Below, one piece after another: positions 1 to 41,326 of a stretch of DNA of 41,326 nucleotides. Each line of letters starts with the position of its first letter. Position 1 is the first letter of the stretch. The position numbers were made by a program, and so were the translations under genes. The notes under the pieces were generated by a model, which saw only the letters and a program-made list of their open reading frames with translations, was not told where the DNA came from and searched no databases. The stretch is from a virus (lineage: Duplodnaviria; Heunggongvirae; Uroviricota; Caudoviricetes), in the IMG/VR virus record IMGVR_UViG_2548876945_000011, positions 1-41,326 of that record; one strand, written 5' to 3'.

Positions 1-342
1 ATGATGAAAAAAAGTATTCTGGCGTTTCTGTTACTCACCAGTTCTGCAGCGGCGCTGGCTGCACCGCAGGTGATTACCGTCAGTCGTTTTGAAGTGGGTA
101 AAGACAAATGGGCGTTTAATCGCGAAGAGGTGATGCTGACTTGCCGACCGGGTAATGCTTTGTATGTTATTAATCCGAGTACCCTCGTGCAGTATCCTTT
201 AAACGATATCGCACAAAAGGAAGTTGCCAGTGGGAAGACCAATGCCCAACCCATTTCGGTGATTCAGATTGATGATCCTAACAATCCCGGCGAAAAAATG
301 AGTCTGGCACCGTTTATAGAACGAGCTGAAAAACTCTGTTAA
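1..342 (+). CDS. yebY: YebY, periplasmic DUF2511-family protein (host gene)
   Basis: Complete 113-aa ORF with N-terminal signal peptide ([22 protein letters not shown]); matches my memory of E. coli YebY; K-12 neighbour of pphA. Confidence 0.75.
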
Positions 343-371
343 TTACCTAAAATAGCCTTTTGATTTCCAAT

Positions 372-415
372 AAAAAAACCGCCTCAGTTCTTTCACCAGA
401 ACGGGCGGTTTTTAA
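372..415. terminator. Bidirectional intrinsic terminator downstream of yebY
   Basis: GC stem CCGCC...GGCGG flanked by an A-run upstream and a T-run downstream, so hairpin plus U-tract on both strands. Confidence 0.5.
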
Positions 416-500
416 CATTTCAGCTGATGACCACCACGCTTTTTATTGACCATTTTGCACGCAAACTGGAAAACCTGGCGTCGTCATCTATTCTTAAAGG

Positions 501-603
501 GCAAGGCAACTAAGCCTGCATTAATGCCAACTTTTAGCGCACGGCTCTCTCCCAAGAGCCATTTCCCTGGACCGAATACAGGAATCGTATTCGGTCTTTT
601 TTT
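501..603 (+). ncRNA. sdsR: SdsR/RyeB-like sRNA; its 3' terminator coincides with the prophage attL core
   Basis: About 103 nt between a sigmaS-like -10 (TCTATTCTT near 487-497) and a perfect hairpin CCGAATAC-AGGAATC-GTATTCGG followed by T7; the yebY-pphA intergenic region is the known sdsR/ryeA locus. Identity from memory, not searched. Confidence 0.5.
578..597. repeat. attL core (ACAGGAATCGTATTCGGTCT)
   Basis: 20-bp sequence repeated with one mismatch at 40234-40253; adjacent to int; weaker flanking similarity extends to about 574-603. Confidence 0.6.
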
Positions 604-645
604 AATTGTATTTAAAATCAATTAGTTGCAAACGTCTCCCCGAAA

Positions 646-665
646 TTACTCGAAATTTACTCGAA
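646..665. repeat. Tandem TTACTCGAA repeats, candidate integrase arm-type binding sites
   Basis: Two direct copies at 646-654 and 657-665 between the attL core and the int stop; a related AACTCGAAA lies at 40109-40117 near attR. Confidence 0.3.
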
Positions 666-734
666 TTTCTGTATTCCGGTCTTTTTTGGTTATATCACAA
701 CCAAAACACATTTAACAATCCATTTACGTTAAAA

Positions 735-1811
735 TCAGAGCAGTAAGTACGTTTTTTCTCTCTCATCAAGATACATTTTTGTTGTCTTCTCCGATGTGTG
801 GCCAAGTAGACGTTGAGCAAATTCTTCCCCACATGTTTCTTTGTACAATCGTCCAGCCAGACTTCTGATCTCGTGAAAAGTTGGTGGGTTTTCACTGAAC
901 TGGATACCTGTTAATTTTCTGGCTGCGACAAATTTCTTTGTCAGGCCGTCCGGGTGAATGCTGCCGTCAGGGCTGTTTTTTCTAATCCCGGCACTGATTA
1001 GATAATCCCCCCTACTTACCATGCGGCACTGTTCAACTACTGTACCAAGTCGTAAACCAGCGACAGGAAGGCTGAGTGACAGGGGGATAGCAATCATCAT
1101 TCCTGTCTTAATTTGCCTGATGTGGAGACGATCATCATAAATCTCACTGAACCGCATATTTGTTATGTCTTCGCGACGTTGTCCTGTTACAAGGGCTAAG
1201 TCCATAGCTAATGGGAACCATGTCGGAAGTTGATCTGCTGCCTCCCTGATGCAGTTGTATGTCTTTAGTTTCAGCCGTTCTCTTGTAACTACTATTTTCG
1301 GTGCTCTTGTTGGCGTTACTGGATTTTGAGATATACGTCCTTCAACAATGGCCTCGCGGAACATATCAGATAACACAGAACGCATTGATCCTGCCATCGT
1401 GTTTTTCCCTCCTTCAATCCACAAATCAAGAAACTCGGCAATATGGCGAGTGGTTATTTCTGTCAGTAAAACTCCTCCTAATTTTTCTTTTATTGTCTCC
1501 AGTTGATTTACCCGAATTTTATAAGTATTTCTGGACACTTTTCTCCTTATAAGAATCGTTTTGTAACGTTCAATCCAGTCTGCCATAGTAAATGAGTCGA
1601 ACCCTTTTAGTTTTTCAATTAAGGCAGCAGGAGAGTAGTTTTTGTATATATAATGATTTGCTTCAATTGCCTGCGCTACTGCATCTCTTCTTGAAATTTT
1701 ACCTAGTGTAAATTCTTCTTTCGTCAGAGGGTTGCGCCAGTAATATGCTTTGTCCCTCCTTCGATATGTTAAGTTTTTAGGCAAATTGGGATCGTATTTT
1801 TTCCGCTGCAT
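735..1811 (-). CDS. int: Tyrosine integrase, lambda Int family
   Basis: 358-aa ORF; N-terminal arm-binding-like region and overall similarity in pattern to lambda Int; next to the att core and overlapped by the xis ORF. Confidence 0.9.
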
Positions 1812-2064
1812 GTTTTAACTTCTCCAGTAACGGACTGTCTCTCCCTTGTCGCCCATTAGGCTGATGGTGTGTTATATCGGTATCAACCTTATTTGGGTTG
1901 ATATAGAAAGCTTCCGGAACCACCCTGTAACTTCTCCCGTGTAGTTCAGGTGCAGGATAAATGTTTCCATTCCTTGCCCATCGTCTCAGCGTTGATATTG
2001 ATGGTGGGTTATCCGGATATCTGAGTTTTCCCCACGTTTTGAGTGTCACAAGATTCATTGCCAT
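1777..2064 (-). CDS. xis: Excisionase-like protein
   Basis: Small basic ORF overlapping the int start by about 35 nt, the typical xis-int arrangement; AAGAGG RBS; the true start may be the second ATG at 2058. Confidence 0.6.
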   Translation of the reverse strand: MAMNLVTLKTWGKLRYPDNPPSISTLRRWARNGNIYPAPELHGRSYRVVPEAFYINPNKVDTDITHHQPNGRQGRDSPLLEKLKHAAEKIRSQFA

Positions 2065-2164
2065 ACCTCTTACGATATGACCGCCAGTAAATATACAGAA
2101 TACTGGCGGGTGTGGTTGATTTTTAATAATCAGCTATGAAGTTCTAATTTGTATATAATGCAAC

Positions 2165-2353
2165 TCACGAGGACAGAAGTTTCTCGCAATTAAAATTTAT
2201 CAGCTTTACTTTCTGCTCTCTGGACACGCCTGCTTCTTTTTTCCCTGAGAGCATTTTTTCGCATTCTGATTTCGTTAATTTAGATTTTGAATATCTTGTC
2301 CAGTTAGTAGGAGTGCCACCTTCTTTTTCAATAGTGGCAGTTATTTTATACAT
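2165..2353 (-). CDS. Small hypothetical early protein (YdaC-like position)
   Basis: 62-aa ORF starting at an internal ATG preceded by GGAGGTG; AT-rich; lies between xis and ralR as ydaC does in Rac. Confidence 0.4.
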   Translation of the reverse strand: MYKITATIEKEGGTPTNWTRYSKSKLTKSECEKMLSGKKEAGVSREQKVKLINFNCEKLLSS

Positions 2354-2540
2354 GAACACCTCCATTATTATTTCCAGTAGTTCGTTTATTCCATCTTTCG
2401 AGTGCTTCTTTTTCACTTCCACCATAGCCAGTTCGGGATTCGCATCCGTTGCATTTTGCCCGGTAATATCCTGAAATTGCTTTCACCGTAACAGATGGAC
2501 AACCACAAAACGGACATGGTTTAACATCGTCATATCTCAT
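2346..2540 (-). CDS. ralR: Lar/RalR-family restriction-alleviation protein (type I toxin candidate)
   Basis: 64-aa product from MRYDDVKPCPFCG... with CPFCG/CNGC zinc-ribbon motifs characteristic of the Lar family; Rac-like position upstream of recT. Confidence 0.6.
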   Translation of the reverse strand: MRYDDVKPCPFCGCPSVTVKAISGYYRAKCNGCESRTGYGGSEKEALERWNKRTTGNNNGGVHV

Positions 2541-2596
2541 AATTTTTGTCATAAAAACTGTCTCACGTTGGCGGTGCATTACACCGCCAGGCTGAA

Positions 2597-3406
2597 TTAT
2601 TCTTCTGAATTATCGATTACACTGTATTCCCCGGTTAATACAGAGGAGTCTGCCGGATCGATTGTCAGTGGTTCCTTTTCATCCATTGATACTGCACGCT
2701 GGATTTCAATTGAGACAGGCAGGTATTTAAACAGGCGACGAATAGCCGTTTTTTTTGCCATTTCTTCCCAGTGAGTTACCCATGGCCCGTTATTACCAGC
2801 CTTACTCTGGCTGCGCACCAGTTCAATCTGTTTGCGCGTCATAACTTCAAACTGAGTCCCTCCGTCTTTCAGTCTTGCGACAGCATAGACGTGGGTCACT
2901 GGTGCATCTTCGTTTTCTCCCGGGCGGTGTATTAACTTTTCATCAAGGCCAAATTCAAAACTAAACTCGTCACCTTCACGGACAACACGGGCTGACAGGC
3001 TGGCGATTTGACCAGAACGGCGAGCCAGATCAATCATGCCGCGATAACCAATGATTAGCTGAACGTTCTTTTTACCGCTCTTTTCGTTTTTATTACCAAA
3101 AGGCAGTAAATATGCGTGGCCGAGGGCGCTACCTGGCTCAAGGCCGAGCTGTGAACACTGAACGATCGCACTGACAAAACTCATGGTGTCACAGTTTCCT
3201 AGCGCCGGAACCTTACGAATTTCTGTGGTGGCGATACGTATCATTCGTTCAGCCGTCATATGGCGTGGGAGAGCTGCTGCCAGTTGCTCTTTCATTGATG
3301 GCTGATTAATAAAGCTGATCACGTCGTTATTTTTTACTGCTGCTGGTGCACGGTTTCCCTGGGTTTTTTGCAGATCGGCTTTTGCGATAGGTGGTTGCTT
3401 AGTCAT
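2597..3406 (-). CDS. recT: RecT single-strand annealing recombinase
   Basis: 269-aa product from [13 protein letters not shown]...; matches my memory of Rac RecT; AAGGAG RBS 7 nt upstream. Confidence 0.9.
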
Positions 3407-6050
3407 TTGCATACTCCTTAGCCCAGCGGGGCAGTGATAACGTTTTAATAGCTGGCCATTCATCGGTATTCAGGCAGTCAGCCAGGGTCCTCAGATTGCG
3501 GTGATATTCCTGCTGGCCTGCCAGTTTTGCTTCTTCGCCCATCATGAAAATCTCAACCGGGTAACGTCCGCATTCAACAGTTGTGCTGGCAACCAGAAAA
3601 ACGAAAGTTGGCAGCACGCCAAACTGTGCTTCATAACCGTCACTGTAGAATGCATCCTGAACGTGATAGCGGTAGTCGTAATAAGCCGTTTTGAATCGTT
3701 GAATATCCGCTGTGGTTTTCACGTCCATGATCCAGTGAAATTCAGGAATAATTTTGTCCGGACGGCACCGACACAAAATTCCTGTTTCCGGATCTTCCCA
3801 GTAAATTGATGATTCAGCGTGTCCGGCGCTTTCAACAAGCCATTGCCCCAGCGGCAAAGCCATAACGCTTTGATACATGAGTTCAATTTTCCGGCCTTCT
3901 TCCGCAGTGATAACCGTTTTTCCTGTGCTTGCGCATTCCATCAGAAACGCTTTCTCTTCTTCTTTTCCGGCGTTTGTACGGCGGTTAAATTCAGGTGCTA
4001 CGATAAAGCGGTTACTGAATTCTTCCGGTTCAAGTACCCGGCAGTGGAAAGCGGTTCCTAAATCGAGCGTTTTTGTCTTTGTAGTGTCCACGGGGGCATT
4101 TTTACGCCACAAATACAGTGCCGGAGTATCAGCAATGTCATCGAGCTGAGACTTACTGACACCGGGACCCGCGTGGTAATTCTCATTCGAAATTCCGTAA
4201 TAAATACCTGGCTCTATGTCTTCTACGATTACGGGATCTGCGACTTCGCCAGTTTCATCACTGCAATCGCGATGCGGATCGCTGCCAGCATTCTCATTGT
4301 GCGGATGTTCAGCGCCTTCCATTTCCTCCGGATCTTTTTCCTTAGCTTCAACCTGATTCTCTTCACCGAATGTTTCCTGGTATGTTGCGTCGCCCATCAC
4401 CGCACCACAGTCAGGGCAGTTATCCCCGCCAGTCTGACCGCAGGCATTGCAGACTATTTCCGGTTCCTGTTGCACTACTGGCTCAGGTTGTTTCGCATCC
4501 GGGCTGATTTTTTCCGTTTCTGGCTGGTTCTGGTACACAGAATCGCGAGTCTGGATCCCCTTAACCCATTTCGGATCGTTCGGGTCGCTAATCCCTTCAA
4601 CAAATTCTCCGCGAGAGGCAGCCAGTAATTTGTCTGCATCGACAGGATTTTTGGGCGGAATGTTTTTCCGGGCTTCATGGAGTTCTGCCCGCAGTTTCTG
4701 ATATTTCGCATCAACAGAATTTACCTGTGACTGAGCATCCAGCGACTGCGTGTCCTGATGATGTTCAGTTGCATCCGGTTCCACTGTTTCAGCCGTTGCC
4801 TGTTCATCTGCCATTGCGCAAGATGGTTGCAGTTTTTCTTCATCATCCTGTTTTTCTTCTTCTGTTACACGCTGCGGCATCGGGGCAGAGGAACGACCGC
4901 AGGCAATATCCACGATTTCTGGATCAGGGTTGGCATGATCAGTTTCAGTCAGTACTTTGTTCAGATATTCAGTGACGTGTGCGGGGATAACCTCGATCCC
5001 AATTGGTGCTTCTTTTACGGACGCAACCACGATGGCGCGGGAATAATCCAGCCCACCAGGCATGGTGATGAATTTGTCGCGGAAAACAGAAAAGGGTGGT
5101 TTATTTTCAGCGATAATTTCCTCGACACGTTTAGCGTGTGCCGGATGAAGGTTATAAATGTCCACGTCCATTGAACGAGCCAGTACGCCAGTGGCTACGT
5201 CGCGCGCCAGTGACGTCAGATCGTGAACGAAACCTTCGCCGCGATCGGTGAGGTTCCCGCCGCCAGCATTAGCGCCGGAAGCCGTGCGCGTGATGCGTGA
5301 AACACGATTTCCTTTTCGCCATTCTTTTGTCAGAAGACCGCGATCAATGTGTTCGGTATCCAGCCAGGCTGAAATGAAATTCTTAAATTCATAGGGCTGA
5401 TGTTTTTTCGTGATAGAGAACACTGCCTTAATTGCATCAGTCAGGCGGAGCAGGGCGGCATTATCCAGAGTTGTCGGTTCTGCCATGCTGCGTATGGCCA
5501 ACAGCAGATTCTGGACATAGCTGTTTTCCTGATCCATCTCAAGAGCAGTAATGTGTTTGCGTTGTTCACGGGTGGCATGATGCAGGTATTTCCGATCCCC
5601 GGCAGCATACGTAAAAATGTGCAGAAGACGCTGTGTGAACCGCAAAGTGGCTACAGAGACTTCGCAATCCTGGCAATCCTCGTGGGCGTCTGCCTGCGCG
5701 TTTTCTTCCTGGCCTCCCGCCAGTTCTTTGGTTTCTTGAGCATTATCCTGGTGGTGAACGTCGTCTGGCGCTGCTCCCGGTTTTAGTTCCCAGGTCATGG
5801 AGTCTTTGCTGAGTTGATAGCGTTCACTCCAGGTAAAATCGATCTCACCTTCAGGGGGCAGGTCATTAACGACAGGAAAATTCGTGGCAACAGCTTTAAA
5901 ATAGCTGCTCAGTTTTTTACCTGACTTAACGATCAGGTAGTCCAGAGTGGCACAGGTCGATTCAAAATCGTCGCTTGCCCACAGGACGACGTCAGGTTCA
6001 CCGGATGATTTTTTCGCTTTCCGTAACAGGAAGAGTGGTTTTGTGCTCAT
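3399..6050 (-). CDS. recE: RecE exonuclease VIII
   Basis: 883-aa ORF immediately upstream of and overlapping recT; N-terminus [14 protein letters not shown]... and length agree with Rac RecE. Confidence 0.9.
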
Positions 6051-6073
6051 TGTTTTTTAACCTCAACTCATAT

Positions 6074-6370
6074 TCAGATTGCATAAAAGAAACGAACTGA
6101 TGATGCGATGCCTGAGAGTTCTTTCAGTCGTTGATAACTGATGCCGTATTTCTTGTCAGCCTCTTCAATACGAGCTGCGAGTAATGCTACTTCTTTAATG
6201 GCACACACATAACAATCAAATGCTCCCAGAACGTAACCGCCATCAATAATTACCGTAACGTTTTCTTTTTGGGAAATCTGAATAAAACCATGTAATGTAT
6301 TCCCACATTTGAATTCGGCGAGAGAATCGTTAATGACATTAAGTTCAATTTCACATTCAATAATGCTCAT
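6074..6370 (-). CDS. racC: RacC-like protein
   Basis: 98-aa product from MSIIECEIELNVIN... with an AAGGAAA RBS; sits upstream of recE as in Rac. Confidence 0.55.
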   Translation of the reverse strand: MSIIECEIELNVINDSLAEFKCGNTLHGFIQISQKENVTVIIDGGYVLGAFDCYVCAIKEVALLAARIEEADKKYGISYQRLKELSGIASSVRFFYAI

Positions 6371-6444
6371 TTCTGTTTCCTTTTTTAAGATTGATAGAAT
6401 CCCTGCCATTGCTGGCATAAATTCAGTTTCGGATAGTCAGTTAA

Positions 6445-6615
6445 TTAAAGTTCGTGTGCCATCTGGTCTTTTTCGGCACAAGATTCACTGCAATATTTTC
6501 TCGGTTCGTCTTTTGATAAAGTCCCGTGCATGAAGTGGAGCATTCTTTCAATAGCTTTGCTTTCTTCAACGTCTTTTTTGCAAAGGTGGTAAGCACATTT
6601 TATTTTCTTGACCAT
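6445..6615 (-). CDS. ydaE: YdaE-like small zinc-binding protein (below the ORF-track length cutoff)
   Basis: Hand translation gives the 56-aa [56 protein letters not shown]; its ATG overlaps the kilR stop by 1 nt. Confidence 0.6.
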   Translation of the reverse strand: MVKKIKCAYHLCKKDVEESKAIERMLHFMHGTLSKDEPRKYCSESCAEKDQMAHEL

Positions 6616-6836
6616 CACCATGACTCCGCCTTTACAGGTAAACCATCACGACCGAGGAAGACTTTAATCATGCGGTCAGTAATGCATGTTTTTGTGGTCA
6701 GGTTACGAATATAAAGTTTTCGCTTTTTAATATTGTTTGCCGAGGCAATATATGTCCGGCCTTCATGAAGAACATAATCGCCAGGAGTCACACACTGACG
6801 TGGTATTTCATCAGTTCCGAAGTGATGTGCAATCAT
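6615..6836 (-). CDS. kilR: KilR cell-division inhibitor
   Basis: 73-aa product from [21 protein letters not shown]...; matches my memory of Rac KilR; GGAG RBS. Confidence 0.75.
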
Positions 6837-7030
6837 AATTATCTCCATTTTTACAAATGAACTTTGTTGATGCGGTGTCTGGTGCCTCCAGGTGACGTTA
6901 ACCAGTTAACAATTAACGCCGGATACAGAGAACCCACCCATAAGAACCAATACGGAAGTCAACTGGCCTTTTTAACTGTGCCGCGTGCGCTGAGCCGCAT
7001 TCACCGCATCACAAAATTCACTTTAAAAAG

Positions 7031-7070
7031 GGCGGGTATCACAAGGGAAAACAAAAAACGGATACCCGCC
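7031..7070 (-). terminator. Leftward intrinsic terminator upstream of kilR (tL-like)
   Basis: 10-bp inverted repeat GGCGGGTATC/GATACCCGCC; on the minus strand it is followed by CTTTTT. Confidence 0.4.
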
Positions 7071-7295
7071 AAAAGGTAATCAACATGGGTTGTTGCAGCG
7101 GGGTTGTCACTCAGGCGTATGGTCAACCTGACAACCCGGTGCTCCTGTGGGGATTACATGAACCCCCGCCATACTTACCACCGCGCCATTTCGCGGATTG
7201 CCACAACCGGAAGCGCACGGTCGAAGAAATTTAACGACAAGCCTTCTAAGGGAAAAACACCTCCTCCGTGCGCCTTCGTGTTGTGTGCCTGTCTT

Positions 7296-7323
7296 TTTAC
7301 CACTTCAGGCTCGGTGGTATACT
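7296..7323 (+). promoter_or_regulatory. Candidate sigma70 promoter for the zinc-ribbon gene
   Basis: TTTACC, 16-bp spacer, then extended -10 TGgTATACT about 33 nt upstream of the ATG at 7356. Confidence 0.35.
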
Positions 7324-7355
7324 GGAGTTCTCACACAACCAGTAAGGAATTTAGT

Positions 7356-7634
7356 ATGGTAATTACTTCACTCTGCCCTGTTTGTTTGGCTACATCTTCT
7401 GTGCAGACTTTAGTTGAAGGACAGCGCGAATTTTTGAAAATTTATCATTGTCCAAATCATGGTAGTTTTGCCGTTCTTCCTGATCTGGACGTGAAATTGC
7501 AAGCAATGAGGTGTTCGTCGGGTTATAAGATTGAGCATTCGGAAGAGGCTATCAGGCTCGATGCACGCTTACGTGAAAGCATACGCCCAGTAGATGGTCC
7601 TCAGTCGAAAATTCCAGTATTCCGCTCTGTCTAG
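7356..7634 (+). CDS. Small zinc-ribbon-like protein, function unknown
   Basis: 92-aa ORF with CPVC...CPNH motif and AAGGA RBS; occupies the sieB-equivalent position opposite the early-left operon. Confidence 0.5.
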   Translation: MVITSLCPVCLATSSVQTLVEGQREFLKIYHCPNHGSFAVLPDLDVKLQAMRCSSGYKIEHSEEAIRLDARLRESIRPVDGPQSKIPVFRSV

Positions 7635-7646
7635 TTTTCCCCGACT

Positions 7647-7662
7647 GGCACCCTGTGGTGCC
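7647..7662. terminator. GC stem-loop between convergent genes (possible terminator)
   Basis: GGCACC-CTGT-GGTGCC hairpin in the 30-bp gap between the 7634 and 7665 stop codons; no clear U-tract. Confidence 0.3.
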
Positions 7663-7664
7663 GG

Positions 7665-7964
7665 TTACATCTCCTCGATCATCGCATTTGCTACGGCCCG
7701 CAGATCTTCCAGTGCACTTTCAACTTTTGGATCTTTTGCGGTCTCACTGACTTTTTTCATGGCATCAGCCATTCTTTTAATCAGATCATTTGGAGTCTCT
7801 TTCGGGTTAGCAGACACCCTGCTGGCCAGCTCCAGTGCAAGACGTGCATCTTTTGGTGTAATGCCTTTATCTTTTGCCATCTCTGCTGCCAGCTCAGAAA
7901 GCTCGGATGCAAGAGTGAGAACGCTTCTTCCCGTTTTTGACGGATATATATCGTGTGTGAACAT
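7665..7964 (-). CDS. Hypothetical helical protein, first gene of the leftward early operon
   Basis: 99-aa ORF with strong GAGAGGAAAAC RBS; sits where lambda N sits but has no arginine-rich motif. Confidence 0.6.
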   Translation of the reverse strand: MFTHDIYPSKTGRSVLTLASELSELAAEMAKDKGITPKDARLALELASRVSANPKETPNDLIKRMADAMKKVSETAKDPKVESALEDLRAVANAMIEEM

Positions 7965-8133
7965 TGTTTTCCTCTCCCCTTAACGCCGGGGTAGCGGAAC
8001 AAAAACCTGCTGCATAGTTAAAGTTGAACCCTGCCGTCATGTTCTTACGCCTCGGGCTGGCTACTTAACCCCTGACCACTGCCTGGTAACTCGAAGTATT
8101 GCCCTGCATTCTGTGGGGCGGGGTGGGTTGGTA

Positions 8134-8178
8134 TTTTTAGTTTAATAAACATTAAACTTAAGTCAAGTAAAAACTAAA
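8134..8178 (-). promoter_or_regulatory. PL-like leftward promoter with flanking operator half-sites
   Basis: On the minus strand TTGACT, 16-bp spacer, TAAACT; flanked by ACTAAAC and an inverted TTTTAGT; mirrors the PR-like element at 9136-9200. Confidence 0.4.
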
Positions 8179-8249
8179 CCATGGAGCGAACAAACACAAC
8201 GCTTTTGATAAAGTCGTTGCGGTTGTTATGTTTCTATTGGTAGTGAAAG

Positions 8250-8528
8250 TTAGGGAAACTGGCGTCTTGCGTGGATCACGTTTACTACTTCAACGCTTGA
8301 TGTTGTTACGCGGTATAGAATTATATAGTTAGGGTGGGCTACAATCTCACGCAAGCCAGGTACTCTGTCGCTTGGTGGGTATAAATACGGATGTTCGGAT
8401 AACGGCAGCACACAACCCCTTAATCGCTGCCATAAGCGTTCAGCCGCATCTATGTCGAAACGAGCAATATAGCTAGTTATATCATCTAGGTCGGTATCTG
8501 CGCTTTCAAGCCATAACACGGGTAACAT
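8250..8528 (-). CDS. parE: ParE/RelE-superfamily toxin
   Basis: 92-aa product from MLPVLWLESADTDLDDITSYIA... with the ParE-like C-terminal pattern; starts 1 nt after the antitoxin stop. Confidence 0.75.
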   Translation of the reverse strand: MLPVLWLESADTDLDDITSYIARFDIDAAERLWQRLRGCVLPLSEHPYLYPPSDRVPGLREIVAHPNYIILYRVTTSSVEVVNVIHARRQFP

Positions 8529-8529
8529 T

Positions 8530-8721
8530 TTACTGCTTGCTCCGTTCCTTGCGCATTTTAGCAAAGCGTTCTGCCATTCTGCGCTCAACTTCGTCATGGG
8601 GAATTGCTGGGCGCGGATCTGCAAGGCTCGTTGCTACTTTCGCACGCAGCCATTCGTTGTAACTGTTTTCTTGTTCAATGGTTTCAAATTCAGAAACCAT
8701 TGGTGAAAGGGCTCTATTCAT
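8530..8721 (-). CDS. paaA: Antitoxin of the ParE module (PaaA-like)
   Basis: 63-aa product MNRALSPMVSEFETIEQENSYNEWLRAK... with GGAGG RBS, immediately upstream of the toxin; resembles PaaA2 as I remember it. Confidence 0.6.
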   Translation of the reverse strand: MNRALSPMVSEFETIEQENSYNEWLRAKVATSLADPRPAIPHDEVERRMAERFAKMRKERSKQ

Positions 8722-8741
8722 GTTTCCTCCGGTTTTATAAC

Positions 8742-9137
8742 TCAGGCGCGGCGGCATTTTTGCGCCGCAATCCATCTCGCTATGAGATCTTCCATTGATT
8801 CTTTTTTCTGCTTTAACTCGCTGATTATCTGGCGTTGCTCATCCTCAGGGAAGGCTGAAAAAATCTGCAATAATTCCAGTTGATTAGACGTTAACCCTGC
8901 ATGTGGTGGAGAAGCTTCCGGTTGTTCTGCGTATTCCGCATCCAGATACCCTTCCGGCATCCCGTATGTTTGCTCTATTCTTCTGGCAGCCTTTTCTCCA
9001 AACGAGGCCCTCCCACTCATTAGTTGAGATAGGTAGCTCTTCTCTTTGGGTGGCAGAGTTTTATCTTTAAACCACTCCTTGAGACGTAAACGGCGAATTT
9101 CTTTTTTTTGCATGTGGTAATTATCTTTAGTAATCAC
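8742..9137 (-). CDS. paaR: HTH XRE-family repressor (CI analogue, PaaR/RacR-like) lacking a peptidase domain
   Basis: 123-131 aa with HTH (KSYLSQLMSGRASFGEKAARRIEQ); divergent from ydaS; first gene of the repressor-antitoxin-toxin operon. The first in-frame codon is GTG at 9137; the first ATG is at 9113. Confidence 0.7.
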   Translation of the reverse strand: MITKDNYHMQKKEIRRLRLKEWFKDKTLPPKEKSYLSQLMSGRASFGEKAARRIEQTYGMPEGYLDAEYAEQPEASPPHAGLTSNQLELLQIFSAFPEDEQRQIISELKQKKESMEDLIARWIAAQKCRRA

Positions 9138-9200
9138 TAAACAAGCAAATACTTGACTTAATGGTTTATTAAATACTAAACTCGCAAAAAAACACTAAAC
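9136..9200. promoter_or_regulatory. Divergent promoter/operator region (PR-like) with three ACTAAAC repeats
   Basis: ACTAAAC at 9136-9142, 9175-9181 and 9194-9200; TTGACT at 9153-9158 with 18-bp spacer to TAAACT at 9177-9182, upstream of ydaS. Confidence 0.45.
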
Positions 9201-9210
9201 CGAGGAAGGT

Positions 9211-9513
9211 ATGACATTAAAAGAGTTTATTAAATCATTGAGGGTTGGTGATGCTAAGAAATTCGCGGCCAGACTTGGTGTATCGCCATCTTACTTATCG
9301 CAAATGGCGTCTGGACGAGCAGCTATATCTCCAACCCGCGCCCTTATGATCGAATCTGCGACGGAAGGCCAAGTAAGTAGGGCGGAGCTACGACCCCATG
9401 ATTGGGAGCTTATTTGGCCTGAGTATGCGAGCGGCATTCGTTTGGGGCAAACACATGTAGTTCATGCTGAAGGTGATTGTAGTGCATGCTTATCTGATGG
9501 AGTTGATTCATGA
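9211..9513 (+). CDS. ydaS: YdaS-like Cro-type HTH regulator
   Basis: 100-aa ORF (MTLKEFIKSLRVGDAKKFAARLGVSPSYLSQ...) transcribed divergently from the repressor; matches my memory of Rac YdaS. Confidence 0.75.
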   Translation: MTLKEFIKSLRVGDAKKFAARLGVSPSYLSQMASGRAAISPTRALMIESATEGQVSRAELRPHDWELIWPEYASGIRLGQTHVVHAEGDCSACLSDGVDS

Positions 9514-9935
9514 AAATCAAGCATGAACACATCCGCATGGCGATGAATGCCTGGGCGCATCCGGACGGTGAAAAAGTTCCGGCAGCTGAAATAACCAGGG
9601 CTTATTTTGAACTGGGTATGACGTTCCCAGAACTGTATGACGACAGCCATCCGGAAGCCCTGGCTCGTAATACCCAGAAAATTTTCCGCTGGGTGGAGAA
9701 AGACACCCCTGATGCGGTTAAAAAAATTCAGGCGCTGTTACCGGCGATCGAAAAGGCAATGCCACCTCTGCTGGTGGCCCGAATGCGCAGCCACAGTTCA
9801 GCCTATTTTCGGGAGCTGGTGGAGACGCGGGAACGACTGGTGAGAGACGCTGATGATTTTGTCGCAGTGGCGATCGCTGGTTTCAATCAGATGAATCGTG
9901 GTGGCCCGGCGGGAAATGCCGTGGTCGTTCATTAA
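9510..9935 (+). CDS. ydaT: YdaT-like protein (CII-like regulator/toxin family)
   Basis: 141-aa ORF overlapping the ydaS stop by 4 nt (MKIKHEHIRMAMNAWAHPDGEK...). Confidence 0.75.
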   Translation: MKIKHEHIRMAMNAWAHPDGEKVPAAEITRAYFELGMTFPELYDDSHPEALARNTQKIFRWVEKDTPDAVKKIQALLPAIEKAMPPLLVARMRSHSSAYFRELVETRERLVRDADDFVAVAIAGFNQMNRGGPAGNAVVVH

Positions 9936-9956
9936 GAATGGTATAGGAGAAAATCG

Positions 9957-10250
9957 ATGACATTTACAAATGAAGGTCGAATTGTTTTTGATTTTGAGTA
10001 CGAAACTCCATTGCAGAGATTGATTATGTTAAGAATTTTCTGCTCCGGGAGTGGCGATGGTGGGCGTGAAAAGCGTTTTGAAGATCAGGAATTCCGACGT
10101 TTTTGTTGTTGTACGTTTGATGAGTTTGAGCAGGCTATCGCCAAACTTATCGAGATGGGGGTGATTCATAAAATAAGTTATGGATATCAATACGGAAAGC
10201 CATCAAGTGGTTACATCATCAAAGATCCAGATGAAATTATTCAGTTATGA
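9957..10250 (+). CDS. Hypothetical protein
   Basis: 97-aa ORF with GGAGA RBS, overlapping the start of the replication initiator gene. Confidence 0.5.
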   Translation: MTFTNEGRIVFDFEYETPLQRLIMLRIFCSGSGDGGREKRFEDQEFRRFCCCTFDEFEQAIAKLIEMGVIHKISYGYQYGKPSSGYIIKDPDEIIQL

Positions 10251-11212
10251 GTCTTCTTTTTGCTGAACGCCCGCTGGTTATTAACACGCAGCTGGCGATG
10301 AAAATTGGTCTGAACGAAGCCATCGTGTTGCAGCAGCTGCATTACTGGTTGAGAGATACCGGTTCCGGCATGGAATGTGATGGTGTTCGCTGGATTTATA
10401 ACACAACAGAACAATGGCTGGAACAGTTCCCGTTCTGGTCAGAGTCAACGTTAAAACGCGCATTTGCAAGTCTGAAAGCGCTGGGGCTTTTGCGTTGTGA
10501 AAAGCTCAACAAATCAAAGCGTGACATGACTAATTTTTACACGATTAATTACGAGAGCGAGCTTTTAGATGGTGGCAAAGTGAGCGAATCCATCAGGTCA
10601 AAATGCGCCGCTCCATCAGGTCAAAATGACACGATGGAAGAGGCCAAAATGGCACGCTCCATTGGCTCAAAACGACCCAATGTCATCGGGTCAAAATGGC
10701 CTGATGATCTTACAGAGAATACAACAGAGATTACTACAGAGAATAAAAACACTTCTCGTCCGGAAGCTTTGCAACCGGACATGCAGACGGCTGAACAGGA
10801 TTTTTTAACCCGACACCCTGACGCGGTTGTGTTCAGTGCGAAAAAACGCCAGTGGGGCAACCAGGAGGATTTAGCGTGTGCGCAGTGGATCTGGGGACGA
10901 ATCGTGAGTCTTTACGAGCAGGCTGCCAGCGATGATGGCGAAATCATGCGACCGAAAGAACCCAACTGGACTGCATGGGCCAATGATGTGCGCACAATGC
11001 GGATGCTGGATGGCAGAACTCACAGACAAATTTGCGAAATGTTTGGTCGGGTACAGCGGGATCCATTCTGGGTAAAAAACGTCATGAGCCCGTCAAAGCT
11101 TCGCGAAAAATGGGATGAGCTGGTTATTCGTCTGGGGCGTTCACCTGTACAGCGTTGCGTGAATCACATTTCTGAACCGGACACCGAAATTCCGCCGGGC
11201 TTCAGGGGGTAA
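10247..11212 (+). CDS. Replication initiator / replisome organiser (lambda O-like)
   Basis: 321-aa ORF immediately upstream of the DnaC-like gene; contains iterons inside its coding sequence, as lambda O contains ori. Confidence 0.65.
   Translation: MSLLFAERPLVINTQLAMKIGLNEAIVLQQLHYWLRDTGSGMECDGVRWIYNTTEQWLEQFPFWSESTLKRAFASLKALGLLRCEKLNKSKRDMTNFYTINYESELLDGGKVSESIRSKCAAPSGQNDTMEEAKMARSIGSKRPNVIGSKWPDDLTENTTEITTENKNTSRPEALQPDMQTAEQDFLTRHPDAVVFSAKKRQWGNQEDLACAQWIWGRIVSLYEQAASDDGEIMRPKEPNWTAWANDVRTMRMLDGRTHRQICEMFGRVQRDPFWVKNVMSPSKLREKWDELVIRLGRSPVQRCVNHISEPDTEIPPGFRG
10592..10698. repeat. Candidate replication origin: five iterons (consensus ATCrGGTCAAAATG)
   Basis: Direct repeats starting near 10592, 10615, 10638, 10661 and 10685 at about 23-bp spacing, followed by three ACAGAGAwT repeats at 10711-10745. 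Confidence 0.6.
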
Positions 11213-11218
11213 CGAAGC

Positions 11219-11719
11219 ATGAAAAATATTGCGACAGGCGGTGTTCTTGAACGCATCCGTAAGCTGGCTCCGCAGCATGTAACCGCGCCATACCGAACAG
11301 TGGACGAGTGGCGCGAGTGGCAACTTGCTGAAGGCCAGAAACGTAGCGAGGAGATCAACCGCCTGAATCGCCAGTTGCGGGTGGAAAAAATTCTGAATCG
11401 CTCAGGCATCCAGCCGTTGCACCGCAAGTGCTCGTTTGCGAATTACCAGGTGCAGAACGAAGGGCAGCGATACGCGTTAAGCCAGGCGAAATCCATCGCC
11501 GATGAACTGATGACCGGGTGTACAAATTTTGCGTTCAGCGGAAAACCTGGTACCGGGAAAAATCACTTAGCGGCAGCTATCGGGAATCGCCTGCTGAAAG
11601 ACGGTCAGACAGTGATTGTGGTTACCGTGGCTGATGTTATGAGCGCCCTGCACGCCAGCTATGACGACGGGCAGTCAGGCACGCAAAAGTTGCAGGACTG
11701 GATGATGCCGATACCGTAA
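11219..11719 (+). CDS. DnaC-like helicase loader, apparently C-terminally truncated
   Basis: Walker A GKPGTGKNHLAAAIG present, but the ORF stops at 166 aa, before the expected Walker B region, against about 245 aa for DnaC-family proteins. Confidence 0.6.
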   Translation: MKNIATGGVLERIRKLAPQHVTAPYRTVDEWREWQLAEGQKRSEEINRLNRQLRVEKILNRSGIQPLHRKCSFANYQVQNEGQRYALSQAKSIADELMTGCTNFAFSGKPGTGKNHLAAAIGNRLLKDGQTVIVVTVADVMSALHASYDDGQSGTQKLQDWMMPIP

Positions 11720-11876
11720 CGCTTAAGGAAGTGACAGAAGCATTGTTGCATTGTGCGGAACAGATTCGCGCGCCTGAATAATTAAATTTAGTGTTGTAAA
11801 TAAAATTTAATCCTTAACCGGAGGGATTTCTGCACCCTCAGAACATCAGGAGGCCGCCCGAAAGGGCGGTAATGAA

Positions 11877-12059
11877 ATGCGAAAGTTCAGAATAATTATT
11901 GAAACGGGAATAGCTGGTGGAGATTTTGAGGATGTATTCGAAGTGGATGATGGTGCGACACCAGATGAAATACAGGACGAAGCAAAAGAAATTTTCTTTA
12001 ACTACTGCAATTACTCATATCACGAAATAAAAGATGAGGAGGAAGAACAAAATGGCTGA
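11877..12059 (+). CDS. Small highly acidic protein
   Basis: 60 aa with 18 D/E against 5 K/R; AGGAGG lies 23 nt upstream, separated from the ATG by a CCGCCC-GAAA-GGGCGG hairpin. Confidence 0.45.
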   Translation: MRKFRIIIETGIAGGDFEDVFEVDDGATPDEIQDEAKEIFFNYCNYSYHEIKDEEEEQNG

Positions 12060-12228
12060 TTTTGGTTCAACTAAATACAACGTCAGTTTTGAAGAATGGC
12101 ATGAACTGTTAATGGACTATGCAGAGTTACGCGGTGGAAGTGCCGCTGATGCTGAAGCATGGCGTGATGACTACGAAGCAGGAAAAACTCCGGTCGAAGC
12201 ATATTGTGATGAGTGGGGCGATGAATGA
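12052..12228 (+). CDS. Small acidic protein
   Basis: 58 aa from MADFGSTKYNV... with 16 D/E against 4 K/R; GGAGGAAG RBS; start overlaps the previous gene's end. Confidence 0.45.
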   Translation: MADFGSTKYNVSFEEWHELLMDYAELRGGSAADAEAWRDDYEAGKTPVEAYCDEWGDE

Positions 12229-12439
12229 GCGAGATTAATTATCAGGAAGGACATGATTTCGTTATGCTTGATGGAGGGCGCTATATATTTTCCTCGCACC
12301 TGTGATAAAAATGATGAGCCGAGACTGTATTTACGGGACGCTGAGAGAATACCATAGAAAAGCTTATCTAACTTAAGTAGAATTGCTGCGGGTGCTTGAG
12401 GCTATCTGCCTCAGGCATGAACACCAAAGGCAGATAGAG

Positions 12440-12510
12440 AAAAGCCCCAGTTAACATTACGCGTCCTGCAAGACGCTTAACATTAATCTGAGGCTCAATC
12501 TATGAACGGC
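12440..12510 (-). ncRNA. sok: Sok-like antisense RNA (antitoxin of the hok locus)
   Basis: Minus-strand promoter TTGCCT (12545-12540), 17-bp spacer, TAACCT (12522-12517); the transcript would be complementary to the mok start region. Ends are approximate. Confidence 0.4.
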
Positions 12511-12558
12511 AAATCTAGGTTAGCCTCTTACGTGCCGAAAGGCAAGGAGAAGCAGGCT

Positions 12559-12714
12559 ATGAAGCAGCAAAAGGCGATGTTAATCGCCCTGATCGTCATC
12601 TGTTTAACCGTCATAGTGACGGCACTGGTAACGAGGAAAGACCTCTGCGAGGTACGAATCCGAACCGGCCAGACGGAGGTCGCTGTTTTCGTAGACTACG
12701 AATCTGAGAAGTAA
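12559..12714 (+). CDS. hok: Hok/Gef-family type I membrane toxin
   Basis: 51-aa MKQQKAMLIALIVICLTVIVTALVTRKDLCEVRIRTGQTEVAVF...; closely matches the HokD/RelF and HokC sequences I remember; in-frame mok-like leader from 12502. Confidence 0.8.
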   Translation: MKQQKAMLIALIVICLTVIVTALVTRKDLCEVRIRTGQTEVAVFVDYESEK

Positions 12715-12784
12715 GAGTGACCAGGCGGGAGAGTAATCTCCCGCCACCTCTGATGTGTCGGCATCCTCAACGCACCCGCGCTTA

Positions 12785-12806
12785 ACCCGCTTCGGCGGGT
12801 TTTTTG
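12785..12806 (+). terminator. Intrinsic terminator of the hok transcript
   Basis: ACCCGC-TTCG-GCGGGT hairpin followed by TTTTTTGTTTT; preceded by a 9-bp perfect hairpin at 12724-12745 (fbi-like 3' element). Confidence 0.6.
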
Positions 12807-12880
12807 TTTTACGTATTCTGGTTTACAATCCACAGGCCAGCCTGAACAACTGGCACCTGCTGCGCCAGCGGAGAACTACG

Positions 12881-13480
12881 ATGGCGCATATACAACTGGT
12901 CAAACAAACCTCTTCCGGATTACTTCTCCCGGCGACGCCGGAGAGTTGCGATTTTTTGCATCAAATCAAAATAGGTGAGTGGATACACGCAGACTTTAAG
13001 CGTGTGCGTAACTACGCATTCCACAAGCGTTTTTTCAAACTCCTGCAACTGGGATTCGATTACTGGACTCCGGTCGGTGGGGCGATCACGCCTCGCGAAC
13101 GAAAACTGGTATCAGGCTTCGTTGATTACCTGTGCGAATCAGTAGGTCGGGAACACACTCCAGCCCTGAGTGATGCCGCAGAGCAATACCTTAATACAGT
13201 TGCGACATGCAGAACCCGGGATACGGCATTGCTAAAGTCGTTTGACGCTTTCCGCGAGTGGGTAACCATTCAGGCCGGATTTTACACCGAGCATATTTAT
13301 CCTGATGGTAGTCGTGGGCGCAGGGCAAAATCTATCGCATTTGCGAACATGGACGAAACCGAGTTTCAGCAGGTTTATAAATCTGTACTGAATGTGCTGT
13401 GGAACTGGATCCTGTTCCGTAAATTTTCCTCTCCGGAGGAAGTCGAAAATGTGGCCGTGCAGCTGCTGGAGTTTGCGTAA
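12881..13480 (+). CDS. Conserved lambdoid nin-region protein (possibly DUF1367-like)
   Basis: 199-aa product from MAHIQLVKQTSSG... with GGAGA RBS; the upstream part of the tracked ORF overlaps the hok terminator and is unlikely to be coding. Confidence 0.55.
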   Translation: MAHIQLVKQTSSGLLLPATPESCDFLHQIKIGEWIHADFKRVRNYAFHKRFFKLLQLGFDYWTPVGGAITPRERKLVSGFVDYLCESVGREHTPALSDAAEQYLNTVATCRTRDTALLKSFDAFREWVTIQAGFYTEHIYPDGSRGRRAKSIAFANMDETEFQQVYKSVLNVLWNWILFRKFSSPEEVENVAVQLLEFA

Positions 13481-13770
13481 TGGTGGATTTACGTAAAGCG
13501 GCGCGGGGCCAGATGTGCCAGGTCAGAATCCCTGGCTACTGCAATCACAATCCCGAAACGTCTGTGCTGGCGCATTACCGACTGGCGGGAACGTGCGGAA
13601 CGGCGATAAAGCCACACGATATGCAGGCAGCGATTGCCTGTAGCTCGTGCCACGATTTAATCGACGGGCGGGTAAAAACCAGCGATTACACCAAAGAAGA
13701 ATTACGCCTGATGCACGCAGAAGGTGTTTTTCGCACACAAGAAATCTGGAGAAAGGAAGGTTATTTATGA
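13480..13770 (+). CDS. ybcO: YbcO-like putative nuclease (DUF1364)
   Basis: 96-aa ORF with conserved Cys pattern (CQVRIPGYCN...CSSCHD); resembles DLP12 YbcO as I remember it. Confidence 0.65.
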   Translation: MVDLRKAARGQMCQVRIPGYCNHNPETSVLAHYRLAGTCGTAIKPHDMQAAIACSSCHDLIDGRVKTSDYTKEELRLMHAEGVFRTQEIWRKEGYL

Positions 13771-14321
13771 TTTACCCAACGAATACAGGAAAAAGCGGAG
13801 AACACCTTCGTCTCACCACGCTGGAAAGTGTCTGGATTCAGGGAAAACTGCGTATGTGGGGGCGCTGGTCGTATATTGGTGGCGGTAAGACGGGGAATAT
13901 GTTCAACCAGTTGTTGACCTCTAAAAAGCTGACAAAAACGGAAATTAACGAGGCGCTCCGCAGGATGAAAAAAGCAGGTCTGGACAAACCTGAACTTGAG
14001 GCTTTTTTGCGGGGTATGATTAACGGCAAGCAAAAGAGCTGGCTGGCACATTGTACCGATTCAGAGGCATTAATAATCGACAGGGTTATTGGCGAAGTAC
14101 TGGCAGAACACCCAGGATTGATTTGTATCCTCCAGCAACGATATGAAGGGAGTGGGATGACTAAGCGAAAAATGGCTGAATTGCTGAATGATTCACACCC
14201 TGAGTGGTGTTACGCCACGTGCCGTAATCGCATAGATGCGTGGTTGAAAATGGCAGAGTTTATGCTCTATCTGCCGATGCGTGATGCATTCTCTTCCGGG
14301 GATTTAAAAACTGTCTGTTGA
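13767..14321 (+). CDS. Putative late antiterminator (Q-like)
   Basis: 184-aa ORF coupled to ybcO by an ATGA overlap; a promoter-plus-terminator pair follows directly; assignment by position and weak motif resemblance only. Confidence 0.4.
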   Translation: MIYPTNTGKSGEHLRLTTLESVWIQGKLRMWGRWSYIGGGKTGNMFNQLLTSKKLTKTEINEALRRMKKAGLDKPELEAFLRGMINGKQKSWLAHCTDSEALIIDRVIGEVLAEHPGLICILQQRYEGSGMTKRKMAELLNDSHPEWCYATCRNRIDAWLKMAEFMLYLPMRDAFSSGDLKTVC

Positions 14322-14347
14322 CTCAATCTGTTATCCGGGGCTATATT
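14318..14347 (+). promoter_or_regulatory. Candidate late promoter (PR'-like)
   Basis: TTGACT overlapping the Q-like stop codon, 18-bp spacer, TATATT. Confidence 0.35.
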
Positions 14348-14407
14348 TCCGAAGCGCCAGCAAAATCTGGCGTCGGGATTGGAACCCCGGATATCGAAAC
14401 GGTGCAT

Positions 14408-14427
14408 ACCGCGCTGGCGGTTTTTTT
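14408..14427 (+). terminator. Candidate tR'-like terminator
   Basis: ACCGC-GCTG-GCGGT hairpin followed by T7, about 60 nt downstream of the candidate late promoter. Confidence 0.4.
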
Positions 14428-14590
14428 ATGCGCTAAGCACAGTCACATTCGCGATTTATGGCGGGCTGTGTGGGGGCACCGAAAGGTGCACCGGATGTTT
14501 CGACCGGTAGTTCCAACCCTGCACAGTTCGCCACCCGATGATTGGAACCTGAAGGTGGTGAGGTAAAAATTATCGAAACGCGAGGTCGTT

Positions 14591-15154
14591 ATGACTGTTC
14601 AAGTTGCTGTCAAAAACCTTTCCCCTGTCACTTATAACCAGATTCCTGTAATCACAACTGAGTTACTCGCCCGCCTTTACGGAACAGAAGCAATCCGTAT
14701 ACAGCAGAATCACCATAAAAATAAATCTCGATTTATTGAGGGAAAACACTTCTTTAAAGCTGTTGGTGATGAGCTCAAAAATTTGCGACTAGTTTTAAAC
14801 GAGTCGCAAAATGAGGTGAAAATTTCTCCAAAAACCCGCTCCCTCATCCTCTGGACAGAACGCGGCGCAGCCCGCCACGCAAAAATGCTCGAAACCGATC
14901 AGGCGTGGGATGTGTTCGAAAGACTGGAAGACTGCTATTTCAGACAAAAGGATCCGTCAGCGCCAGTTTCATGCCAGAAAAGTTACGACACGCGAGTTCT
15001 CTGTTATCAGCGAGGCGGTGTCACTGTTTCCACAATTCAGTTGCGGGATGATGATATTGTTATTTCCCTTGAGTCATGGCTGGAACTGGCGAGAGCCAAT
15101 GGTTGGTTTGTTGTTCGCAGAGATAAACTGGTGGAAAGGCTGATGCAGCTTTAA
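14591..15154 (+). CDS. ORF6N-domain protein (antirepressor-like N-terminal domain)
   Basis: 187 aa; motifs NKSRFIEGKHFF and LILWTERGAARHAKMLETDQAWDVFERLE match my memory of the ORF6N family. Confidence 0.65.
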   Translation: MTVQVAVKNLSPVTYNQIPVITTELLARLYGTEAIRIQQNHHKNKSRFIEGKHFFKAVGDELKNLRLVLNESQNEVKISPKTRSLILWTERGAARHAKMLETDQAWDVFERLEDCYFRQKDPSAPVSCQKSYDTRVLCYQRGGVTVSTIQLRDDDIVISLESWLELARANGWFVVRRDKLVERLMQL

Positions 15155-15244
15155 AAAAGTTCTTGCAATTTTAGCCATAAACTGCTTCAATCCCAGTACG
15201 CTTCGCAAAGCTGTATCGCGAGGCGAACCAAGCGCATGAACTTT

Positions 15245-15283
15245 ACCAGAACCCGCCATTGAGCGGGTTTTGTTGTTTCTGGT
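15245..15283 (+). terminator. Intrinsic terminator after the ORF6N gene
   Basis: CCCGC-CATTGA-GCGGG hairpin with outer ACCAGAA/TTCTGGT pairing, followed by TTTTGTTGTTT. Confidence 0.55.
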
Positions 15284-15387
15284 ACTGGCGAACCTGATGT
15301 TTCATTTCTGAAGCGCGATTCCTGGCGGAATACCTAGAATCGAGACATTCTGGTAAAATTGTGTTCAGTACAGGATGTGGAGGTGAG

Positions 15388-15957
15388 ATGAGAGAACTAC
15401 CTAAAGTTTATTTTTTAGGAGTAGATGATGAGCTCGTCGATTATCTTGAAAAACAAGGGGAAGAGACGATACGAGAGATTCATCTTTCTAACAAAACCAA
15501 TGTTGAGAATGGATACAAACTTCTGAACATTCAGATTGTTGGAATTGGCTCATCTTTTTTATTGCTGACACAGAAAACTAATTTCGATTTTCTCACCGCC
15601 GGAATTACCACATTTACATTACTATGGACATGGTGCGCCATTTACTTGGTATGTACTGGTTTATCTGTGAAGGTTAGGGGCCTGATCAATGCCCCTCCTG
15701 ATCATCTATATCATGAAAAATATAAGGATATGGAGCCCTCGAGCTTTAAAATATTCGCTGATGCAGGATATTTAGGACCTGATAAGTTATTGCCGCTTAT
15801 ACGAAGGTATCGCCTTGTTGACTTGAGTGATACAGCAAGAGAGTTACTGTTGGAAAATGAGAAAATCCGCACGAGTCTCGATAAAGCAAGGATGTATACC
15901 ATCCTTGCTCCGGTAGCGGCGATGTTTATCTCGGCTGTTTTTTTATATGTTCAATGA
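15388..15957 (+). CDS. Hypothetical membrane protein (cargo gene between late promoter and lysis cassette)
   Basis: 189 aa from MRELPKVYFLG...; GGAGGTG RBS; about three predicted hydrophobic helices; visibly AT-rich relative to flanking genes. Confidence 0.55.
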   Translation: MRELPKVYFLGVDDELVDYLEKQGEETIREIHLSNKTNVENGYKLLNIQIVGIGSSFLLLTQKTNFDFLTAGITTFTLLWTWCAIYLVCTGLSVKVRGLINAPPDHLYHEKYKDMEPSSFKIFADAGYLGPDKLLPLIRRYRLVDLSDTARELLLENEKIRTSLDKARMYTILAPVAAMFISAVFLYVQ

Positions 15958-16087
15958 CTGAGTCGGCAGAATCTCCAACAAAAACACGACGTGTAGCAAA
16001 GTCTGCAGTACTTTGTGTTGGAGTTGGTTTTGGTGCCACGGGTTGCTGAGGTTTATTTTCACCTTGTGGCTTGTTTTTTTCAGACAT
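15926..16087 (-). CDS. Small proline-rich hypothetical protein, convergent with the membrane protein gene
   Basis: 53 aa (MSEKNKPQGENKPQQPVAPKPTPTQ...) with AGAGGA RBS 5 nt upstream; 3' ends of the two genes overlap by about 30 nt. Confidence 0.4.
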   Translation of the reverse strand: MSEKNKPQGENKPQQPVAPKPTPTQSTADFATRRVFVGDSADSVIEHIKKQPR

Positions 16088-16181
16088 AAAAATCCTCTTT
16101 GTTTGAATTGTTACTTTTGGCGATTTAACGATATCAAACACGAGTATATACCGCCAGAAGCTTAATCTGGCACTCCATCTG

Positions 16182-16206
16182 GCCCCGGCATGTCCCGGGG
16201 CTTTTT
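16182..16206 (+). terminator. Intrinsic terminator upstream of the holin gene
   Basis: 7-bp GC stem GCCCCGG/CCGGGGC with 6-nt loop, followed by TTTTT. Confidence 0.6.
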
Positions 16207-16304
16207 CGTTGTTAGGCTCCGGAAACATCCTCGACTTCTTGTTAGCAAGACTGAGAGCCTGAATCTTACACTTAGCACCATCCGAACTCTCGGAGGTGAG
16301 GCTT

Positions 16305-16646
16305 ATGAAAATGCACAATGCCCCTCATTCCTGGCCTGACTTACTGGAACTCTTACAAAGTTGGTGGCGTGGAGATACGCCGCTGGGCGCAGTGGTTATG
16401 TCAATTATTATGGCTGGTTTGCGCATTGCCTATTTTGGCGGTGGCGGCGGCTGGAAACGAAAAACGCTTGAGATTCTGCTTTGTGGTGCTCTGACGCTGA
16501 CCTTTGCATCCGCGCTTGAGTATGTCGGATGGCCTAAATCACTTTCTGTTGCCATTGGTGGTGGGGTGGGGCTGATTGGTGTTGATGCTATTCGTGGTGC
16601 GGCAATGAGGGTCATCGGTAACAAGTTCGGTGCCCATAAGGAGTAA
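16305..16646 (+). CDS. Holin, lambda S family, with dual-start motif
   Basis: Begins M-K-M (ATG AAA ATG) after GGAGGTGAGG; S-like hydrophobic architecture; immediately precedes the endolysin. Confidence 0.8.
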   Translation: MKMHNAPHSWPDLLELLQSWWRGDTPLGAVVMSIIMAGLRIAYFGGGGGWKRKTLEILLCGALTLTFASALEYVGWPKSLSVAIGGGVGLIGVDAIRGAAMRVIGNKFGAHKE

Positions 16647-16649
16647 TTA

Positions 16650-17126
16650 ATGCAGACACTTAATTCCCAGCGTAAAGCTTTCCTTGATATGGTGGCATGG
16701 TCAGAAGGAACGGATAACGGGCGACAACCGACACGTAACCACGGTTATGATGTTATTGTTGGTGGCGAACTGTTCACTGATTACTCCGATCACCCTCGCA
16801 AACTTGTCACGCTAAATCCGAAACTCAAATCAACAGCCGCCGGACGTTACCAGCTTCTTTCACGCTGGTGGGATGCCTACCGCAAGCAACTTGGTCTGAA
16901 AGATTTTTCTCCAGAAAGCCAGGATGCTGTAGCGCTGCAGCAGATTAAAGAGCGTGGCGCTTTACCGATGATTGACCGCGGCGATATTCGTCAGGCAATC
17001 GACCGTTGCAGCAATATCTGGGCGTCGTTACCTGGTGCAGGTTACGGTCAGTATGAACATAGAATCGGTGACCTGATTTCCCGATTTAAAGAAGCTGGTG
17101 GGGTGGTAAATGAAGCTGAGATATAA
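16650..17126 (+). CDS. Endolysin, lambda R-like lytic transglycosylase
   Basis: 158 aa with long stretches matching lambda R as I remember it (NQRKAFLDM.AWSEGTDNGRQ.TRNHGYDVIVGGELFTDYSDHPRKLV...). Confidence 0.9.
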   Translation: MQTLNSQRKAFLDMVAWSEGTDNGRQPTRNHGYDVIVGGELFTDYSDHPRKLVTLNPKLKSTAAGRYQLLSRWWDAYRKQLGLKDFSPESQDAVALQQIKERGALPMIDRGDIRQAIDRCSNIWASLPGAGYGQYEHRIGDLISRFKEAGGVVNEAEI

Positions 17127-17502
17127 GCTGGTTATTGTTGCCTTCTTTGTTACCGTCATCGGTTCTTTTATCTGGTCTGCCGGGCATTACTACAGCAAAT
17201 ATCAACACGAAAAGGAGCGTGCTGATGAGGCTGTACGAAATGCTGAATCTGCAACAGCCATTACCAGTAACGTCCTGCAATCACTGCAAATCATCAATAC
17301 AGTTATAGAGGCTAACCAGCATGCAAAACAGCAGATCGCACTGGAGTCACAGAGAACCCAGGAAGATATCAAAGTGGCTGTTGCGGATGATGATTGTGCT
17401 GTTCGTATCGTTCCTTCTGGCGCAGTTAAGCGGTTGCACGAATACGCGAACGGTATACGTGTCGGTGCCGGTCGTTCCGTTACCAGCCAGTCTGACGGAT
17501 GA
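17110..17502 (+). CDS. Rz-like i-spanin
   Basis: 130 aa with N-terminal TM helix and coiled-coil region; overlaps the endolysin end; contains the Rz1 start in another frame. Confidence 0.7.
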   Translation: MKLRYKLVIVAFFVTVIGSFIWSAGHYYSKYQHEKERADEAVRNAESATAITSNVLQSLQIINTVIEANQHAKQQIALESQRTQEDIKVAVADDDCAVRIVPSGAVKRLHEYANGIRVGAGRSVTSQSDG

Positions 17503-17665
17503 AACACCCCAGCCAGATTTACCCGACCCGTTTACGTGGGGAGCCAGCCTTAACCTGAATGTTGCGTTGTTGTCAGCGTTAGCACAGTGCAACAGGGATA
17601 AGGCCGATATCAGGACTTTTGAGAAAAACAGGGCAGCACAAACCAATGGCACGATTAAACGTTGA
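17387..17665 (+). CDS. Rz1-like o-spanin lipoprotein
   Basis: Signal peptide with lipobox LAQLSGC and proline-rich mature region; starts inside Rz in another frame and extends 163 nt past its stop. Confidence 0.55.
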   Translation: MMIVLFVSFLLAQLSGCTNTRTVYVSVPVVPLPASLTDETPQPDLPDPFTWGASLNLNVALLSALAQCNRDKADIRTFEKNRAAQTNGTIKR

Positions 17666-17831
17666 AGTTATCCCACCAGACAGCGAAACGATGAACGGGA
17701 TTTTTGCAGAGATTGAACGTAAATATGCGCATCAGCCGATGACGCAAAAAGTTATCGATGAAATGCAACGCGAAGCGGCGCGCCTTGTAAGGCGAGCGAC
17801 AAACACGAAGGTTACGTTTGTTCGGGACTGA
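17646..17831 (+). CDS. Small hypothetical protein
   Basis: 61 aa from MARLNVEVIPPD... between the spanins and the terminase; no recognisable motif. Confidence 0.35.
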   Translation: MARLNVEVIPPDSETMNGIFAEIERKYAHQPMTQKVIDEMQREAARLVRRATNTKVTFVRD

Positions 17832-17888
17832 CATTACAGAAGCTCCTTTGATAAGGGGCTTCGATAATGTCACTAAGAGGAAAAATTC

Positions 17889-18638
17889 ATGGCAAAACCG
17901 GACTGGGAGGCCATCGAATCGGCATACCGGGCCGGAGTCCTTAGCCTCCGTGATATAGGCGAGAAATACGGCGTTACAGAAGGGGCTATCAGGAAGAGGG
18001 CCAAAAAGCTTGGTTGGGTACGCAGTGGCGGTACGCAGGTTTGCAAAAATGGTACGCAAAAAAGAAAAGTGCGTACCAGCAGAAAGCCTGCCATTACTGG
18101 CCTTACACAAAAAGGTACGCAACTAAAAACAGAACCTACACTGGATACGAAACCGATACGCGGAATGCGTACCGATCCCCCGACTAACCCATTCCAACCC
18201 GGTAACCAACAGGCATTAAAACACGGTGGTTATGCCCGTCGCCTTCTGCTCAAAGATGAGGTGATAGAGGACGCTAAAGCGTTGACGCTCGAGGACGAAT
18301 TATTTCGCCTTCGTGCTAACAACCTTGTCGCTGCAGAGAATATCGGTCGGTGGCTGGTGTCGCTGGAAGATGCTAATGGGGACCAGGAAAGGAAGATGCT
18401 GATGGAAAATATCAGCGCCGCCGAGAAAGCAATGATGCGCAATACAGTTCGTATTGAGTCCATCGTTGGCACGCTTGCGACGGTAGGAAAAATATTTGCT
18501 GATACAGCCTACCGCAAGGCCGCCACTGATAAGGTGTCTCTGGAGGCTGATCGTCTTCGCCGTGATGCAGGTATTGATGATGGCAATGGAGAGCGTGACC
18601 TCAATGACTTCTATTCTGACATCCAAACCGACGCTTAA
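17889..18638 (+). CDS. Terminase small subunit
   Basis: 249 aa with N-terminal HTH-like segment; AAGAGGAAA RBS; immediately upstream of and overlapping the large terminase. Confidence 0.7.
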   Translation: MAKPDWEAIESAYRAGVLSLRDIGEKYGVTEGAIRKRAKKLGWVRSGGTQVCKNGTQKRKVRTSRKPAITGLTQKGTQLKTEPTLDTKPIRGMRTDPPTNPFQPGNQQALKHGGYARRLLLKDEVIEDAKALTLEDELFRLRANNLVAAENIGRWLVSLEDANGDQERKMLMENISAAEKAMMRNTVRIESIVGTLATVGKIFADTAYRKAATDKVSLEADRLRRDAGIDDGNGERDLNDFYSDIQTDA

Positions 18639-20007
18639 TCCGGCTTTACGTAGTTTCTGGACTACGCGGGCACGTAACAAAGTGCTTTATGGTGGCCGGT
18701 CATCGTCAAAATCATGGGATGCCGCTGGCATTGCCATATTTCTGTCGAATAAATACACCCTGCGTTTTTGTTGTGCCCGTCAGATCCAGAATAAAATCGA
18801 AGAGTCGGTGTATACCCTGCTCAAAATTCAGATAGACAGGTTTGGCCTGCGGCACCGTTTCCGGATTCTGAACAACAAAATCATTAACCGGGTTACTGGC
18901 TCGGAATTTGTTTTTTATGGATTATGGCGCAACATCGAAGAAATTAAGTCACTGGAGGGGATCGACGTGTTGTGGCTGGAAGAAGCCCACGCACTGACTG
19001 AATACCAGTGGAAAATTCTGGAGCCAACGATCCGTAAAGAGGGTTCGGAATGCTGGTTCATATTCAACCCCGGACTTGTTACTGATTTCGTCTGGCGTAA
19101 CTTCGTTGTTGATCCGCCTGAAGGCACTCTCATCCGCAAAATTAACTATGACGAAAATCCGTTTCTGTCTGACACCATGCTTAAGGTTATCGACGCGGCG
19201 CGACGCCGTGATCCGGATGGTTTTAAACATGTGTATGAGGGCGTTCCGGAGTCTGATGATGATGCGGCAATCATCAAACTGTCCTGGATAGAAGCCGCAG
19301 TGGATGCGCACAAAACGTTAAATTTCGAACCCAGTGGAAGAAAGCGTATTGGCTTTGACGTGGCTGACAGTGGTACAGATAAGTGCGCTAACGTTTACCG
19401 TCACGGTTCCGTTGTTTTCTGGGCCGACGAATGGAAGGCCAAAGAAGATGAATTACTGAAGAGCTGCCAGCGTACTTATCAGTCGGCGCTGGAGCGTGAA
19501 GCAGATATTGTTTACGACTCTATCGGTGTTGGTGCGTCTGCCGGTGCTAAATTCTCTGAAATTAACGCTGACCGGAAGAGCGAGAATGCATACGCGCGAC
19601 GTGTGAATTACCAGAGGTTTAACGCCGGCGCTGGTGTGCATGAACCAGATGACGAATACAACGGCATCCCCAACAAAGACTTTTTCGCAAATCTTAAGGC
19701 TCAGGCATGGTGGCTGGTGGCTGACCGTTTCAGAAATACGTTTAACGCCATTAACAACGGAGAACAGTATCCTGTGGATGAGCTGATCAGCATAGATTCT
19801 CGTTGTCCGTTGCTTGAAAAGCTGAAACTGGAACTGACAACACCTCATCGTGATTTCGACCGTAACGGACGTGTGATGGTCGAAAGTAAAAAAGACCTCG
19901 CAAAACGCGAGATACCGTCACCAAACGTTGCTGACGCATTCATTATGGCCTTCGCGCCAATTGATACATCGCTGGATATCTGGGAACAGCTGGGGAGACA
20001 GGCCTGA
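18604..20007 (+). CDS. Terminase large subunit
   Basis: About 468 aa with ATPase and nuclease-like regions; start chosen at MTSILTSKP inside the tracked ORF; followed by portal. Confidence 0.85.
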   Translation: MTSILTSKPTLNPALRSFWTTRARNKVLYGGRSSSKSWDAAGIAIFLSNKYTLRFCCARQIQNKIEESVYTLLKIQIDRFGLRHRFRILNNKIINRVTGSEFVFYGLWRNIEEIKSLEGIDVLWLEEAHALTEYQWKILEPTIRKEGSECWFIFNPGLVTDFVWRNFVVDPPEGTLIRKINYDENPFLSDTMLKVIDAARRRDPDGFKHVYEGVPESDDDAAIIKLSWIEAAVDAHKTLNFEPSGRKRIGFDVADSGTDKCANVYRHGSVVFWADEWKAKEDELLKSCQRTYQSALEREADIVYDSIGVGASAGAKFSEINADRKSENAYARRVNYQRFNAGAGVHEPDDEYNGIPNKDFFANLKAQAWWLVADRFRNTFNAINNGEQYPVDELISIDSRCPLLEKLKLELTTPHRDFDRNGRVMVESKKDLAKREIPSPNVADAFIMAFAPIDTSLDIWEQLGRQA

Positions 20008-21473
20008 TGGCACGAAACAAGCAAGCCCTGCGAAGAACTGCGCAGGCCACAGCTGATGGTTATGAGAATTTTATTGCCCGCGTAGGGATGCAGACACCTA
20101 ACCAGCACTCAGCATCCACCTACCGGGCTAATTTCACCAGTCGTAACCGCATGCTGGTGGAATGGTCCTATCGTTCGTCCTGGATTATCGGCGAAGCGGT
20201 CGATGCTATCCCGGATGATATGACCCGCAAAGGCATTCGCATCACTTCGGAAATTGATGCAAAAGATCGTGGCATTCTCGAATCACAACTGGATGAGTTG
20301 CAAATCTGGGATGCGCTGAACGACGTGCTGAAATGGTCGCGCCTCTACGGCGGCGCGGTGGGTTTCATCATGATTGAGGGGCAGGCACCAATGACCCCGC
20401 TGCGACCCGAAACCATCGGTAAGGGCAAGTTTAAGGGGATTCTCCCGCTCGACCGCTGGATGATCGACCCGGTACTGACCCGCCGCATTAAAGATATGGG
20501 GCCGGACCTGGGTAAACCTGAGTTTTACGATGTGGTGACCACAGCAACGGGAATTCCTGCCTGGCGCATTCATCACAGTCGCCTGATTCGCTTTGATGGC
20601 GTCACGCTGCCATTTCAGCAGAAGATGACTGAGAACGAATGGGGAATGTCGGTTGTAGAGCGTATCTTGGATCGTCTTACCGCGTTCGACAGCGCTACTG
20701 TCGGCGCGGCGCAGCTGGTCTACAAAGCGCATCTGCGGACCTACAAGGTGGAAAAACTTCGTGAGCTTATTGCGCTGGGCGGCCAGGCATTCGAGGCGCT
20801 GCTGAAAAACATTGATCTGATTCGACAGTTTCAGAGCAATGAAGGCATGACGCTAATGGATGCCAAAGATACCTTCGAAACCCATCAGTACAACTTCAGT
20901 GGTCTGGATGACATCCTTTCGCAGTTTGCAGAACAGATTAGCGGCGCTGTTGGTATCCCACTGGTGCGGTTGTTCGGACAGTCCCCGAAAGGATTTTCTA
21001 CCGGTGATGCAGATCTTGCCAACTATTACGACCGGGTAAGCTCATTGCAGGAGAGGCGTTTACGTCTTCCGGTGCGGCGGATACTGGACATCATGCATCG
21101 TTCGGAACTTGGCAAGCCGCTCCCGGATGATTTCACGTTTGAGTTTAACCCGCTCTGGCAAATGTCTGATGTCGATCGTTCAACGGTGGCGTTAAATACC
21201 ACCAACGCAATCAGTACAGCGCTGGGTGATGGTCTGATGACACTGAAAGCCGCTATGACTGATTTGCGCGAAAATTCTGACGTAACCGGCATCGGGGCAT
21301 CCATTACCGACGAGGACATCGAGAATGCCGAAGATGAAGCGCCGCCCGGCATCGGCGAACCTGATGACGAACCGCAGGAACCGTCAGGCGGAAATCCGGT
21401 ATCGAACCAGCCTACGCAGGATAGCGCGGGCGGTCGGGGACATCGTAAATGGTCACTACGATGGTTCAAATGA
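20007..21473 (+). CDS. Portal protein
   Basis: 488 aa with acidic C-terminal tail, directly after the large terminase (ATGA-type junction). Confidence 0.75.
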   Translation: MARNKQALRRTAQATADGYENFIARVGMQTPNQHSASTYRANFTSRNRMLVEWSYRSSWIIGEAVDAIPDDMTRKGIRITSEIDAKDRGILESQLDELQIWDALNDVLKWSRLYGGAVGFIMIEGQAPMTPLRPETIGKGKFKGILPLDRWMIDPVLTRRIKDMGPDLGKPEFYDVVTTATGIPAWRIHHSRLIRFDGVTLPFQQKMTENEWGMSVVERILDRLTAFDSATVGAAQLVYKAHLRTYKVEKLRELIALGGQAFEALLKNIDLIRQFQSNEGMTLMDAKDTFETHQYNFSGLDDILSQFAEQISGAVGIPLVRLFGQSPKGFSTGDADLANYYDRVSSLQERRLRLPVRRILDIMHRSELGKPLPDDFTFEFNPLWQMSDVDRSTVALNTTNAISTALGDGLMTLKAAMTDLRENSDVTGIGASITDEDIENAEDEAPPGIGEPDDEPQEPSGGNPVSNQPTQDSAGGRGHRKWSLRWFK

Positions 21474-22098
21474 CAGTATCACGGAAATTATTGAGGCGCT
21501 GGAACGCTACAGTGAAATCATCACCCCCTGGGCGACAAAGGTCGCGGAAAACTTTACCGCCGACATTGTGCGCAAGAATGATGAGCAGTGGCGTAAACAC
21601 AGCAAAACCATCAGCCGTGAGCTCCGCAATCTGGTAAACAGTGCCCCGCCAGGGCAGGTGATGAAATCCATCGTTGCCGAACAGGTTAAGTACATCAAAT
21701 CGCTCCCCCTCGAGGCGGCTGACAGGGTGTACGACATCCAGAATCGGGCGATTGAAGCTGTTGTGACCGGTGGGAGAGCGGAACATTTTGCTAAAGAAAT
21801 AGCAGCATCGGGTGATATAGCAAAGTCCAGAGCTGACCTGATTGCCCGTACTGAACTTGGACGTGCAACCGGCGCGCTGGATCAGGCGCGTGCGCTGTCA
21901 ATTGGTTCGAATGGTTATATCTGGCGTACAGCCGAAGATGGTGACGTCAGGCATTCTCATCGGGAAATGGAAGGTAAATTTGTCGAATGGGGCAAACCTC
22001 CAACGCTTGACGGCATGACAGGTCACGCTGGCGAGCTCCCGAATTGTCGCTGTTATAAAGAAATCGTTTTTCCCACCTCCCAATCTTATCCCGCCTGA
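21325..22098 (+). CDS. Head morphogenesis protein (Mu F / SPP1 gp7-like)
   Basis: 257 aa; position after portal and F-like pattern; the ORF overlaps the portal 3' end by about 150 nt and the true start may be 21334 or 21364. Confidence 0.7.
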   Translation: MPKMKRRPASANLMTNRRNRQAEIRYRTSLRRIARAVGDIVNGHYDGSNDSITEIIEALERYSEIITPWATKVAENFTADIVRKNDEQWRKHSKTISRELRNLVNSAPPGQVMKSIVAEQVKYIKSLPLEAADRVYDIQNRAIEAVVTGGRAEHFAKEIAASGDIAKSRADLIARTELGRATGALDQARALSIGSNGYIWRTAEDGDVRHSHREMEGKFVEWGKPPTLDGMTGHAGELPNCRCYKEIVFPTSQSYPA

Positions 22099-22112
22099 AT
22101 CGCAGGTAACAC

Positions 22113-23333
22113 ATGAAATATTTTTTCAATACCCGGCTGGGGGAAACCCGCTATCAGCTGGCTGACGGCTCGTTGCTGTGCAGAGACGTGCCGATAGGAC
22201 GAACAGGTAAGCAGCTCTATGGTGCTGATGACCTGCCAAAACTGAAACCCGATAAGTTCGGTGAAATAGTCGTCACGCGTTCTCCTGAGCAGGTATTCCA
22301 TCCGACCACGCTTGCCTCATTCGAAGGGATGAGCATCACGATTCTGCATCCTGAAGATGAAAACGGGAATGTGCGGCTGGTAAATCCCGAGAACTGGAAA
22401 GAGCTTGCTGTCGGGCACCTCCAGAATGTCCGGCGCGGGACGGGTGAGCAGTCTGATTTGATGCTGGCTGACCTTATCGTCAAAGACGAAAGCGCCATTC
22501 AGCTTATCGAAGATGGCCTGCGCGAAGTGTCGTGCGGCTATGACGCGGAGTATGAGCAGACCGAGCCAGGTAAAGCCGAGCAGGTCGATATTACCGGAAA
22601 CCATGTGGCTCTTGTCCCCAAAGGCAGAGCCGGAAATCGTTGTGCAATTGGAGACAGAGACACAATGGCAAATCAAAAGAAAAACTGGTGGAACCGCATG
22701 CGTGCAGCCATCAAGACAGGAGATGCCGACACCATGAACGAACTGGTGGAGTCGGCTCCCGCATCGGTTACAGGAGATGAGGGGGATTTGCCGCAGGGCG
22801 TTAATCTCAACATCAACCTGTCCCCGCAGCAACCACTACCGGACAAAGCACCAGAGATGGGCGGAGGTCCAACCGGCGACAGTGATGATGACCTCAAAAC
22901 ATTACTGAAATCCCTGCTGGCTAAGCTGGAAGGAAATGCGACGGGCGATAACGATAATAAGCCTGACGATAATCCAACCGGTGACGGCGAGGACGATGAA
23001 GAGGAAACCACGATTACTGGTGACTCAGCCTGGCGTGCCGAAGTTATCGTTCCGGGTATCGATCTGAGCCGTAAGATGAAACCGACCGCGTTCAAACGCG
23101 AGGTTCTGGCTTCTGCTGACAAAACGCTGGTTCGCCAGATAGTCGGTGATGCGGATATCCGCAAATTGCCGAAACAATCGGTCGACATGGCGTTTAATGC
23201 CGTGTCTGAGATTGCCAAAGGGCGAAACACCCGCGCCACCACCGGCGATGCACAGCGCCTAAACATGGGCATGACCAGTATCGCTTCCCTGAACAAACAA
23301 AACGCTGAATTCTGGGCAAACCGTAAAGGGTAA
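22113..23333 (+). CDS. Putative prohead protease/scaffold protein
   Basis: 406 aa with acidic low-complexity C-terminal half, between the F-like and capsid genes. Confidence 0.5.
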   Translation: MKYFFNTRLGETRYQLADGSLLCRDVPIGRTGKQLYGADDLPKLKPDKFGEIVVTRSPEQVFHPTTLASFEGMSITILHPEDENGNVRLVNPENWKELAVGHLQNVRRGTGEQSDLMLADLIVKDESAIQLIEDGLREVSCGYDAEYEQTEPGKAEQVDITGNHVALVPKGRAGNRCAIGDRDTMANQKKNWWNRMRAAIKTGDADTMNELVESAPASVTGDEGDLPQGVNLNINLSPQQPLPDKAPEMGGGPTGDSDDDLKTLLKSLLAKLEGNATGDNDNKPDDNPTGDGEDDEEETTITGDSAWRAEVIVPGIDLSRKMKPTAFKREVLASADKTLVRQIVGDADIRKLPKQSVDMAFNAVSEIAKGRNTRATTGDAQRLNMGMTSIASLNKQNAEFWANRKG

Positions 23334-23336
23334 AAA

Positions 23337-23843
23337 ATGAATAATGTATTTCTGTACCGGATGCCTGTTGGCATTGCCGGGGCTGTCTCTCGCCCGCAGG
23401 ACTTAACCGTCGAACCGGTGGTCCTTAAATCCGATAACGCCTTCGCTGCCTATGGCCTGGCTGGTAAATACGATGATGACGGTTTTTTCGTGCCGCTGGC
23501 AGATGGTGATACCGCAGACAAGGTGAAGGGGATCTACGTGCGCCCTTATCCGACCACTTCGCAGCCGGACATGGTTCGCCAGGTGGGGACTGGCAAGAAC
23601 TTCCCGGGCGACGCCATGAAGCGTGGCTACGTGACCGTTAATCTCGGTTCTGATTTTGATGCCAGCACCATCAAAAAAGGCGACCCGGTATACGTTGTCG
23701 TCTCCACTGATGAATCCATCAAAGTGCCGCTGGGTGGATTCATGTCCACGTCAGTCAGTGGCAAAAACGTGGTGCTGACCAACGCTGAATTCACAGGTGC
23801 CGGTGATGCTGACGGCAATGCAGAAATTTCCTGGAAGATTTAA
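23337..23843 (+). CDS. Putative head structural protein
   Basis: 168-aa ORF between scaffold and major capsid genes. Confidence 0.45.
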   Translation: MNNVFLYRMPVGIAGAVSRPQDLTVEPVVLKSDNAFAAYGLAGKYDDDGFFVPLADGDTADKVKGIYVRPYPTTSQPDMVRQVGTGKNFPGDAMKRGYVTVNLGSDFDASTIKKGDPVYVVVSTDESIKVPLGGFMSTSVSGKNVVLTNAEFTGAGDADGNAEISWKI

Positions 23844-23854
23844 GGAACAGACGA

Positions 23855-24796
23855 ATGATTACTTTTGATCAGGCAACCGTTGACAGCTCTGGTGCCTTTC
23901 TCATCGGGGAGCTGGAGCGACTCGACCAGACGCTGAACCTGCCACTGGTGGGGTACACCTGGACCCGCGATATTCAGTTGCGTGAAGATGTCTCTATCGC
24001 AGATGACATTTCCAGCTGGACGAATACCAGCTTCGCCGCTGCGGGTACTGGTGCAAATCCGAATGGCAAAAACTGGGTAGGCAAAGACTCAACCGCTATT
24101 GCTGGCGTGAACGTGGATATCGGCAAATCCGGTAACCCGCTGAACCTGTGGGGGATGGAACTTGGCTGGACGGTCATAGAATTGCAGGCTGCTCAGCAGG
24201 TCGGCCGCCCGATTGATACGCAGAAGTATGACGGTATGCAACTGAAATGGCAGATGGATAACGATGAACAGGTATATGTTGGCGATTCCGCATTAAACCT
24301 GAAAGGCCTTGTTACCCTGGACGGCGTGCCTGTCAACAACGCTGCTAAAACGTGGGCAACCTCAACACCGGACGAAATCCGCGCAAGCATTAACCAGGTG
24401 CTGTCTGATGCGTGGGCCGCTTCCGGTTACTCTGTGGTTCCGCGTGATTTGCTGATCCCGCCTGAGCAGTTTGCTCTGTTGTCCAGCATCATCGTTTCAT
24501 CTGCGGGTAACCAGTCCCTGTTGACGTATCTTCAGACCAACACCATCAGCTATCACCAGAACGGTGTTCCGCTGAATATCCGCGCGGTTAAATGGCTGAA
24601 AGGCCGTGGTGTGGGGAATAAGGATCGCATGGTTGCGTACACCAACGATAAAAAATACGTCCGCTACCCGCTGGTTCCGCTTCAGAGCGTGCCGGTGCAG
24701 TATCGCGGCCTGTATCAGATCGTCACTTACTACGGCAAGCTGGGTGCAGTCGAGCCAGTGTATAAAGAAACTCTGTCCTATGTGGACGGTATCTGA
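23855..24796 (+). CDS. Major capsid protein (Mu-like head family)
   Basis: 313 aa at the major-head position; followed by a strong GC stem-loop at 24807-24822. Confidence 0.65.
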   Translation: MITFDQATVDSSGAFLIGELERLDQTLNLPLVGYTWTRDIQLREDVSIADDISSWTNTSFAAAGTGANPNGKNWVGKDSTAIAGVNVDIGKSGNPLNLWGMELGWTVIELQAAQQVGRPIDTQKYDGMQLKWQMDNDEQVYVGDSALNLKGLVTLDGVPVNNAAKTWATSTPDEIRASINQVLSDAWAASGYSVVPRDLLIPPEQFALLSSIIVSSAGNQSLLTYLQTNTISYHQNGVPLNIRAVKWLKGRGVGNKDRMVAYTNDKKYVRYPLVPLQSVPVQYRGLYQIVTYYGKLGAVEPVYKETLSYVDGI

Positions 24797-24836
24797 TAAC
24801 CAGAATGGCCCCGAAAGGGGCCTGAAGGAAACTGAA

Positions 24837-25205
24837 ATGGCGAAAGAAAAGCTGGTTACCATCCATGTTCACACCCCGTTTACGCTGACGCTCGGCGATC
24901 AGTCAAAACAGGAGTTTGGCCGGGGACGGCATAACGTACCGGAAGAGGTCGCGTCGCACTGGTTCACCCAGGCGCACTCTGAGCTTTCCGAAAGCGTGAT
25001 TAGCGACACCGATGATCTGCAACCCATTATCGACGGCCTGCAAGCGCAGATTGCCGACAAAGATAAGCTGATTGCCGATCTGAAAGATGCATTGCTCAAA
25101 CTGCAGGAGCAGAACGACAGCCTGCAGGCGCAGATTACTGCCGCCCGGACTGGCGGTAATGGGGCTAAAGATGTCAAAGAATCAAAGTCTGCCAGCGGTA
25201 AGTGA
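24837..25205 (+). CDS. Hypothetical head-associated protein with coiled-coil C-terminus
   Basis: 122 aa from [11 protein letters not shown]... with AAGGAAA RBS; directly downstream of the capsid gene. Confidence 0.5.
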
Positions 25206-25578
25206 TTTTCGCCGCGACTTCCCGCAATTTGCTGACCCGGCAAAATATCCCGACGCCCAAATCGGGTTCCGTCTGAATCTGGCCGATGAACTGCTGAGCG
25301 AAAATGTCACCGGCAAAAAGTTGTTTCCGTACTTTGCCGGGTTGTTCGTTGCTCACTACATGACGCTCTGGGCGGCTGACAGCAGAGCGATGCTGGCTGG
25401 TGGTCCGGGCGGTTCAACCAATGGTGTTCAGTCCTCAAAGTCCGTGGATAAGGTAAGCGTCAGCTATGACACCAGCGCGACGCTGAATCCTGATGCAGGT
25501 TTCTGGAATAACACCCGATATGGCGCTGAATTTTATCAGTTGATCACGATGTTCGGTGCAGGTGGTCGCCAGCTATGA
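25171..25578 (+). CDS. Putative head-tail connector protein
   Basis: 135-aa ORF in the morphogenesis cluster; start chosen at MSKNQ, uncertain by about 12 nt. Confidence 0.45.
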
Positions 25579-26129
25579 GTTTCAAAAGCGGTGTAACAAC
25601 GAGGGTGGATAACGCTAAGGCCATTCTGGATGCGCTCAGGTCGTTAACCAAAAAAGATGTGCTGGTCGGCATCCCTTCGGAAGACAGCGAGCGGGATGAT
25701 GTTCCGTTTGGTAATGCGGGCATCGGTTACCTCAACGAATACGGCTCACCAGAGCAGAACATCCCGCCACGACCTCACCTGGTCCCCGGCGTTAAATCGG
25801 CAGAAGAGCAGACGGTGCCGCAGCTCAAAGCCGCGGCGCAGGCTGCACTTGATGGTAATGCTGCGGGAGCAGAACGCGCACTCAACCGTGCCGGAACGCT
25901 GGCCGCTAATGGCGTCAGGCGTTACATGACCATTACCGGCTTTACGCCGCTTGCTGACAGTACTGTTGAAGCCCGGGCTCGTCGGGGGCGCAAGGGGGCA
26001 ACAATGGAACTTGCCCGGCGTGCTGCTGGCGAATCTCCGGGAACCGAACTGGCGAAACCATTAATTGACACCGGGCAATATCGCAGAGCTATTACCCATG
26101 TTGTGAGGGATAAAAATGCCGACTCTTGA
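25575..26129 (+). CDS. Putative virion morphogenesis protein
   Basis: 184-aa ORF coupled to the previous gene by overlapping stop/start. Confidence 0.5.
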
Positions 26130-26505
26130 TGTAACAGATGTGCTTTTTGACCCCGATTTTTGCGACTTCAATTTGTGGGTAACACGCCGTGTGCAAACGG
26201 TGGATGAGGACGGGATCGGCAGCGACAGCGAAGTTAAAAAGCAGTTTGCCGGAGTCGTTACTGTTGATCGCTCTCTGGAAAACCGTCGTATGCAGGCCGG
26301 GCAGGTAATCAGTGGTGCAATTCTGATTGTGACGACTGAGCGACTGACACAGGGACAGACTGGCCGTGATGCCGATATCGTGACGTATCAGGGCCGTGAT
26401 TATCGTGTGACCTTCGTCGACCCGTATACAGCTTATGGGGCCGGATTCGTTCAGGCGCATTGTGAGTTGATGCCGTTTGATGGGGGAACTCCGGTTGAGC
26501 AATAA
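26116..26505 (+). CDS. Putative head-tail joining protein
   Basis: 129-aa ORF overlapping its neighbours within the morphogenesis cluster. Confidence 0.5.
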   Translation: MPTLDVTDVLFDPDFCDFNLWVTRRVQTVDEDGIGSDSEVKKQFAGVVTVDRSLENRRMQAGQVISGAILIVTTERLTQGQTGRDADIVTYQGRDYRVTFVDPYTAYGAGFVQAHCELMPFDGGTPVEQ

Positions 26506-27043
26506 CACCAGTACAGAGCGCGGATGGTTAATACCAACCAGTGGCGATCCGGATTATGACGAAGCGCTCGACAGGCTGTTAAGCCAGTGGATGCGTAACG
26601 TTTCCGGTCTGTCTGCCGGGATGGTTCGCCCGCGCTGGCAGAAAGAGCAGCCGCCACTGCTACCGGTTGAAACGAACTGGTGTGCGTTTGGGGTTATCGG
26701 ATGGTCAGGTGATGACAGTCCGGCATTCACCAGACAGACCGATGATGGCTCTCAGCTCTGGCGGCATGAAACGATTGAGTGTATGGCTTCGTTTTATGGA
26801 CCGGCGGGGATGGTGTATGCGTCCCGGTTTCGTGACGGTATATCTGTGCCGCAGAACAATGCAGCACTGAATGCGCTGGGGCTGTCTCTTGGCGATTACA
26901 CAGGTCTGACTCCCTTCCCTGAACTTATTAATCAGCAATGGGTCCGCCGCTACGATATGACGGTGCGCCTGCGCCGGAAGGTTGTGCGTGAGTACGGTAT
27001 TAAATCGCTGGTGGAAGCGCCAGTCATCTTTTTCGGAGATTAA
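26477..27043 (+). CDS. Putative tail completion protein
   Basis: 188-aa ORF immediately upstream of the sheath gene. Confidence 0.45.
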   Translation: MMGELRLSNNTSTERGWLIPTSGDPDYDEALDRLLSQWMRNVSGLSAGMVRPRWQKEQPPLLPVETNWCAFGVIGWSGDDSPAFTRQTDDGSQLWRHETIECMASFYGPAGMVYASRFRDGISVPQNNAALNALGLSLGDYTGLTPFPELINQQWVRRYDMTVRLRRKVVREYGIKSLVEAPVIFFGD

Positions 27044-27046
27044 GCT

Positions 27047-28192
27047 ATGGCACAGGGCTTGCCTGTATCAAACGTTGTTAATGTTGATGTGATCATGTCG
27101 CCGCGTGCAGCATCAGGGCGAAATTTTGGTGCATTACTCATTCTCGGCCCGTCCACAATCATTCCGGTAAGTGAGCGCATTCGCCGTTATTCTGCCGCGG
27201 AAGATATTGGAAAAGATTTTGGCGTGGAATCACCAGAATATAAGGCTGCGCAGGTGTTTTTCTCTCAATCACCGAAACCTCAGGAGGTTTTTGTTGGTCG
27301 TTGGGTGAAAACGAAGGGAGACAGCGAACAGGCCACGACTGAGACGCTGGAGCAGGCTGTGAATGCCATGCTTGATTATACTTCATGGTATGGGCTGGGG
27401 ATTGCAGACGATGAAGATATTCCGGATGCAGACTGGCTGAAAGTGGCTGCGGCGATCGAATCCTCTTCTGTAAGCCGTATTCTGGCGATTACGACAAGCG
27501 ATGAGAAATGCCTGCAGACTGCATCCAGCGATGATTTGGCATCAAAACTGAAAGCCGCCGGATATTCACGCAGTTTTATTCAGTATTCATCGGGTAATAA
27601 ATACGCTGCGTTATCTGCATTTGGCCGGGCATTCACGGTTAATTTCAATGGCAGTAATACCGCGATTACGCTCAAGTTTAAGCAGGAGCCGGGTGTCGGG
27701 TATGAAACACTGACAGTCAGCCAGGCATCGGCACTTGATGCAAAAAACTGCAATGTGTTCGTGTACTACCAGAATGATACAGCTATCCTCCAGCAGGGAG
27801 TGATGGCTAACGGCGATTTCTTTGATGAACGCCACGGCCTGGACTGGTTACAGAATTATGTGCAGACCAACCTCTATAACCTGCTTTATACCAGCACCAC
27901 GAAAGTTCCCCAGACTGAAGCCGGTATTACCCGACTGTTATCAAATGTTGAAAAATCACTGGATCAAGCCGTTCAGAATGGACTGATTGCTCCGGGCGTA
28001 TGGAACGGGGGCGACCTTGGTCAGTTGTCATCAGGTGACACACTGCCCAAAGGTTATTACGTATACGCTCAGCCGCTGGATGAACAGGCTCAATCAGAAC
28101 GTGAAGCCCGTAAGGCTCCGGTGATTCAGGCTGCAATAAAACTTGCAGGCGCGGTTCATTACGCTGACGTACAGATTAACGTTGTTCGCTAA
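27047..28192 (+). CDS. Tail sheath protein
   Basis: 381 aa directly followed by a tube-sized gene, chaperone and tape measure: the canonical contractile-tail order. Confidence 0.6.
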
Positions 28193-28202
28193 GGGGAAGT
28201 GA

Positions 28203-28643
28203 ATGTCTACCTATTCTTTTATGGATGTCACTGCGACGCTGACCGGGCCGACCGGTTCGATTGACCTCGGGTACGGTTCTGCAAGTTCTGAAGAGGGGAT
28301 TGTGGTTGCGATGGGCGGTCCTAAAAACACCATGACCATCGGTGCTGATGGCGAAGTGATGCACAGTCTCCATGCAGATAAAAGCGGGACGATTACCGTT
28401 AACCTTCTGAAGACATCACCGACAAATAAAAAATTGTCGCTGGCGTATAACGCACAGAGCCAGTCTTCTGCCACATGGGGGAATAACGTTATTGTGATCC
28501 GCAACAAGGTCAGCGGCGACATCATCACGGCACGTAGTGTTGCGTTCCAGAAACAACCGGATAATGCCAACGCTAAAACCGGTAATACGATGCCGTGGGT
28601 GTTTGACTGCGGCAAGATTGACCAGGTTCTCGGGGAGTTTTAA
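28203..28643 (+). CDS. Tail tube protein
   Basis: 146 aa between the sheath and chaperone genes. Confidence 0.6.
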   Translation: MSTYSFMDVTATLTGPTGSIDLGYGSASSEEGIVVAMGGPKNTMTIGADGEVMHSLHADKSGTITVNLLKTSPTNKKLSLAYNAQSQSSATWGNNVIVIRNKVSGDIITARSVAFQKQPDNANAKTGNTMPWVFDCGKIDQVLGEF

Positions 28644-28646
28644 TAC

Positions 28647-29099
28647 ATGGAATTCGAAATCAAAGGCGTGAAATATCGCGCGGCAAAACTCAGCGTTTTT
28701 GACCAGCTGAAAGTGACCCGCAAACTTCTTCCGGTACTGGCGGGGATGATGTCAGATTTCGGGAGCATTCGCTCCCGTTTGCCTGCTGATGGCAAAATCG
28801 ACACCGTGAAATTCGAGCAGTTAAAACCGGTGTTTGAAACCATGCTCCCGCGTATCGCTGAGGAACTGTCTTCCCTGACCGAAGATGACACCGATGCGAT
28901 TATTCATCCCTGTCTTGCGGTGGTATCGCGGCGTCATATGGACGGATGGGTGCCGGTATTTACCCGGGGCGAACTGATGTTTGATGATATTGACCTGCTG
29001 GTCATGCTGCAGCTGGTGGCGCGGGTGGTCGCCGATTCGCTGGGAAATTTTTTGCCTACACCCCTTACCAGCACGACGCAGAGCCTGCAACAGGGCTGA
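28647..29099 (+). CDS. Tail assembly chaperone (G-like)
   Basis: 150 aa immediately upstream of the tape measure gene; slippery TTTTTTG near its 3' end with an open -1 frame beyond the stop. Confidence 0.6.
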   Translation: MEFEIKGVKYRAAKLSVFDQLKVTRKLLPVLAGMMSDFGSIRSRLPADGKIDTVKFEQLKPVFETMLPRIAEELSSLTEDDTDAIIHPCLAVVSRRHMDGWVPVFTRGELMFDDIDLLVMLQLVARVVADSLGNFLPTPLTSTTQSLQQG

Positions 29100-29287
29100 C
29101 GTTTAACAGCCTGCCGGACGGGCTGTCCTACCTTCTCAATCCGGTTGACGCCGGGTTAATTCCTTATACAGCACTTAAAGATGGCTCTGTCGATTTGTAC
29201 GACATTGCTCTCTTGAATGACCATCTGGCGGTAAAAGCGGATAACCAGCGGCGCATTGAGAAATGGAGAGAGGATAATGAACGCTGA
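29048..29287 (+). other. Programmed -1 frameshift site and extension (G/GT-like fusion)
   Basis: Heptamer T TTT TTG at 29048-29054; the -1 frame is open for 77 codons to a TGA at 29285-29287, overlapping the tape measure start. Confidence 0.5.
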
Positions 29288-31283
29288 AACTATTAAAGAT
29301 TTCCTCGTCTCGCTTGGCTTCAGTGTGGATGATGCAGGAGCGAAAAAGTTCGGTTCTGTCCTCGCCGGTACAACTGCAAATGTCATCAAAATGGGGCTGG
29401 CTGTTGAAGGGGCTGCGCTGTCCGTGGTGGCCTTCACGGCTAAGATCGCCTCCGGTCTGGATAATCTTTACTGGGCGTCACAGCGCACCGGCGCGACGGT
29501 CCAGGGAATTCAGTCTATTGGCTATGCGGTTTCGCAGGTTGGCGGCAGTGTGGACGCTGCGCGATCTTCTCTGGAAAGCCTCTCCCGGTTTATTCGTAAC
29601 AATCCCGGAGCAGAAGGCTTTCTGAATCGCCTGGGCGTACAGACCCGTGATGCCAGCGGTAACATGCGTGACATGGCTGCTATCTTTACGGGCGTTGGAC
29701 AGAAACTCAGCAGCATGCCGTATTACCGGGCTAACCAGTATGCGCAGATGCTGGGCATTGACGAAAATACCCTGATGGCTATGCGTCGCGGAGTGGGGCA
29801 GTTCAGCGCTCAGTATTCAGAAATGGTGAAAGCGATCGGATTTAATGCCGATCAGGCTGCCTTATCGTCAAACCGGTTTATGACCTCGCTGAAATCGCTC
29901 GGTGAAATGGCCGGGATGGCGCGGGACAAAATCGGATCGAATCTTGCGGACGGACTGGCGGGGCAGATTGATAACCTGCGCAAAAAGATAATTGAAAATT
30001 TTCCCAAAATTGAAGTCACCATCACAAAGGTCATAAAAGGGATCCTCTGGCTGGGTGAGATAGTCGGGCGGGTAGCATTTCGGATAGTCGATGGTGTCGG
30101 AGATATCATCGAGTGGTGGGGGAAACTGGATGCCGAAACGAAAACCCTGATAGAGGTTATCGGCGGCCTGGTTGTCGCCATGCGGATACTTAACTCTACT
30201 TTCTGGATGTCACCTATAGGGCTGATTACTGGTCTGATCGTGGCTCTCGGTCTCTTGTGGGAAGACTACAAAACATGGAAAGAAGGCGGTAACAGCCTTA
30301 TCGACTGGGAAAAATGGCAACCGGCAATAGATAAAGCGAAGGATGCGATCACCTGGTTCCGCGACAAATTACTCGAGCTGAAAGACAGCGTGGGGGGATG
30401 GCAAAAATCATTGGAAATCCTCGGTACATTCATCGCGGGTGTCTGGATATCCAAGGTTCTGGGGGCTTTCGGAAAAATATCAGGTTTGCCGATCCCACCC
30501 TGGCTTAAATTGTGGGCGCTTTACGCGGGTTATATTGTTAGTGACAGAGAAAATATTGCCGATAGCGCAAAATCTTCACTGAGGTATACGAAGCGAATTA
30601 TCGGCGACACGCTGGCTGCTATTGGTATAAAAACAGATATCGGACGCAGGGATGTCAGTGAGGTCCGTGAATGGCCTGCGTGGATGGACTGGTTGCACGG
30701 GGGACCCGGTAAAGTTATCCGGCAGGGACAGAGTAACGGTGTAGTGCATGGCTCCAACGTCCAGCCCGACATCCCCGGCGGCGGCACTCTTGCTGATCGT
30801 AACAATAACCCCGGGAACATTCGCCCGGTGAGCGGTAAAGGGTTCCGGTTTTTCGAATCAGCGCTTGAGGGCTGGGAGGCGATGAAAAACCAGCTCATGC
30901 GTTACTTTACCGGGAAAACAACCGGACGGGCATTACAGACTATTCAGGATATTGTCAGTACCTGGGCCCCGGCAGGTGATAACAACGATCCGAAAAAGTA
31001 TGCACAGGATGTTGCGAAATGGATGGGAGTATCACCGAATGCAATATTGAATCTTACAGATCCCCGGACTATGGGTGCATTGATGCAGTCGATGGCGCGC
31101 AAAGAAGGTTATTCAAACTGGAACAGCCCGCTGGCGTATCAGGCCGCCGCTGGCAGCCTTAACCAGCAGACTGTTATAAATGTTCATGGAGTTAACAACC
31201 CTCAGGAGGCGGCTAATCTGATCGCTGACAAGCAGGGGGCTGTAAATGCCAGGGCGGTACAGCAATTGAAAGGACCTGCGTAA
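29277..31283 (+). CDS. Tail tape measure protein
   Basis: 668 aa, helical and Gly/Ala-rich with hydrophobic segments; GGAGAGAGG RBS; follows the chaperone. Confidence 0.75.
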   Translation: MNAETIKDFLVSLGFSVDDAGAKKFGSVLAGTTANVIKMGLAVEGAALSVVAFTAKIASGLDNLYWASQRTGATVQGIQSIGYAVSQVGGSVDAARSSLESLSRFIRNNPGAEGFLNRLGVQTRDASGNMRDMAAIFTGVGQKLSSMPYYRANQYAQMLGIDENTLMAMRRGVGQFSAQYSEMVKAIGFNADQAALSSNRFMTSLKSLGEMAGMARDKIGSNLADGLAGQIDNLRKKIIENFPKIEVTITKVIKGILWLGEIVGRVAFRIVDGVGDIIEWWGKLDAETKTLIEVIGGLVVAMRILNSTFWMSPIGLITGLIVALGLLWEDYKTWKEGGNSLIDWEKWQPAIDKAKDAITWFRDKLLELKDSVGGWQKSLEILGTFIAGVWISKVLGAFGKISGLPIPPWLKLWALYAGYIVSDRENIADSAKSSLRYTKRIIGDTLAAIGIKTDIGRRDVSEVREWPAWMDWLHGGPGKVIRQGQSNGVVHGSNVQPDIPGGGTLADRNNNPGNIRPVSGKGFRFFESALEGWEAMKNQLMRYFTGKTTGRALQTIQDIVSTWAPAGDNNDPKKYAQDVAKWMGVSPNAILNLTDPRTMGALMQSMARKEGYSNWNSPLAYQAAAGSLNQQTVINVHGVNNPQEAANLIADKQGAVNARAVQQLKGPA

Positions 31284-31933
31284 TGGACTTTTTATCTGTT
31301 TTACTGCAGCAGCGAACCCGCTCAATAGGAATCATTATTCCTGATGTGGTTATTACCGAAAAGCACACAGACGCCCTGGAAATTACGGAACATCCGGTTG
31401 AACAGCCCACGAATGCTGGTGCCAGTGGTGAGGGTGCTGGTTACATATCAGAACACGCATTCAGGCGCCCTTCTGAGGTTGTGATGGAAACCGGTTTTTC
31501 CGGAGGCGGATCGCTGCTTGATTTTGCCAGTAACCTGACGGCTACCAGTTTACTGGGGCTGAGCCCGAAAGAACTGTATCAGGAACTGCTTAACCTGCAG
31601 CGGAATCGTATTCCTTTCGATGTGACAACCGGCAAGCGTATTTACAACAATATGTTGATAAAAACGCTGGAGGTCACGACCGATAAGAGTAGTGAAAATG
31701 TGCTTCTGGCGACACTTACCCTCAGGGAAGTAATTATTACCTCCACGCAGTCAGTCAGGGTTGCCCCGAAAAACAATATGACCGAGGGAGTCGGAACGTC
31801 TGCTGTGCAGAATACAGGCACCAAAACAACGGTGCCGCCGAATAATTCCATTCTGAAATCGCTGCCACAGATGGCGCAAGAAGGTATCTCCACTGTTGAT
31901 GGGTATTTGAGCAATTTATTTCTGGGAAGGTGA
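31283..31933 (+). CDS. Putative tail/baseplate protein
   Basis: 216-aa ORF coupled to the tape measure stop. Confidence 0.45.
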   Translation: MDFLSVLLQQRTRSIGIIIPDVVITEKHTDALEITEHPVEQPTNAGASGEGAGYISEHAFRRPSEVVMETGFSGGGSLLDFASNLTATSLLGLSPKELYQELLNLQRNRIPFDVTTGKRIYNNMLIKTLEVTTDKSSENVLLATLTLREVIITSTQSVRVAPKNNMTEGVGTSAVQNTGTKTTVPPNNSILKSLPQMAQEGISTVDGYLSNLFLGR

Positions 31934-31936
31934 TTC

Positions 31937-32239
31937 ATGAAAGCCGTAGAAATCCCACTGGTTGCTGACAATCAGACTTTTGCCACCACAATTAACGGTT
32001 CGGTTTATCACCTGTCTGTCATCTGGCGAGGCGAGTACTGGGTTCTGGATCTTGCTGACAGCAATGGCTCCGCCATTATATCAGGTATACCGATGATTAC
32101 GGGGGCTGACCTGCTGGCACAGTATCGATATATGGATCTGGGTTTTTCTCTGGTGGTGCTCTGCGACGTGGCAGGGCAGGAGAATCCGACGCAATTCGAT
32201 CTTGGAACGCTCTCACACCTCTATGTTTTCACGGAGTAA
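31937..32239 (+). CDS. Hypothetical tail protein
   Basis: 100-aa ORF within the tail operon. Confidence 0.4.
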   Translation: MKAVEIPLVADNQTFATTINGSVYHLSVIWRGEYWVLDLADSNGSAIISGIPMITGADLLAQYRYMDLGFSLVVLCDVAGQENPTQFDLGTLSHLYVFTE

Positions 32240-32241
32240 CA

Positions 32242-33273
32242 ATGTCGAAAAACTGGATGCGTCACTTTGAATTATTGCTTGTTGATGATAAGGGCGACGG
32301 GATAAAAATTTCTGAGCTTAAAGTCACTTTCAATATTCAGAAAATGCCTGCGACCATATTCAATGGATTCGTTGGGAATTTTAAGGTTTATAACCTGTCC
32401 CCTACCACTCAGAACCGGATTATGCAGAAGGAGTTTTCGCGTATACAGGTTATTGCCGGATACAAGGGGCAACCGGATGCAGCAGGTAATTATCCTGATG
32501 AAAACGTTGGTATGATATTCAATGGAGATATCCGTTTTACTGTCACTGGTAAAGATAATGCCACGGACAGTTGGATCATGTTGCAGTGTATTGACAGCTG
32601 GGAAGGCCACCTGAACGCAAGTGTGAAAACCACAGTGGCAGCTGGCTGGAAGTACAGAGATCTTTTCAGTCTGGGTATGAAATCATTCGAACCATATGGC
32701 ATCGAATCCGGCGCAGTTCCTGACATGCCTGAAACGGTATTTCCCCGGGGTCGCGTTGTTTATCAAAACACATCAAGGTTGATGAATCATATCGCAGGGC
32801 AGTGTAAGGCTAACTGGTGGTATGAAAATAATCTGGTAAATATTGTTCCTGAAGATAAATATATTGGTGTTGCTACGGTGTTGAATGCTAACACCGGGCT
32901 TATCGGTATGCCACAGCAGACGATGGGAGCTGGCGTAAATGTCAGATGTCTGATTAATCCAAATATTAAGCTCGGTGGGCTTATTCGTCTGGATCAGGCA
33001 TCTGTATACCGTGCCTCTTTGAGTAATGACCAGGTAGCGAAATCGCCAGCACGACTGGATGAGTCTGAAAGCGACGGTAATCTCTACGTTAACGGTCTGC
33101 CAGGCATGTCACAGCCTGCCAGCATTAATACTGACGGTGATTACATTGTGGGCAGCATTGATTATACTGGCGACACCCGAGGGCAGGCGTGGTATATGGA
33201 CCTGCTTTGCCTGGCTAAAGGTGGCAAAGAATTGCTTAACTCGAAAGGGATTGATGCGGCGAAATACACATGA
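32242..33273 (+). CDS. Putative baseplate hub protein
   Basis: 343-aa ORF upstream of the spike, gp25-like and baseplate J genes (Mu-like order). Confidence 0.5.
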   Translation: MSKNWMRHFELLLVDDKGDGIKISELKVTFNIQKMPATIFNGFVGNFKVYNLSPTTQNRIMQKEFSRIQVIAGYKGQPDAAGNYPDENVGMIFNGDIRFTVTGKDNATDSWIMLQCIDSWEGHLNASVKTTVAAGWKYRDLFSLGMKSFEPYGIESGAVPDMPETVFPRGRVVYQNTSRLMNHIAGQCKANWWYENNLVNIVPEDKYIGVATVLNANTGLIGMPQQTMGAGVNVRCLINPNIKLGGLIRLDQASVYRASLSNDQVAKSPARLDESESDGNLYVNGLPGMSQPASINTDGDYIVGSIDYTGDTRGQAWYMDLLCLAKGGKELLNSKGIDAAKYT

Positions 33274-33605
33274 AAAGACCATTGTTGACAGTTTTACTTG
33301 TCTGTATCTCCTTCATTTCCTTTGCTGATACCGGTTGCGGACCATTTACGATCAACTGGAAAGCGCAAGACGGACTTGCAAGGATTAATGGACAGAAACC
33401 GGAGACACAGAAAATCATCTTTCTCAAACAGGAAGGTGATTATGATAATGTGAACATCCAATGGATGATTCCGGGTAATGGGCGTTGGTTAGGGATGGAT
33501 TTTGTGGCCAGAAATGGCAAGCCGATCCTCAACGTTGAAGTTATCCGCAAAAATATGGACGAGCCTCGGGAGTTATGGACGTATGATTGCCGGAAGGTGA
33601 AGTGA
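33270..33605 (+). CDS. Secreted hypothetical protein inside the baseplate operon
   Basis: 111 aa with Sec signal peptide (MKRPLLTVLLVCISFISFA/DTG) and two Cys in the mature part; ATGA overlap with the hub gene. Confidence 0.55.
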   Translation: MKRPLLTVLLVCISFISFADTGCGPFTINWKAQDGLARINGQKPETQKIIFLKQEGDYDNVNIQWMIPGNGRWLGMDFVARNGKPILNVEVIRKNMDEPRELWTYDCRKVK

Positions 33606-33680
33606 ATTACATTGGCGTCCAGCTTCTGCAGAACAGCATGGATGCGCCGAAAATCATCGGTTCCTTTCCATGCAAAAAGA

Positions 33681-33708
33681 TTGTTGATTAATCACTCGTA
33701 ATTATAAT
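33681..33708 (+). promoter_or_regulatory. Candidate sigma70 promoter for the small membrane-protein gene
   Basis: TTGTTG, 16-bp spacer, consensus TATAAT, about 35 nt upstream of an AAGGAA RBS. Confidence 0.45.
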
Positions 33709-33744
33709 GTGATACTTCTACTTTCACGATAAGGAATTTGTCAC

Positions 33745-33984
33745 ATGTTCGGATTTGATAAATTAATAACTCCAAAAATCATCAACGTTCTGTATGGCAT
33801 CACAATGTTACTTCTGGTTGTTGCCGCCATTATAACGTTTGTTAATGGGAAGGCTGCTGGCGCTTTAGTGCTTTTGTTATGTGCTGTATTTTGCCGAATA
33901 TTCTTTGAGTGCATCATGGTTTCATTTAAAAACAATGAGTATCTTCGCCGAATAGCTGAAGCGTTAGAAGCAAACAAGCAGTAA
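33745..33984 (+). CDS. Small two-helix membrane protein (DUF4282-like)
   Basis: 79 aa (MFGFDKLITPKIINVLYGITMLLLVVAAI...); about 37.5% GC by hand count; flanked by its own promoter and terminator. Confidence 0.6.
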   Translation: MFGFDKLITPKIINVLYGITMLLLVVAAIITFVNGKAAGALVLLLCAVFCRIFFECIMVSFKNNEYLRRIAEALEANKQ

Positions 33985-34002
33985 TGAAACTTCAATAATG
34001 AA

Positions 34003-34024
34003 CCCGCCACCCGGCGGGTTTTTT
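34003..34024 (+). terminator. Intrinsic terminator after the small membrane-protein gene
   Basis: CCCGCC-ACCC-GGCGGG hairpin followed by TTTTTT, 20 nt upstream of the next baseplate gene. Confidence 0.65.
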
Positions 34025-34043
34025 ACTTTCTGGAGACATATGA

Positions 34044-34796
34044 ATGCCCGTTTCTTTAAGCGCTCAACTTGGTAGCAAAGAACAGGCCGATGTAAGACTT
34101 GCTGGCTCTGTCATGTCGGCGCTGCGTGTTTCTATGCCCGGCATCGTCCAGTCATTTGATCCGGACACGGTAACAGTGGTTGTTCAACCTGCGATTAAAG
34201 GCTATGAGCCGGACTCAAATGGAATCAACCAGTCGACGACATTACCCCTGCTGGTGGATGTGCCAGTGGTATTTCCGCGCGGCGGAGGCTGTACGTTGAC
34301 TTTTCCGGTAAAAGCCGGTGATGAATGTCTGGTGATTTTTGCTGATCGTTGTATTGATTTCTGGTGGCAGAACGGCGGGATACAGGAGCCGGTCGATGAC
34401 AGAATGCATGATTTATCGGATGGGTTTTGTATTGTCGGTCCCCAGTCGCAGGCGAGGAAGATTAGCGGTATTAATACCAGTGCTACACAGTTGCGTAGTG
34501 ACGACGGCAGCACCTATTTTGAGCTTAATCCTGATACCCGGAAAATTAAAATTGTCGCTCCGGGGGGGCTTGATGTGGTTGCCCCTCTGGCTGATTTTTC
34601 TGAGAAAGTAACCATTCATGGCCTGTTAACCTGGATGGGTGGCATGGTGGGGTCTGTTGTTTCTGGTGTGGCTTCAAAAATCACTGGTGCTGTTGAGTTT
34701 TTGGGTAGCGTGAAGGCTAACGGCAAGCCAATCGATGATACGCACACTCATGGCGGTGTTCAGCGCGGTGGAAGCAATACCGATGGGGTAAACTGA
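34044..34796 (+). CDS. Baseplate assembly/spike protein (gpV-like)
   Basis: 250-aa ORF with GGAGA RBS at the spike position of a Mu-like baseplate cluster. Confidence 0.5.
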   Translation: MPVSLSAQLGSKEQADVRLAGSVMSALRVSMPGIVQSFDPDTVTVVVQPAIKGYEPDSNGINQSTTLPLLVDVPVVFPRGGGCTLTFPVKAGDECLVIFADRCIDFWWQNGGIQEPVDDRMHDLSDGFCIVGPQSQARKISGINTSATQLRSDDGSTYFELNPDTRKIKIVAPGGLDVVAPLADFSEKVTIHGLLTWMGGMVGSVVSGVASKITGAVEFLGSVKANGKPIDDTHTHGGVQRGGSNTDGVN

Positions 34797-35149
34797 TGCG
34801 ATACAGACGTGAAGACGCCGATGGCGATTACACCTTTGGCAGCGGTGATGACACCTGGCTGATTAACTCACCGGAGGCCGTGGCGCAGGCGGTAAAAACG
34901 CGATTCGAATTGTGGTATGGGCAATGGTTTCTCGACACCACCGAAGGGACTCCGTGGATCCAGTCCGTGCTCGGTAAGCAGAAGCCGGAAACCTACAACC
35001 TGGCGATCCGTAAGCGCATCCTCGAAACGCGGGGCGTTAAATCAATCCTCTCTTTCAATACGACAGTGGATACCACGACCCGACGTGTCATGTTTTCCGC
35101 TGAAATCGACACTCTTTATGGAATAACGACTGTTACATCGGAGGCGTAA
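34796..35149 (+). CDS. Baseplate wedge protein (gp25/W-like)
   Basis: 117-aa ORF between the spike and baseplate J genes. Confidence 0.5.
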   Translation: MRYRREDADGDYTFGSGDDTWLINSPEAVAQAVKTRFELWYGQWFLDTTEGTPWIQSVLGKQKPETYNLAIRKRILETRGVKSILSFNTTVDTTTRRVMFSAEIDTLYGITTVTSEA

Positions 35150-36348
35150 TGGCTCTGAACCTTGATTCTCTCGGTTTATCTGCAAAGGTAACCGCGGAGG
35201 GGATCAGTGCGCCTGATTATCAGACGATACTCAGCACCCTGATTAGCTATTTTCAGCAGATTTATGGCAGTGATGCCTACCTCGAACCGGACAGCAAAGA
35301 CGGCCAGATGGTGGCTCTGATGGCGTTGGCGATTCATGATGCCAATAATACGGCGATAACTGTCTACAACTGTTTTTCACCGGCAACCGGCTATGGGGCT
35401 GCACTGACCAGTAACGTGAAAATAAATGGTATTTCACGTAAAGGCGCGACGAATTCTACGGTTGATTTGCTTCTTACAGGAACTGCCGGAACAACCATCA
35501 TTAATGGCAGCGTGAAAGACAGTAATAATGTGATATGGCGTTTGCCTGCTTCAGTGGTGGTCGGCGTGGATGGTACAGTGATGGTGACTGCAACATGTTC
35601 CGTCAGTGGTGCAGTGGCGGCGCTGGCTGGAACTATCACTGAAATAAATACGCCAACCCGTGGCTGGGTTTCGGTAACTAATCCTGCTGCGGCTACCGTG
35701 GGCACTCCGGCAGAAACTGACGCGGAGTTACGTATCCGCCAGTCGCAAAGTGTTGCGTTGCCATCAATAACCCCATTTGAAGCACTGGATGGTGCTGTTT
35801 CTAATGTTACCGGTGTAACCCGCCACAAACTCTATGAAAACGATACTGGTTCGGAGGACGGTAACGGGTTACCGCCACACTCTGTTGCTGTAATTGTGGA
35901 TGGCGGTGATGTAACGGATATTGCTCAGGCTATCAGAGGGAATAAAGGCCAGGGGACAGCCACTCACGGTACAACATCCGTTACGGTTCCGGATAAATAC
36001 GGCAATCCCCATGTAATCAAATTCTCGCGTTCCAGTGATGTGCCTGTTTATGCCCGGATTAAATTAAAAGTTTTTACGGGTTATACCTCACAGATAGGGC
36101 AGCAGATCCAGCAGGCTATTTCCGACTATATCAATAGTCTGATGATTGGTAATTCGGTCCTTTTAAGTCGCATTTACTCACCGGCGAATCTTGGCGTGGT
36201 GAGTGGCGGGAATGCACGCTATTACGATATTCAGGAACTGACGATTGGGAAATCCCCGGGGGCTTTGTCGTCATCAAACATTGATATCAGATATAACGAA
36301 TCTGCGTCCTGTACCCCGGAAAATATCGTTATAACGGTGGAGTCATGA
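35149..36348 (+). CDS. Baseplate J-like protein
   Basis: 399-aa ORF, the size and position typical of baseplate J (Mu gp47-like). Confidence 0.65.
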   Translation: MALNLDSLGLSAKVTAEGISAPDYQTILSTLISYFQQIYGSDAYLEPDSKDGQMVALMALAIHDANNTAITVYNCFSPATGYGAALTSNVKINGISRKGATNSTVDLLLTGTAGTTIINGSVKDSNNVIWRLPASVVVGVDGTVMVTATCSVSGAVAALAGTITEINTPTRGWVSVTNPAAATVGTPAETDAELRIRQSQSVALPSITPFEALDGAVSNVTGVTRHKLYENDTGSEDGNGLPPHSVAVIVDGGDVTDIAQAIRGNKGQGTATHGTTSVTVPDKYGNPHVIKFSRSSDVPVYARIKLKVFTGYTSQIGQQIQQAISDYINSLMIGNSVLLSRIYSPANLGVVSGGNARYYDIQELTIGKSPGALSSSNIDIRYNESASCTPENIVITVES

Positions 36349-37025
36349 GCAAATACACCGAACTAATCACGAACTACCACGCCACCAAACCTAAATTTCT
36401 TGCACATGTTGATCTGATGACCCGGCCGCTTATTGATGTTGCGGCTGCCACCAGAGGGCTGATTACTGCATTTGATATTGACTCTGCGGTTGGTGTGCAA
36501 CTTGACATTCTGGGATTGTGGATCGGACGTAGCCGTGTTGTCAGCCAGCCTATTTCAGGTGTCTATTTCAGCTGGGATACCGACGGGCTTGGATATGATC
36601 AGGGTGTATGGCAGGGGCCATACGATCCTGATTCCGGATACATGTACCTCAGCGATGAAACTTATCGTGTCATCCTTAAAGCGAAGATTGCGATTAATAA
36701 CTGGGACGGACGGAATGATTCGCTTCCGGCAATTCTTGACGCGGCAACAGCAGGATCCGGACTGCGAATGCAGATAGTCGATAACCAGGACATGACGATA
36801 TCGGTCTGGGTCTTTCCTGATACTGATATTTCAGATGTATCGCGTGAGTTAATTGCGGCAATTAAACAGGGGTATCTCACAGTAAAAGCCGCCGGGGTAT
36901 GGGCGGGTGGCATTGAAACACCTTCGGTGGAAACCCCATCGGAAGGCTCAAAATTTTTTGGTTTTGATATGGATAACGAATTCATCAGTGGTTTTGATGT
37001 AGGAGCATGGGGAGTATTACTCTGA
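36345..37025 (+). CDS. Baseplate/tail protein (gpI-like)
   Basis: 226-aa ORF immediately upstream of the tail fiber gene, joined to it by an ATGA overlap. Confidence 0.5.
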   Translation: MSKYTELITNYHATKPKFLAHVDLMTRPLIDVAAATRGLITAFDIDSAVGVQLDILGLWIGRSRVVSQPISGVYFSWDTDGLGYDQGVWQGPYDPDSGYMYLSDETYRVILKAKIAINNWDGRNDSLPAILDAATAGSGLRMQIVDNQDMTISVWVFPDTDISDVSRELIAAIKQGYLTVKAAGVWAGGIETPSVETPSEGSKFFGFDMDNEFISGFDVGAWGVLL

Positions 37026-37834
37026 TGGCGAAAAATGACTTTAAAGCGTTTGCAACGGATCGAAATGCCAATGTTATATCGCAGGAGGAATGGGAAGCGT
37101 TGCCCGCGCTTTTATCTGGATTTACAGCAGGGAAAGCCTCCAGTGCGCAAGTCAATAAGGTTATTCGGCAGGCCAGCTTTATTGCTGCAGCTCTGGCCCA
37201 GTTTGTAAGTGATAAAACGCAACGGGATGTGCTTGATAATGGTGATCTGCCCGGTTTTGTTGAATTGCTGGGATCGGGGTTTGCTGTTGAATACCTGAGC
37301 CGCAAGAATCCGTTTGGTGATATCAAATCGGATGGCACGGTGAAAACGGCTCTCGAAAACCTTGGTTTGGGAGAAGGCTCTGCATTACCGGTTGGTGTGC
37401 CTGTTCCGTGGCCTTCAGCCACTCCGCCAACGGGGTGGCTAAAATGTAACGGAGCAGTATTTTCTTCTGAAAAGTACCCAAATCTGGCAAAGGCTTACCC
37501 AACATTAAAATTACCAGATTTACGCGGTGAATTTATTCGTGGCTGGGATGATGGGCGCGGGATTGACTCTGGTCGTAACTTATTATCTGCACAGAATGAT
37601 GCAATTCAGAATATTGTTGGTTCTTTTGGGCGTACCCAGCTTTTTAGAGACGTACTTAGTTCAGGGCCATTTAGTCAACATGGGCAAGTATTATCTACAG
37701 GTCTAAAGGAAGCCGAAATTATTGATGGTTATGGCGCTTATAACTGGACATTCGACGCATCTCGCTCAGTTCGCACAGCATCTGAAACCCGCTCCCGTAA
37801 CATCGCCTTTAATTATATTGTGAGGGCTGCATGA
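37025..37834 (+). CDS. Tail fiber protein (constant N-terminus plus invertible C-terminal collar domain)
   Basis: Tail-collar-like motif PVGVPVPWP...LPDLRGEFIRGWDDGRGIDSGR; the crossover site at 37350-37375 lies inside the ORF. Confidence 0.7.
   Translation: MAKNDFKAFATDRNANVISQEEWEALPALLSGFTAGKASSAQVNKVIRQASFIAAALAQFVSDKTQRDVLDNGDLPGFVELLGSGFAVEYLSRKNPFGDIKSDGTVKTALENLGLGEGSALPVGVPVPWPSATPPTGWLKCNGAVFSSEKYPNLAKAYPTLKLPDLRGEFIRGWDDGRGIDSGRNLLSAQNDAIQNIVGSFGRTQLFRDVLSSGPFSQHGQVLSTGLKEAEIIDGYGAYNWTFDASRSVRTASETRSRNIAFNYIVRAA
37350..37375. repeat. Left crossover site of the invertible segment (hix/gix-like)
   Basis: CTCTCGAAAACCTTGGTTTGGGAGAA fits the Hin/Gin-family consensus TTnTnnnAAACCnnGGTTTnnnAnAA; its right 14 bp are a perfect inverted copy of 39295-39308. 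Confidence 0.65.
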
Positions 37835-38436
37835 TAAGTAAAGCTGTATTAAATAATGAACTCATCGCCACAAAGGCCGGAGACATTACCGTTTATAATT
37901 ATGATGGTGAAACACGGGAATATATTTCCACATCAACTGAATATCTTGCTGTGGGTGTCGGTATCCCGGCATGTTCCTGTTTAGATGCTCCTGGCTCATA
38001 TAAAGCTGGTTATGCAATTTGCCGTTCTGCAGATTTTAACTCATGGGAATATGTGCCAGACCATCGCGGTGAAGTTGTCTATAGTACCGAAACGGGAGAT
38101 ACCAAAGAAATCGCAGTTCCGGGTGATTATCCTGAAAATACAACCACTATCGCCCCGTTAACGCCATACGATGAATGGGATGGTGAGAAATGGGTGACCG
38201 ATACTGAAGCACAGCATAGCGCCGCAGTAGGCGCGGCAGAAGCACAGCGTCAGTCACTGATTGATACTGCAATGGCTTCCATTAGTCTGATTCAACTGAA
38301 ATTGCAGGCCGGGCGGAAGCTGACGCAGACAGAAAACACCCGACTTAACGCTGTGCTGGATTACATTGACGCGGTGACTGCAACAGATACCAGCACCGCG
38401 CCGGATGTCATCTGGCCTGAACTACCGGAGGCGTAG
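37831..38436 (+). CDS. Tail fiber assembly protein
   Basis: 201 aa with C-terminal ...APDVIWPELP motif typical of Tfa proteins; follows the fiber gene. Confidence 0.7.
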   Translation: MISKAVLNNELIATKAGDITVYNYDGETREYISTSTEYLAVGVGIPACSCLDAPGSYKAGYAICRSADFNSWEYVPDHRGEVVYSTETGDTKEIAVPGDYPENTTTIAPLTPYDEWDGEKWVTDTEAQHSAAVGAAEAQRQSLIDTAMASISLIQLKLQAGRKLTQTENTRLNAVLDYIDAVTATDTSTAPDVIWPELPEA

Positions 38437-38851
38437 GCCATTCAATATCTGGAGCACTGGAGGTATCAACCAGTTCCAGTGCGTCCAGATAATCCAGCCA
38501 TAAATTATATTGTTCCAGCTCGTAACCTTTCAGACGACCAATAGCAGCTTTGCCAGGCCACTGATGGGTATTGATGTAGTTATTGACTTCTGAAACCAAA
38601 GATATCTTTTTCATTTCAGCCGCCAGCATCTCATCCTCTTTTGAAGGCGGCGGGGAATTAATCCATATTGGCCGTCCTGAACTGTCAGCGCCAATTTCTT
38701 TCCCTTCTGGATGCAGCCCAAGAAATTGCTCATATGTTTCTCTGGTAATTTCAATAACATCATCAGGAAGCGTTCCCGCATCCTCATATTCTGGAAACAA
38801 TTCTTGCAGATAAAAACTTTTACTTGCGGGTGAAAAGAATACTGAGTTCAT
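38408..38851 (-). CDS. Alternative tail fiber assembly protein (inverted orientation)
   Basis: 147 aa on the opposite strand with C-terminal ...APDIEWPTPP motif; convergent with the first tfa. Confidence 0.7.
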   Translation of the reverse strand: MNSVFFSPASKSFYLQELFPEYEDAGTLPDDVIEITRETYEQFLGLHPEGKEIGADSSGRPIWINSPPPSKEDEMLAAEMKKISLVSEVNNYINTHQWPGKAAIGRLKGYELEQYNLWLDYLDALELVDTSSAPDIEWPTPPVVQAR

Positions 38852-38853
38852 TC

Positions 38854-39348
38854 TTACCGTCCAATGATTAACGCTGAGACGCTGGTATCTGAAGGAAAGG
38901 CTGCATTCAGTGGTTTGTCGACTTTGAACACAATCGTATTATTCCCCCTGACAGCGGCAAAAGAACAAACCGCCGTCGCGTATGAACCTGTAATATTACT
39001 GGATACACCACCATAAGCTGTTGTTGATACCAGAGGGATAACGCCCAGCACCTTATTAGGAAATACAAAGGGCAATGTGGCTGTGGCAATATAAGACTTA
39101 TTAGAACCTGTAATGGCATAAGCATTATCAGTCATTCCATTCATCGCCACTGGACCGCTTATACTTACAGTAACCATCTGAATGATTAGCCCGTCAGGTT
39201 GACGAATCACAAAATTTCCATTGCCACCAGTAACCGTCCAGAAAGACATATCAGGGATTTGGTTTTCCCCGTTGCCCACATTTCGTTTTGCCGCTTCTCC
39301 CAAACCAACGTTTATGAAAATGCAGAAATAACGAGCAAATGGCATCAT
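38854..39348 (-). CDS. Alternative tail fiber C-terminal segment (expressed only after inversion)
   Basis: Minus-strand ORF whose N-terminal region encodes GLGE across the right crossover site, matching ENLGLGEG at the left site; lacks its own plausible start. Confidence 0.55.
   Translation of the reverse strand: MMPFARYFCIFINVGLGEAAKRNVGNGENQIPDMSFWTVTGGNGNFVIRQPDGLIIQMVTVSISGPVAMNGMTDNAYAITGSNKSYIATATLPFVFPNKVLGVIPLVSTTAYGGVSSNITGSYATAVCSFAAVRGNNTIVFKVDKPLNAAFPSDTSVSALIIGR
39295..39320. repeat. Right crossover site of the invertible segment
   Basis: TTCTCCCAAACCAACGTTTATGAAAA; inverted match to the left site with identical central dinucleotide after inversion. Confidence 0.65.
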
Positions 39349-39374
39349 TCCTGCTTTTGTCAGGGGGATCTACC

Positions 39375-39929
39375 ATGCTTATTGGCTATGTACGCGTATC
39401 AACAAATGACCAGAACACAGATCTACAACGTAATGCGCTGAACTGTGCAGGATGCGAGCTGATTTTTGAAGACAAGATAAGCGGCACAAAGTCCGAAAGG
39501 CCGGGACTGAAAAAACTGCTCAGGACATTATCGGCAGGTGACACTCTGGTTGTCTGGAAGCTGGATCGGCTGGGGCGTAGTATGCGGCATCTTGTCGTGC
39601 TGGTGGAGGAGTTGCGCGAACGAGGCATCAACTTTCGTAGTCTGACGGATTCAATTGATACCAGCACACCAATGGGACGCTTTTTCTTTCATGTGATGGG
39701 TGCCCTGGCTGAAATGGAGCGTGAACTGATTGTTGAACGAACAAAAGCTGGACTGGAAGCTGCTCGCGCACAGGGACGAATTGGTGGACGTCGCCCCAAA
39801 CTTACACCAGAACAATGGGCGCAGGCCGGGCGACTAATTGCATCAGGAGTTCCTCGCCAGAAGGTGGCGATCATTTATGATGTTGGCGTATCGACTTTGT
39901 ATAAGAAGTTTCCGGTCGGAGATAAATGA
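39375..39929 (+). CDS. pin: Serine DNA invertase (Pin/Gin/Hin/Cin family)
   Basis: 184 aa from MLIGYVRVSTNDQNTDLQRNAL... with catalytic-Ser N-terminus and C-terminal HTH; adjacent to the invertible segment. Confidence 0.85.
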   Translation: MLIGYVRVSTNDQNTDLQRNALNCAGCELIFEDKISGTKSERPGLKKLLRTLSAGDTLVVWKLDRLGRSMRHLVVLVEELRERGINFRSLTDSIDTSTPMGRFFFHVMGALAEMERELIVERTKAGLEAARAQGRIGGRRPKLTPEQWAQAGRLIASGVPRQKVAIIYDVGVSTLYKKFPVGDK

Positions 39930-40233
39930 AACCGTAGCACGTCGTATGCAAGAACGTGCCACGGCTGGCTGATGGACGTTCGATAGCGCGAGTTTGAATG
40001 AAAATCAGCCGGAGGTGATTTTACATAATTGTTGCGGAATCATTCAATATAGGGATTGCTTATTTCTGCCTGGATTGGTCTGAAATAGTCCCGAAATTTT
40101 CTCTAAAAAACTCGAAAAAAATGGTAACTAATTGAATGCATTAATATGCAATGGTACGTGTTTGGGATTAAAAGATGAGCGTAATTTTGCTTAACAAATT
40201 AATTTAAAAAGGGTTTCTTGTTTGTTGACGAAA

Positions 40234-40253
40234 ACAGGAATCGTGTTCGGTCT
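40234..40253. repeat. attR core (ACAGGAATCGTGTTCGGTCT)
   Basis: 19/20 match to the attL core at 578-597, with weaker flanking similarity; 140 bp upstream of pphA. Confidence 0.6.
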
Positions 40254-40393
40254 CTTTTTATCTGTTAAAAGCCAGAAGCATTTCCTTCGCTGACTTTATA
40301 GTCAACCATAACACACACTCTACTGTCTGAGTCCAGCGTTTTTTAACATTCTTGTTAAGATTATGTGATCTTTAGCGCGGGAGGAAAATATTG

Positions 40394-41050
40394 ATGAAAC
40401 AGCCTGCGCCCGTTTATCAGAGAATTGCGGGTCATCAATGGCGACATATCTGGCTTTCTGGCGATATACACGGTTGTCTTGAGCAGTTGCGCCGCAAATT
40501 ATGGCATTGTCGTTTTGATCCGTGGCGAGATTTACTTATCTCAGTGGGAGACGTTATCGATCGTGGGCCGCAAAGTTTACGTTGTCTGCAGTTACTGGAA
40601 CAACATTGGGTTTGTGCGGTAAGAGGCAATCATGAACAGATGGCGATGGATGCGCTGGCATCCCAGCAGATGTCTTTGTGGTTGATGAATGGCGGCGACT
40701 GGTTTATTGCGCTGGCAGATAATCAACAGAAACAAGCGAAAACGGCGCTGGAAAAATGTCAGCATTTGCCCTTTATTCTTGAAGTACACAGTCGCACCGG
40801 CAAGCATGTTATTGCTCATGCCGATTATCCAGATGATGTTTATGAATGGCAAAAGGACGTTGATTTGCATCAGGTCTTGTGGAGCCGCTCGCGATTAGGT
40901 GAACGCCAAAAAGGGCAGGGAATTACAGGTGCTGATCATTTCTGGTTTGGTCATACACCGTTGCGACATCGCGTGGATATTGGCAACCTGCATTATATTG
41001 ATACCGGTGCTGTCTTTGGGGGCGAACTGACTCTTGTGCAATTGCAATAA
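40394..41050 (+). CDS. pphA: Serine/threonine protein phosphatase 1 (host gene)
   Basis: 218 aa with metallophosphatase motifs (GDIHGC, GDVIDRG, GNHE); matches my memory of E. coli PphA; GGGAGGAAAAT RBS. Confidence 0.85.
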   Translation: MKQPAPVYQRIAGHQWRHIWLSGDIHGCLEQLRRKLWHCRFDPWRDLLISVGDVIDRGPQSLRCLQLLEQHWVCAVRGNHEQMAMDALASQQMSLWLMNGGDWFIALADNQQKQAKTALEKCQHLPFILEVHSRTGKHVIAHADYPDDVYEWQKDVDLHQVLWSRSRLGERQKGQGITGADHFWFGHTPLRHRVDIGNLHYIDTGAVFGGELTLVQLQ

Positions 41051-41242
41051 TTAAAAATCACCGTACTCCTGTGCAGGTCGCCAGAAACCATCTATAAAAT
41101 CCTCAATCGGAAAACAACCGCCCTGGCGGATCCGTTGATCGCTCATAGAATAAAGACACTGCTGTTCCGTGTTGTAGACATCCACAACAATATCTTCACA
41201 ACCGCCATCCAGGTAGCAAACAAAAAGTACCAGCGCGAACAT
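41051..41242 (-). CDS. yebW: YebW-like small protein (host gene)
   Basis: 63-aa product from MFALVLFVCYLDGG..., the length of K-12 YebW; convergent with pphA; the tracked ORF extends upstream to the window edge. Confidence 0.55.
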   Translation of the reverse strand: MFALVLFVCYLDGGCEDIVVDVYNTEQQCLYSMSDQRIRQGGCFPIEDFIDGFWRPAQEYGDF

Positions 41243-41326
41243 TTCATCCCCGAAGTGTGGTGCCGTACCGTTAAGTTTAGGAGAGATTTTACAACGGGGG
41301 AATAACCAGGACAAATAACCCGCCAT

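Follow-up and report, generated by a model that had tools for sequence, protein, structure and literature searches.

A complete hokW/sokW-type toxin-antitoxin locus identified by sequence in a Rac-like lambdoid prophage

By its sequence, the virus-derived stretch analyzed here carries a complete hok/mok/sok type I toxin-antitoxin locus of the hokW/sokW type (hokD clade). The stretch, referred to as the window, comprises positions 1 to 41,326 of IMG/VR record IMGVR_UViG_2548876945_000011 and represents a Rac-like lambdoid prophage that is integrated next to yebY/ryeA-ryeB. We consider it very probable, as an explanation of the whole, that an intact hokW/sokW-type module resides in this prophage, works by an RNA switch like that of plasmid R1, and benefits the prophage. 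Loci of this kind are very common and have already been annotated and characterized by experiment. DNA like it is present in 4725 of 5426 complete E. coli genomes, where it is usually annotated as hokD, and 3862 E. coli genomes have a match over at least 80% of the query. The RefSeq name hokD denotes the protein clade of these homologs rather than the truncated architecture found in K-12.

Results

The toxin gene encodes a 51-amino-acid protein that is 100% identical to HokW of phage 933W/Sp5 and that scored 79.8 bits against Pfam family PF01848, HOK_GEF (cutoff, 22; E = 1.1e-22). The NCBIfam Hok subfamily model, which represents another branch, scored 53.6, below its cutoff of 73, and is uninformative here. 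At the RNA level, the Rfam sok/hok-leader model RF01794 was covered in full at 111.7 bits (gathering score, 59; E = 9e-25). What RF01794 models is the hok leader, not the minus-strand Sok, and its match is on the plus strand; the match therefore counts for the locus and not for Sok transcription. Rfam matches to ceN48, rsmX, P9, and CsrC in the region fell far short of the respective gathering scores and were set aside. The original prediction had proposed a complete hok/sok-type locus, with a 51-amino-acid Hok-family reading frame, an in-frame mok-like leader, a 5′ stem-loop, a 9-bp perfect 3′ hairpin, and a terminator; every one of these was found where it had been placed (Table 1), and taken together they lie well outside what chance would give.

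Table 1. Predicted features of the hok/mok/sok locus, in window coordinates
Feature	Coordinates	Strand	Description and basis
hok promoter, probable	12355..12383	+	−35 TAGAAA (12355-12360), 17-nt spacer, −10 TAGAAT (12378-12383)
hok mRNA, full-length, ~417 nt	12390..12806	+	predicted; MFE and covariation
tac (translational activator element)	12390..12401	+	GGGTGCTTGAGG; 5′ end; pairs with fbi
Metastable 5′ hairpin	12392..12418	+	GUGCUUGAGGC / GCCUCAGGCAU; 11 bp, loop UAUCU
5′ stem-loop	12402..12437	+	10-bp perfect stem; CTATCTGCCT (12402-12411) with AGGCAGATAG (12428-12437)
Sok RNA, predicted, ~71 nt	12440..12510	−	coordinates transferred from sokW annotation, phage 933W
ucb (upstream complementary box, anti-SD of mok)	12442..12448	+	AAGCCCC; MFE, Rfam consensus
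mok SD and Sok-target hairpin of shortened mRNA	12490..12527	+	SD GAGG (12490-12493); MFE, Rfam
mok reading frame, 70 codons	12502..12714	+	in frame with hok; ORF; matches mokW annotation of 933W
sok promoter	12517..12545	−	−35 TTGCCT (12545-12540), 17-nt spacer, −10 TAACCT (12522-12517)
hok toxin gene, 51 aa	12559..12714	+	MKQQKAMLIALIVICLTVIVTALVTRKDLCEVRIRTGQTEVAVFVDYESEK; Pfam HOK_GEF; HokW identity
UACG-presenting hairpin inside hok	12692..12706	+	stem UAGA/UCUG, loop CUACGAA
3′-UTR hairpin, 9-bp perfect	12724..12745	+	GGCGGGAGA-GTAA-TCTCCCGCC
fbi (fold-back inhibitory element)	12765..12777	+	CCTCAACGCACCC; pairs with tac
Intrinsic terminator of hok mRNA	12784..12806	+	AACCCGC-TTCG-GCGGGTT (12784-12801), then T-run TTTTTGTTTT

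Prophage genes lie on both sides of the locus, with a DnaC/YdaV-like replication gene on one flank and DUF1367, YbcO, and DUF1133/Q-like antiterminator genes on the other. The label "nin-like region" that had been given to this neighborhood is apt, as the locus lies between the replication gene and the Q-like antiterminator genes. The prophage of this window may be defective, because the DnaC/YdaV-like neighbor is truncated.

The mok reading frame is preceded by a GAGG Shine-Dalgarno (SD) sequence 8 nt upstream. Among 49 close homologs, 46 have an ATG in the mok start column, in 40 of them in the frame of hok, and the N-terminal Mok residues are not conserved. In the full-length fold, CUCUU (12525-12529) sequesters the hok SD, AAGGAG (12544-12549), through a helix (helix 8) that is 99% paired in 32 loci.

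A hairpin inside hok presents the motif UACG, and A12698 within it (Tyr47 to Cys) is a candidate site for A-to-I editing by TadA because its loop exactly reproduces the anticodon loop of tRNA-Arg(ACG) argV. TACGAA is invariant in the 32 loci and the stem of the hairpin covaries; the local hairpin alone is thermodynamically undistinctive (z = −0.3). Editing at the equivalent Tyr of K-12 hokD has been reported (PMC5630033).

A generic promoter scan of positions 12200-13000 returned TAGAAA-17-TAGAAT as the only sigma-70-like site, and this probable hok promoter, which begins slightly to the left of the interval originally assigned to the locus (12380-12810), would place the transcript start at approximately G12390. 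The −10 element and the 6-nt gap to GGGTGC are kept in 933W and Rac442, and the hok promoter of R1 offers a parallel in TATGAT-6 nt-GGCGC. The scan gave the plus-strand site only, and the sok promoter was absent from its output because the sok −10 element, TAACCT, agrees with the consensus at 3 of 6 bases. TTGCCT-17-TAACCT, claimed earlier as a minus-strand antisense promoter, is present as a single match in the window, with matches in 0 of 100 shuffles. The sok promoter call relies on two comparisons, one of sequence with the validated sokW promoter and one of position with R1: positions 12517-12558 are identical to 933W/Sp5, such that the promoter is base for base that of sokW, and R1 carries TTGCGC-17-TATCCT at the homologous position. 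In hokW-sokW, mutation of the −10 element of the sok promoter abolished the protective antitoxin function (Takada et al. 2021, PMC8621323), and the pro-less primer of that study, YO-421, destroys exactly the TAACCT hexamer.

The coordinates of Sok could be transferred from the sokW annotation as there are no indels between the window and 933W over the Sok region. The predicted RNA is made up of a long hairpin between a single-stranded 5′ tail and a GGGGCUUUUCU tail, and its fold of −31.2 kcal/mol is more stable than expected (z = −5.4). A sokW RNA was detected by Northern blotting in Sp5 lysogens (PMC8621323). We conclude that the window likely carries a cis-encoded antisense Sok with its own promoter, complementary to the SD and start codon of mok, which is the position over the mok start that had been proposed for a Sok-like RNA.

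Within the predicted Sok and its target lies a hypervariable patch of 22 nt (12495-12516) that spans the loop of the Sok-target hairpin, mok codons 1 to 5, and the Sok 5′ tail. In the 49 close homologs, nucleotide diversity in the patch was 0.33 (0.57 in a 5-nt core), compared to 0.06 at hok third-codon positions and 0 to 0.05 in the flanking SD, −10, and dcb sequences. Moreover, co-resident hok/sok copies always carried different patch alleles in the few genomes sampled. One tentative reading, which we hold to be possible but somewhat doubtful, is that the patch is a rapidly diversifying specificity barcode such that each copy is silenced only by its own Sok; the patch data, which are limited, do not tell diversifying selection apart from relaxed constraint or from mosaic recombination.

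The full-length hok mRNA was predicted to fold with a minimum free energy (MFE) of −172.7 kcal/mol, compared to a shuffle mean of −125.4 kcal/mol (z = −8.4). Covariation was assessed over 32 homologous loci that ranged from Escherichia to Photorhabdus and included R1. In these loci, 83% of cells pair in the full-length fold, compared to 40 to 45% when the partners were slid, and 42 pairs are changed on both sides. In the MFE structure, the 5′ end of the transcript (GGGTGCTTGAGG) is closed by a 12-bp helix between tac and fbi (CCTCAACGCACCC) with one bulged C at 12771 and a duplex energy of −21.5 kcal/mol, consistent with an earlier suggestion of fold-back-like pairing between the transcript ends. 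The tac-fbi pairing is retained in 30 of the 35 loci that have a recognizable tac; locus L011 has a mutated tac. Compensatory changes from U-A to C-G and from G-C to A-U were found in Photorhabdus and Pantoea, and tac position 4 covaries with two partners, one in fbi (UA 18 : CG 12) and the other in the metastable hairpin. The Photorhabdus fbi has no bulge and was mis-registered by MAFFT, lowering the apparent pairing of helix 1, for which the per-locus duplex calculation is the better test.

The first 30 to 50 nt of the transcript adopt the metastable hairpin at an MFE of −19.6 kcal/mol. That hairpin has 95% of cells paired in the 32 loci, compared to 29 to 54% when slid, and one of its positions is changed on both sides in 12 sequences and is coupled to the tac-fbi pair. 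The 5′ stem-loop (helix 2) is common to the full-length and shortened conformations, is 92.5% paired with 3 pairs changed on both sides, and is part of the Rfam consensus structure. The 3′-UTR hairpin (helix 18) is 95% paired, likewise with 3 pairs changed on both sides.

Two further stems distinguish the predicted conformations. In the full-length MFE, AGCC of ucb pairs with GGCT of the mok SD region (12492-12495), and in the MFE of the 3′-shortened RNA, ucb pairs with tac instead. The shortened RNA also pairs the mok SD, GAGGCU, with dcb, AGCCUC (12522-12527), in a hairpin whose loop contains the mok start codon. The tac/ucb stem is 99% paired yet invariant in the 32 loci, and the GAGGC/GCCUC core of the SD/dcb stem is 97 to 100% conserved and also invariant, such that covariation neither supports nor contradicts either stem. 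The Rfam consensus structure independently draws both stems on the window sequence. The canonical set of tac, metastable hairpin, ucb, mok SD, dcb, Sok promoter and hairpin, hok SD, fbi, and terminator is complete, in agreement with the RNA element definitions of the R1 model (PMC9841398) and with the earlier view that the regulatory elements looked intact.

The closest relative compared was hokW-sokW-mokW of Stx2 phage 933W and Sakai prophage Sp5 (AF125520, Plunkett annotation), which is 95% identical in DNA from tac to fbi. No difference separates the two in the sok promoter, hok SD, tac, ucb, mok SD, dcb, or fbi, and the 933W mok, as long as that of the window, is likewise in frame with hok. 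They differ in the Sok 5′ tail and mok codons 2 to 4 (AACGGCAAATC in the window and CTGAACACATG in 933W). A canonical terminator directly follows fbi in the window but is lacking in 933W; K-12 hokD and Rac442 have the same terminator as the window. Finally, hokW lies near the right end of its prophage adjoining a ygiW-like gene, whereas the window copy lies between replication genes and a Q-like gene.

Alignment to R1 hok/sok, to hokC (gef), and to hokD (relF) with their RNA elements indicated that the window follows the element order and switching logic of R1. Both have a promoter, tac, metastable hairpin, ucb, Sok complement, mok SD, and a dcb that overlaps the sok promoter, followed by hok, a 3′ hairpin, fbi, and a terminator. 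The window differs from R1 in that tac reads GGGUGC rather than GGCGC, with a matching change in fbi, and in that the locus is prophage borne rather than plasmid borne. Moreover, the Sok hairpin is longer in the window, giving a predicted Sok of ~71 nt compared to R1 Sok, which we take to be 64 nt. The hokC (gef) loci (L020 to L027) have in common with the window tac GGGTGCTTGAGGC, ucb, SD/dcb, and an fbi with the bulged C, and their proteins are 78 to 80% identical to the window Hok. They differ in a shorter Sok hairpin, another promoter (TATAAT), a chromosomal rather than prophage location, and a mok that is in another frame due to a one-base insertion before CAAGGAG. Identity at the protein level is lower for R1 Hok, only ~44% to HokW (PMC8621323).

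K-12 hokD (relF) of the cryptic prophage Qin resembles the window in its coding region, 3′ hairpin, fbi, and terminator, and in its position upstream of late-regulatory genes in a lambdoid prophage; HokD differs from the window Hok only in its last residues, TAYEPEE. However, K-12 hokD has no hok promoter, tac, ucb, mok, or sok, all of which are present in the window. In the alignment with Qin, all similarity ends ~20 nt before the hok ATG, at relE of relBE, and the contrast drawn earlier with a decayed Qin hokD holds, as K-12 hokD lacks the whole leader. We conclude that the window keeps the full leader and does not have the leaderless relBE-hokD architecture of K-12.

Discussion

From the work on plasmid R1 onward, the hok/sok system has served as a paradigm for how antisense RNA exerts control and how RNA refolds in a programmed way. 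Taken together with experiments on R1 and hokW, the sequence, folds, and covariation presented here suggest a mechanism for the window locus. A weak constitutive promoter would produce a stable mRNA of ~417 nt, and tac would be held in the metastable hairpin while the mRNA is being made. In the finished RNA, tac would pair with fbi, ucb would cover the mok SD, and the hok SD would be sequestered too, and by these pairings the full-length RNA is proposed to be neither translated nor bound by Sok. Slow 3′ trimming would take off the terminator and fbi, after which tac would pair with ucb and the mok SD would enter the SD/dcb hairpin. The opened RNA would then either be bound by the unstable Sok and destroyed or, once Sok is gone, be translated for mok and, by coupling, for hok. 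The 51-amino-acid Hok would enter the inner membrane and kill or lyse the cell. In the hokW-sokW system, HokW is toxic and localizes to the inner membrane, sokW counteracts it, and Sok vanishes after mitomycin C treatment before Hok appears in the inner membrane (PMC8621323). In hok/sok systems, slow trimming by 3′ exonucleases activates the mRNA and RNase III cuts its duplex with Sok; for hokW, Takada et al. described shorter RNAs and, in addition, a partial dependence on RNase III (PMC8621323).

The most likely role of the module, as we read the combined evidence, would be to benefit the prophage, either by addiction (postsegregational killing) or by earlier lysis and greater phage release. 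In Sp5, hokW-sokW was shown to give earlier lysis and ~2-fold more phage release after induction, and its deletion halved phage release (PMC8621323). That lysis-helper role may not transfer to the window copy, because hokW is located elsewhere in its phage and lacks the terminator seen in the window, and a classical addiction role for the window locus is uncertain.

A chance resemblance, in which a short hydrophobic reading frame happens to be flanked by hairpins, draws on nothing more than the general frequency of short reading frames and hairpins, and we give it almost no credence: the Pfam and Rfam scores are far above curated cutoffs, the fold reaches z = −8.4, the covariation is long range, and the locus is 95% identical to one that has been annotated and tested. 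A locus that is structurally intact but silent, weakly transcribed, never activated, and carried passively by prophage recombination is a more substantial alternative, in that chromosomal hokA, hokB, and hokC show neither postsegregational killing nor activation by rifampicin (summarized in 10.1101/2025.08.07.668861), the replication gene of the prophage is truncated, and both promoters, sok and hok, are weak when judged against the consensus. We nonetheless regard such a relic as improbable. All regulatory elements are intact and visibly constrained in the 49 close homologs, with a diversity of 0 to 0.06 in tac, ucb, SD, dcb, promoter hexamers, and fbi, compared to 0.33 in the adjacent patch. 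Moreover, the toxin is identical to HokW, the near-identical hokW-sokW is active in its native prophage (PMC8621323), and decayed copies look otherwise, with the leader lost from K-12 hokD and tac mutated in L011. On its sequence, the window module is probably active.

An active module could also serve mainly in abortive infection, with a lytic phage stopping host transcription, Sok decaying, and Hok killing the cell in time to keep the invader from maturing. T4 plated less efficiently and formed smaller plaques when R1 hok/sok was present on a high-copy plasmid (cited in PMC8621323), and defense genes are frequent in prophages (discussed in 10.1101/2025.08.07.668861). The same survey found that hok is not enriched beside defense systems, however, and the sole prophage copy with direct data was seen to help the release of the resident phage itself (PMC8621323). 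A mainly defensive function thus seems to us unlikely, if less so than a silent relic, and we favor a benefit to the resident prophage.

The reading of the locus as hok/sok is correct but already known and adds little as a discovery: the 933W prophage copies are already annotated as mokW, hokW, and sokW, and a recent survey found hok to be enriched in prophages (10.1101/2025.08.07.668861). For annotation, the value lies in recording a complete and, by its sequence elements, probably active module rather than the truncated K-12 form, and a complete module is relevant to curing, deleting, or cloning this region of the prophage. The locus also provides a clean natural variant for the study of Sok specificity, with the same toxin as hokW and a different Sok tail. 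If the hypervariable patch is indeed a specificity barcode, several prophage copies with the same toxin could coexist in one genome, each acting on its own in addiction or in the timing of lysis, and no prophage could disarm another.

Sequence elements of the hok/sok locus

The hok-family ORF, mok-like leader, stems, fold-back complementarity, antisense promoter and terminator claimed by the original prediction were each found by reading positions 12200-12950 and by script (table). Within the 41-kb window the sok promoter pattern had one occurrence, and 0 of 100 shuffles contained it. A profile search matched the hok ORF to Pfam HOK_GEF (E = 1.1e-22), and Rfam RF01794 was covered over the whole model at 111.7 bits, relative to a gathering score of 59. 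Moreover, the 417-nt RNA from 12390 to 12806 had a predicted folding energy of -172.7 kcal/mol, compared to -125.4 +/- 5.7 for shuffles (z = -8.4). We conclude from Pfam, Rfam and the fold statistics that the ensemble of elements is not due to chance.

Features of the hok/sok locus and the left end of the window
Feature	Position	Strand	Remarks
hok ORF	12559-12714	+	51 aa; script check of sequence
mok ORF, upstream in frame	12502-12714	+	70 aa; script check
Perfect 10-bp stem	12402-12411 with 12428-12437	+	script check
Perfect 9-bp hairpin	12724-12745	+	script check
tac/fbi complementarity	12390-12401 with 12765-12777	+	GGGTGCTTGAGG with CCTCAACGCACCC; one bulged C
sok promoter	12545-12517	-	TTGCCT-17 nt-TAACCT; script check
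Predicted Sok RNA	12510 to 12440	-	start 7 nt downstream of TAACCT hexamer
Terminator	12784-12806	+	G+C-rich hairpin and T-run
ryeA/ryeB (SraC/SdsR)	left end; together with RalA, 463-607 and 2169-2347		convergent pair; Rfam

Relationship to known systems

By megablast, similar DNA was present in 79 phage records and in 4725 of 5426 complete E. coli genomes; the genomes had a median of two such places each, usually annotated as hokD. The homologous stretch of the Stx2 phage 933W was 95% identical and annotated as mokW, hokW and sokW, and the translated Hok of the window was identical to HokW. The hokW-sokW-mokW locus was the closest known system and had the same toxin, promoters and switch elements, but it differed in the Sok 5' tail and mok codons 2 to 4, occupied a different position in the phage genome, and lacked the terminator that follows fbi in the window.

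The window was aligned with 933W, a Rac-type phage fragment, K-12 hokD and an R1-type plasmid hok. The full leader was present alike in the window, 933W and the Rac-type fragment, whereas similarity to K-12 hokD, a truncated version of the window's clade, ended roughly 20 nt before the ATG, at the position of relE. The contrast that the original prediction drew with a decayed hokD locus in Qin is therefore correct. Leaderless relE-hokD junctions, decayed forms of the same clade, were also seen in E. coli ECDA1023 (locus L012) and a Kluyvera genome (L031). The hokC/gef loci had leader elements in common with the window, but their Sok hairpin was shorter and mok was out of frame. R1 hok/sok, the mechanistic archetype, had the same element order at approximately 44% protein identity (PMC8621323).

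Predicted mRNA switch and its covariation

In the R1 model, the tac element is kept in a metastable 5' hairpin while transcription runs, a tac/fbi stem closes the full-length mRNA with ucb over the mok Shine-Dalgarno (SD) sequence, and 3' trimming comes after the closed form (Le Rhun et al., PMC9841398). For the window, an 11-bp hairpin at 12392-12418 was predicted within the first 30 to 50 nt of nascent RNA. The full-length minimum free energy (MFE) fold paired tac with fbi, AGCC of ucb (12443-12446) with GGCU of the mok SD (12492-12495), and the hok SD AGGAG (12545-12549) with CUCUU (12525-12529). When the 3' end was cut to between 12746 and 12764, the MFE of three of four truncations paired GGG-GCUU (12390-12397) with AAGC-CCC (12442-12448) and folded GAGGCU (12490-12495) onto AGCCUC (12522-12527), so that the loop held the mok start. 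As an independent check, the Rfam consensus structure gave the window the same stems (tac/ucb and the inner stem) and the same hairpins (Sok-complement and SD/dcb). Thus, the steps of the R1 switch are readable in the predicted folds of the window; transcription would start and end at putative sites, the mRNA would be processed at its 3' end, and translation of mok and hok would be coupled.

A scan seeded with proteins, run on a single genome for each species, yielded 47 loci in Escherichia, Shigella, Kluyvera, Citrobacter, Pantoea, Erwinia and Photorhabdus. Of the 35 loci in which tac was recognizable, 30 were predicted to form a tac-fbi duplex of roughly 12 bp (-18 to -26 kcal/mol). The five exceptions were a hokC locus (L019), L029 and L034, which each had a single interior mismatch, one locus with a bulged duplex of 13 bp (L032), and one for which the computed tac-fbi pairing formed no real duplex (L045). 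Separately, in E. coli ECMA0423 (L011), which carried another decayed form of the clade, tac was point mutated (GACTGCATGTGGC). Compensatory changes converted GGGUGC/GCACCC of Escherichia to GGGCGC/GCGCCC in Photorhabdus and Pantoea, and GAGG/CCUC to GAGA/UCUC. When the full-length structure was imposed on a 32-sequence alignment, 83% of positions paired and 42 pairs had changes on both sides, compared to 40 to 45% and 15 to 25 pairs with slid partners. Moreover, tac position 4 covaried both with its fbi partner (UA 18, CG 12) and with its metastable-hairpin partner (UA 18, CG 12), consistent with one nucleotide acting in successive structures. The tac/ucb stem and SD/dcb core were conserved and invariant in the 32 sequences, and because of this invariance covariation is mute on them, for or against.

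Every hok/sok family-defining feature that can be assessed in silico was found, and the original reading of a complete locus is supported by Pfam, Rfam, the folds, covariation and identity to HokW. Established directly are the sequence elements, the alternative folds as predictions, conservation together with covariation, and identity with an experimentally tested locus. We conclude that the locus is very probably an intact module that is mechanistically hok/sok. The kind of system is already known, as the family, prophage copies (by the 933W annotation), prophage function (PMC8621323) and prophage enrichment (bioRxiv 10.1101/2025.08.07.668861) are all documented.

The Sok RNA and experiments on hokW-sokW

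Sok coordinates were transferred from the 933W sokW annotation, and the fold of the predicted RNA was a long hairpin that left the 5' tail free (z = -5.4). The sok promoter and all of 12517-12558 were identical to 933W. In the promoter-less mutant of Takada et al., primer YO-421 swaps TAGGTTAG for CCGGCTCG (PMC8621323), a change that destroys exactly the -10 element shared by the window. Protection was lost in that mutant and partially restored by sokW in trans; sokW RNA was detectable but disappeared after mitomycin C in a RecA-dependent manner, after which the toxic HokW was found in the inner membrane; and deletion of hokW-sokW delayed growth arrest and halved Sp5 release (PMC8621323). Antisense transcription and toxicity of the product, both of which the original prediction expected, are positive for hokW-sokW because Takada et al. 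observed sokW RNA and HokW toxicity. By analogy, the same would apply to the window, given the identical protein and promoter in the 933W/Sp5 system, and its Sok RNA would likewise turn over.

A hypervariable patch and a candidate editing site

Variation was sampled across 49 close homologs, all unique, taken from genomes and IMG/VR; a recent hok survey covered the Hok coding sequence only (10.1101/2025.08.07.668861). Column entropy was highest in the 10-nt bin 12500-12509 (1.02 bits), and most bins of the hok coding sequence did not exceed 0.16 bits, within a range of 0 to about 0.5. Nucleotide diversity was 0.33 at 12495-12516 and 0.57 at its core, 12505-12509, but 0.06 at hok third-codon positions and 0 to 0.05 in the flanking SD, -10, dcb and -35 elements. 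The patch had 25 distinct variants among the 49 homologs, and co-resident copies differed there in every case in the sampled genomes. As 12495-12516 comprises the loop of the Sok-target hairpin, mok codons 1 to 5 and the Sok 5' tail, the patch may determine Sok specificity. Diversifying selection, relaxed constraint and recombination are alike compatible with the variation in this sample.

The hok Tyr47 codon lies within the hairpin TAGA-CTACGAA-TCTG (12692-12706), whose 7-nt loop, CUACGAA, has the same sequence as the tRNA-Arg(ACG) anticodon loop. TACGAA was invariant in 32 of 32 hok loci, and the stem covaried. TadA is reported to edit Tyr to Cys at the equivalent site of K-12 hokC, hokD and hokE (PMC5630033). 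In the window, A12698 is a candidate for A-to-I editing by TadA, by which Tyr47 would become Cys.

Genomic context

At the left end of the window (463-607 and 2169-2347), Rfam matched the SraC/RyeA and SdsR/RyeB pair, which lies in the integration neighborhood of the prophage next to yebY, and also RalA (219 bits), another type I antitoxin RNA, located beside this prophage's ralR. The best-matching genome, E. coli CDE6306, had the order yebY, integrase, ralR, recET, kilR, immunity and replication genes, hokD, DUF1367, DUF1364/YbcO, a DUF1133 Q-like gene, and lysis and head genes. In the window, hok was flanked by a DnaC/YdaV-like gene and small ORFs on one side and by DUF1367, YbcO and DUF1133/antiterminator-Q-like genes on the other. 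This order, between a replication-type gene and Q-like antiterminator genes, makes "nin-like region" a fair description.

The window was mosaic relative to CDE6306, with 98.8% identity over 1-7035 and 99.98% over 12857-25100; within the immunity/replication/nin segment (7035-12857), CDE6306 matched only a ydaV fragment and the hok locus (93-95%). The DnaC/YdaV-like helicase-loader ORF (11219-11719) was only 166 aa, truncated at about residue 154-166: it matched positions 42-152 of the 238-position Pfam profile IstB_IS21, and similarity to the 248-aa ydaV of CDE6306 ended near 11680. Judged from the sequence, the prophage may be replication defective. A mechanical 241-aa ORF (12755-13480, GTG start at 12755) overlapped the hok fbi and terminator. 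As its Pfam DUF1367 match begins only at residue 43, the true gene start is most likely ATG 12881, for a product of 199 aa like that of annotated homologs. Immediately beyond the downstream end of the DUF1133/Q-like gene, Rfam identified isrK (72 bits) and C4 antisense RNA (73 bits) at 14354-14538, a pair of small RNAs that is usual in P4/lambdoid late-control regions.

Biological role

Given an intact module, one reading, a minority option, is that the locus is physiologically silent, as suggested by negative results in earlier tests of chromosomal hok loci (10.1101/2025.08.07.668861) and by truncation of the neighboring DnaC-like gene. Defense by abortive infection is possible and is favored by the result for R1 hok/sok against T4 (cited in PMC8621323). 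The putative role is most likely to benefit the resident prophage, either by addiction or by assisting lysis as in Sp5.

Follow-up and report, generated by a model that had tools for sequence, protein, structure and literature searches.

Between the gene for an ORF6N protein and the holin gene of a tailed phage (Caudoviricetes), two convergent genes occupy a short stretch of AT-rich DNA. This raises the question of whether they belong to the lysis region beside which they lie or form a unit of their own, and what the pair could do. The locus is part of a 41,326-nt IMG/VR virus record (IMGVR_UViG_2548876945_000011), the whole of which was analysed and is referred to here as the window. A sequence-only reading had taken the pair for a discrete cargo insert rather than lysis machinery, made up of a membrane protein and a small neighbour, and had suggested exclusion or lysogenic conversion as its role.

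The anatomy of the locus agrees with that description. The two open reading frames have the positions, strands, sizes and ribosome binding sites that had been assigned to them (Table 1), and their 3' ends, thought to overlap by about 30 nt, share 32 nt (15926-15957). PGAP calls the same 189-aa protein in an identical E. coli chromosome. Both flanking genes were identified by Pfam, and the bracketing by terminators was recovered by a terminator scan.

Table 1. Features of the two-gene segment and its flanks (positions in the window).
Feature	Position	Strand	Evidence or remarks
ORF6N protein gene, flanking	14591-15154		Pfam, 2e-20
Upstream intrinsic terminator	15247-15272	+	Terminator scan; stem-loop, then a T-rich tail as far as about 15281
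Promoter-like element of the large gene	15351-15359	+	TGgTAAAAT, extended -10 type, read from the sequence; 34 nt 5' of the ATG
Large ORF, 189 aa	15388-15957	+	ATG start; GGAGG ribosome binding site at 15379-15383
Small ORF, 53 aa	15926-16087	-	GAGG ribosome binding site, complement of 16094-16097
Conserved 28-nt block upstream of the small gene	16110-16137	-	Reads TTGATATCGTTAAATCGCCAAAAGTAAC on the - strand; alignment of 30 diverse loci
Conserved hairpin GCCAGA-loop-TCTGGC	16153-16171	+	Alignments; between the conserved block and the downstream terminator
Downstream intrinsic terminator	16181-16207 (hairpin 16181-16202)	+	Terminator scan; beyond the small gene
Lambda-family holin (holin S) gene, flanking	16305-16646		Pfam, 1.9e-27

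The borders of the segment were defined by comparison with phages that lack it. These share the sequence of the window only up to about 15281, so that the upstream terminator forms the left edge of a variable cargo segment, and homology resumes only from about 16265-16291, at the holin. The pair is present or absent among otherwise related phages, and most relatives with the same holin are without it. Moreover, its base composition deviates from that of its surroundings, as had been claimed: the large and small genes have GC contents of 0.39 and 0.41, respectively, compared to 0.495 for the flanks, and in most loci the segment lies 4-14 points under its flanks. Terminators also recur beyond the window. 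Most aligned loci have a terminator ahead of the large gene, with a T-rich tail like that of the window, and six of the eight pairs in the stem of the downstream terminator show compensatory changes (RNAalifold, 16 loci). The segment of about 15282-16290 is thus best read as an autonomous two-gene accessory cassette, or moron, of temperate phages and related mobile elements.

In addition to its terminators, the cassette appears to carry its own start signals. Upstream of the large gene, the motif TA[AGT][AGC]AT occurs in 33 of 39 distinct sequences, 31 of these having it 34-41 nt before the ATG, as compared to 19% of shuffled 60-mers that carry the motif at any position. Upstream of the small gene, the 28-nt block was found in 33 of 42 distinct sequences and is more conserved than the neighbouring coding sequence. 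It is probably the promoter of the small gene, with TTGATA as the -35 and TAACAA as the -10 element, a role that we infer, since a consensus promoter scan of the window called neither of the proposed cassette promoters. The hairpin next to this block was not called by RNAalifold, and its stem becomes GCCGC/GCGGC in two of the loci (L013 and L014); an Rfam scan detected no known RNA inside the cassette. Because the + strand terminator sits beyond the small gene, the mRNA of the large gene would be antisense to the whole of the small gene. The segment had also been described as lying between the late promoter and the lysis genes. Here the sequence-only reading needs correction: the late promoter lies further upstream, at the isrK unit (14318-14427), and the cassette has conserved promoter-like elements of its own.

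We then asked whether both open reading frames are genes and whether they are kept together. The large protein has homologues in 104 clusters, nearly all of 189 aa, and those of the small protein form 55 clusters with the same taxonomic spread. A small convergent ORF (47-64 aa, overlapping by 19-34 nt) is paired with the large gene in 98 of the 99 full-length loci, which answers the call for a conservation check across prophages, and it is likewise found beside six of the seven remote homologues (16-28% identity) with readable flanks (L104, L105, L108, L109, L110 and L115). Both genes are under purifying selection, as indicated by a dN/dS of 0.10 for the large gene and of 0.19 for the small gene in its own frame, measured for the latter in the part outside the overlap. 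No stop codon interrupts the small ORF in 50 non-redundant copies, compared to 44-167 stops in the other frames over the same DNA, for which dN/dS is 0.4-1.7 (four of these five frames give 1.0-1.7, and the antisense frame with coinciding third positions gives 0.39). A pair that is conserved across Enterobacterales with dN/dS well below 1 is far more than two chance ORFs.

The start of the small gene is called differently by PGAP and other pipelines, which give 53, 71, 100 or 130 aa. The 71-aa start of PGAP was rejected, since the residues that it adds upstream show no conservation at the protein level and stop codons break the frame there in other loci. The possibility that the T7 run of the small gene is phase-variable was likewise considered and discarded, as no T6 allele occurs among 228 complete genomes. 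No frameshifted small gene was found in these 228 complete E. coli genomes, so two frameshifted IMG/VR contigs are probably sequencing errors.

Among complete E. coli genomes, 223-228 of 5426 (about 4%), coming from many hosts, carry the cassette, and it was detected in only 5 of 50,697 phage records. The interval between Q and the lysis genes, which had been pointed out as a classic cargo slot, is its usual site (52 of 75 loci by tblastn, and more by Pfam), where it lies behind four antiterminator families (DUF1133, PF03589, PF06530 and PF06323) and ahead of several holin families; the position is not specific to the cassette, however. Among the other cargo of the Q-to-holin slot are stx and further conversion genes. 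Within this slot, the large gene invariably points in the direction of late transcription, a constancy that would fit a role in the late cycle of the phage itself as well.

Other insertion sites are diverse. In one locus (L104), the small gene follows cI by 16 nt on the same strand, which is the position of lambda rexAB, and in another the pair occupies the same cI region in reversed orientation. The pair was also found between the tail assembly chaperone and the tape measure, inside the tail module of a Burkholderia myovirus, after a Mom-like gene and after a methylase gene, as well as in a satellite-like element and at sites that seem to be chromosomal. It therefore shows no obligate linkage to the lysis cassette, which bears out its description as a discrete insert. 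The two genes are real and co-inherited, and the cassette that they form is autonomous and free of any tie to lysis.

The large protein is predicted to reside in the inner membrane, in agreement with the membrane protein first proposed. Of the three or so hydrophobic helices that had been described, two are clear (residues about 68-92 and 170-188) and one is shorter, weaker and rich in Gly and Ser (about 49-62). The AF2 model (pLDDT 83.5) shows three long helices. Along the chain, an acidic N-terminal helix is followed by the Gly/Ser-rich hydrophobic helix (IVGIGSSFLLL), the second hydrophobic helix, a segment of ~70 aa and a long C-terminal helix that ends in the third hydrophobic helix. The most conserved residues fall in the juxtamembrane region and helix 1 (N38, E40, G42, K44, G52, G54, S55, F57 and Q62). 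The topology is uncertain because hydrophobic helix 1 is short (about 13 residues); the arrangement that we favour would place the ~45 N-terminal residues and the ~70-residue segment in the cytoplasm.

The small protein is hydrophilic and rich in Pro, Gln and Lys (7, 5 and 6 residues, respectively). It has a conserved N-terminus, MSExNKP..E.KPQ, a C-terminal motif, DFxxxRxxVGDSAD/E, and a basic tail. The VGDSA part of this motif is encoded beyond the stretch shared with the large gene, and both MSExNKP and the C-terminal motif are recognisable even where the paired large proteins are only 27% identical.

The searches of family models and the structure prediction that had been called for placed the pair in no known family. 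Pfam, NCBIfam and PADLOC families gave no match for either protein, including the 5027 models of PADLOC-DB v2.0.0 at E<=10, and both proteins match only PHROGs of unknown function: the large one PHROG 11870 over its full length (2.4e-107) and the small one PHROG 14506 (6e-33). No significant match to a solved fold came from a profile search of PDB sequences, and no consistent family emerged from a Pfam scan of 71 remote family representatives. Neither protein matches a holin, antiholin or spanin family in Pfam or PHROG, just as had been supposed. Searches of the full text by one protein accession and peptide strings, and of the literature on prophage defence and morons, retrieved no paper on the family.

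Several named membrane proteins were considered and rejected as identities. PycTM (PF18967), SLATT_3 and 8xMP gave sub-threshold matches to single remote members only, the best scoring 16.1 bits for PycTM (cutoff 27.2), 12.9 for SLATT_3 (cutoff 26.3) and 15 bits for 8xMP; a precomputed PycTM match exists as well, and none of these was accepted as a sign of membership. The protein of the window has no PycTM or SLATT match in Pfam at E<=1, nor does any of the 71 family representatives at E<=0.01. No extra domain was seen in the large protein, and no cyclase, SMODS or SLOG gene adjoins the pair in the window or in the other Q-slot loci that were inspected. For SieB (PF14163), there is no Pfam match and the hhalign probability against lambda SieB is 0.2%; it is 0.3% for RexB, and below 1% each for a CBASS Cap15-like effector and a SLATT-like neighbour when the family profile was used.

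What the pair might do is suggested mainly by the company it keeps. In three remote loci the neighbourhood is one of defence genes: in a satellite-like element, one pair immediately adjoins the genes for a CBASS 2TM effector (1e-47) and a cyclase (1e-77), another lies 4.5 kb from BilD (1.8e-153), and a third follows cI, together with an HSDR_N protein and a weakly SLATT-like one. Together with the cI and tail-module sites, this context lends weight to the exclusion or conversion role first suggested, a role that is deduced from location. We tentatively propose, as a reading that falls a little short of probable, that the cassette is a moron encoding a membrane effector and a small cytoplasmic partner for exclusion or abortive infection.

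Under this proposal, both genes would be expressed at a low level in the lysogen. The small protein, disordered, proline-rich and cytoplasmic, could bind its partner through the DFxxxRxxVGDSAD/E motif and either keep the membrane protein inactive or serve as its sensor, while convergent transcription and full antisense complementarity would set the expression of each gene against that of the other. Once this balance shifts, the membrane protein would act on the inner membrane. Candidate triggers are a second phage infecting the cell, a halt in host transcription during which a labile small protein decays, and Q-antiterminated late transcription flooding the + strand; competing phages would in the end be excluded or their infection aborted. 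A wider claim is that the pair represents an undescribed class of two-component, membrane-acting exclusion or abortive-infection systems, in which a disordered, proline-rich micro-protein and convergent transcription with mutual antisense would gate a three-helix effector, and which would have spread over temperate phages and satellites of Gamma- and Betaproteobacteria. This we regard as conceivable and on balance unlikely.

Other explanations must be weighed against this proposal. The pair could be an addiction module of toxin-antitoxin type that stabilises the prophage, with the membrane protein as toxin, the labile small protein and the antisense overlap as antidote, and no dedicated anti-phage role. 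The strict linkage of the two genes would fit such a module, as would a small partner that is probably labile because it is disordered, a convergent antisense arrangement reminiscent of type I systems, and the lack of any frameshifted small gene among the complete E. coli genomes. The same holds for the truncated or split large genes that lie beside intact small genes in Leclercia (P0116 and P0125) and, as 128-aa and 120-aa forms, on many contigs. However, the pair is not the usual co-transcribed, autoregulated operon and has no DNA-binding domain. It matches neither the bicistronic layout of types II and IV nor the peptide-plus-RNA layout of type I, as its genes are convergent and the opposite strand codes for a selected protein. 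We consider a pure addiction module improbable. Since many prophage toxin-antitoxin systems double as abortive-infection systems, this explanation overlaps with exclusion or abortive infection and does not exclude it.

Equally improbable, in our view, is that the cassette is lysogenic-conversion cargo which alters host physiology (envelope, stress tolerance or colonisation) and is unrelated to conflict between phages. Its AT-rich moron anatomy, and its frequency in complete E. coli genomes from many hosts agree with such cargo, and so does a slot shared with stx and other conversion genes. Nevertheless, it has no signal peptide, enzyme domain or surface-protein feature; its small partner is cytoplasmic and disordered, and its remote members are found in defence hotspots rather than in virulence islands.

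The pair might also serve the late cycle of its own phage, the membrane protein tuning holin triggering, preparing the membrane or blocking re-infection of the producing cell, and the small protein acting as timer or inhibitor, both being the first genes after Q-dependent antitermination. In favour of this are the predominance of the Q-to-holin slot with its constant orientation of the large gene, the predicted membrane location of the large protein, and the expectation that Q-modified transcription, on reading through, would raise the output of the large gene while shutting down the convergent small one. Yet the pair also occurs at cI in both orientations and at the tail, Mom, methylase, satellite-like and apparently chromosomal sites, and it is missing from most relatives with the same holin and rare among phage records. 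Moreover, it bears no likeness to holin, antiholin or spanin families, and the S-R-Rz (Rz/Rz1) lysis set downstream of the cassette in the window is already complete. There is thus only a slim chance that this explanation holds.

Finally, it is very improbable that the 53-aa ORF is not a gene and that the large gene acts alone, with only an antisense RNA or the terminator region being functional: the ORF is short and of low complexity, its start is disputed among pipelines, and the nearby conserved non-coding block and hairpins suggest control at the RNA level, but the selection on its own frame, its freedom from stops, the conservation of VGDSA outside the overlap and the persistence of its motifs beside divergent large proteins all argue for a protein.

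If exclusion or abortive infection is indeed the function, the cassette would be a compact defence system of ~0.9 kb that current detection tools have overlooked and that is present in ~4% of complete E. coli genomes and in many other Enterobacterales. A conserved micro-protein and a membrane protein on opposite, overlapping strands are an unusual design, and the pair would therefore be a tractable model for the gating of a membrane effector by convergent transcription and small disordered proteins. The cassette also offers a clean case of a moron that moves as a unit among cargo slots (Q-S, cI-adjacent, tail module and satellite hotspot). Whatever the function, PHROG 11870 and PHROG 14506, two families of hypothetical proteins, are now joined in a single functional unit whose boundaries are defined and for which candidate promoters can be named.

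Among known systems, lambda RexA/RexB is similar in being a two-gene prophage module of a polytopic inner-membrane protein and a cytoplasmic partner, and one cassette pair even takes the rexAB position. The two systems differ in that they have no sequence relationship, rexA and rexB run in one direction and share a transcript with cI while the genes of the cassette converge and overlap, and RexA is a folded protein of 279 aa whereas the partner here is a disordered peptide of 53 aa. SieB of lambda and P22 is likewise a prophage-expressed membrane protein of similar size (184 aa in lambda), and sieB lies on the strand opposite to the neighbouring operon, tail-to-tail with N, much as the genes of the cassette converge. 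In P22, the sas antisense RNA and the product of Esc are both reported to modulate SieB. SieB is not homologous to the large protein and has no separate conserved small-protein partner.

The 2TM effectors (Pycsar PycTM, SLATT and CBASS Cap15) resemble the large protein in that a helical N-terminal segment leads into two hydrophobic helices, and one member of the family adjoins a CBASS operon. The cassette protein, however, is without a nucleotide-sensing domain or cyclase partner and has a third hydrophobic helix and the ~70-aa cytoplasmic insert. The lambdoid morons (HK97 gp15, lambda bor and lom, and stx in the Q-S slot) resemble the cassette in their own promoter-like element and terminator, AT-richness, variable presence and classic cargo slot; the cassette differs from them in being a convergent two-gene unit with conserved internal regulatory DNA and in having no homology to a named moron. 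Lastly, type I toxin-antitoxin systems such as hok/sok also consist of overlapping convergent units, with one RNA fully antisense to the other and a membrane-targeted product, but there a peptide toxin of ~50 aa is paired with a non-coding RNA antitoxin, whereas in the cassette a 189-aa membrane protein faces a selected protein encoded on the opposite strand.

The window is a lambdoid E. coli prophage in which a Q-type antiterminator and an ORF6N gene are followed by the large gene (189-aa predicted membrane protein) and the convergent small gene (P/Q/K-rich protein), and then by holin S, endolysin and Rz/Rz1. ORF and hairpin scans agreed with the layout given in the sequence-only reading, namely two convergent ORFs with RBSs, overlapping 3' ends (measured here as 32 nt) and flanking terminators. 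The AT-rich composition claimed there was also borne out, with a GC content of 0.39 (large gene) and 0.41 (small gene) vs 0.495 in the 5-kb flanks. The cassette boundaries were set where the sequence shared with relatives of the window phage stops (~15281) and restarts (~16265-16291). The same annotation is found on an E. coli chromosome that is identical across a 1141-nt query (window 15160-16300). On this chromosome (locus L001), a hokD type I toxin gene (1007-1162; ~ window 12166-12321 if collinear) lies ~3 kb upstream of the cassette and is followed by DUF1367 and DUF1364 genes, a Qin-like early-right arrangement.

Features of the cassette and its surroundings (window coordinates)
Feature	Position	Strand	Remark
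DUF1133/Q-type antiterminator	13767-14321		
Promoter-like site	14318-14347		directly after Q gene
c4 a1b1 target element	14341-14393		
Rfam isrK	14354-14427		72 bits
Terminator	14400-14421		after Q gene
C4 antisense RNA	14454-14538		73 bits; ORF6N gene next
ORF6N (antirepressor-like) gene	14591-15154		
Second promoter-like site	15163-15191		TTGCAA-17 nt-TTCAAT; between ORF6N and cassette
Intrinsic-terminator-like hairpin	15247-15272	+	
Promoter-like element of large gene	15351-15359	+	TGgTAAAAT
Large ORF	15388-15957	+	189 aa; GGAGG four bases 5' of ATG
Small ORF	15926-16087	-	53 aa; GAGG upstream
T7 homopolymer	16074-16080		A7 in the gene's sense; codons 3-5 of small gene
28-nt block upstream of small gene	16110-16137	-	TTGATATCGTTAAATCGCCAAAAGTAAC
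Conserved hairpin	16153-16171		beyond 28-nt block
Intrinsic-terminator-like hairpin	16181-16202	+	terminator element to 16207; compensatory changes keep 6 of 8 stem pairs
Lambda-family holin S	16305-16646		downstream of pair
GH24 endolysin	16650-17126		
Rz/Rz1			3' of GH24 endolysin

Conservation of the gene pair was examined by collecting 100 loci and extracting the region 3' of each large gene. In 98 of the 99 full-length loci there was a convergent ORF (47-64 aa) that overlaps the large-gene 3' end by 19-34 nt, and the single exception is a one-base change in the T7 run of the small gene. This T6 frameshift allele was seen in two IMG/VR contigs (L031 and L042) and probably stems from faulty sequencing, not from phase variation, since it is missing from 228 complete E. 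coli genomes. Using the Nei-Gojobori method, dN/dS was 0.10 for the large gene and 0.19 for the annotated frame of the small gene (non-overlapping part), a frame that no stop interrupts in any of 50 non-redundant copies. Of the five other frames, four gave 1.0-1.7, the antisense frame with coinciding third positions gave 0.39, and all five contained 44-167 stops. An untranslated small ORF is contradicted by these dN/dS values and stop counts and is essentially excluded.

Across the family, the small protein has the N-terminus MS(E/Q)xNKP..E.KPQ, a P/Q/K-rich middle and, ahead of a basic tail, the C-terminal motif DFxxxRxxVG(D/N)SA(D/E), which is encoded outside the overlap with the large gene. 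A small-protein profile search returned 55 clusters, none annotated, with the same taxonomic spread as the large protein. Overall, both ORFs are real genes that form an obligate pair and co-evolve.

RefSeq/PGAP starts the small gene at an upstream GTG (71 aa; window 15926-16141, - strand), and other pipelines give 100 or 130 aa. The 71-aa form was rejected, as its extension runs into non-coding sequence and meets stops in other loci. Conservation, these stops and the RBS indicate a conserved form of 53 aa starting at 16087.

The 189-aa protein has 104 homologue clusters (90% identity), nearly all exactly 189 aa and all named 'hypothetical', in Escherichia, Klebsiella, Citrobacter, Serratia, Yersinia, Pantoea, Morganella, Providencia, Proteus and Salmonella. 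An exhaustive profile search gave 102 representatives (50% clustering), all of about 160-200 aa. Burkholderia and Paraburkholderia have additional members. The cassette is carried by 223-228 of 5426 complete E. coli genomes, and the large protein is encoded by only 5 of 50,697 deposited phage genomes. Broken copies were also recorded. In Leclercia adecarboxylata NCTC13032 (L018, 6003-6572), the large gene appears split into products of 96 aa (P0116) and 89 aa (P0125) on the same chromosome, with the small gene intact; shortened products of 104-130 aa occur in E. marmotae, C. freundii and K. pneumoniae.

Even remote homologues, 16-28% identical to the large protein, have a short P-rich ORF that converges on the 3' end of their gene, as in L104 (MSESKKNSNENKRPQAPQ...VFLDSAE), L105, L108 and L109. 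Chance antisense P-rich ORFs are possible in high-GC genomes, and the Burkholderia (L110) and Paraburkholderia (L115) cases depend on a shared N-terminal motif, M(V/T)TSN(N/D)KPA..PRPNPQPVYR..DGF. Homology is less clear for the 50-aa P-rich ORF of L112, and the small-ORF partner is ambiguous in L116.

In most loci, a terminator and then a conserved ...ATTCAGGTAAAAT element precede the large gene. Among 39 distinct sequences from this region, 33 have a TAAAAT-like hexamer, and in 31 of these its distance from the ATG is 34-41 nt; in shuffled sequences the motif turns up, wherever placed, 19% of the time. The 28-nt block 5' of the small gene is more conserved than coding sequence and was seen in 33 of the 42 distinct sequences compared there; the upstream region of the tail-module clade L070/L091 differs. 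We read it as a candidate small-gene promoter; the consensus promoter scan made no call at this block. Because the + strand terminator sits beyond the small gene, the large-gene mRNA would be antisense to the entire small gene. The terminator scan found no - strand terminator, so the small-gene transcript probably reads into the large gene. The predicted transcription units of the two genes are built for mutual interference.

Upstream, the post-Q promoter-like site and terminator coincide with isrK, the c4 a1b1 target and C4 RNA (window 14318-14585). Together with ORF6N, this segment matches the antQ-isrK-orf45-anrP order of the Gifsy-1 locus [PMC4825925], so that the ORF6N gene probably encodes an AnrP-like antirepressor controlled by RNAs of the IsrK/C4 type. 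The late promoter and short leader RNA of the window phage are probably those of the isrK unit. In phage vB_EcoS-473R12, which lacks the ORF6N gene at this place, segment 15163-15281 directly follows the Q gene; it thus resembles a short transcription unit of the pR'-tR' type, the second one here, at the position of isrJ in Gifsy-1. An Rfam scan did not detect isrJ at 15163-15281.

The AF2 model of the large protein (41-sequence alignment, pLDDT 83.5) has long helices at 14-62, 68-92 and 134-188 and short helices within 104-125. In the hydropathy profile, two hydrophobic helices are clear, at about 76-94 and at about 170-188, and a third, IVGIGSSFLLL at about 49-61, is shorter and rich in Gly/Ser. 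Acidic residues outnumber basic ones in the first 46 positions (10 D/E vs 6 K/R), and segment 93-166 has 13 K/R; with three membrane helices, both would be cytoplasmic and the C-terminus outside. Invariant residues lie in the juxtamembrane region and helix 1 (N38, E40, G42, K44, L45, L46, G52, G54, S55, F57, L60, Q62), with W80, A84, P104, L107, Y108, R140 and N157 further on. The small protein, with no signal peptide or hydrophobic segment, looks disordered. Neither protein matched in Pfam, NCBIfam, PADLOC, PDB or BFVD.

The pair occupies the Q-to-holin slot behind four unrelated antiterminator families (DUF1133, PF03589, PF06530, PF06323) and ahead of several types of holin and endolysin. 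Among 75 loci with 2.5-kb flanks, searched with a limited query set, 52 had Q upstream and lysis genes downstream. Pfam scans placed 6 of the other 23 loci, L018, L060 and L076 in the Q-to-holin slot and L016 (after a Mom-like gene), L070 and L091 outside; a seventh, L059 (after a methylase), lies outside any recognised slot. L070 (5332-10942) and L091 (5091-9173), one Enterobacterales clade whose large proteins are ~52-57% identical to the window protein, have the pair between tail assembly chaperone and tape measure, with Rha/ORF11CD3 and Bro-N/P22_AR_C companions.

Among remote loci, L104 has the pair directly downstream of cI, where lambda has rexAB; the small gene follows cI after 16 nt and shares its strand. 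In L105 the pair occupies the same early region but is inverted, and an RHH gene precedes the small gene. In L108 it lies downstream of cI, accompanied by an HSDR_N protein and by one with weak SLATT likeness. The pair is among the tail-module genes of a Burkholderia myovirus prophage in L110, 4.5 kb from BilD (1.8e-153) in L115, and at an apparently chromosomal site beside a lasso-peptide cluster in L112. In L116 (863-8002), a satellite-like element with a D5_N/DUF5906 D5-type primase, S78 prohead protease and major capsid protein, the large-protein homologue adjoins a CBASS 2TM effector and an N-terminally shortened cyclase on the opposite strand. Thus the cassette is autonomous and separate from the lysis module, self-contained with its own promoter-like and terminator signals, and moves between cargo slots. 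The earlier proposal of cargo rather than a lysis function is supported by these many slots outside Q-to-holin and by profile searches of both proteins (Pfam, PHROGs), which gave no lysis-family match and no link of the cassette to such families.

We propose that the inner membrane is the site or the target of large-protein action, and that the cytoplasmic small protein may regulate it via the conserved C-terminal motif. Convergent antisense transcription would make the two genes mutually exclusive, and the membrane protein would be released by small-protein loss or a + strand transcription surge, in the Q-S slot one supplied by Q-antiterminated late transcription. Phage-phage conflict is suggested by the neighbours (CBASS, BilD, HSDR_N) and by the slots (next to cI, moron sites in tail modules, a satellite hotspot), with superinfection exclusion or abortive infection as the leading, still tentative, candidate for the cassette's role. 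Competing explanations are that it serves the late cycle of its own phage, that it is purely an addiction module, or that it brings about lysogenic conversion unrelated to defence.

The nearest analogues in function are lambda RexAB and SieB, together with 2TM effectors from Pycsar, CBASS and SLATT systems. Membership of these was not seen: Pfam scores were sub-threshold and for single remote members only, hhalign probabilities were <1%, and there was no partner cyclase or PADLOC match. A convergent overlapping pair of a 3-helix membrane protein and a selected micro-protein was not found in the databases or full-text papers searched. The cassette fits the structural definition of a moron; as a two-gene unit it is new, clearly bounded and widespread.

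Follow-up and report, generated by a model that had tools for sequence, protein, structure and literature searches.

A cargo slot between the baseplate hub and spike genes of a SEN34-like prophage, with a putative secreted protein and a DUF4282 membrane protein

Between its baseplate hub and spike genes, a lambdoid, SEN34-like myovirus prophage of E. coli carries two small genes, ORF1 and ORF2, whose predicted products are a secreted and an inner-membrane protein, respectively. We favor, with a probability of about 0.55, an explanation in which these genes occupy an accessory-gene bay that is built into the baseplate operon, is expressed in the lysogen, and, less probably, contributes to exclusion of other phages at the cell envelope. 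Two small envelope-targeted genes in a gene-swapping hot spot within tail genes are a textbook phage moron arrangement. The window (the whole stretch of DNA analyzed, 41,326 nt) contains the following relevant features, with the evidence for each in brackets:

13647..14321, plus strand: gene for a Q-type late antiterminator (Pfam DUF1133, E = 1e-104; Phage_antitermQ, 30.3 bits against a cut-off of 26)
32242..33273, plus strand: baseplate hub gene (Pfam E217_GP41; phrog_196, “baseplate hub”)
33140..33168, plus strand: hub-internal promoter-like site, ATTACA, 17-nt spacer, TATACT (promoter scan; synonymous-site conservation)
33231..33524, plus strand: allele-replacement block, the last ~13 hub codons and the first ~255 nt of ORF1 (alignment of the window to locus L002)
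33270..33605, plus strand: ORF1, 111 aa (phrog_3443; no Pfam family)
33617..33691, plus strand: fossil, the 3′ end of a different (“B”) ORF1 allele (direct reading; alignment to intact B-allele genes in L005, L006, and L009)
33681..33708, plus strand: ORF2 promoter-like site, TTGTTG, 16-nt spacer, TATAAT (direct reading; comparison with Hafnia)
33745..33984, plus strand: ORF2, 79 aa, DUF4282 two-helix inner-membrane protein (Pfam, PHROG, AlphaFold2)
34001..34024, plus strand: intrinsic terminator, 8-bp GC-rich stem, 4-nt loop, T6 (folding; conservation among loci)
34044..34796, plus strand: baseplate spike gene, the right flank of the slot (Pfam spike N-terminal domain, PF18352; Apex motif)

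Everything that the initial annotation, made from the sequence alone, had listed between 33270 and 34024 was found at the same coordinates, and its view of the two genes as non-structural accessories in a baseplate operon is supported; the tail, which it had called Mu-like, is instead of the SEN34/Pam3/E217 kind and not specifically Mu-like.

ORF2 matches Pfam DUF4282 (PF14110) with 42.2 bits (cut-off 27; E = 1.2e-10) over profile positions 2–85 of 86, in a search that the initial annotation had suggested, and phrog_12129 with E = 8e-48; Pfam also gives a weak match to YbhQ, an inner-membrane protein. Its AlphaFold2 model (pLDDT 87.5) consists of two long helices, residues 10–33 and 37–78, bearing out an earlier description as a two-helix protein; the predicted topology is N-in/C-in, and R51 and E55, both in the second helix, are among the invariant residues. 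The GC content, previously counted by hand as about 37.5%, is exactly 37.5%, compared with 45% in the hub gene, 51% in the spike gene, and 48.5% in the window, and falls within the lowest 3.5% of 240-nt windows. ORF2 has no match in PADLOC or to any PHROG with a functional annotation, and we found no published literature on DUF4282 and nothing relevant on STY1065. A minus-strand ORF of 89 aa (33741–34010) is unsupported: it runs antisense within the DUF4282 gene, which has both homologues and Pfam support.

Of 5,426 complete E. coli genomes, 84 (1.5%) carry the DUF4282 cassette with 99% identity or more; they are among the 311 genomes that match some part of the hub-to-spike query. These copies sit in prophages with differing neighbor genes, and the hub proteins are only 48% identical. 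Among about 96 related loci, 18 carry DUF4282 and the remainder have other cargo or none. Low GC and a self-contained unit make up the classic moron signature (PMC3594210), and the proposal that this gene is an insertion is upheld by its low GC, its apparently self-contained layout, and its presence in a minority of relatives; it is a genuine insertion that spread recently, and probably a classical moron like HK97 gp15. Homologues also lie directly after the tape-measure gene in GF-2-like myoviruses and in a Klebsiella siphovirus prophage, which have unrelated tail types; in GF-2, the DUF4282 gene begins right at the tape-measure stop codon. Placement in tail modules could also reflect permissive insertion sites.

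The neighboring ORF1 begins where the hub gene ends: the ATG and the hub stop codon share nucleotides (ATGA, 33270–33273), and a stop/start overlap is present in most relatives. The N-terminus, MKRPLLTVLLVCISFISFA ahead of the predicted cleavage site and DT after it, combines a positive charge, a hydrophobic stretch, and a small-x-small motif, as a Sec signal peptide does (residues 1–19: MKR, PLLTVLLVCISFISF, then S-F-A before D), and the hydropathy maximum spans residues 2–23. In homologues, the first 20 residues are variable yet hydrophobic and end in a small-x-small cleavage motif, while the mature part is well conserved. ORF1 thus has the charge, core, cleavage site, and conserved mature domain expected of a putative Sec-exported periplasmic protein; it is labeled a “secreted” or “exported” protein in some source databases. 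The precursor contains three Cys (12, 23, and 107); 51 homologues all retain 23 and 107, the two that belong to the mature part. The initial annotation was correct about the length, the signal peptide, and the ATGA coupling, and its count of two Cys applies to the mature part. The mature protein is predicted to be a periplasmic eight-stranded β-barrel of ~92 aa with these two invariant Cys. The match to phrog_3443 (E = 8.7e-42, covering residues 6–111) is to a family with no annotated function; ORF1 has no match in Pfam, NCBIfam, or PADLOC, nor to a PHROG with a functional annotation. Comparison of its profile with PDB sequences returned nanobody noise only, and fold searches returned generic small barrels, with no match to Spackle.

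ORF1 follows the hub gene in all of the 96 loci surveyed, and directly so in all but one; these loci are ORF1-positive relatives from E. coli, Salmonella, Klebsiella, Pectobacterium, Erwinia, and IMG/VR contigs; across Enterobacterales, 504 viral contigs contain relatives of it. Only Hafnia and phage GF-2, both with the same baseplate type, lack it, and in two loci (L004 and L126) an unrelated secreted protein of 113 aa takes its place. Alignment of the window to L002 reveals how ORF1 varies: the two are 100% identical on both sides of a 294-nt block and 23–73% identical inside it. More broadly, mature ORF1 comes at two levels of identity, 99% or 70%, among backbones in which the Dit, plug, hub, gp25-like, and J proteins are 94–100% identical and most of which also have the same spike allele; ORF1 alleles show no co-variation with hub, spike, or tape-measure alleles. 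As far as these comparisons can tell, ORF1 is a long-standing, non-structural resident of the SEN34-like family, swapped as discrete alleles in otherwise identical backbones. An earlier reading of ORF1 as an insertion does not hold against close relatives, where it follows the hub gene across the ORF1-positive loci surveyed. The initial annotation had also described a contrary outcome, in which the same genes would recur in all related tail clusters under structural annotation: ORF1 does recur, without such an annotation, and ORF2 does not. The SEN34 genome paper reports no proteomics and does not discuss these two genes. The idea that ORF1 neutralizes a lytic domain in the phage’s own tail tip, a form of self-immunity, is weakened by the independent assortment of its alleles relative to those of the tape-measure and spike genes, and also because no Pfam lytic domain is recognized in the tape-measure protein of the window.

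What follows ORF1 differs from phage to phage. In the 96 loci, anywhere from 64 to 2,418 nt separate ORF1 from the spike gene, and at least 20 alternative cargo sets occur, among them DUF4282, Phd/Doc, Arc/Mnt/Bro-N antirepressor modules, lipoproteins, membrane proteins, and unknowns; ten cargo proteins compared with PADLOC gave no significant match. The interval between ORF1 and the terminator is, on this gene-content evidence, a hot spot. Its right border is a hairpin of AACCCGCC-ACCC-GGCGGGTT followed by a T-run (−18.9 kcal/mol, z = −4.1), with the spike RBS, GGAG, 8 nt downstream of the T-run. The terminator precedes the spike gene in 92 of 96 loci, plus one with a variant, whatever the cargo and even where the slot is empty (L131 and L164), a pattern that marks it as a resident feature and fixed right border of the slot rather than a part of the DUF4282 cassette. 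The strong terminator claimed earlier is present, but its assignment to the insert fails, as ~93 of 96 relatives have it. A very similar hairpin and RBS accompany the Klebsiella siphovirus copy of DUF4282; this likeness was rejected as evidence for a terminator that travels with the cassette because the HK97 gp15 terminator shares the CCCGC/GCGGG stem, a common terminator type. A search of Rfam with 32900–34300 matched no RNA family.

How would genes in this slot be expressed in a lysogen? The 3′ end of the hub gene contains a promoter-like site, within its last 130 nt and ~100 nt upstream of ORF1, that stands out by its codons. Among 80 distinct hub sequences (median nucleotide identity 70%), only four of 216 conserved-residue codon columns lack synonymous variation, and three of these are GAT 33139, TAT 33163, and ACT 33166; for TAC 33142 the score is 0.10. 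Of all adjacent codon pairs in the hub gene, the two that score lowest coincide exactly with the −10 and −35 hexamers, and 200,000 random sets of four columns included none with so low a value; the result is the same with an unbiased Trp/Met anchor and with the full codon alignment. The promoter scan found no excess of promoter-like sites in 29000–38000. The frozen synonymous sites suggest a conserved lysogen-expressed unit that consists of a promoter, a secreted protein, a cargo bay, and a terminator; we infer that the hub-internal site may serve, in the lysogen, as the promoter of ORF1 and of whatever cargo follows it. The same codons could also serve another nucleic-acid function. Should the site prove to be a promoter, it would illustrate clearly how a regulatory signal can be kept within the codons of a structural gene.

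ORF2 has a promoter-like site of its own, with TTGTTG at 33681–33686 and TATAAT at 33703–33708, 36 nt before its ATG, and an AAGGAA RBS at 33731–33736. Both strands of the window together contain a single TTGNNN-N16-18-TATAAT, against 1.3 occurrences expected; the promoter scan did not list this site, because its −35 element fits the consensus at only three of six positions. Since the motif is not beyond chance, its weight rests on the position before the ORF and on the Hafnia DUF4282 copy (65% identical), which has TTGATG-16-TAAAAT equally far from the ATG; the Erwinia copy has no good equivalent. The −35 hexamer falls inside the fossil, which in another frame ends in VQLLQNSMDAPKIIGSFPCKKIVD and a stop codon and has no start codon. 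Thus, the promoter and RBS elements that the initial annotation had assigned to ORF2 are present, but the −35 element derives from the remnant of another ORF1 allele.

These elements can be assembled into the following model. A resident frame would consist of (i) a σ70-type promoter in the end of the hub gene; (ii) ORF1, as a disulfide-bonded β-barrel; and (iii) the terminator before the spike RBS. Cargo between ORF1 and the terminator would differ by phage, here being a low-GC DUF4282 cassette with its own promoter, which may have arrived by recombination from a prophage with another ORF1 allele, leaving 75 nt as a fossil. In the lysogen, ORF1 and ORF2 would be transcribed from the predicted promoters and transcription would be halted at the terminator, so that the downstream baseplate genes stay silent. 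Why, then, would a terminator be tolerated in a late operon? After induction, Q-modified RNA polymerase would read through it: a Q-type antiterminator gene lies upstream of the holin gene at 16296, and its product presumably lets late transcription pass the slot terminator. Antitermination was one of two alternatives raised by the initial annotation, and it is in line with this gene and with the HK97 tail operon, in which several internal terminators are annotated.

The closest known parallel to ORF2 is HK97 gp15, which the prophage expresses and which prevents the entry of DNA (Juhala et al. 2000; Cumby et al. 2012; review PMC3594210). Both are genes for small inner-membrane proteins with deviating base composition in lambdoid tail operons, and the layout is the same: the gene, a terminator with the CCCGC/GCGGG stem, and the next tail gene a few nucleotides on. 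[quoted passage not shown] For ORF1, the parallels are small envelope-exported proteins that block superinfection, T4 Spackle (PMC7677548), T5 Llp (PMC9586334), and Cor of phi80, N15, and HK022. The llp and cor genes adjoin tail or receptor-binding genes, as ORF1 does; unlike Llp or Cor, ORF1 is not a lipoprotein, as the lipobox [LVI][ASTVI][GAS]C is absent at its cleavage site, where D-T-G precedes Cys23 and most homologues have Q at −1. The predicted fold of ORF1 is an eight-stranded barrel, and the analogy to Spackle is weakened because the tape-measure protein of the window has no Pfam lytic domain. ORF1 as a periplasmic lysozyme inhibitor of the PliC/MliC type has neither a Pfam family match nor a close structural match. 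By analogy, then, periplasmic ORF1, acting like Spackle or the receptor-masking Llp and Cor, and the DUF4282 protein, acting like HK97 gp15, P22 SieA, or T4 Imm, might each independently shield the lysogen from entry of superinfecting phages, a proposal that we make tentatively for either protein. If it is true, two widespread families would join the short list of envelope-level exclusion factors, which bear on host range in phage therapy and on prophage-prophage competition; if the proteins do something else, the locus is still a clean, ordinary example of a tail-operon moron.

For ORF2, a serious though unlikely competitor to exclusion is a general role in membrane physiology, such as stress tolerance or transporter modulation, with the gene captured from host chromosomes for an unrelated benefit. 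Of the 80 species-level DUF4282 homologue loci, most lie at ordinary places in the chromosome: between accA and yaeR/tilS in non-coli Escherichia, by PTS/bgl genes in Serratia, and by GntR/TonB-receptor genes in Enterobacter. Such non-phage copies, 63–69% identical in Pantoea, Franconibacter, Erwinia, and Edaphovirga, point to a general membrane role over a phage-specific one, as would the resemblance to YbhQ; against it, DUF4282 genes have repeatedly been placed in modules for the tail tip or the tape measure, in three or more unrelated tail types, as known entry-exclusion morons are. The same chromosomal copies, single and at fixed loci, speak against toxicity and thus against a small membrane toxin, holin-like or an abortive-infection effector, restrained in the lysogen; although ORF2 is small and hydrophobic with the charged R51/E55 pair inside a helix, and toxin-antitoxin cargo occupies the same slot in relatives, there is no evident partner gene or antisense RNA, and neither Rfam nor PADLOC returned a match, which makes this reading highly improbable.

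Two further explanations would dispense with accessory functions or lysogen expression altogether. ORF1 could belong to the baseplate as a structural part or assembly factor, with a hydrophobic N-terminus that stays uncleaved as a membrane-active helix in the tail tip; strict post-hub position, stop/start overlap, and retention in 504 contigs would be explained, but we regard this as very unlikely, given the divergent alleles or unrelated secreted protein in backbones with an identical hub and mostly the same spike allele, the absence from Hafnia and GF-2 despite the same baseplate type, an N-terminus that behaves like a signal peptide next to a conserved mature part with two invariant Cys, and the “secreted” database names. 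Alternatively, both ORFs could be ordinary late genes, with promoter-like sites arising by chance and the hairpin acting in RNA stability or attenuation. The chance-level frequency of the TTGTTG-16-TATAAT pattern window-wide, the lack of promoter excess in the scan, and the start of GF-2 DUF4282 at a stop codon all favor this idea, yet against it stand the synonymous freezing exactly on both hub-internal hexamers, the promoter position kept between the E. coli and Hafnia cassettes, the moron signature of ORF2, and the nature of other slot cargo (toxin-antitoxin, repressor/antirepressor), which is typically prophage-expressed; we consider it distinctly improbable. In its strongest form, the accessory-gene bay would be purpose-built and insulated, with a codon-embedded promoter, a diversifying barrel, dozens of cargo sets, and a fixed terminator, and ORF1 and DUF4282 would be two unrecognized exclusion families; that much together seems rather improbable.

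Slots of this general kind have precedents: P2-like phages and P4-like satellites have defense and accessory hot spots, in which alternative gene sets are swapped at a fixed backbone position (PMC9122126). The slot described here belongs to another phage family and lies inside a baseplate operon, not near cos or att, and, unlike those hot spots, comes with a resident promoter-like site, a secreted-protein gene, and a terminator. Because most gene sets found in it match no known family, it is a practical hunting ground for new prophage cargo.

Over the query, the window is 100% identical to a prophage in the chromosome of E. coli CDE6306. Among named phages, the nearest are several prophages induced from E. 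coli and Klebsiella, and Salmonella phage SEN34 (Brunovirus), a myovirus by morphology whose genome has been described as lambda-like (PMC5261728). A lambda-type integrase, RecE/RecT, a replication module and a holin/lysis cassette are accompanied by a contractile tail (sheath, tube and tape-measure genes) with a simple baseplate: a Dit-like protein, a Pam3-gp18-like plug, an E217-gp41-like hub and a membrane-piercing spike, together with a gp25-like sheath initiator, baseplate J, a DUF2612 wedge protein and tail fibres. The space between ORF1, the secreted-protein gene after the hub, and the spike gene forms a cargo slot. The features discussed are:

13647-14321, Q-type antiterminator
33140-33168, promoter-like site ATTACA-17-TATACT from a promoter scan, in the hub gene about 100 nt 5' of ORF1
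33270-33605, ORF1, 111 aa
33617-33691, remnant of another ORF1 allele
33745-33984, ORF2, 79 aa, DUF4282 membrane protein
34001-34024, terminator
38408-38851, tail-fibre assembly gene, beside the next feature
38854-39348, tail-fibre C-terminal segment, oriented opposite to the invertase
39339-39929, resolvase-type DNA invertase, adjoining that segment

Everything that the initial annotation listed in 33270-34024 is where it was placed: ORF1, which overlaps the hub stop codon by ATGA and starts with a typical Sec signal peptide, ORF2, the AAGGAA ribosome-binding site, the TTGTTG-16-TATAAT site and, downstream of these, the terminator (-18.9 kcal/mol, z = -4.1). The GC content of ORF2 is exactly 37.5%, in agreement with the earlier hand count. 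ORF2 passes the Pfam threshold for DUF4282, and its AlphaFold2 model is a helical hairpin (pLDDT 87.5). The textbook moron is a low-GC gene for a small membrane protein, carried with promoter and terminator within a lambdoid tail operon, and ORF2, with its predicted promoter and the terminator after it, is of this kind. Positions 33617-34024 are essentially unchanged in prophages that share only 48% hub-protein identity with the window, and this stretch recurs at ≥ 99% identity in 84 of 5,426 complete E. coli genomes, every time on the chromosome; on sequence grounds, ORF2 is a mobile cassette. Prophages L005, L006 and L009, of the donor type, have the TTGTTG -35 element within the closing codons of the ORF1 allele that they carry (..KKIVD*). 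The window has a full-length ORF1 of another allele and then, 11 nt on, the last ~75 nt of the donor allele, which, being out of frame and without a start codon, is a recombination fossil. The 3'-end fossil of this B allele (..NYIGVQLLQNSMDAPKVIGSFPCKK) also precedes different cargo, a 151-aa minus-strand ORF, at L147:4297-4461, and so does not belong exclusively to the DUF4282 cassette. An antisense 89-aa ORF opposite ORF2 (33741-34010, minus strand), picked by naive longest-ORF selection because it is longer than the real gene, was rejected for want of homologue support.

Does the terminator travel with ORF2? The proposal that it is part of the insert was not borne out. Of 96 loci that carry ORF1 as well as the spike gene, 80 of them IMG/VR contigs and the rest from genomes and phages, 92 have a GC-rich hairpin with a T-run ≤ 70 nt from the spike start, with a variant in one more, and the empty slots of L131 (64 nt) and L164 (75 nt) hold the terminator and little else; it is thus resident in the slot. 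Its stem core, CCCGC/GCGGG, is constant while the loops vary, so the hairpin carries no covariation evidence. The sole loci without it (L124, L170 and L171) have as cargo a 222-aa zinc-ribbon membrane protein coded on the opposite strand.

Across the same 96 loci, the ORF1-to-spike distance ranges from 64 to 2,418 nt and the slot holds at least 20 alternative cargo sets, most of no known family; by this comparison, it is a hot spot. These include DUF4282, Phd/Doc, antitoxin-Doc-lipoprotein, Arc/Mnt plus Bro-N antirepressors, an HExxH protein (188 aa) and membrane proteins, one of them an opposite-strand zinc-ribbon/tRNA_anti-like protein. Pairs are also among them: 309 aa plus 209 aa and, recurrently, 256 aa plus 134 aa, the latter with a weak HEPN_IX hint (E = 0.004). 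Unannotated examples (L108-L187, IMG/VR) are L165:4383-5150, L024:4665-5066, L154:4611-5174 and L129:4651-6458. PADLOC gave a significant match for none of ten cargo proteins tested.

Upstream, the promoter-like site coincides with strong synonymous constraint. When 80 distinct hub sequences (median nucleotide identity 70%) are aligned by codon, only four of 216 conserved-residue columns lack synonymous variation, and GAT 33139, TAT 33163 and ACT 33166 are three of them; TAC 33142 has a score of 0.10. Taken as adjacent pairs, the two sets of codons with the lowest values in the hub gene are exactly the -10 and -35, and none of 200,000 random four-column sets was as low as the hexamer columns. 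A single hub sequence has another residue at the Thr codon, and it reads TATAAT. A Thr codon three positions downstream uses all four synonymous codons. Divergent hub types retain TTTATA-17-TACACT at the same place. We infer a conserved predicted promoter from which ORF1 would be transcribed, along with whatever cargo lies before the resident terminator.

With one exception among the 96 loci, ORF1 lies immediately 3' of the hub gene. It occurs in 504 viral contigs; its family is small and compact, since only 53 relatives (E ≤ 0.001) were found among 1.84 billion representative proteins. Across 51 homologues, Cys23 and Cys107 never vary. Among backbones that match at 94-100% identity in their Dit, plug, hub, gp25-like and J proteins, most with a common spike allele, the identity of mature ORF1 takes one of two values, 99% or 70%; between the window and L002, the divergent block is 33231-33524, with both flanks 100% identical. 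The final 86 nt of ORF1, common to the alleles, are probably a recombination anchor. In L004 and L126, backbones with the same hub and spike genes, the ORF1 place is taken by an unrelated 113-aa protein, secreted and with a signal peptide of its own (L004:3254-3595, in ORF1's stead; L126:4330-4671, after ORF1), and the position seems to favour secreted proteins; Hafnia and GF-2 have no ORF1. ORF1 alleles do not co-vary with tape-measure or spike alleles. Given allele exchange, replacement or absence, and lack of co-variation, ORF1 does not behave as a fitted structural part; its pattern resembles that of a specificity or arms-race determinant. It is a resident yet exchangeable accessory gene.

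The resident frame (a promoter-like site embedded in the hub gene under synonymous constraint, a secreted protein whose alleles are exchanged, and a fixed terminator) and the largely unannotated cargo repertoire go beyond the textbook moron; a literature search of limited coverage found no paper on either. None of the findings contradicts current understanding. In the lysogen, the hub-internal and cassette promoters would give ORF1 and DUF4282 transcripts ending at 34024, leaving the spike and downstream baseplate genes silent; after induction, Q-modified polymerase would pass the terminator, as in other lambdoid late operons. The HK97 tail operon likewise contains four annotated terminators, and HK97 gp15 shares the gene-terminator-next-gene layout of ORF2.

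What would the products do? Our best guess, with a probability of roughly 0.3-0.35, is that the two proteins exclude superinfecting phage at the level of the envelope: ORF1 would do so from the periplasm, in the manner of T4 Spackle (PMC7677548) or receptor-masking proteins, and the DUF4282 protein from the inner membrane, in the manner of HK97 gp15 (PMC3594210). DUF4282 also sits beside the tape-measure gene in GF-2-like myoviruses and one Klebsiella siphovirus prophage, directly after it in Edwardsiella phage GF-2 (L025:4501-4743), Klebsiella L010-L012 (4001-4243) and L039-L044; in GF-2, it starts right at the stop codon of the tape-measure gene and is followed by an Arc/Ant module. A general membrane role for DUF4282, itself a tentative reading, is a serious rival to exclusion because most homologues, including copies 63-69% identical, are at ordinary chromosomal loci. 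One such homologue (37-43% identity) occupies a fixed, non-phage position between accA and yaeR/tilS, downstream of dnaE, in non-coli Escherichia and Pseudocitrobacter (L066-L072, L080, L085). Simple experiments on the exclusion reading could define two new exclusion families.

Elsewhere, the spike and gp25-like genes abut in the window; Salmonella relatives have a 45-aa ORF between them (L018:5653-5790; SEN34_23, L027:5165-5302), and this junction may be a second small insertion site. Window 38408-39929 resembles the invertible host-range switches of the Mu Gin/P1 Cin kind. A ParE-family toxin gene (8250-8624, minus strand) lies close to the early/immunity region, next to an ORF (8742-9137, minus strand) with no Pfam match, and a calcineurin-like metallophosphatase gene (40391-41050, plus strand) lies at the far prophage end, beyond the tail-fibre and invertase region.

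Follow-up and report, generated by a model that had tools for sequence, protein, structure and literature searches.

Genes and reading frames of the fiber locus

The DNA analyzed here, a stretch of 41,326 nt referred to below as the window, carries a prophage of ~39.7 kb inserted between yebY and pphA, where the SdsR/RyeB sRNA locus is. The prophage appears complete, with an integrase, an early region, and terminase, head, tail, and baseplate genes. For the downstream phosphatase gene the name pphB was considered and rejected, the syntenic locus of Escherichia coli CD45 being annotated as pphA. The fiber locus of this prophage has a constant fiber 5' part outside a segment that contains two opposed, in-frame fiber 3' ends, each paired with a separate assembly gene; the gene for an invertase lies just outside the segment on the other side (Table 1).

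Table 1 Features of the tail-fiber locus (positions are those of the window)
Feature	Position	Strand	Description
Constant fiber part (Sc, ~113 aa)	37025..37362	+	Ends ...KTALENLGLGE at the crossover site; outside the segment
Left crossover site, 26 bp	37350-37375	+	CTCTCGAAAACC-TT-GGTTTGGGAGAA; central dinucleotide 37362-37363
Variable C-terminus Sv, expressed orientation	37363..37834	+	Phage tail collar domain
Assembly gene paired with Sv, 201 aa	37831..38436	+	Pfam Caudo_TAP (E=1.1e-30); phrog_105
Alternative assembly gene paired with Sv', 147 aa	38408..38851	-	Pfam Caudo_TAP (E=2.4e-27); phrog_188
Alternative C-terminus Sv', ~150 aa from GLGE	38854..39307	-	Silent in the present orientation
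Right crossover site, 26 bp	39295-39320	-	Minus strand TTTTCATAAACG-TT-GGTTTGGGAGAA; central dinucleotide 39307-39308
Serine DNA invertase gene (Pin, 184 aa)	39375..39929	+	Outside the segment; 54 bp beyond the right site
Candidate recombinational enhancer	39397..39459	+	Two Fis-like 15-mers, TATCAACAAATGACC and GTGCAGGATGCGAGC; motif pattern match

The most likely start of the fiber gene is the ATG at 37025, which overlaps the stop codon of an upstream DUF2612 gene; a start at 37007 was set aside. The constant part matches the PHROG tail-fiber N-terminal families phrog_11303 and phrog_1396 and is collinear in the related prophages of CD45, TL20, and MLI108K3. The variable end that follows it in the present orientation contains a Pfam Collar domain (PF07484, E=4e-15) and shares 65% identity with the C-terminus of StfE from e14. 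The original prediction had proposed to compare the variable domains with known receptor-binding domains. In PDB sequence searches, this tip matched T4 gp37 (2xgf, E=5.6e-16) and a chain named 'Short tail fiber' (9cuy, E=6.6e-24), and the inverted isoform returned no relative. The alternative tip is unrelated in sequence to the collar tip. It matches phrog_12714 (E=8.6e-48) and, at 24.2 bits, falls slightly under the 24.9 cutoff of Pfam Gp53-like_C. A single-sequence AlphaFold2 model of this tip (38857-39306, minus strand) had a pLDDT of 45.6 and was unusable, and an NCBIfam search found no model for the fiber or chaperone proteins.

Each variable end has a cognate Caudo_TAP gene, in agreement with the earlier proposal that the alternative tip is paired with a second assembly gene. 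The 201-aa assembly protein is 90.4% identical to K-12 TfaE, and the 147-aa protein is 54.5% identical to K-12 TfaP. The two genes converge and share 29 bp at their 3' ends. Scans for promoters and terminators in and near the cassette did not rise above background and were uninformative.

In silico inversion at the central dinucleotide joins the constant N-terminus to the minus-strand alternative C-terminus in one uninterrupted ORF, as had been predicted. From the ATG at 37025 the isoforms are 269 aa long in the present orientation and 263 aa long in the inverted one, equal to the lengths of the RefSeq coding sequences in TL20 and CD45; the CD45 annotation calls the fused product, of 263 aa, a gp53-like domain-containing protein. 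The 164-aa 'hypothetical protein' adjoining pin is really an alternative fiber 3' end. The two tips presumably differ in receptor specificity.

Crossover sites, invertase, and candidate enhancer

The two inverted 26-bp sites of the original prediction are present, and the ORF map confirms that one lies in the fiber gene and the other at the 5' end of the minus-strand alternative C-terminus. Site 1 has the plus-strand sequence CTCTCGAAAACCTTGGTTTGGGAGAA and site 2, once reverse-complemented, the sequence TTTTCATAAACGTTGGTTTGGGAGAA; the two are identical at 21 of 26 positions, including the central TT and the entire 12-bp right half-site. The TT occupies positions 13-14 of each site on its own reading strand, so that the sites form an inverted pair with the same dinucleotide. 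Both encode GLGE across the site, within ENLGLGE-G for the plus-strand site and INVGLGE-A for the minus-strand site, which bears out a further element of the prediction. Outside the two sites, the 41-kb window has no copy of the 14-mer TTGGTTTGGGAGAA, even at two mismatches, and the site pair is the top inverted repeat in 36300-40400. A relaxed scan of 36900-40000 for further crossover-like sites, as in Min- or EPEC-type multi-inversion shufflons, returned only the two sites.

In a shuffle control with two mismatches allowed, 7 of 100 shuffles also yielded at least two matches, and the short inverted repeat alone is therefore not beyond chance. The site pair is beyond chance because both 26-mers are base-for-base the sites that flank the invertible P segment in the e14 element of E. 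coli K-12 MG1655 (left site 1779-1804 and right site 3606-3631 of e14 sequence L004), and because in phage Mu the annotated ends of the G segment coincide with the centers of the equivalent 26-mers. The left site holds the repeat TTGGTTTGGGAGAAGG, described for the e14 P segment (PMC12529663), and both sites conform in layout to the 26-bp sites tabulated in PMC4134206 (Table 3).

The adjacent gene encodes a serine invertase, as predicted. Its product, Pin, has the Pfam domains Resolvase (E=1.5e-51, residues 3-135) and HTH_7 (3.5e-14, residues 138-180), belongs to the DNA invertase family phrog_125, and is 97.3% identical to K-12 PinE and 79.4% identical to Mu Gin; in NCBIfam it was under the cutoff for every family matched. 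Length is within the ~180-195 aa of the family, and the resolvase domain, with its Ser9/Ser10 nucleophile, and the HTH_7 domain are both in place. Residues that contact Fis or the enhancer and are absent from resolvases have been described in Hin as Gln151, Arg154, and Leu155, with basic residues at Hin positions 47, 48, and 51 (PMC3798978). At Hin numbering minus 1, Pin has Ser9, K46/K47/R50, and Q150/R153/L154, so that the invertase-specific residues are also present. The five substitutions that separate Pin from PinE (window residue first: A129T, S157A, V159T, K178R, and V181A) spare all catalytic and Fis-contact positions checked.

The original prediction had also proposed a search for a Fis-dependent enhancer toward the 5' end of the invertase gene. 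A pair of Fis-like 15-mers has centers 48 bp apart, with the first center 96.5 bp from the crossover center, and Mu gin has 15-mers at the same positions and distances. The motif used for scanning was degenerate, and over the whole window it found 4 such pairs against 2.6 expected. Since the pair is not distinctive by motif count, it carries weight only through its placement and its agreement with pinE and gin; over its first 190 nt, pin matches K-12 pinE at 100% identity. This arrangement plausibly marks an enhancer, and inversion would then be expected to depend on Fis.

Both orientations in related prophages

In E. coli CD45 this prophage occupies the same position in the chromosome, adjoining pphA, and carries window positions 37357-39313 in inverted orientation at 98.2% identity. 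The breakpoints are within the two sites, and both flanks are collinear with the window (98.4% and 96.8% identity). In TL20 the segment is in the forward orientation. Both orientations therefore occur in nature among closely related prophages, and the orientation of this region may legitimately differ between assemblies and annotations. The original prediction depended on the occurrence of an inverted orientation and on an in-frame fusion, and both were found, the former in CD45. The site sequences are the same in the flipped isomer as in the window, which would be expected if exchange at the central dinucleotide is conservative.

Public E. coli genomes contain the predicted inverted left junction, with 100% identity along 300 bp, and 7 genomes match it at 98-100%; the sequence of this junction includes ...GAAAACCTTGGTTTGGGAGAAGCGGCAAAACGAAATG... 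Right junctions of both types are also present at 100% identity in public genomes. A census of the right junctions (159 vs 897 genomes) is confounded by e14-like loci in which the collar tip also adjoins pin, and it gives no orientation frequency. The whole 3.1-kb region had no collinear match at ≥99% among the complete E. coli genomes in the collection, so that the source strain either is absent from this set or has another orientation or cassette.

Two other origins of the opposite orientations in public genomes are conceivable, namely assembly error and recombination of the short inverted repeats with each other through RecA; the arms do share a 20-nt repeat that is 95% complementary. However, the exact repeat is only 15 bp, far under the length of an efficient RecA substrate. 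The breakpoints fall at canonical 26-bp invertase sites adjoining an invertase gene, and each orientation is seen in independent complete assemblies, which makes this explanation highly implausible.

A second possibility concerns the present state of the switch. The architecture could be intact and yet no longer flip in the source strain, because pin is unexpressed or one of its substitutions is inactivating, in which case the opposite orientations elsewhere would record past events. Related copies do decay, and the recombinase gene of both TL20 and MLI108K3 is a truncated pseudogene. In the window, however, the pin ORF is full length and retains Ser9 and every invertase-specific residue checked. 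Its product differs little from PinE, which is active when expressed (PMC12529663), and the sites do not differ from functional e14 sites. Related invertases can moreover work in trans on such sites (PMC12529663, PMC4134206). Loss of switching is thus distinctly unlikely, and the cassette would be expected to invert in the source strain.

Relation to known inversion systems and predicted operation of the switch

The ORF map, the in silico inversion, the domain assignments, and the comparison with the Mu annotation place the locus with cassettes of the Mu G, P1 C, and e14 P type. The stretch 37350-39929 is very probably a Gin/Cin/Pin-type invertible tail-fiber cassette in an apparently complete prophage. 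The Pin/tail-fiber switch is real and well formed, and it is ordinary in the sense that it belongs to the known, classic site-specific inversion systems.

The P segment of e14 with PinE (stfP-tfaP / tfaE-stfE-pinE in K-12) has the same gene order, identical 26-bp sites, the same 54-bp gap between site and pin, and the same 29-bp overlap of convergent assembly genes. The locus is not e14 itself, which is defective, lies at icd, and carries the stfP/tfaP/tfaE/stfE set, whereas the cassette described here lies in an apparently complete element of ~39.7 kb at SdsR/RyeB, between yebY and pphA. Center to center, the e14 segment measures 1827 bp and the present one 1945 bp. The StfP tip of e14 has no meaningful similarity to the gp53-like tip (39% in a local alignment of 80 aa that scores 47). 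Positions 37298-37377 (80 bp, of which ~65 bp are the end of Sc) are 96% identical to e14 stfP, whereas the constant fiber N-terminus and the backbone upstream of 37298 are unrelated to e14. The crossover site is thus a module boundary, at which a unit of e14-type pin and site is joined to another phage backbone and another tip. The e14 segment with the same flanking repeat is inverted by PinE and PinQ (PMC12529663), and its phase variation has been detected by whole-genome sequencing and PCR (PMC4272514).

The G segment of Mu with Gin (S/U, S'/U') follows the same order of Sc, site, Sv-U, U'-Sv', site, a 54-bp gap, and the invertase. It differs in its length of 3058 bp, in several positions of the crossover sites, including the central dinucleotide, and in its fiber and chaperone proteins, which are essentially unrelated to those described here (26-39% over short local matches). 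In E. coli EC958, the prophages Phi1, Phi2, and Phi4 have invertible tail-fiber segments of 2-3 kb with 26-bp sites, alternative collar 3' ends, and an adjacent invertase (PMC4134206). Compared by published description, the Phi2 sites (...ACCTT GGTTTAGGAGAA and ...AAACGTT GGTTTGGGGGAA) closely resemble the present ones, but the prophages are different and so are their constant fiber parts, which have Phage_fibre_2 repeats in EC958 (PMC4134206). With such similar sites, ~50% of the segments in the EC958 prophages were flipped in PacBio reads (PMC4134206). The H segment of Salmonella with Hin involves the same enzyme family, and the same invertasome mechanism is assumed here; Hin acts with Fis and an enhancer ~100 bp from hixL (PMC4513852, PMC3798978). 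The residues to which these two papers draw attention are conserved in Pin, at Hin numbering minus 1, as Ser9, Phe87, Phe104, His106, Met108, Gln150, Arg153, and Leu154. Hin, however, flips a promoter that controls flagellin genes and does not swap alternative coding 3' ends.

The comparison with e14 also suggests another function for the switch, namely that host defense by receptor masking, rather than phage host range, is its main role. The copy adjoining pin could yield a free fragment that blocks adsorption of other phages, from an ORF with its own ATG and an 18-aa leader, MMPFARYFCIFINVGLGE (39348, minus strand), a role already put forward for StfE2, the e14 chimera. This leader is identical at 14 of 17 positions to the start of e14 StfE, MPFACYFFIFINVGLGE, and StfE2, which is generated by inversion, blocks T2 adsorption (PMC12529663). 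However, unlike e14, the element appears to be a complete prophage, for which a virion fiber function is the simpler reading. No promoter-like site for the minus-strand ORF was found near 39350-39450, the upstream AGGA abuts the first ATG at a poor spacing, and conservation of the leader may merely reflect overlap with the crossover site and the pin promoter region. Masking as the main function is therefore unlikely, and there is a similarly low probability that a lysogen expresses the tip adjoining pin as a free receptor-masking fragment from the leader ORF. If it does, each inversion would at the same time toggle a superinfection-exclusion or anti-phage phenotype, in line with what has been claimed for StfE2 of e14 (PMC12529663).

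A switch of virion fiber tips would operate as follows. Dimers of the PinE orthologue would bind the two inverted sites and, with host Fis on the enhancer within the 5' end of pin, assemble an invertasome on supercoiled DNA. Ser9-mediated cuts, staggered by 2 nt, would be made at the central TT of both sites, one pair of subunits would rotate by 180 degrees, and religation would leave the 1945-bp segment inverted. Promoter, ribosome-binding site, and the ~113 initial fiber codons would all lie outside the segment and stay fixed, so that the orientation of the segment would select one of the 3' ends, with its assembly gene, for expression. The present orientation would give the collar-domain tip on a 269-aa fiber, together with the 201-aa TfaE-like chaperone, and the other orientation the gp53-like tip on a 263-aa fiber, together with the 147-aa TfaP-like chaperone. 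The phage released would then comprise two receptor specificities, a form of bet-hedging in host range, and host-range predictions for this prophage must take two tips into account.

Crossover sites and invertase

The two 26-bp sites in inverted orientation that the original prediction placed around the fibre tips are identical to those of e14: in the e14 region of E. coli K-12 MG1655 (L004), the sites flanking the P segment (1779-1804 and 3606-3631) match both 26-mers base for base. Site 1 (left, plus strand) includes the e14 repeat TTGGTTTGGGAGAAGG (PMC12529663), both sites have the 26-bp arrangement around a central dinucleotide that has been published for other prophages (PMC4134206, Table 3), and the annotated G-segment boundaries of phage Mu coincide with the centre of the equivalent 26-mers. 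Aligned with the reverse complement of site 2 (right, minus strand), site 1 agrees at 21 of 26 positions; the central TT and the entire right half-site are among them. The pair is the top-ranking inverted repeat of the region, and the 14-mer TTGGTTTGGGAGAA occurs in the window only at these two sites, even with two mismatches permitted. A 15-bp inverted repeat within 41 kb is not by itself beyond chance; it is the comparison with e14 and Mu, rather than repeat length, that settles the pair as real.

Coordinates of features in the window
Feature	Position	Strand	Details
yebY	1-342		flanking host gene
SraC/RyeA	463-607	-	bidirectional sRNA locus
SdsR/RyeB	504-603	+	bidirectional sRNA locus
Integrase-like ORF	735-1811	-	
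RalA antitoxin sRNA	2169-2347		
sok antitoxin RNA	12390-12564		
isrK	14354-14427		
C4 antisense RNA	14454-14538		P1/P7 immunity type
Tail fibre gene	37025-37834	+	269 aa
Site 1	37350-37375	+	CTCTCGAAAACCTTGGTTTGGGAGAA
Caudo_TAP assembly gene	37831-38436	+	201 aa; directly after fibre gene; 90% identical to K-12 TfaE
Caudo_TAP assembly gene	38851-38408	-	147 aa; after minus-strand variable ORF
Alternative variable ORF	39348-38854	-	
Site 2	39295-39320	-	reverse complement, TTTTCATAAACGTTGGTTTGGGAGAA
Invertase ORF (pin)	39375-39929	+	184 aa; Resolvase and HTH_7 domains
Fis-like 15-mer 1	39397-39411		TATCAACAAATGACC
Fis-like 15-mer 2	39445-39459		GTGCAGGATGCGAGC
pphA	40391-41050		flanking host gene

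The serine invertase gene expected beside the switch is present, with its start codon 54 bp from the right site, as in e14 and Mu alike. Its product is 97.3% identical to K-12 PinE (substitutions, window residue first, A129T, S157A, V159T, K178R, and V181A) and 79.4% identical to Mu Gin. The Ser9 nucleophile and the equivalents of Hin Phe88, Phe105, His107, and Met109 are retained. So are two features described as specific to enhancer-dependent invertases (PMC3798978): the basic residues of helix B (K46, K47, R50) and the triad that contacts Fis (Q150, R153, L154). The first 190 nt of pin are identical to K-12 pinE. A search for a Fis-dependent enhancer in this 5' part, as had been proposed, found two 15-mers that fit KNNYRNNWNNYRNNM, a degenerate Fis consensus. 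Their centres lie 48 bp apart, the first 96.5 bp from the crossover centre, and Mu gin has identical 15-mer positions and distances. Since the window contains 4 such motif pairs against 2.6 expected, which is not a significant excess, and since the conserved bases also code for conserved residues, we infer the enhancer in the 5' part of pin rather than regard it as established.

Alternative fibre tips and their assembly genes

The most likely start codon of the fibre gene is the ATG at 37025, which shares bases with the stop codon of an upstream DUF2612 baseplate gene. GLGE is encoded across both sites, as predicted: the constant fibre part terminates ...ENLGLGE at site 1, and the minus-strand frame across site 2 reads ...INVGLGE-AAKRN.... 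Inversion in silico at the central dinucleotide joins the constant N-terminus in frame to the alternative C-terminus, giving an unbroken fused fibre. It measures 269 aa when counted from 37007, the start in the ORF list, and 263 aa when counted from 37025; the latter value equals that of the annotated CDS in strain CD45. The tip expressed here has a phage tail collar domain (Pfam PF07484), and its sequence is related to T4 gp37 (2xgf) and to a 'Short tail fiber' chain of known structure (9cuy); the silent tip matches Pfam Gp53-like_C slightly under the cutoff and phrog_12714 strongly. The silent tip is paired with the second assembly gene, again as anticipated, and the 29-bp overlap of the convergent assembly genes at their 3' ends (38408-38436) is exactly the tfaP/tfaE arrangement of e14. 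The C-terminal motifs of the assembly proteins (LDYIDAV..DTSTAPD and LDYLDAL..DTSSAPD) give rise to a short inverted repeat at 38355-38372 and 38481-38498.

Very probably, Pin would catalyse inversion of the 1945-bp segment, likely in a Fis/enhancer-dependent manner, swapping the receptor-binding tip together with its cognate chaperone and yielding a phage population of mixed specificity. An 18-codon leader, MMPFARYFCIFINVGLGE (39295-39348, minus strand), supplies its own ATG to the silent variable domain and matches the first part of K-12 stfE at 14 of 17 residues; in the reported anti-T2 chimera StfE2 (PMC12529663), that part of stfE is the N-terminus. By analogy with StfE2, the leader-plus-tip ORF next to pin might act in defence or receptor masking, a reading that we disfavour. 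Since the leader shares its DNA with the crossover site and the stretch upstream of pin, its conservation may reflect a constraint on DNA rather than on protein.

Both orientations in related genomes

Predicted inverted junctions were constructed and used to search a set of 5,426 complete genomes of E. coli. Seven of them contain the predicted left junction, which joins the constant part to the gp53-like tip, over its full 300 bp and at 98-100% identity; TL20 has the parental left junction at 99.7%, and a further 60 or so genomes have it at 92-94%. Direct comparison shows that E. coli CD45 has this prophage as well, in the corresponding chromosomal location, followed by pphA, yebW, and yebV, with 34241-37376 collinear (98.4%), 37357-39313 inverted (98.2%), and 39294-41326 collinear (96.8%), so the inverted orientation is seen in nature; TL20 is collinear with the window throughout. 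The ends of the CD45 alignments overlap by 20 bp within each crossover site. Both sites are unaltered in the flipped isomer, as conservative exchange at the centre predicts. In published experiments, PinE and PinQ inverted the e14 segment, whose flanking repeats are the same as here (PMC12529663). e14 undergoes reproducible phase variation within clonal cultures (PMC4272514), and for similar prophage cassettes of EC958 the flipped form accounts for about 50% in PacBio reads (PMC4134206). A frozen switch is disfavoured, and so is inversion that is RecA-dependent or artefactual. Both right-junction types occur in public genomes at 100% identity, a census that is confounded by e14-like loci and is not taken as an orientation frequency. 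The observation behind the original prediction is confirmed and its interpretation supported.

CD45 carries two cassette copies, one at 2.39 Mb and one at 4.31 Mb, which face opposite ways relative to pin. The recombinase gene beside the segment is a truncated pseudogene in both MLI108K3 and TL20, whose segments are oppositely oriented; any flipping there would require an invertase in trans.

Host element and module boundary

The system belongs to a textbook family, its sites and enzyme are essentially identical to those of the e14 Pin system, and near-identical copies are already annotated in RefSeq genomes (pinE, tail fiber assembly protein); only the combination of tips and host element is new. 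The element is not e14 itself, as it is inserted at SdsR/RyeB between yebY and pphA and its backbone differs. Rather, an e14-type site-and-pin module is spliced to a different backbone from position 37298 onward. Some 65 bp before the left site, within the peptide SRKNPFGDIKSDGTV.TALENLGLGE, homology to e14 and several other E. coli prophage backbones sets in (37298-37377), and the cassette is common to other E. coli prophage backbones from the same point (alignments starting at query 399 or 452). The boundary is a module junction, the invertible cassette having passed between phages that have unrelated fibre N-termini.

The window apparently holds a complete prophage, about 39.7 kb long, whose insertion point is the 3' end of the SdsR/RyeB sRNA gene. 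An att-like direct repeat of ~30 bp, CGAA(T/A)ACAGGAATCGT(A/G)TTCGGTCT(T/C)TTTTTA, occurs at about 573-604 and again at 40228-40260. Its early region is Rac/lambdoid-like and its late region myovirus-like, the latter related to Salmonella phage SEN34 and Escherichia phage vB_EcoM-606R2, with baseplate genes immediately upstream of the fibre gene. The RalA, sok, isrK, and C4 RNAs are Rfam matches at gathering level within the prophage. Two small non-structural ORFs (33270-33605 and 33745-33984) lie between baseplate genes, one of 111 aa with a signal-peptide-like N-terminus and the other, of 79 aa, the counterpart of a DUF4282 protein annotated in MLI108K3. Related prophages bear different cargo at the same position, for example a HEPN-domain gene in TL20, which makes this region a possible moron or cargo hotspot.
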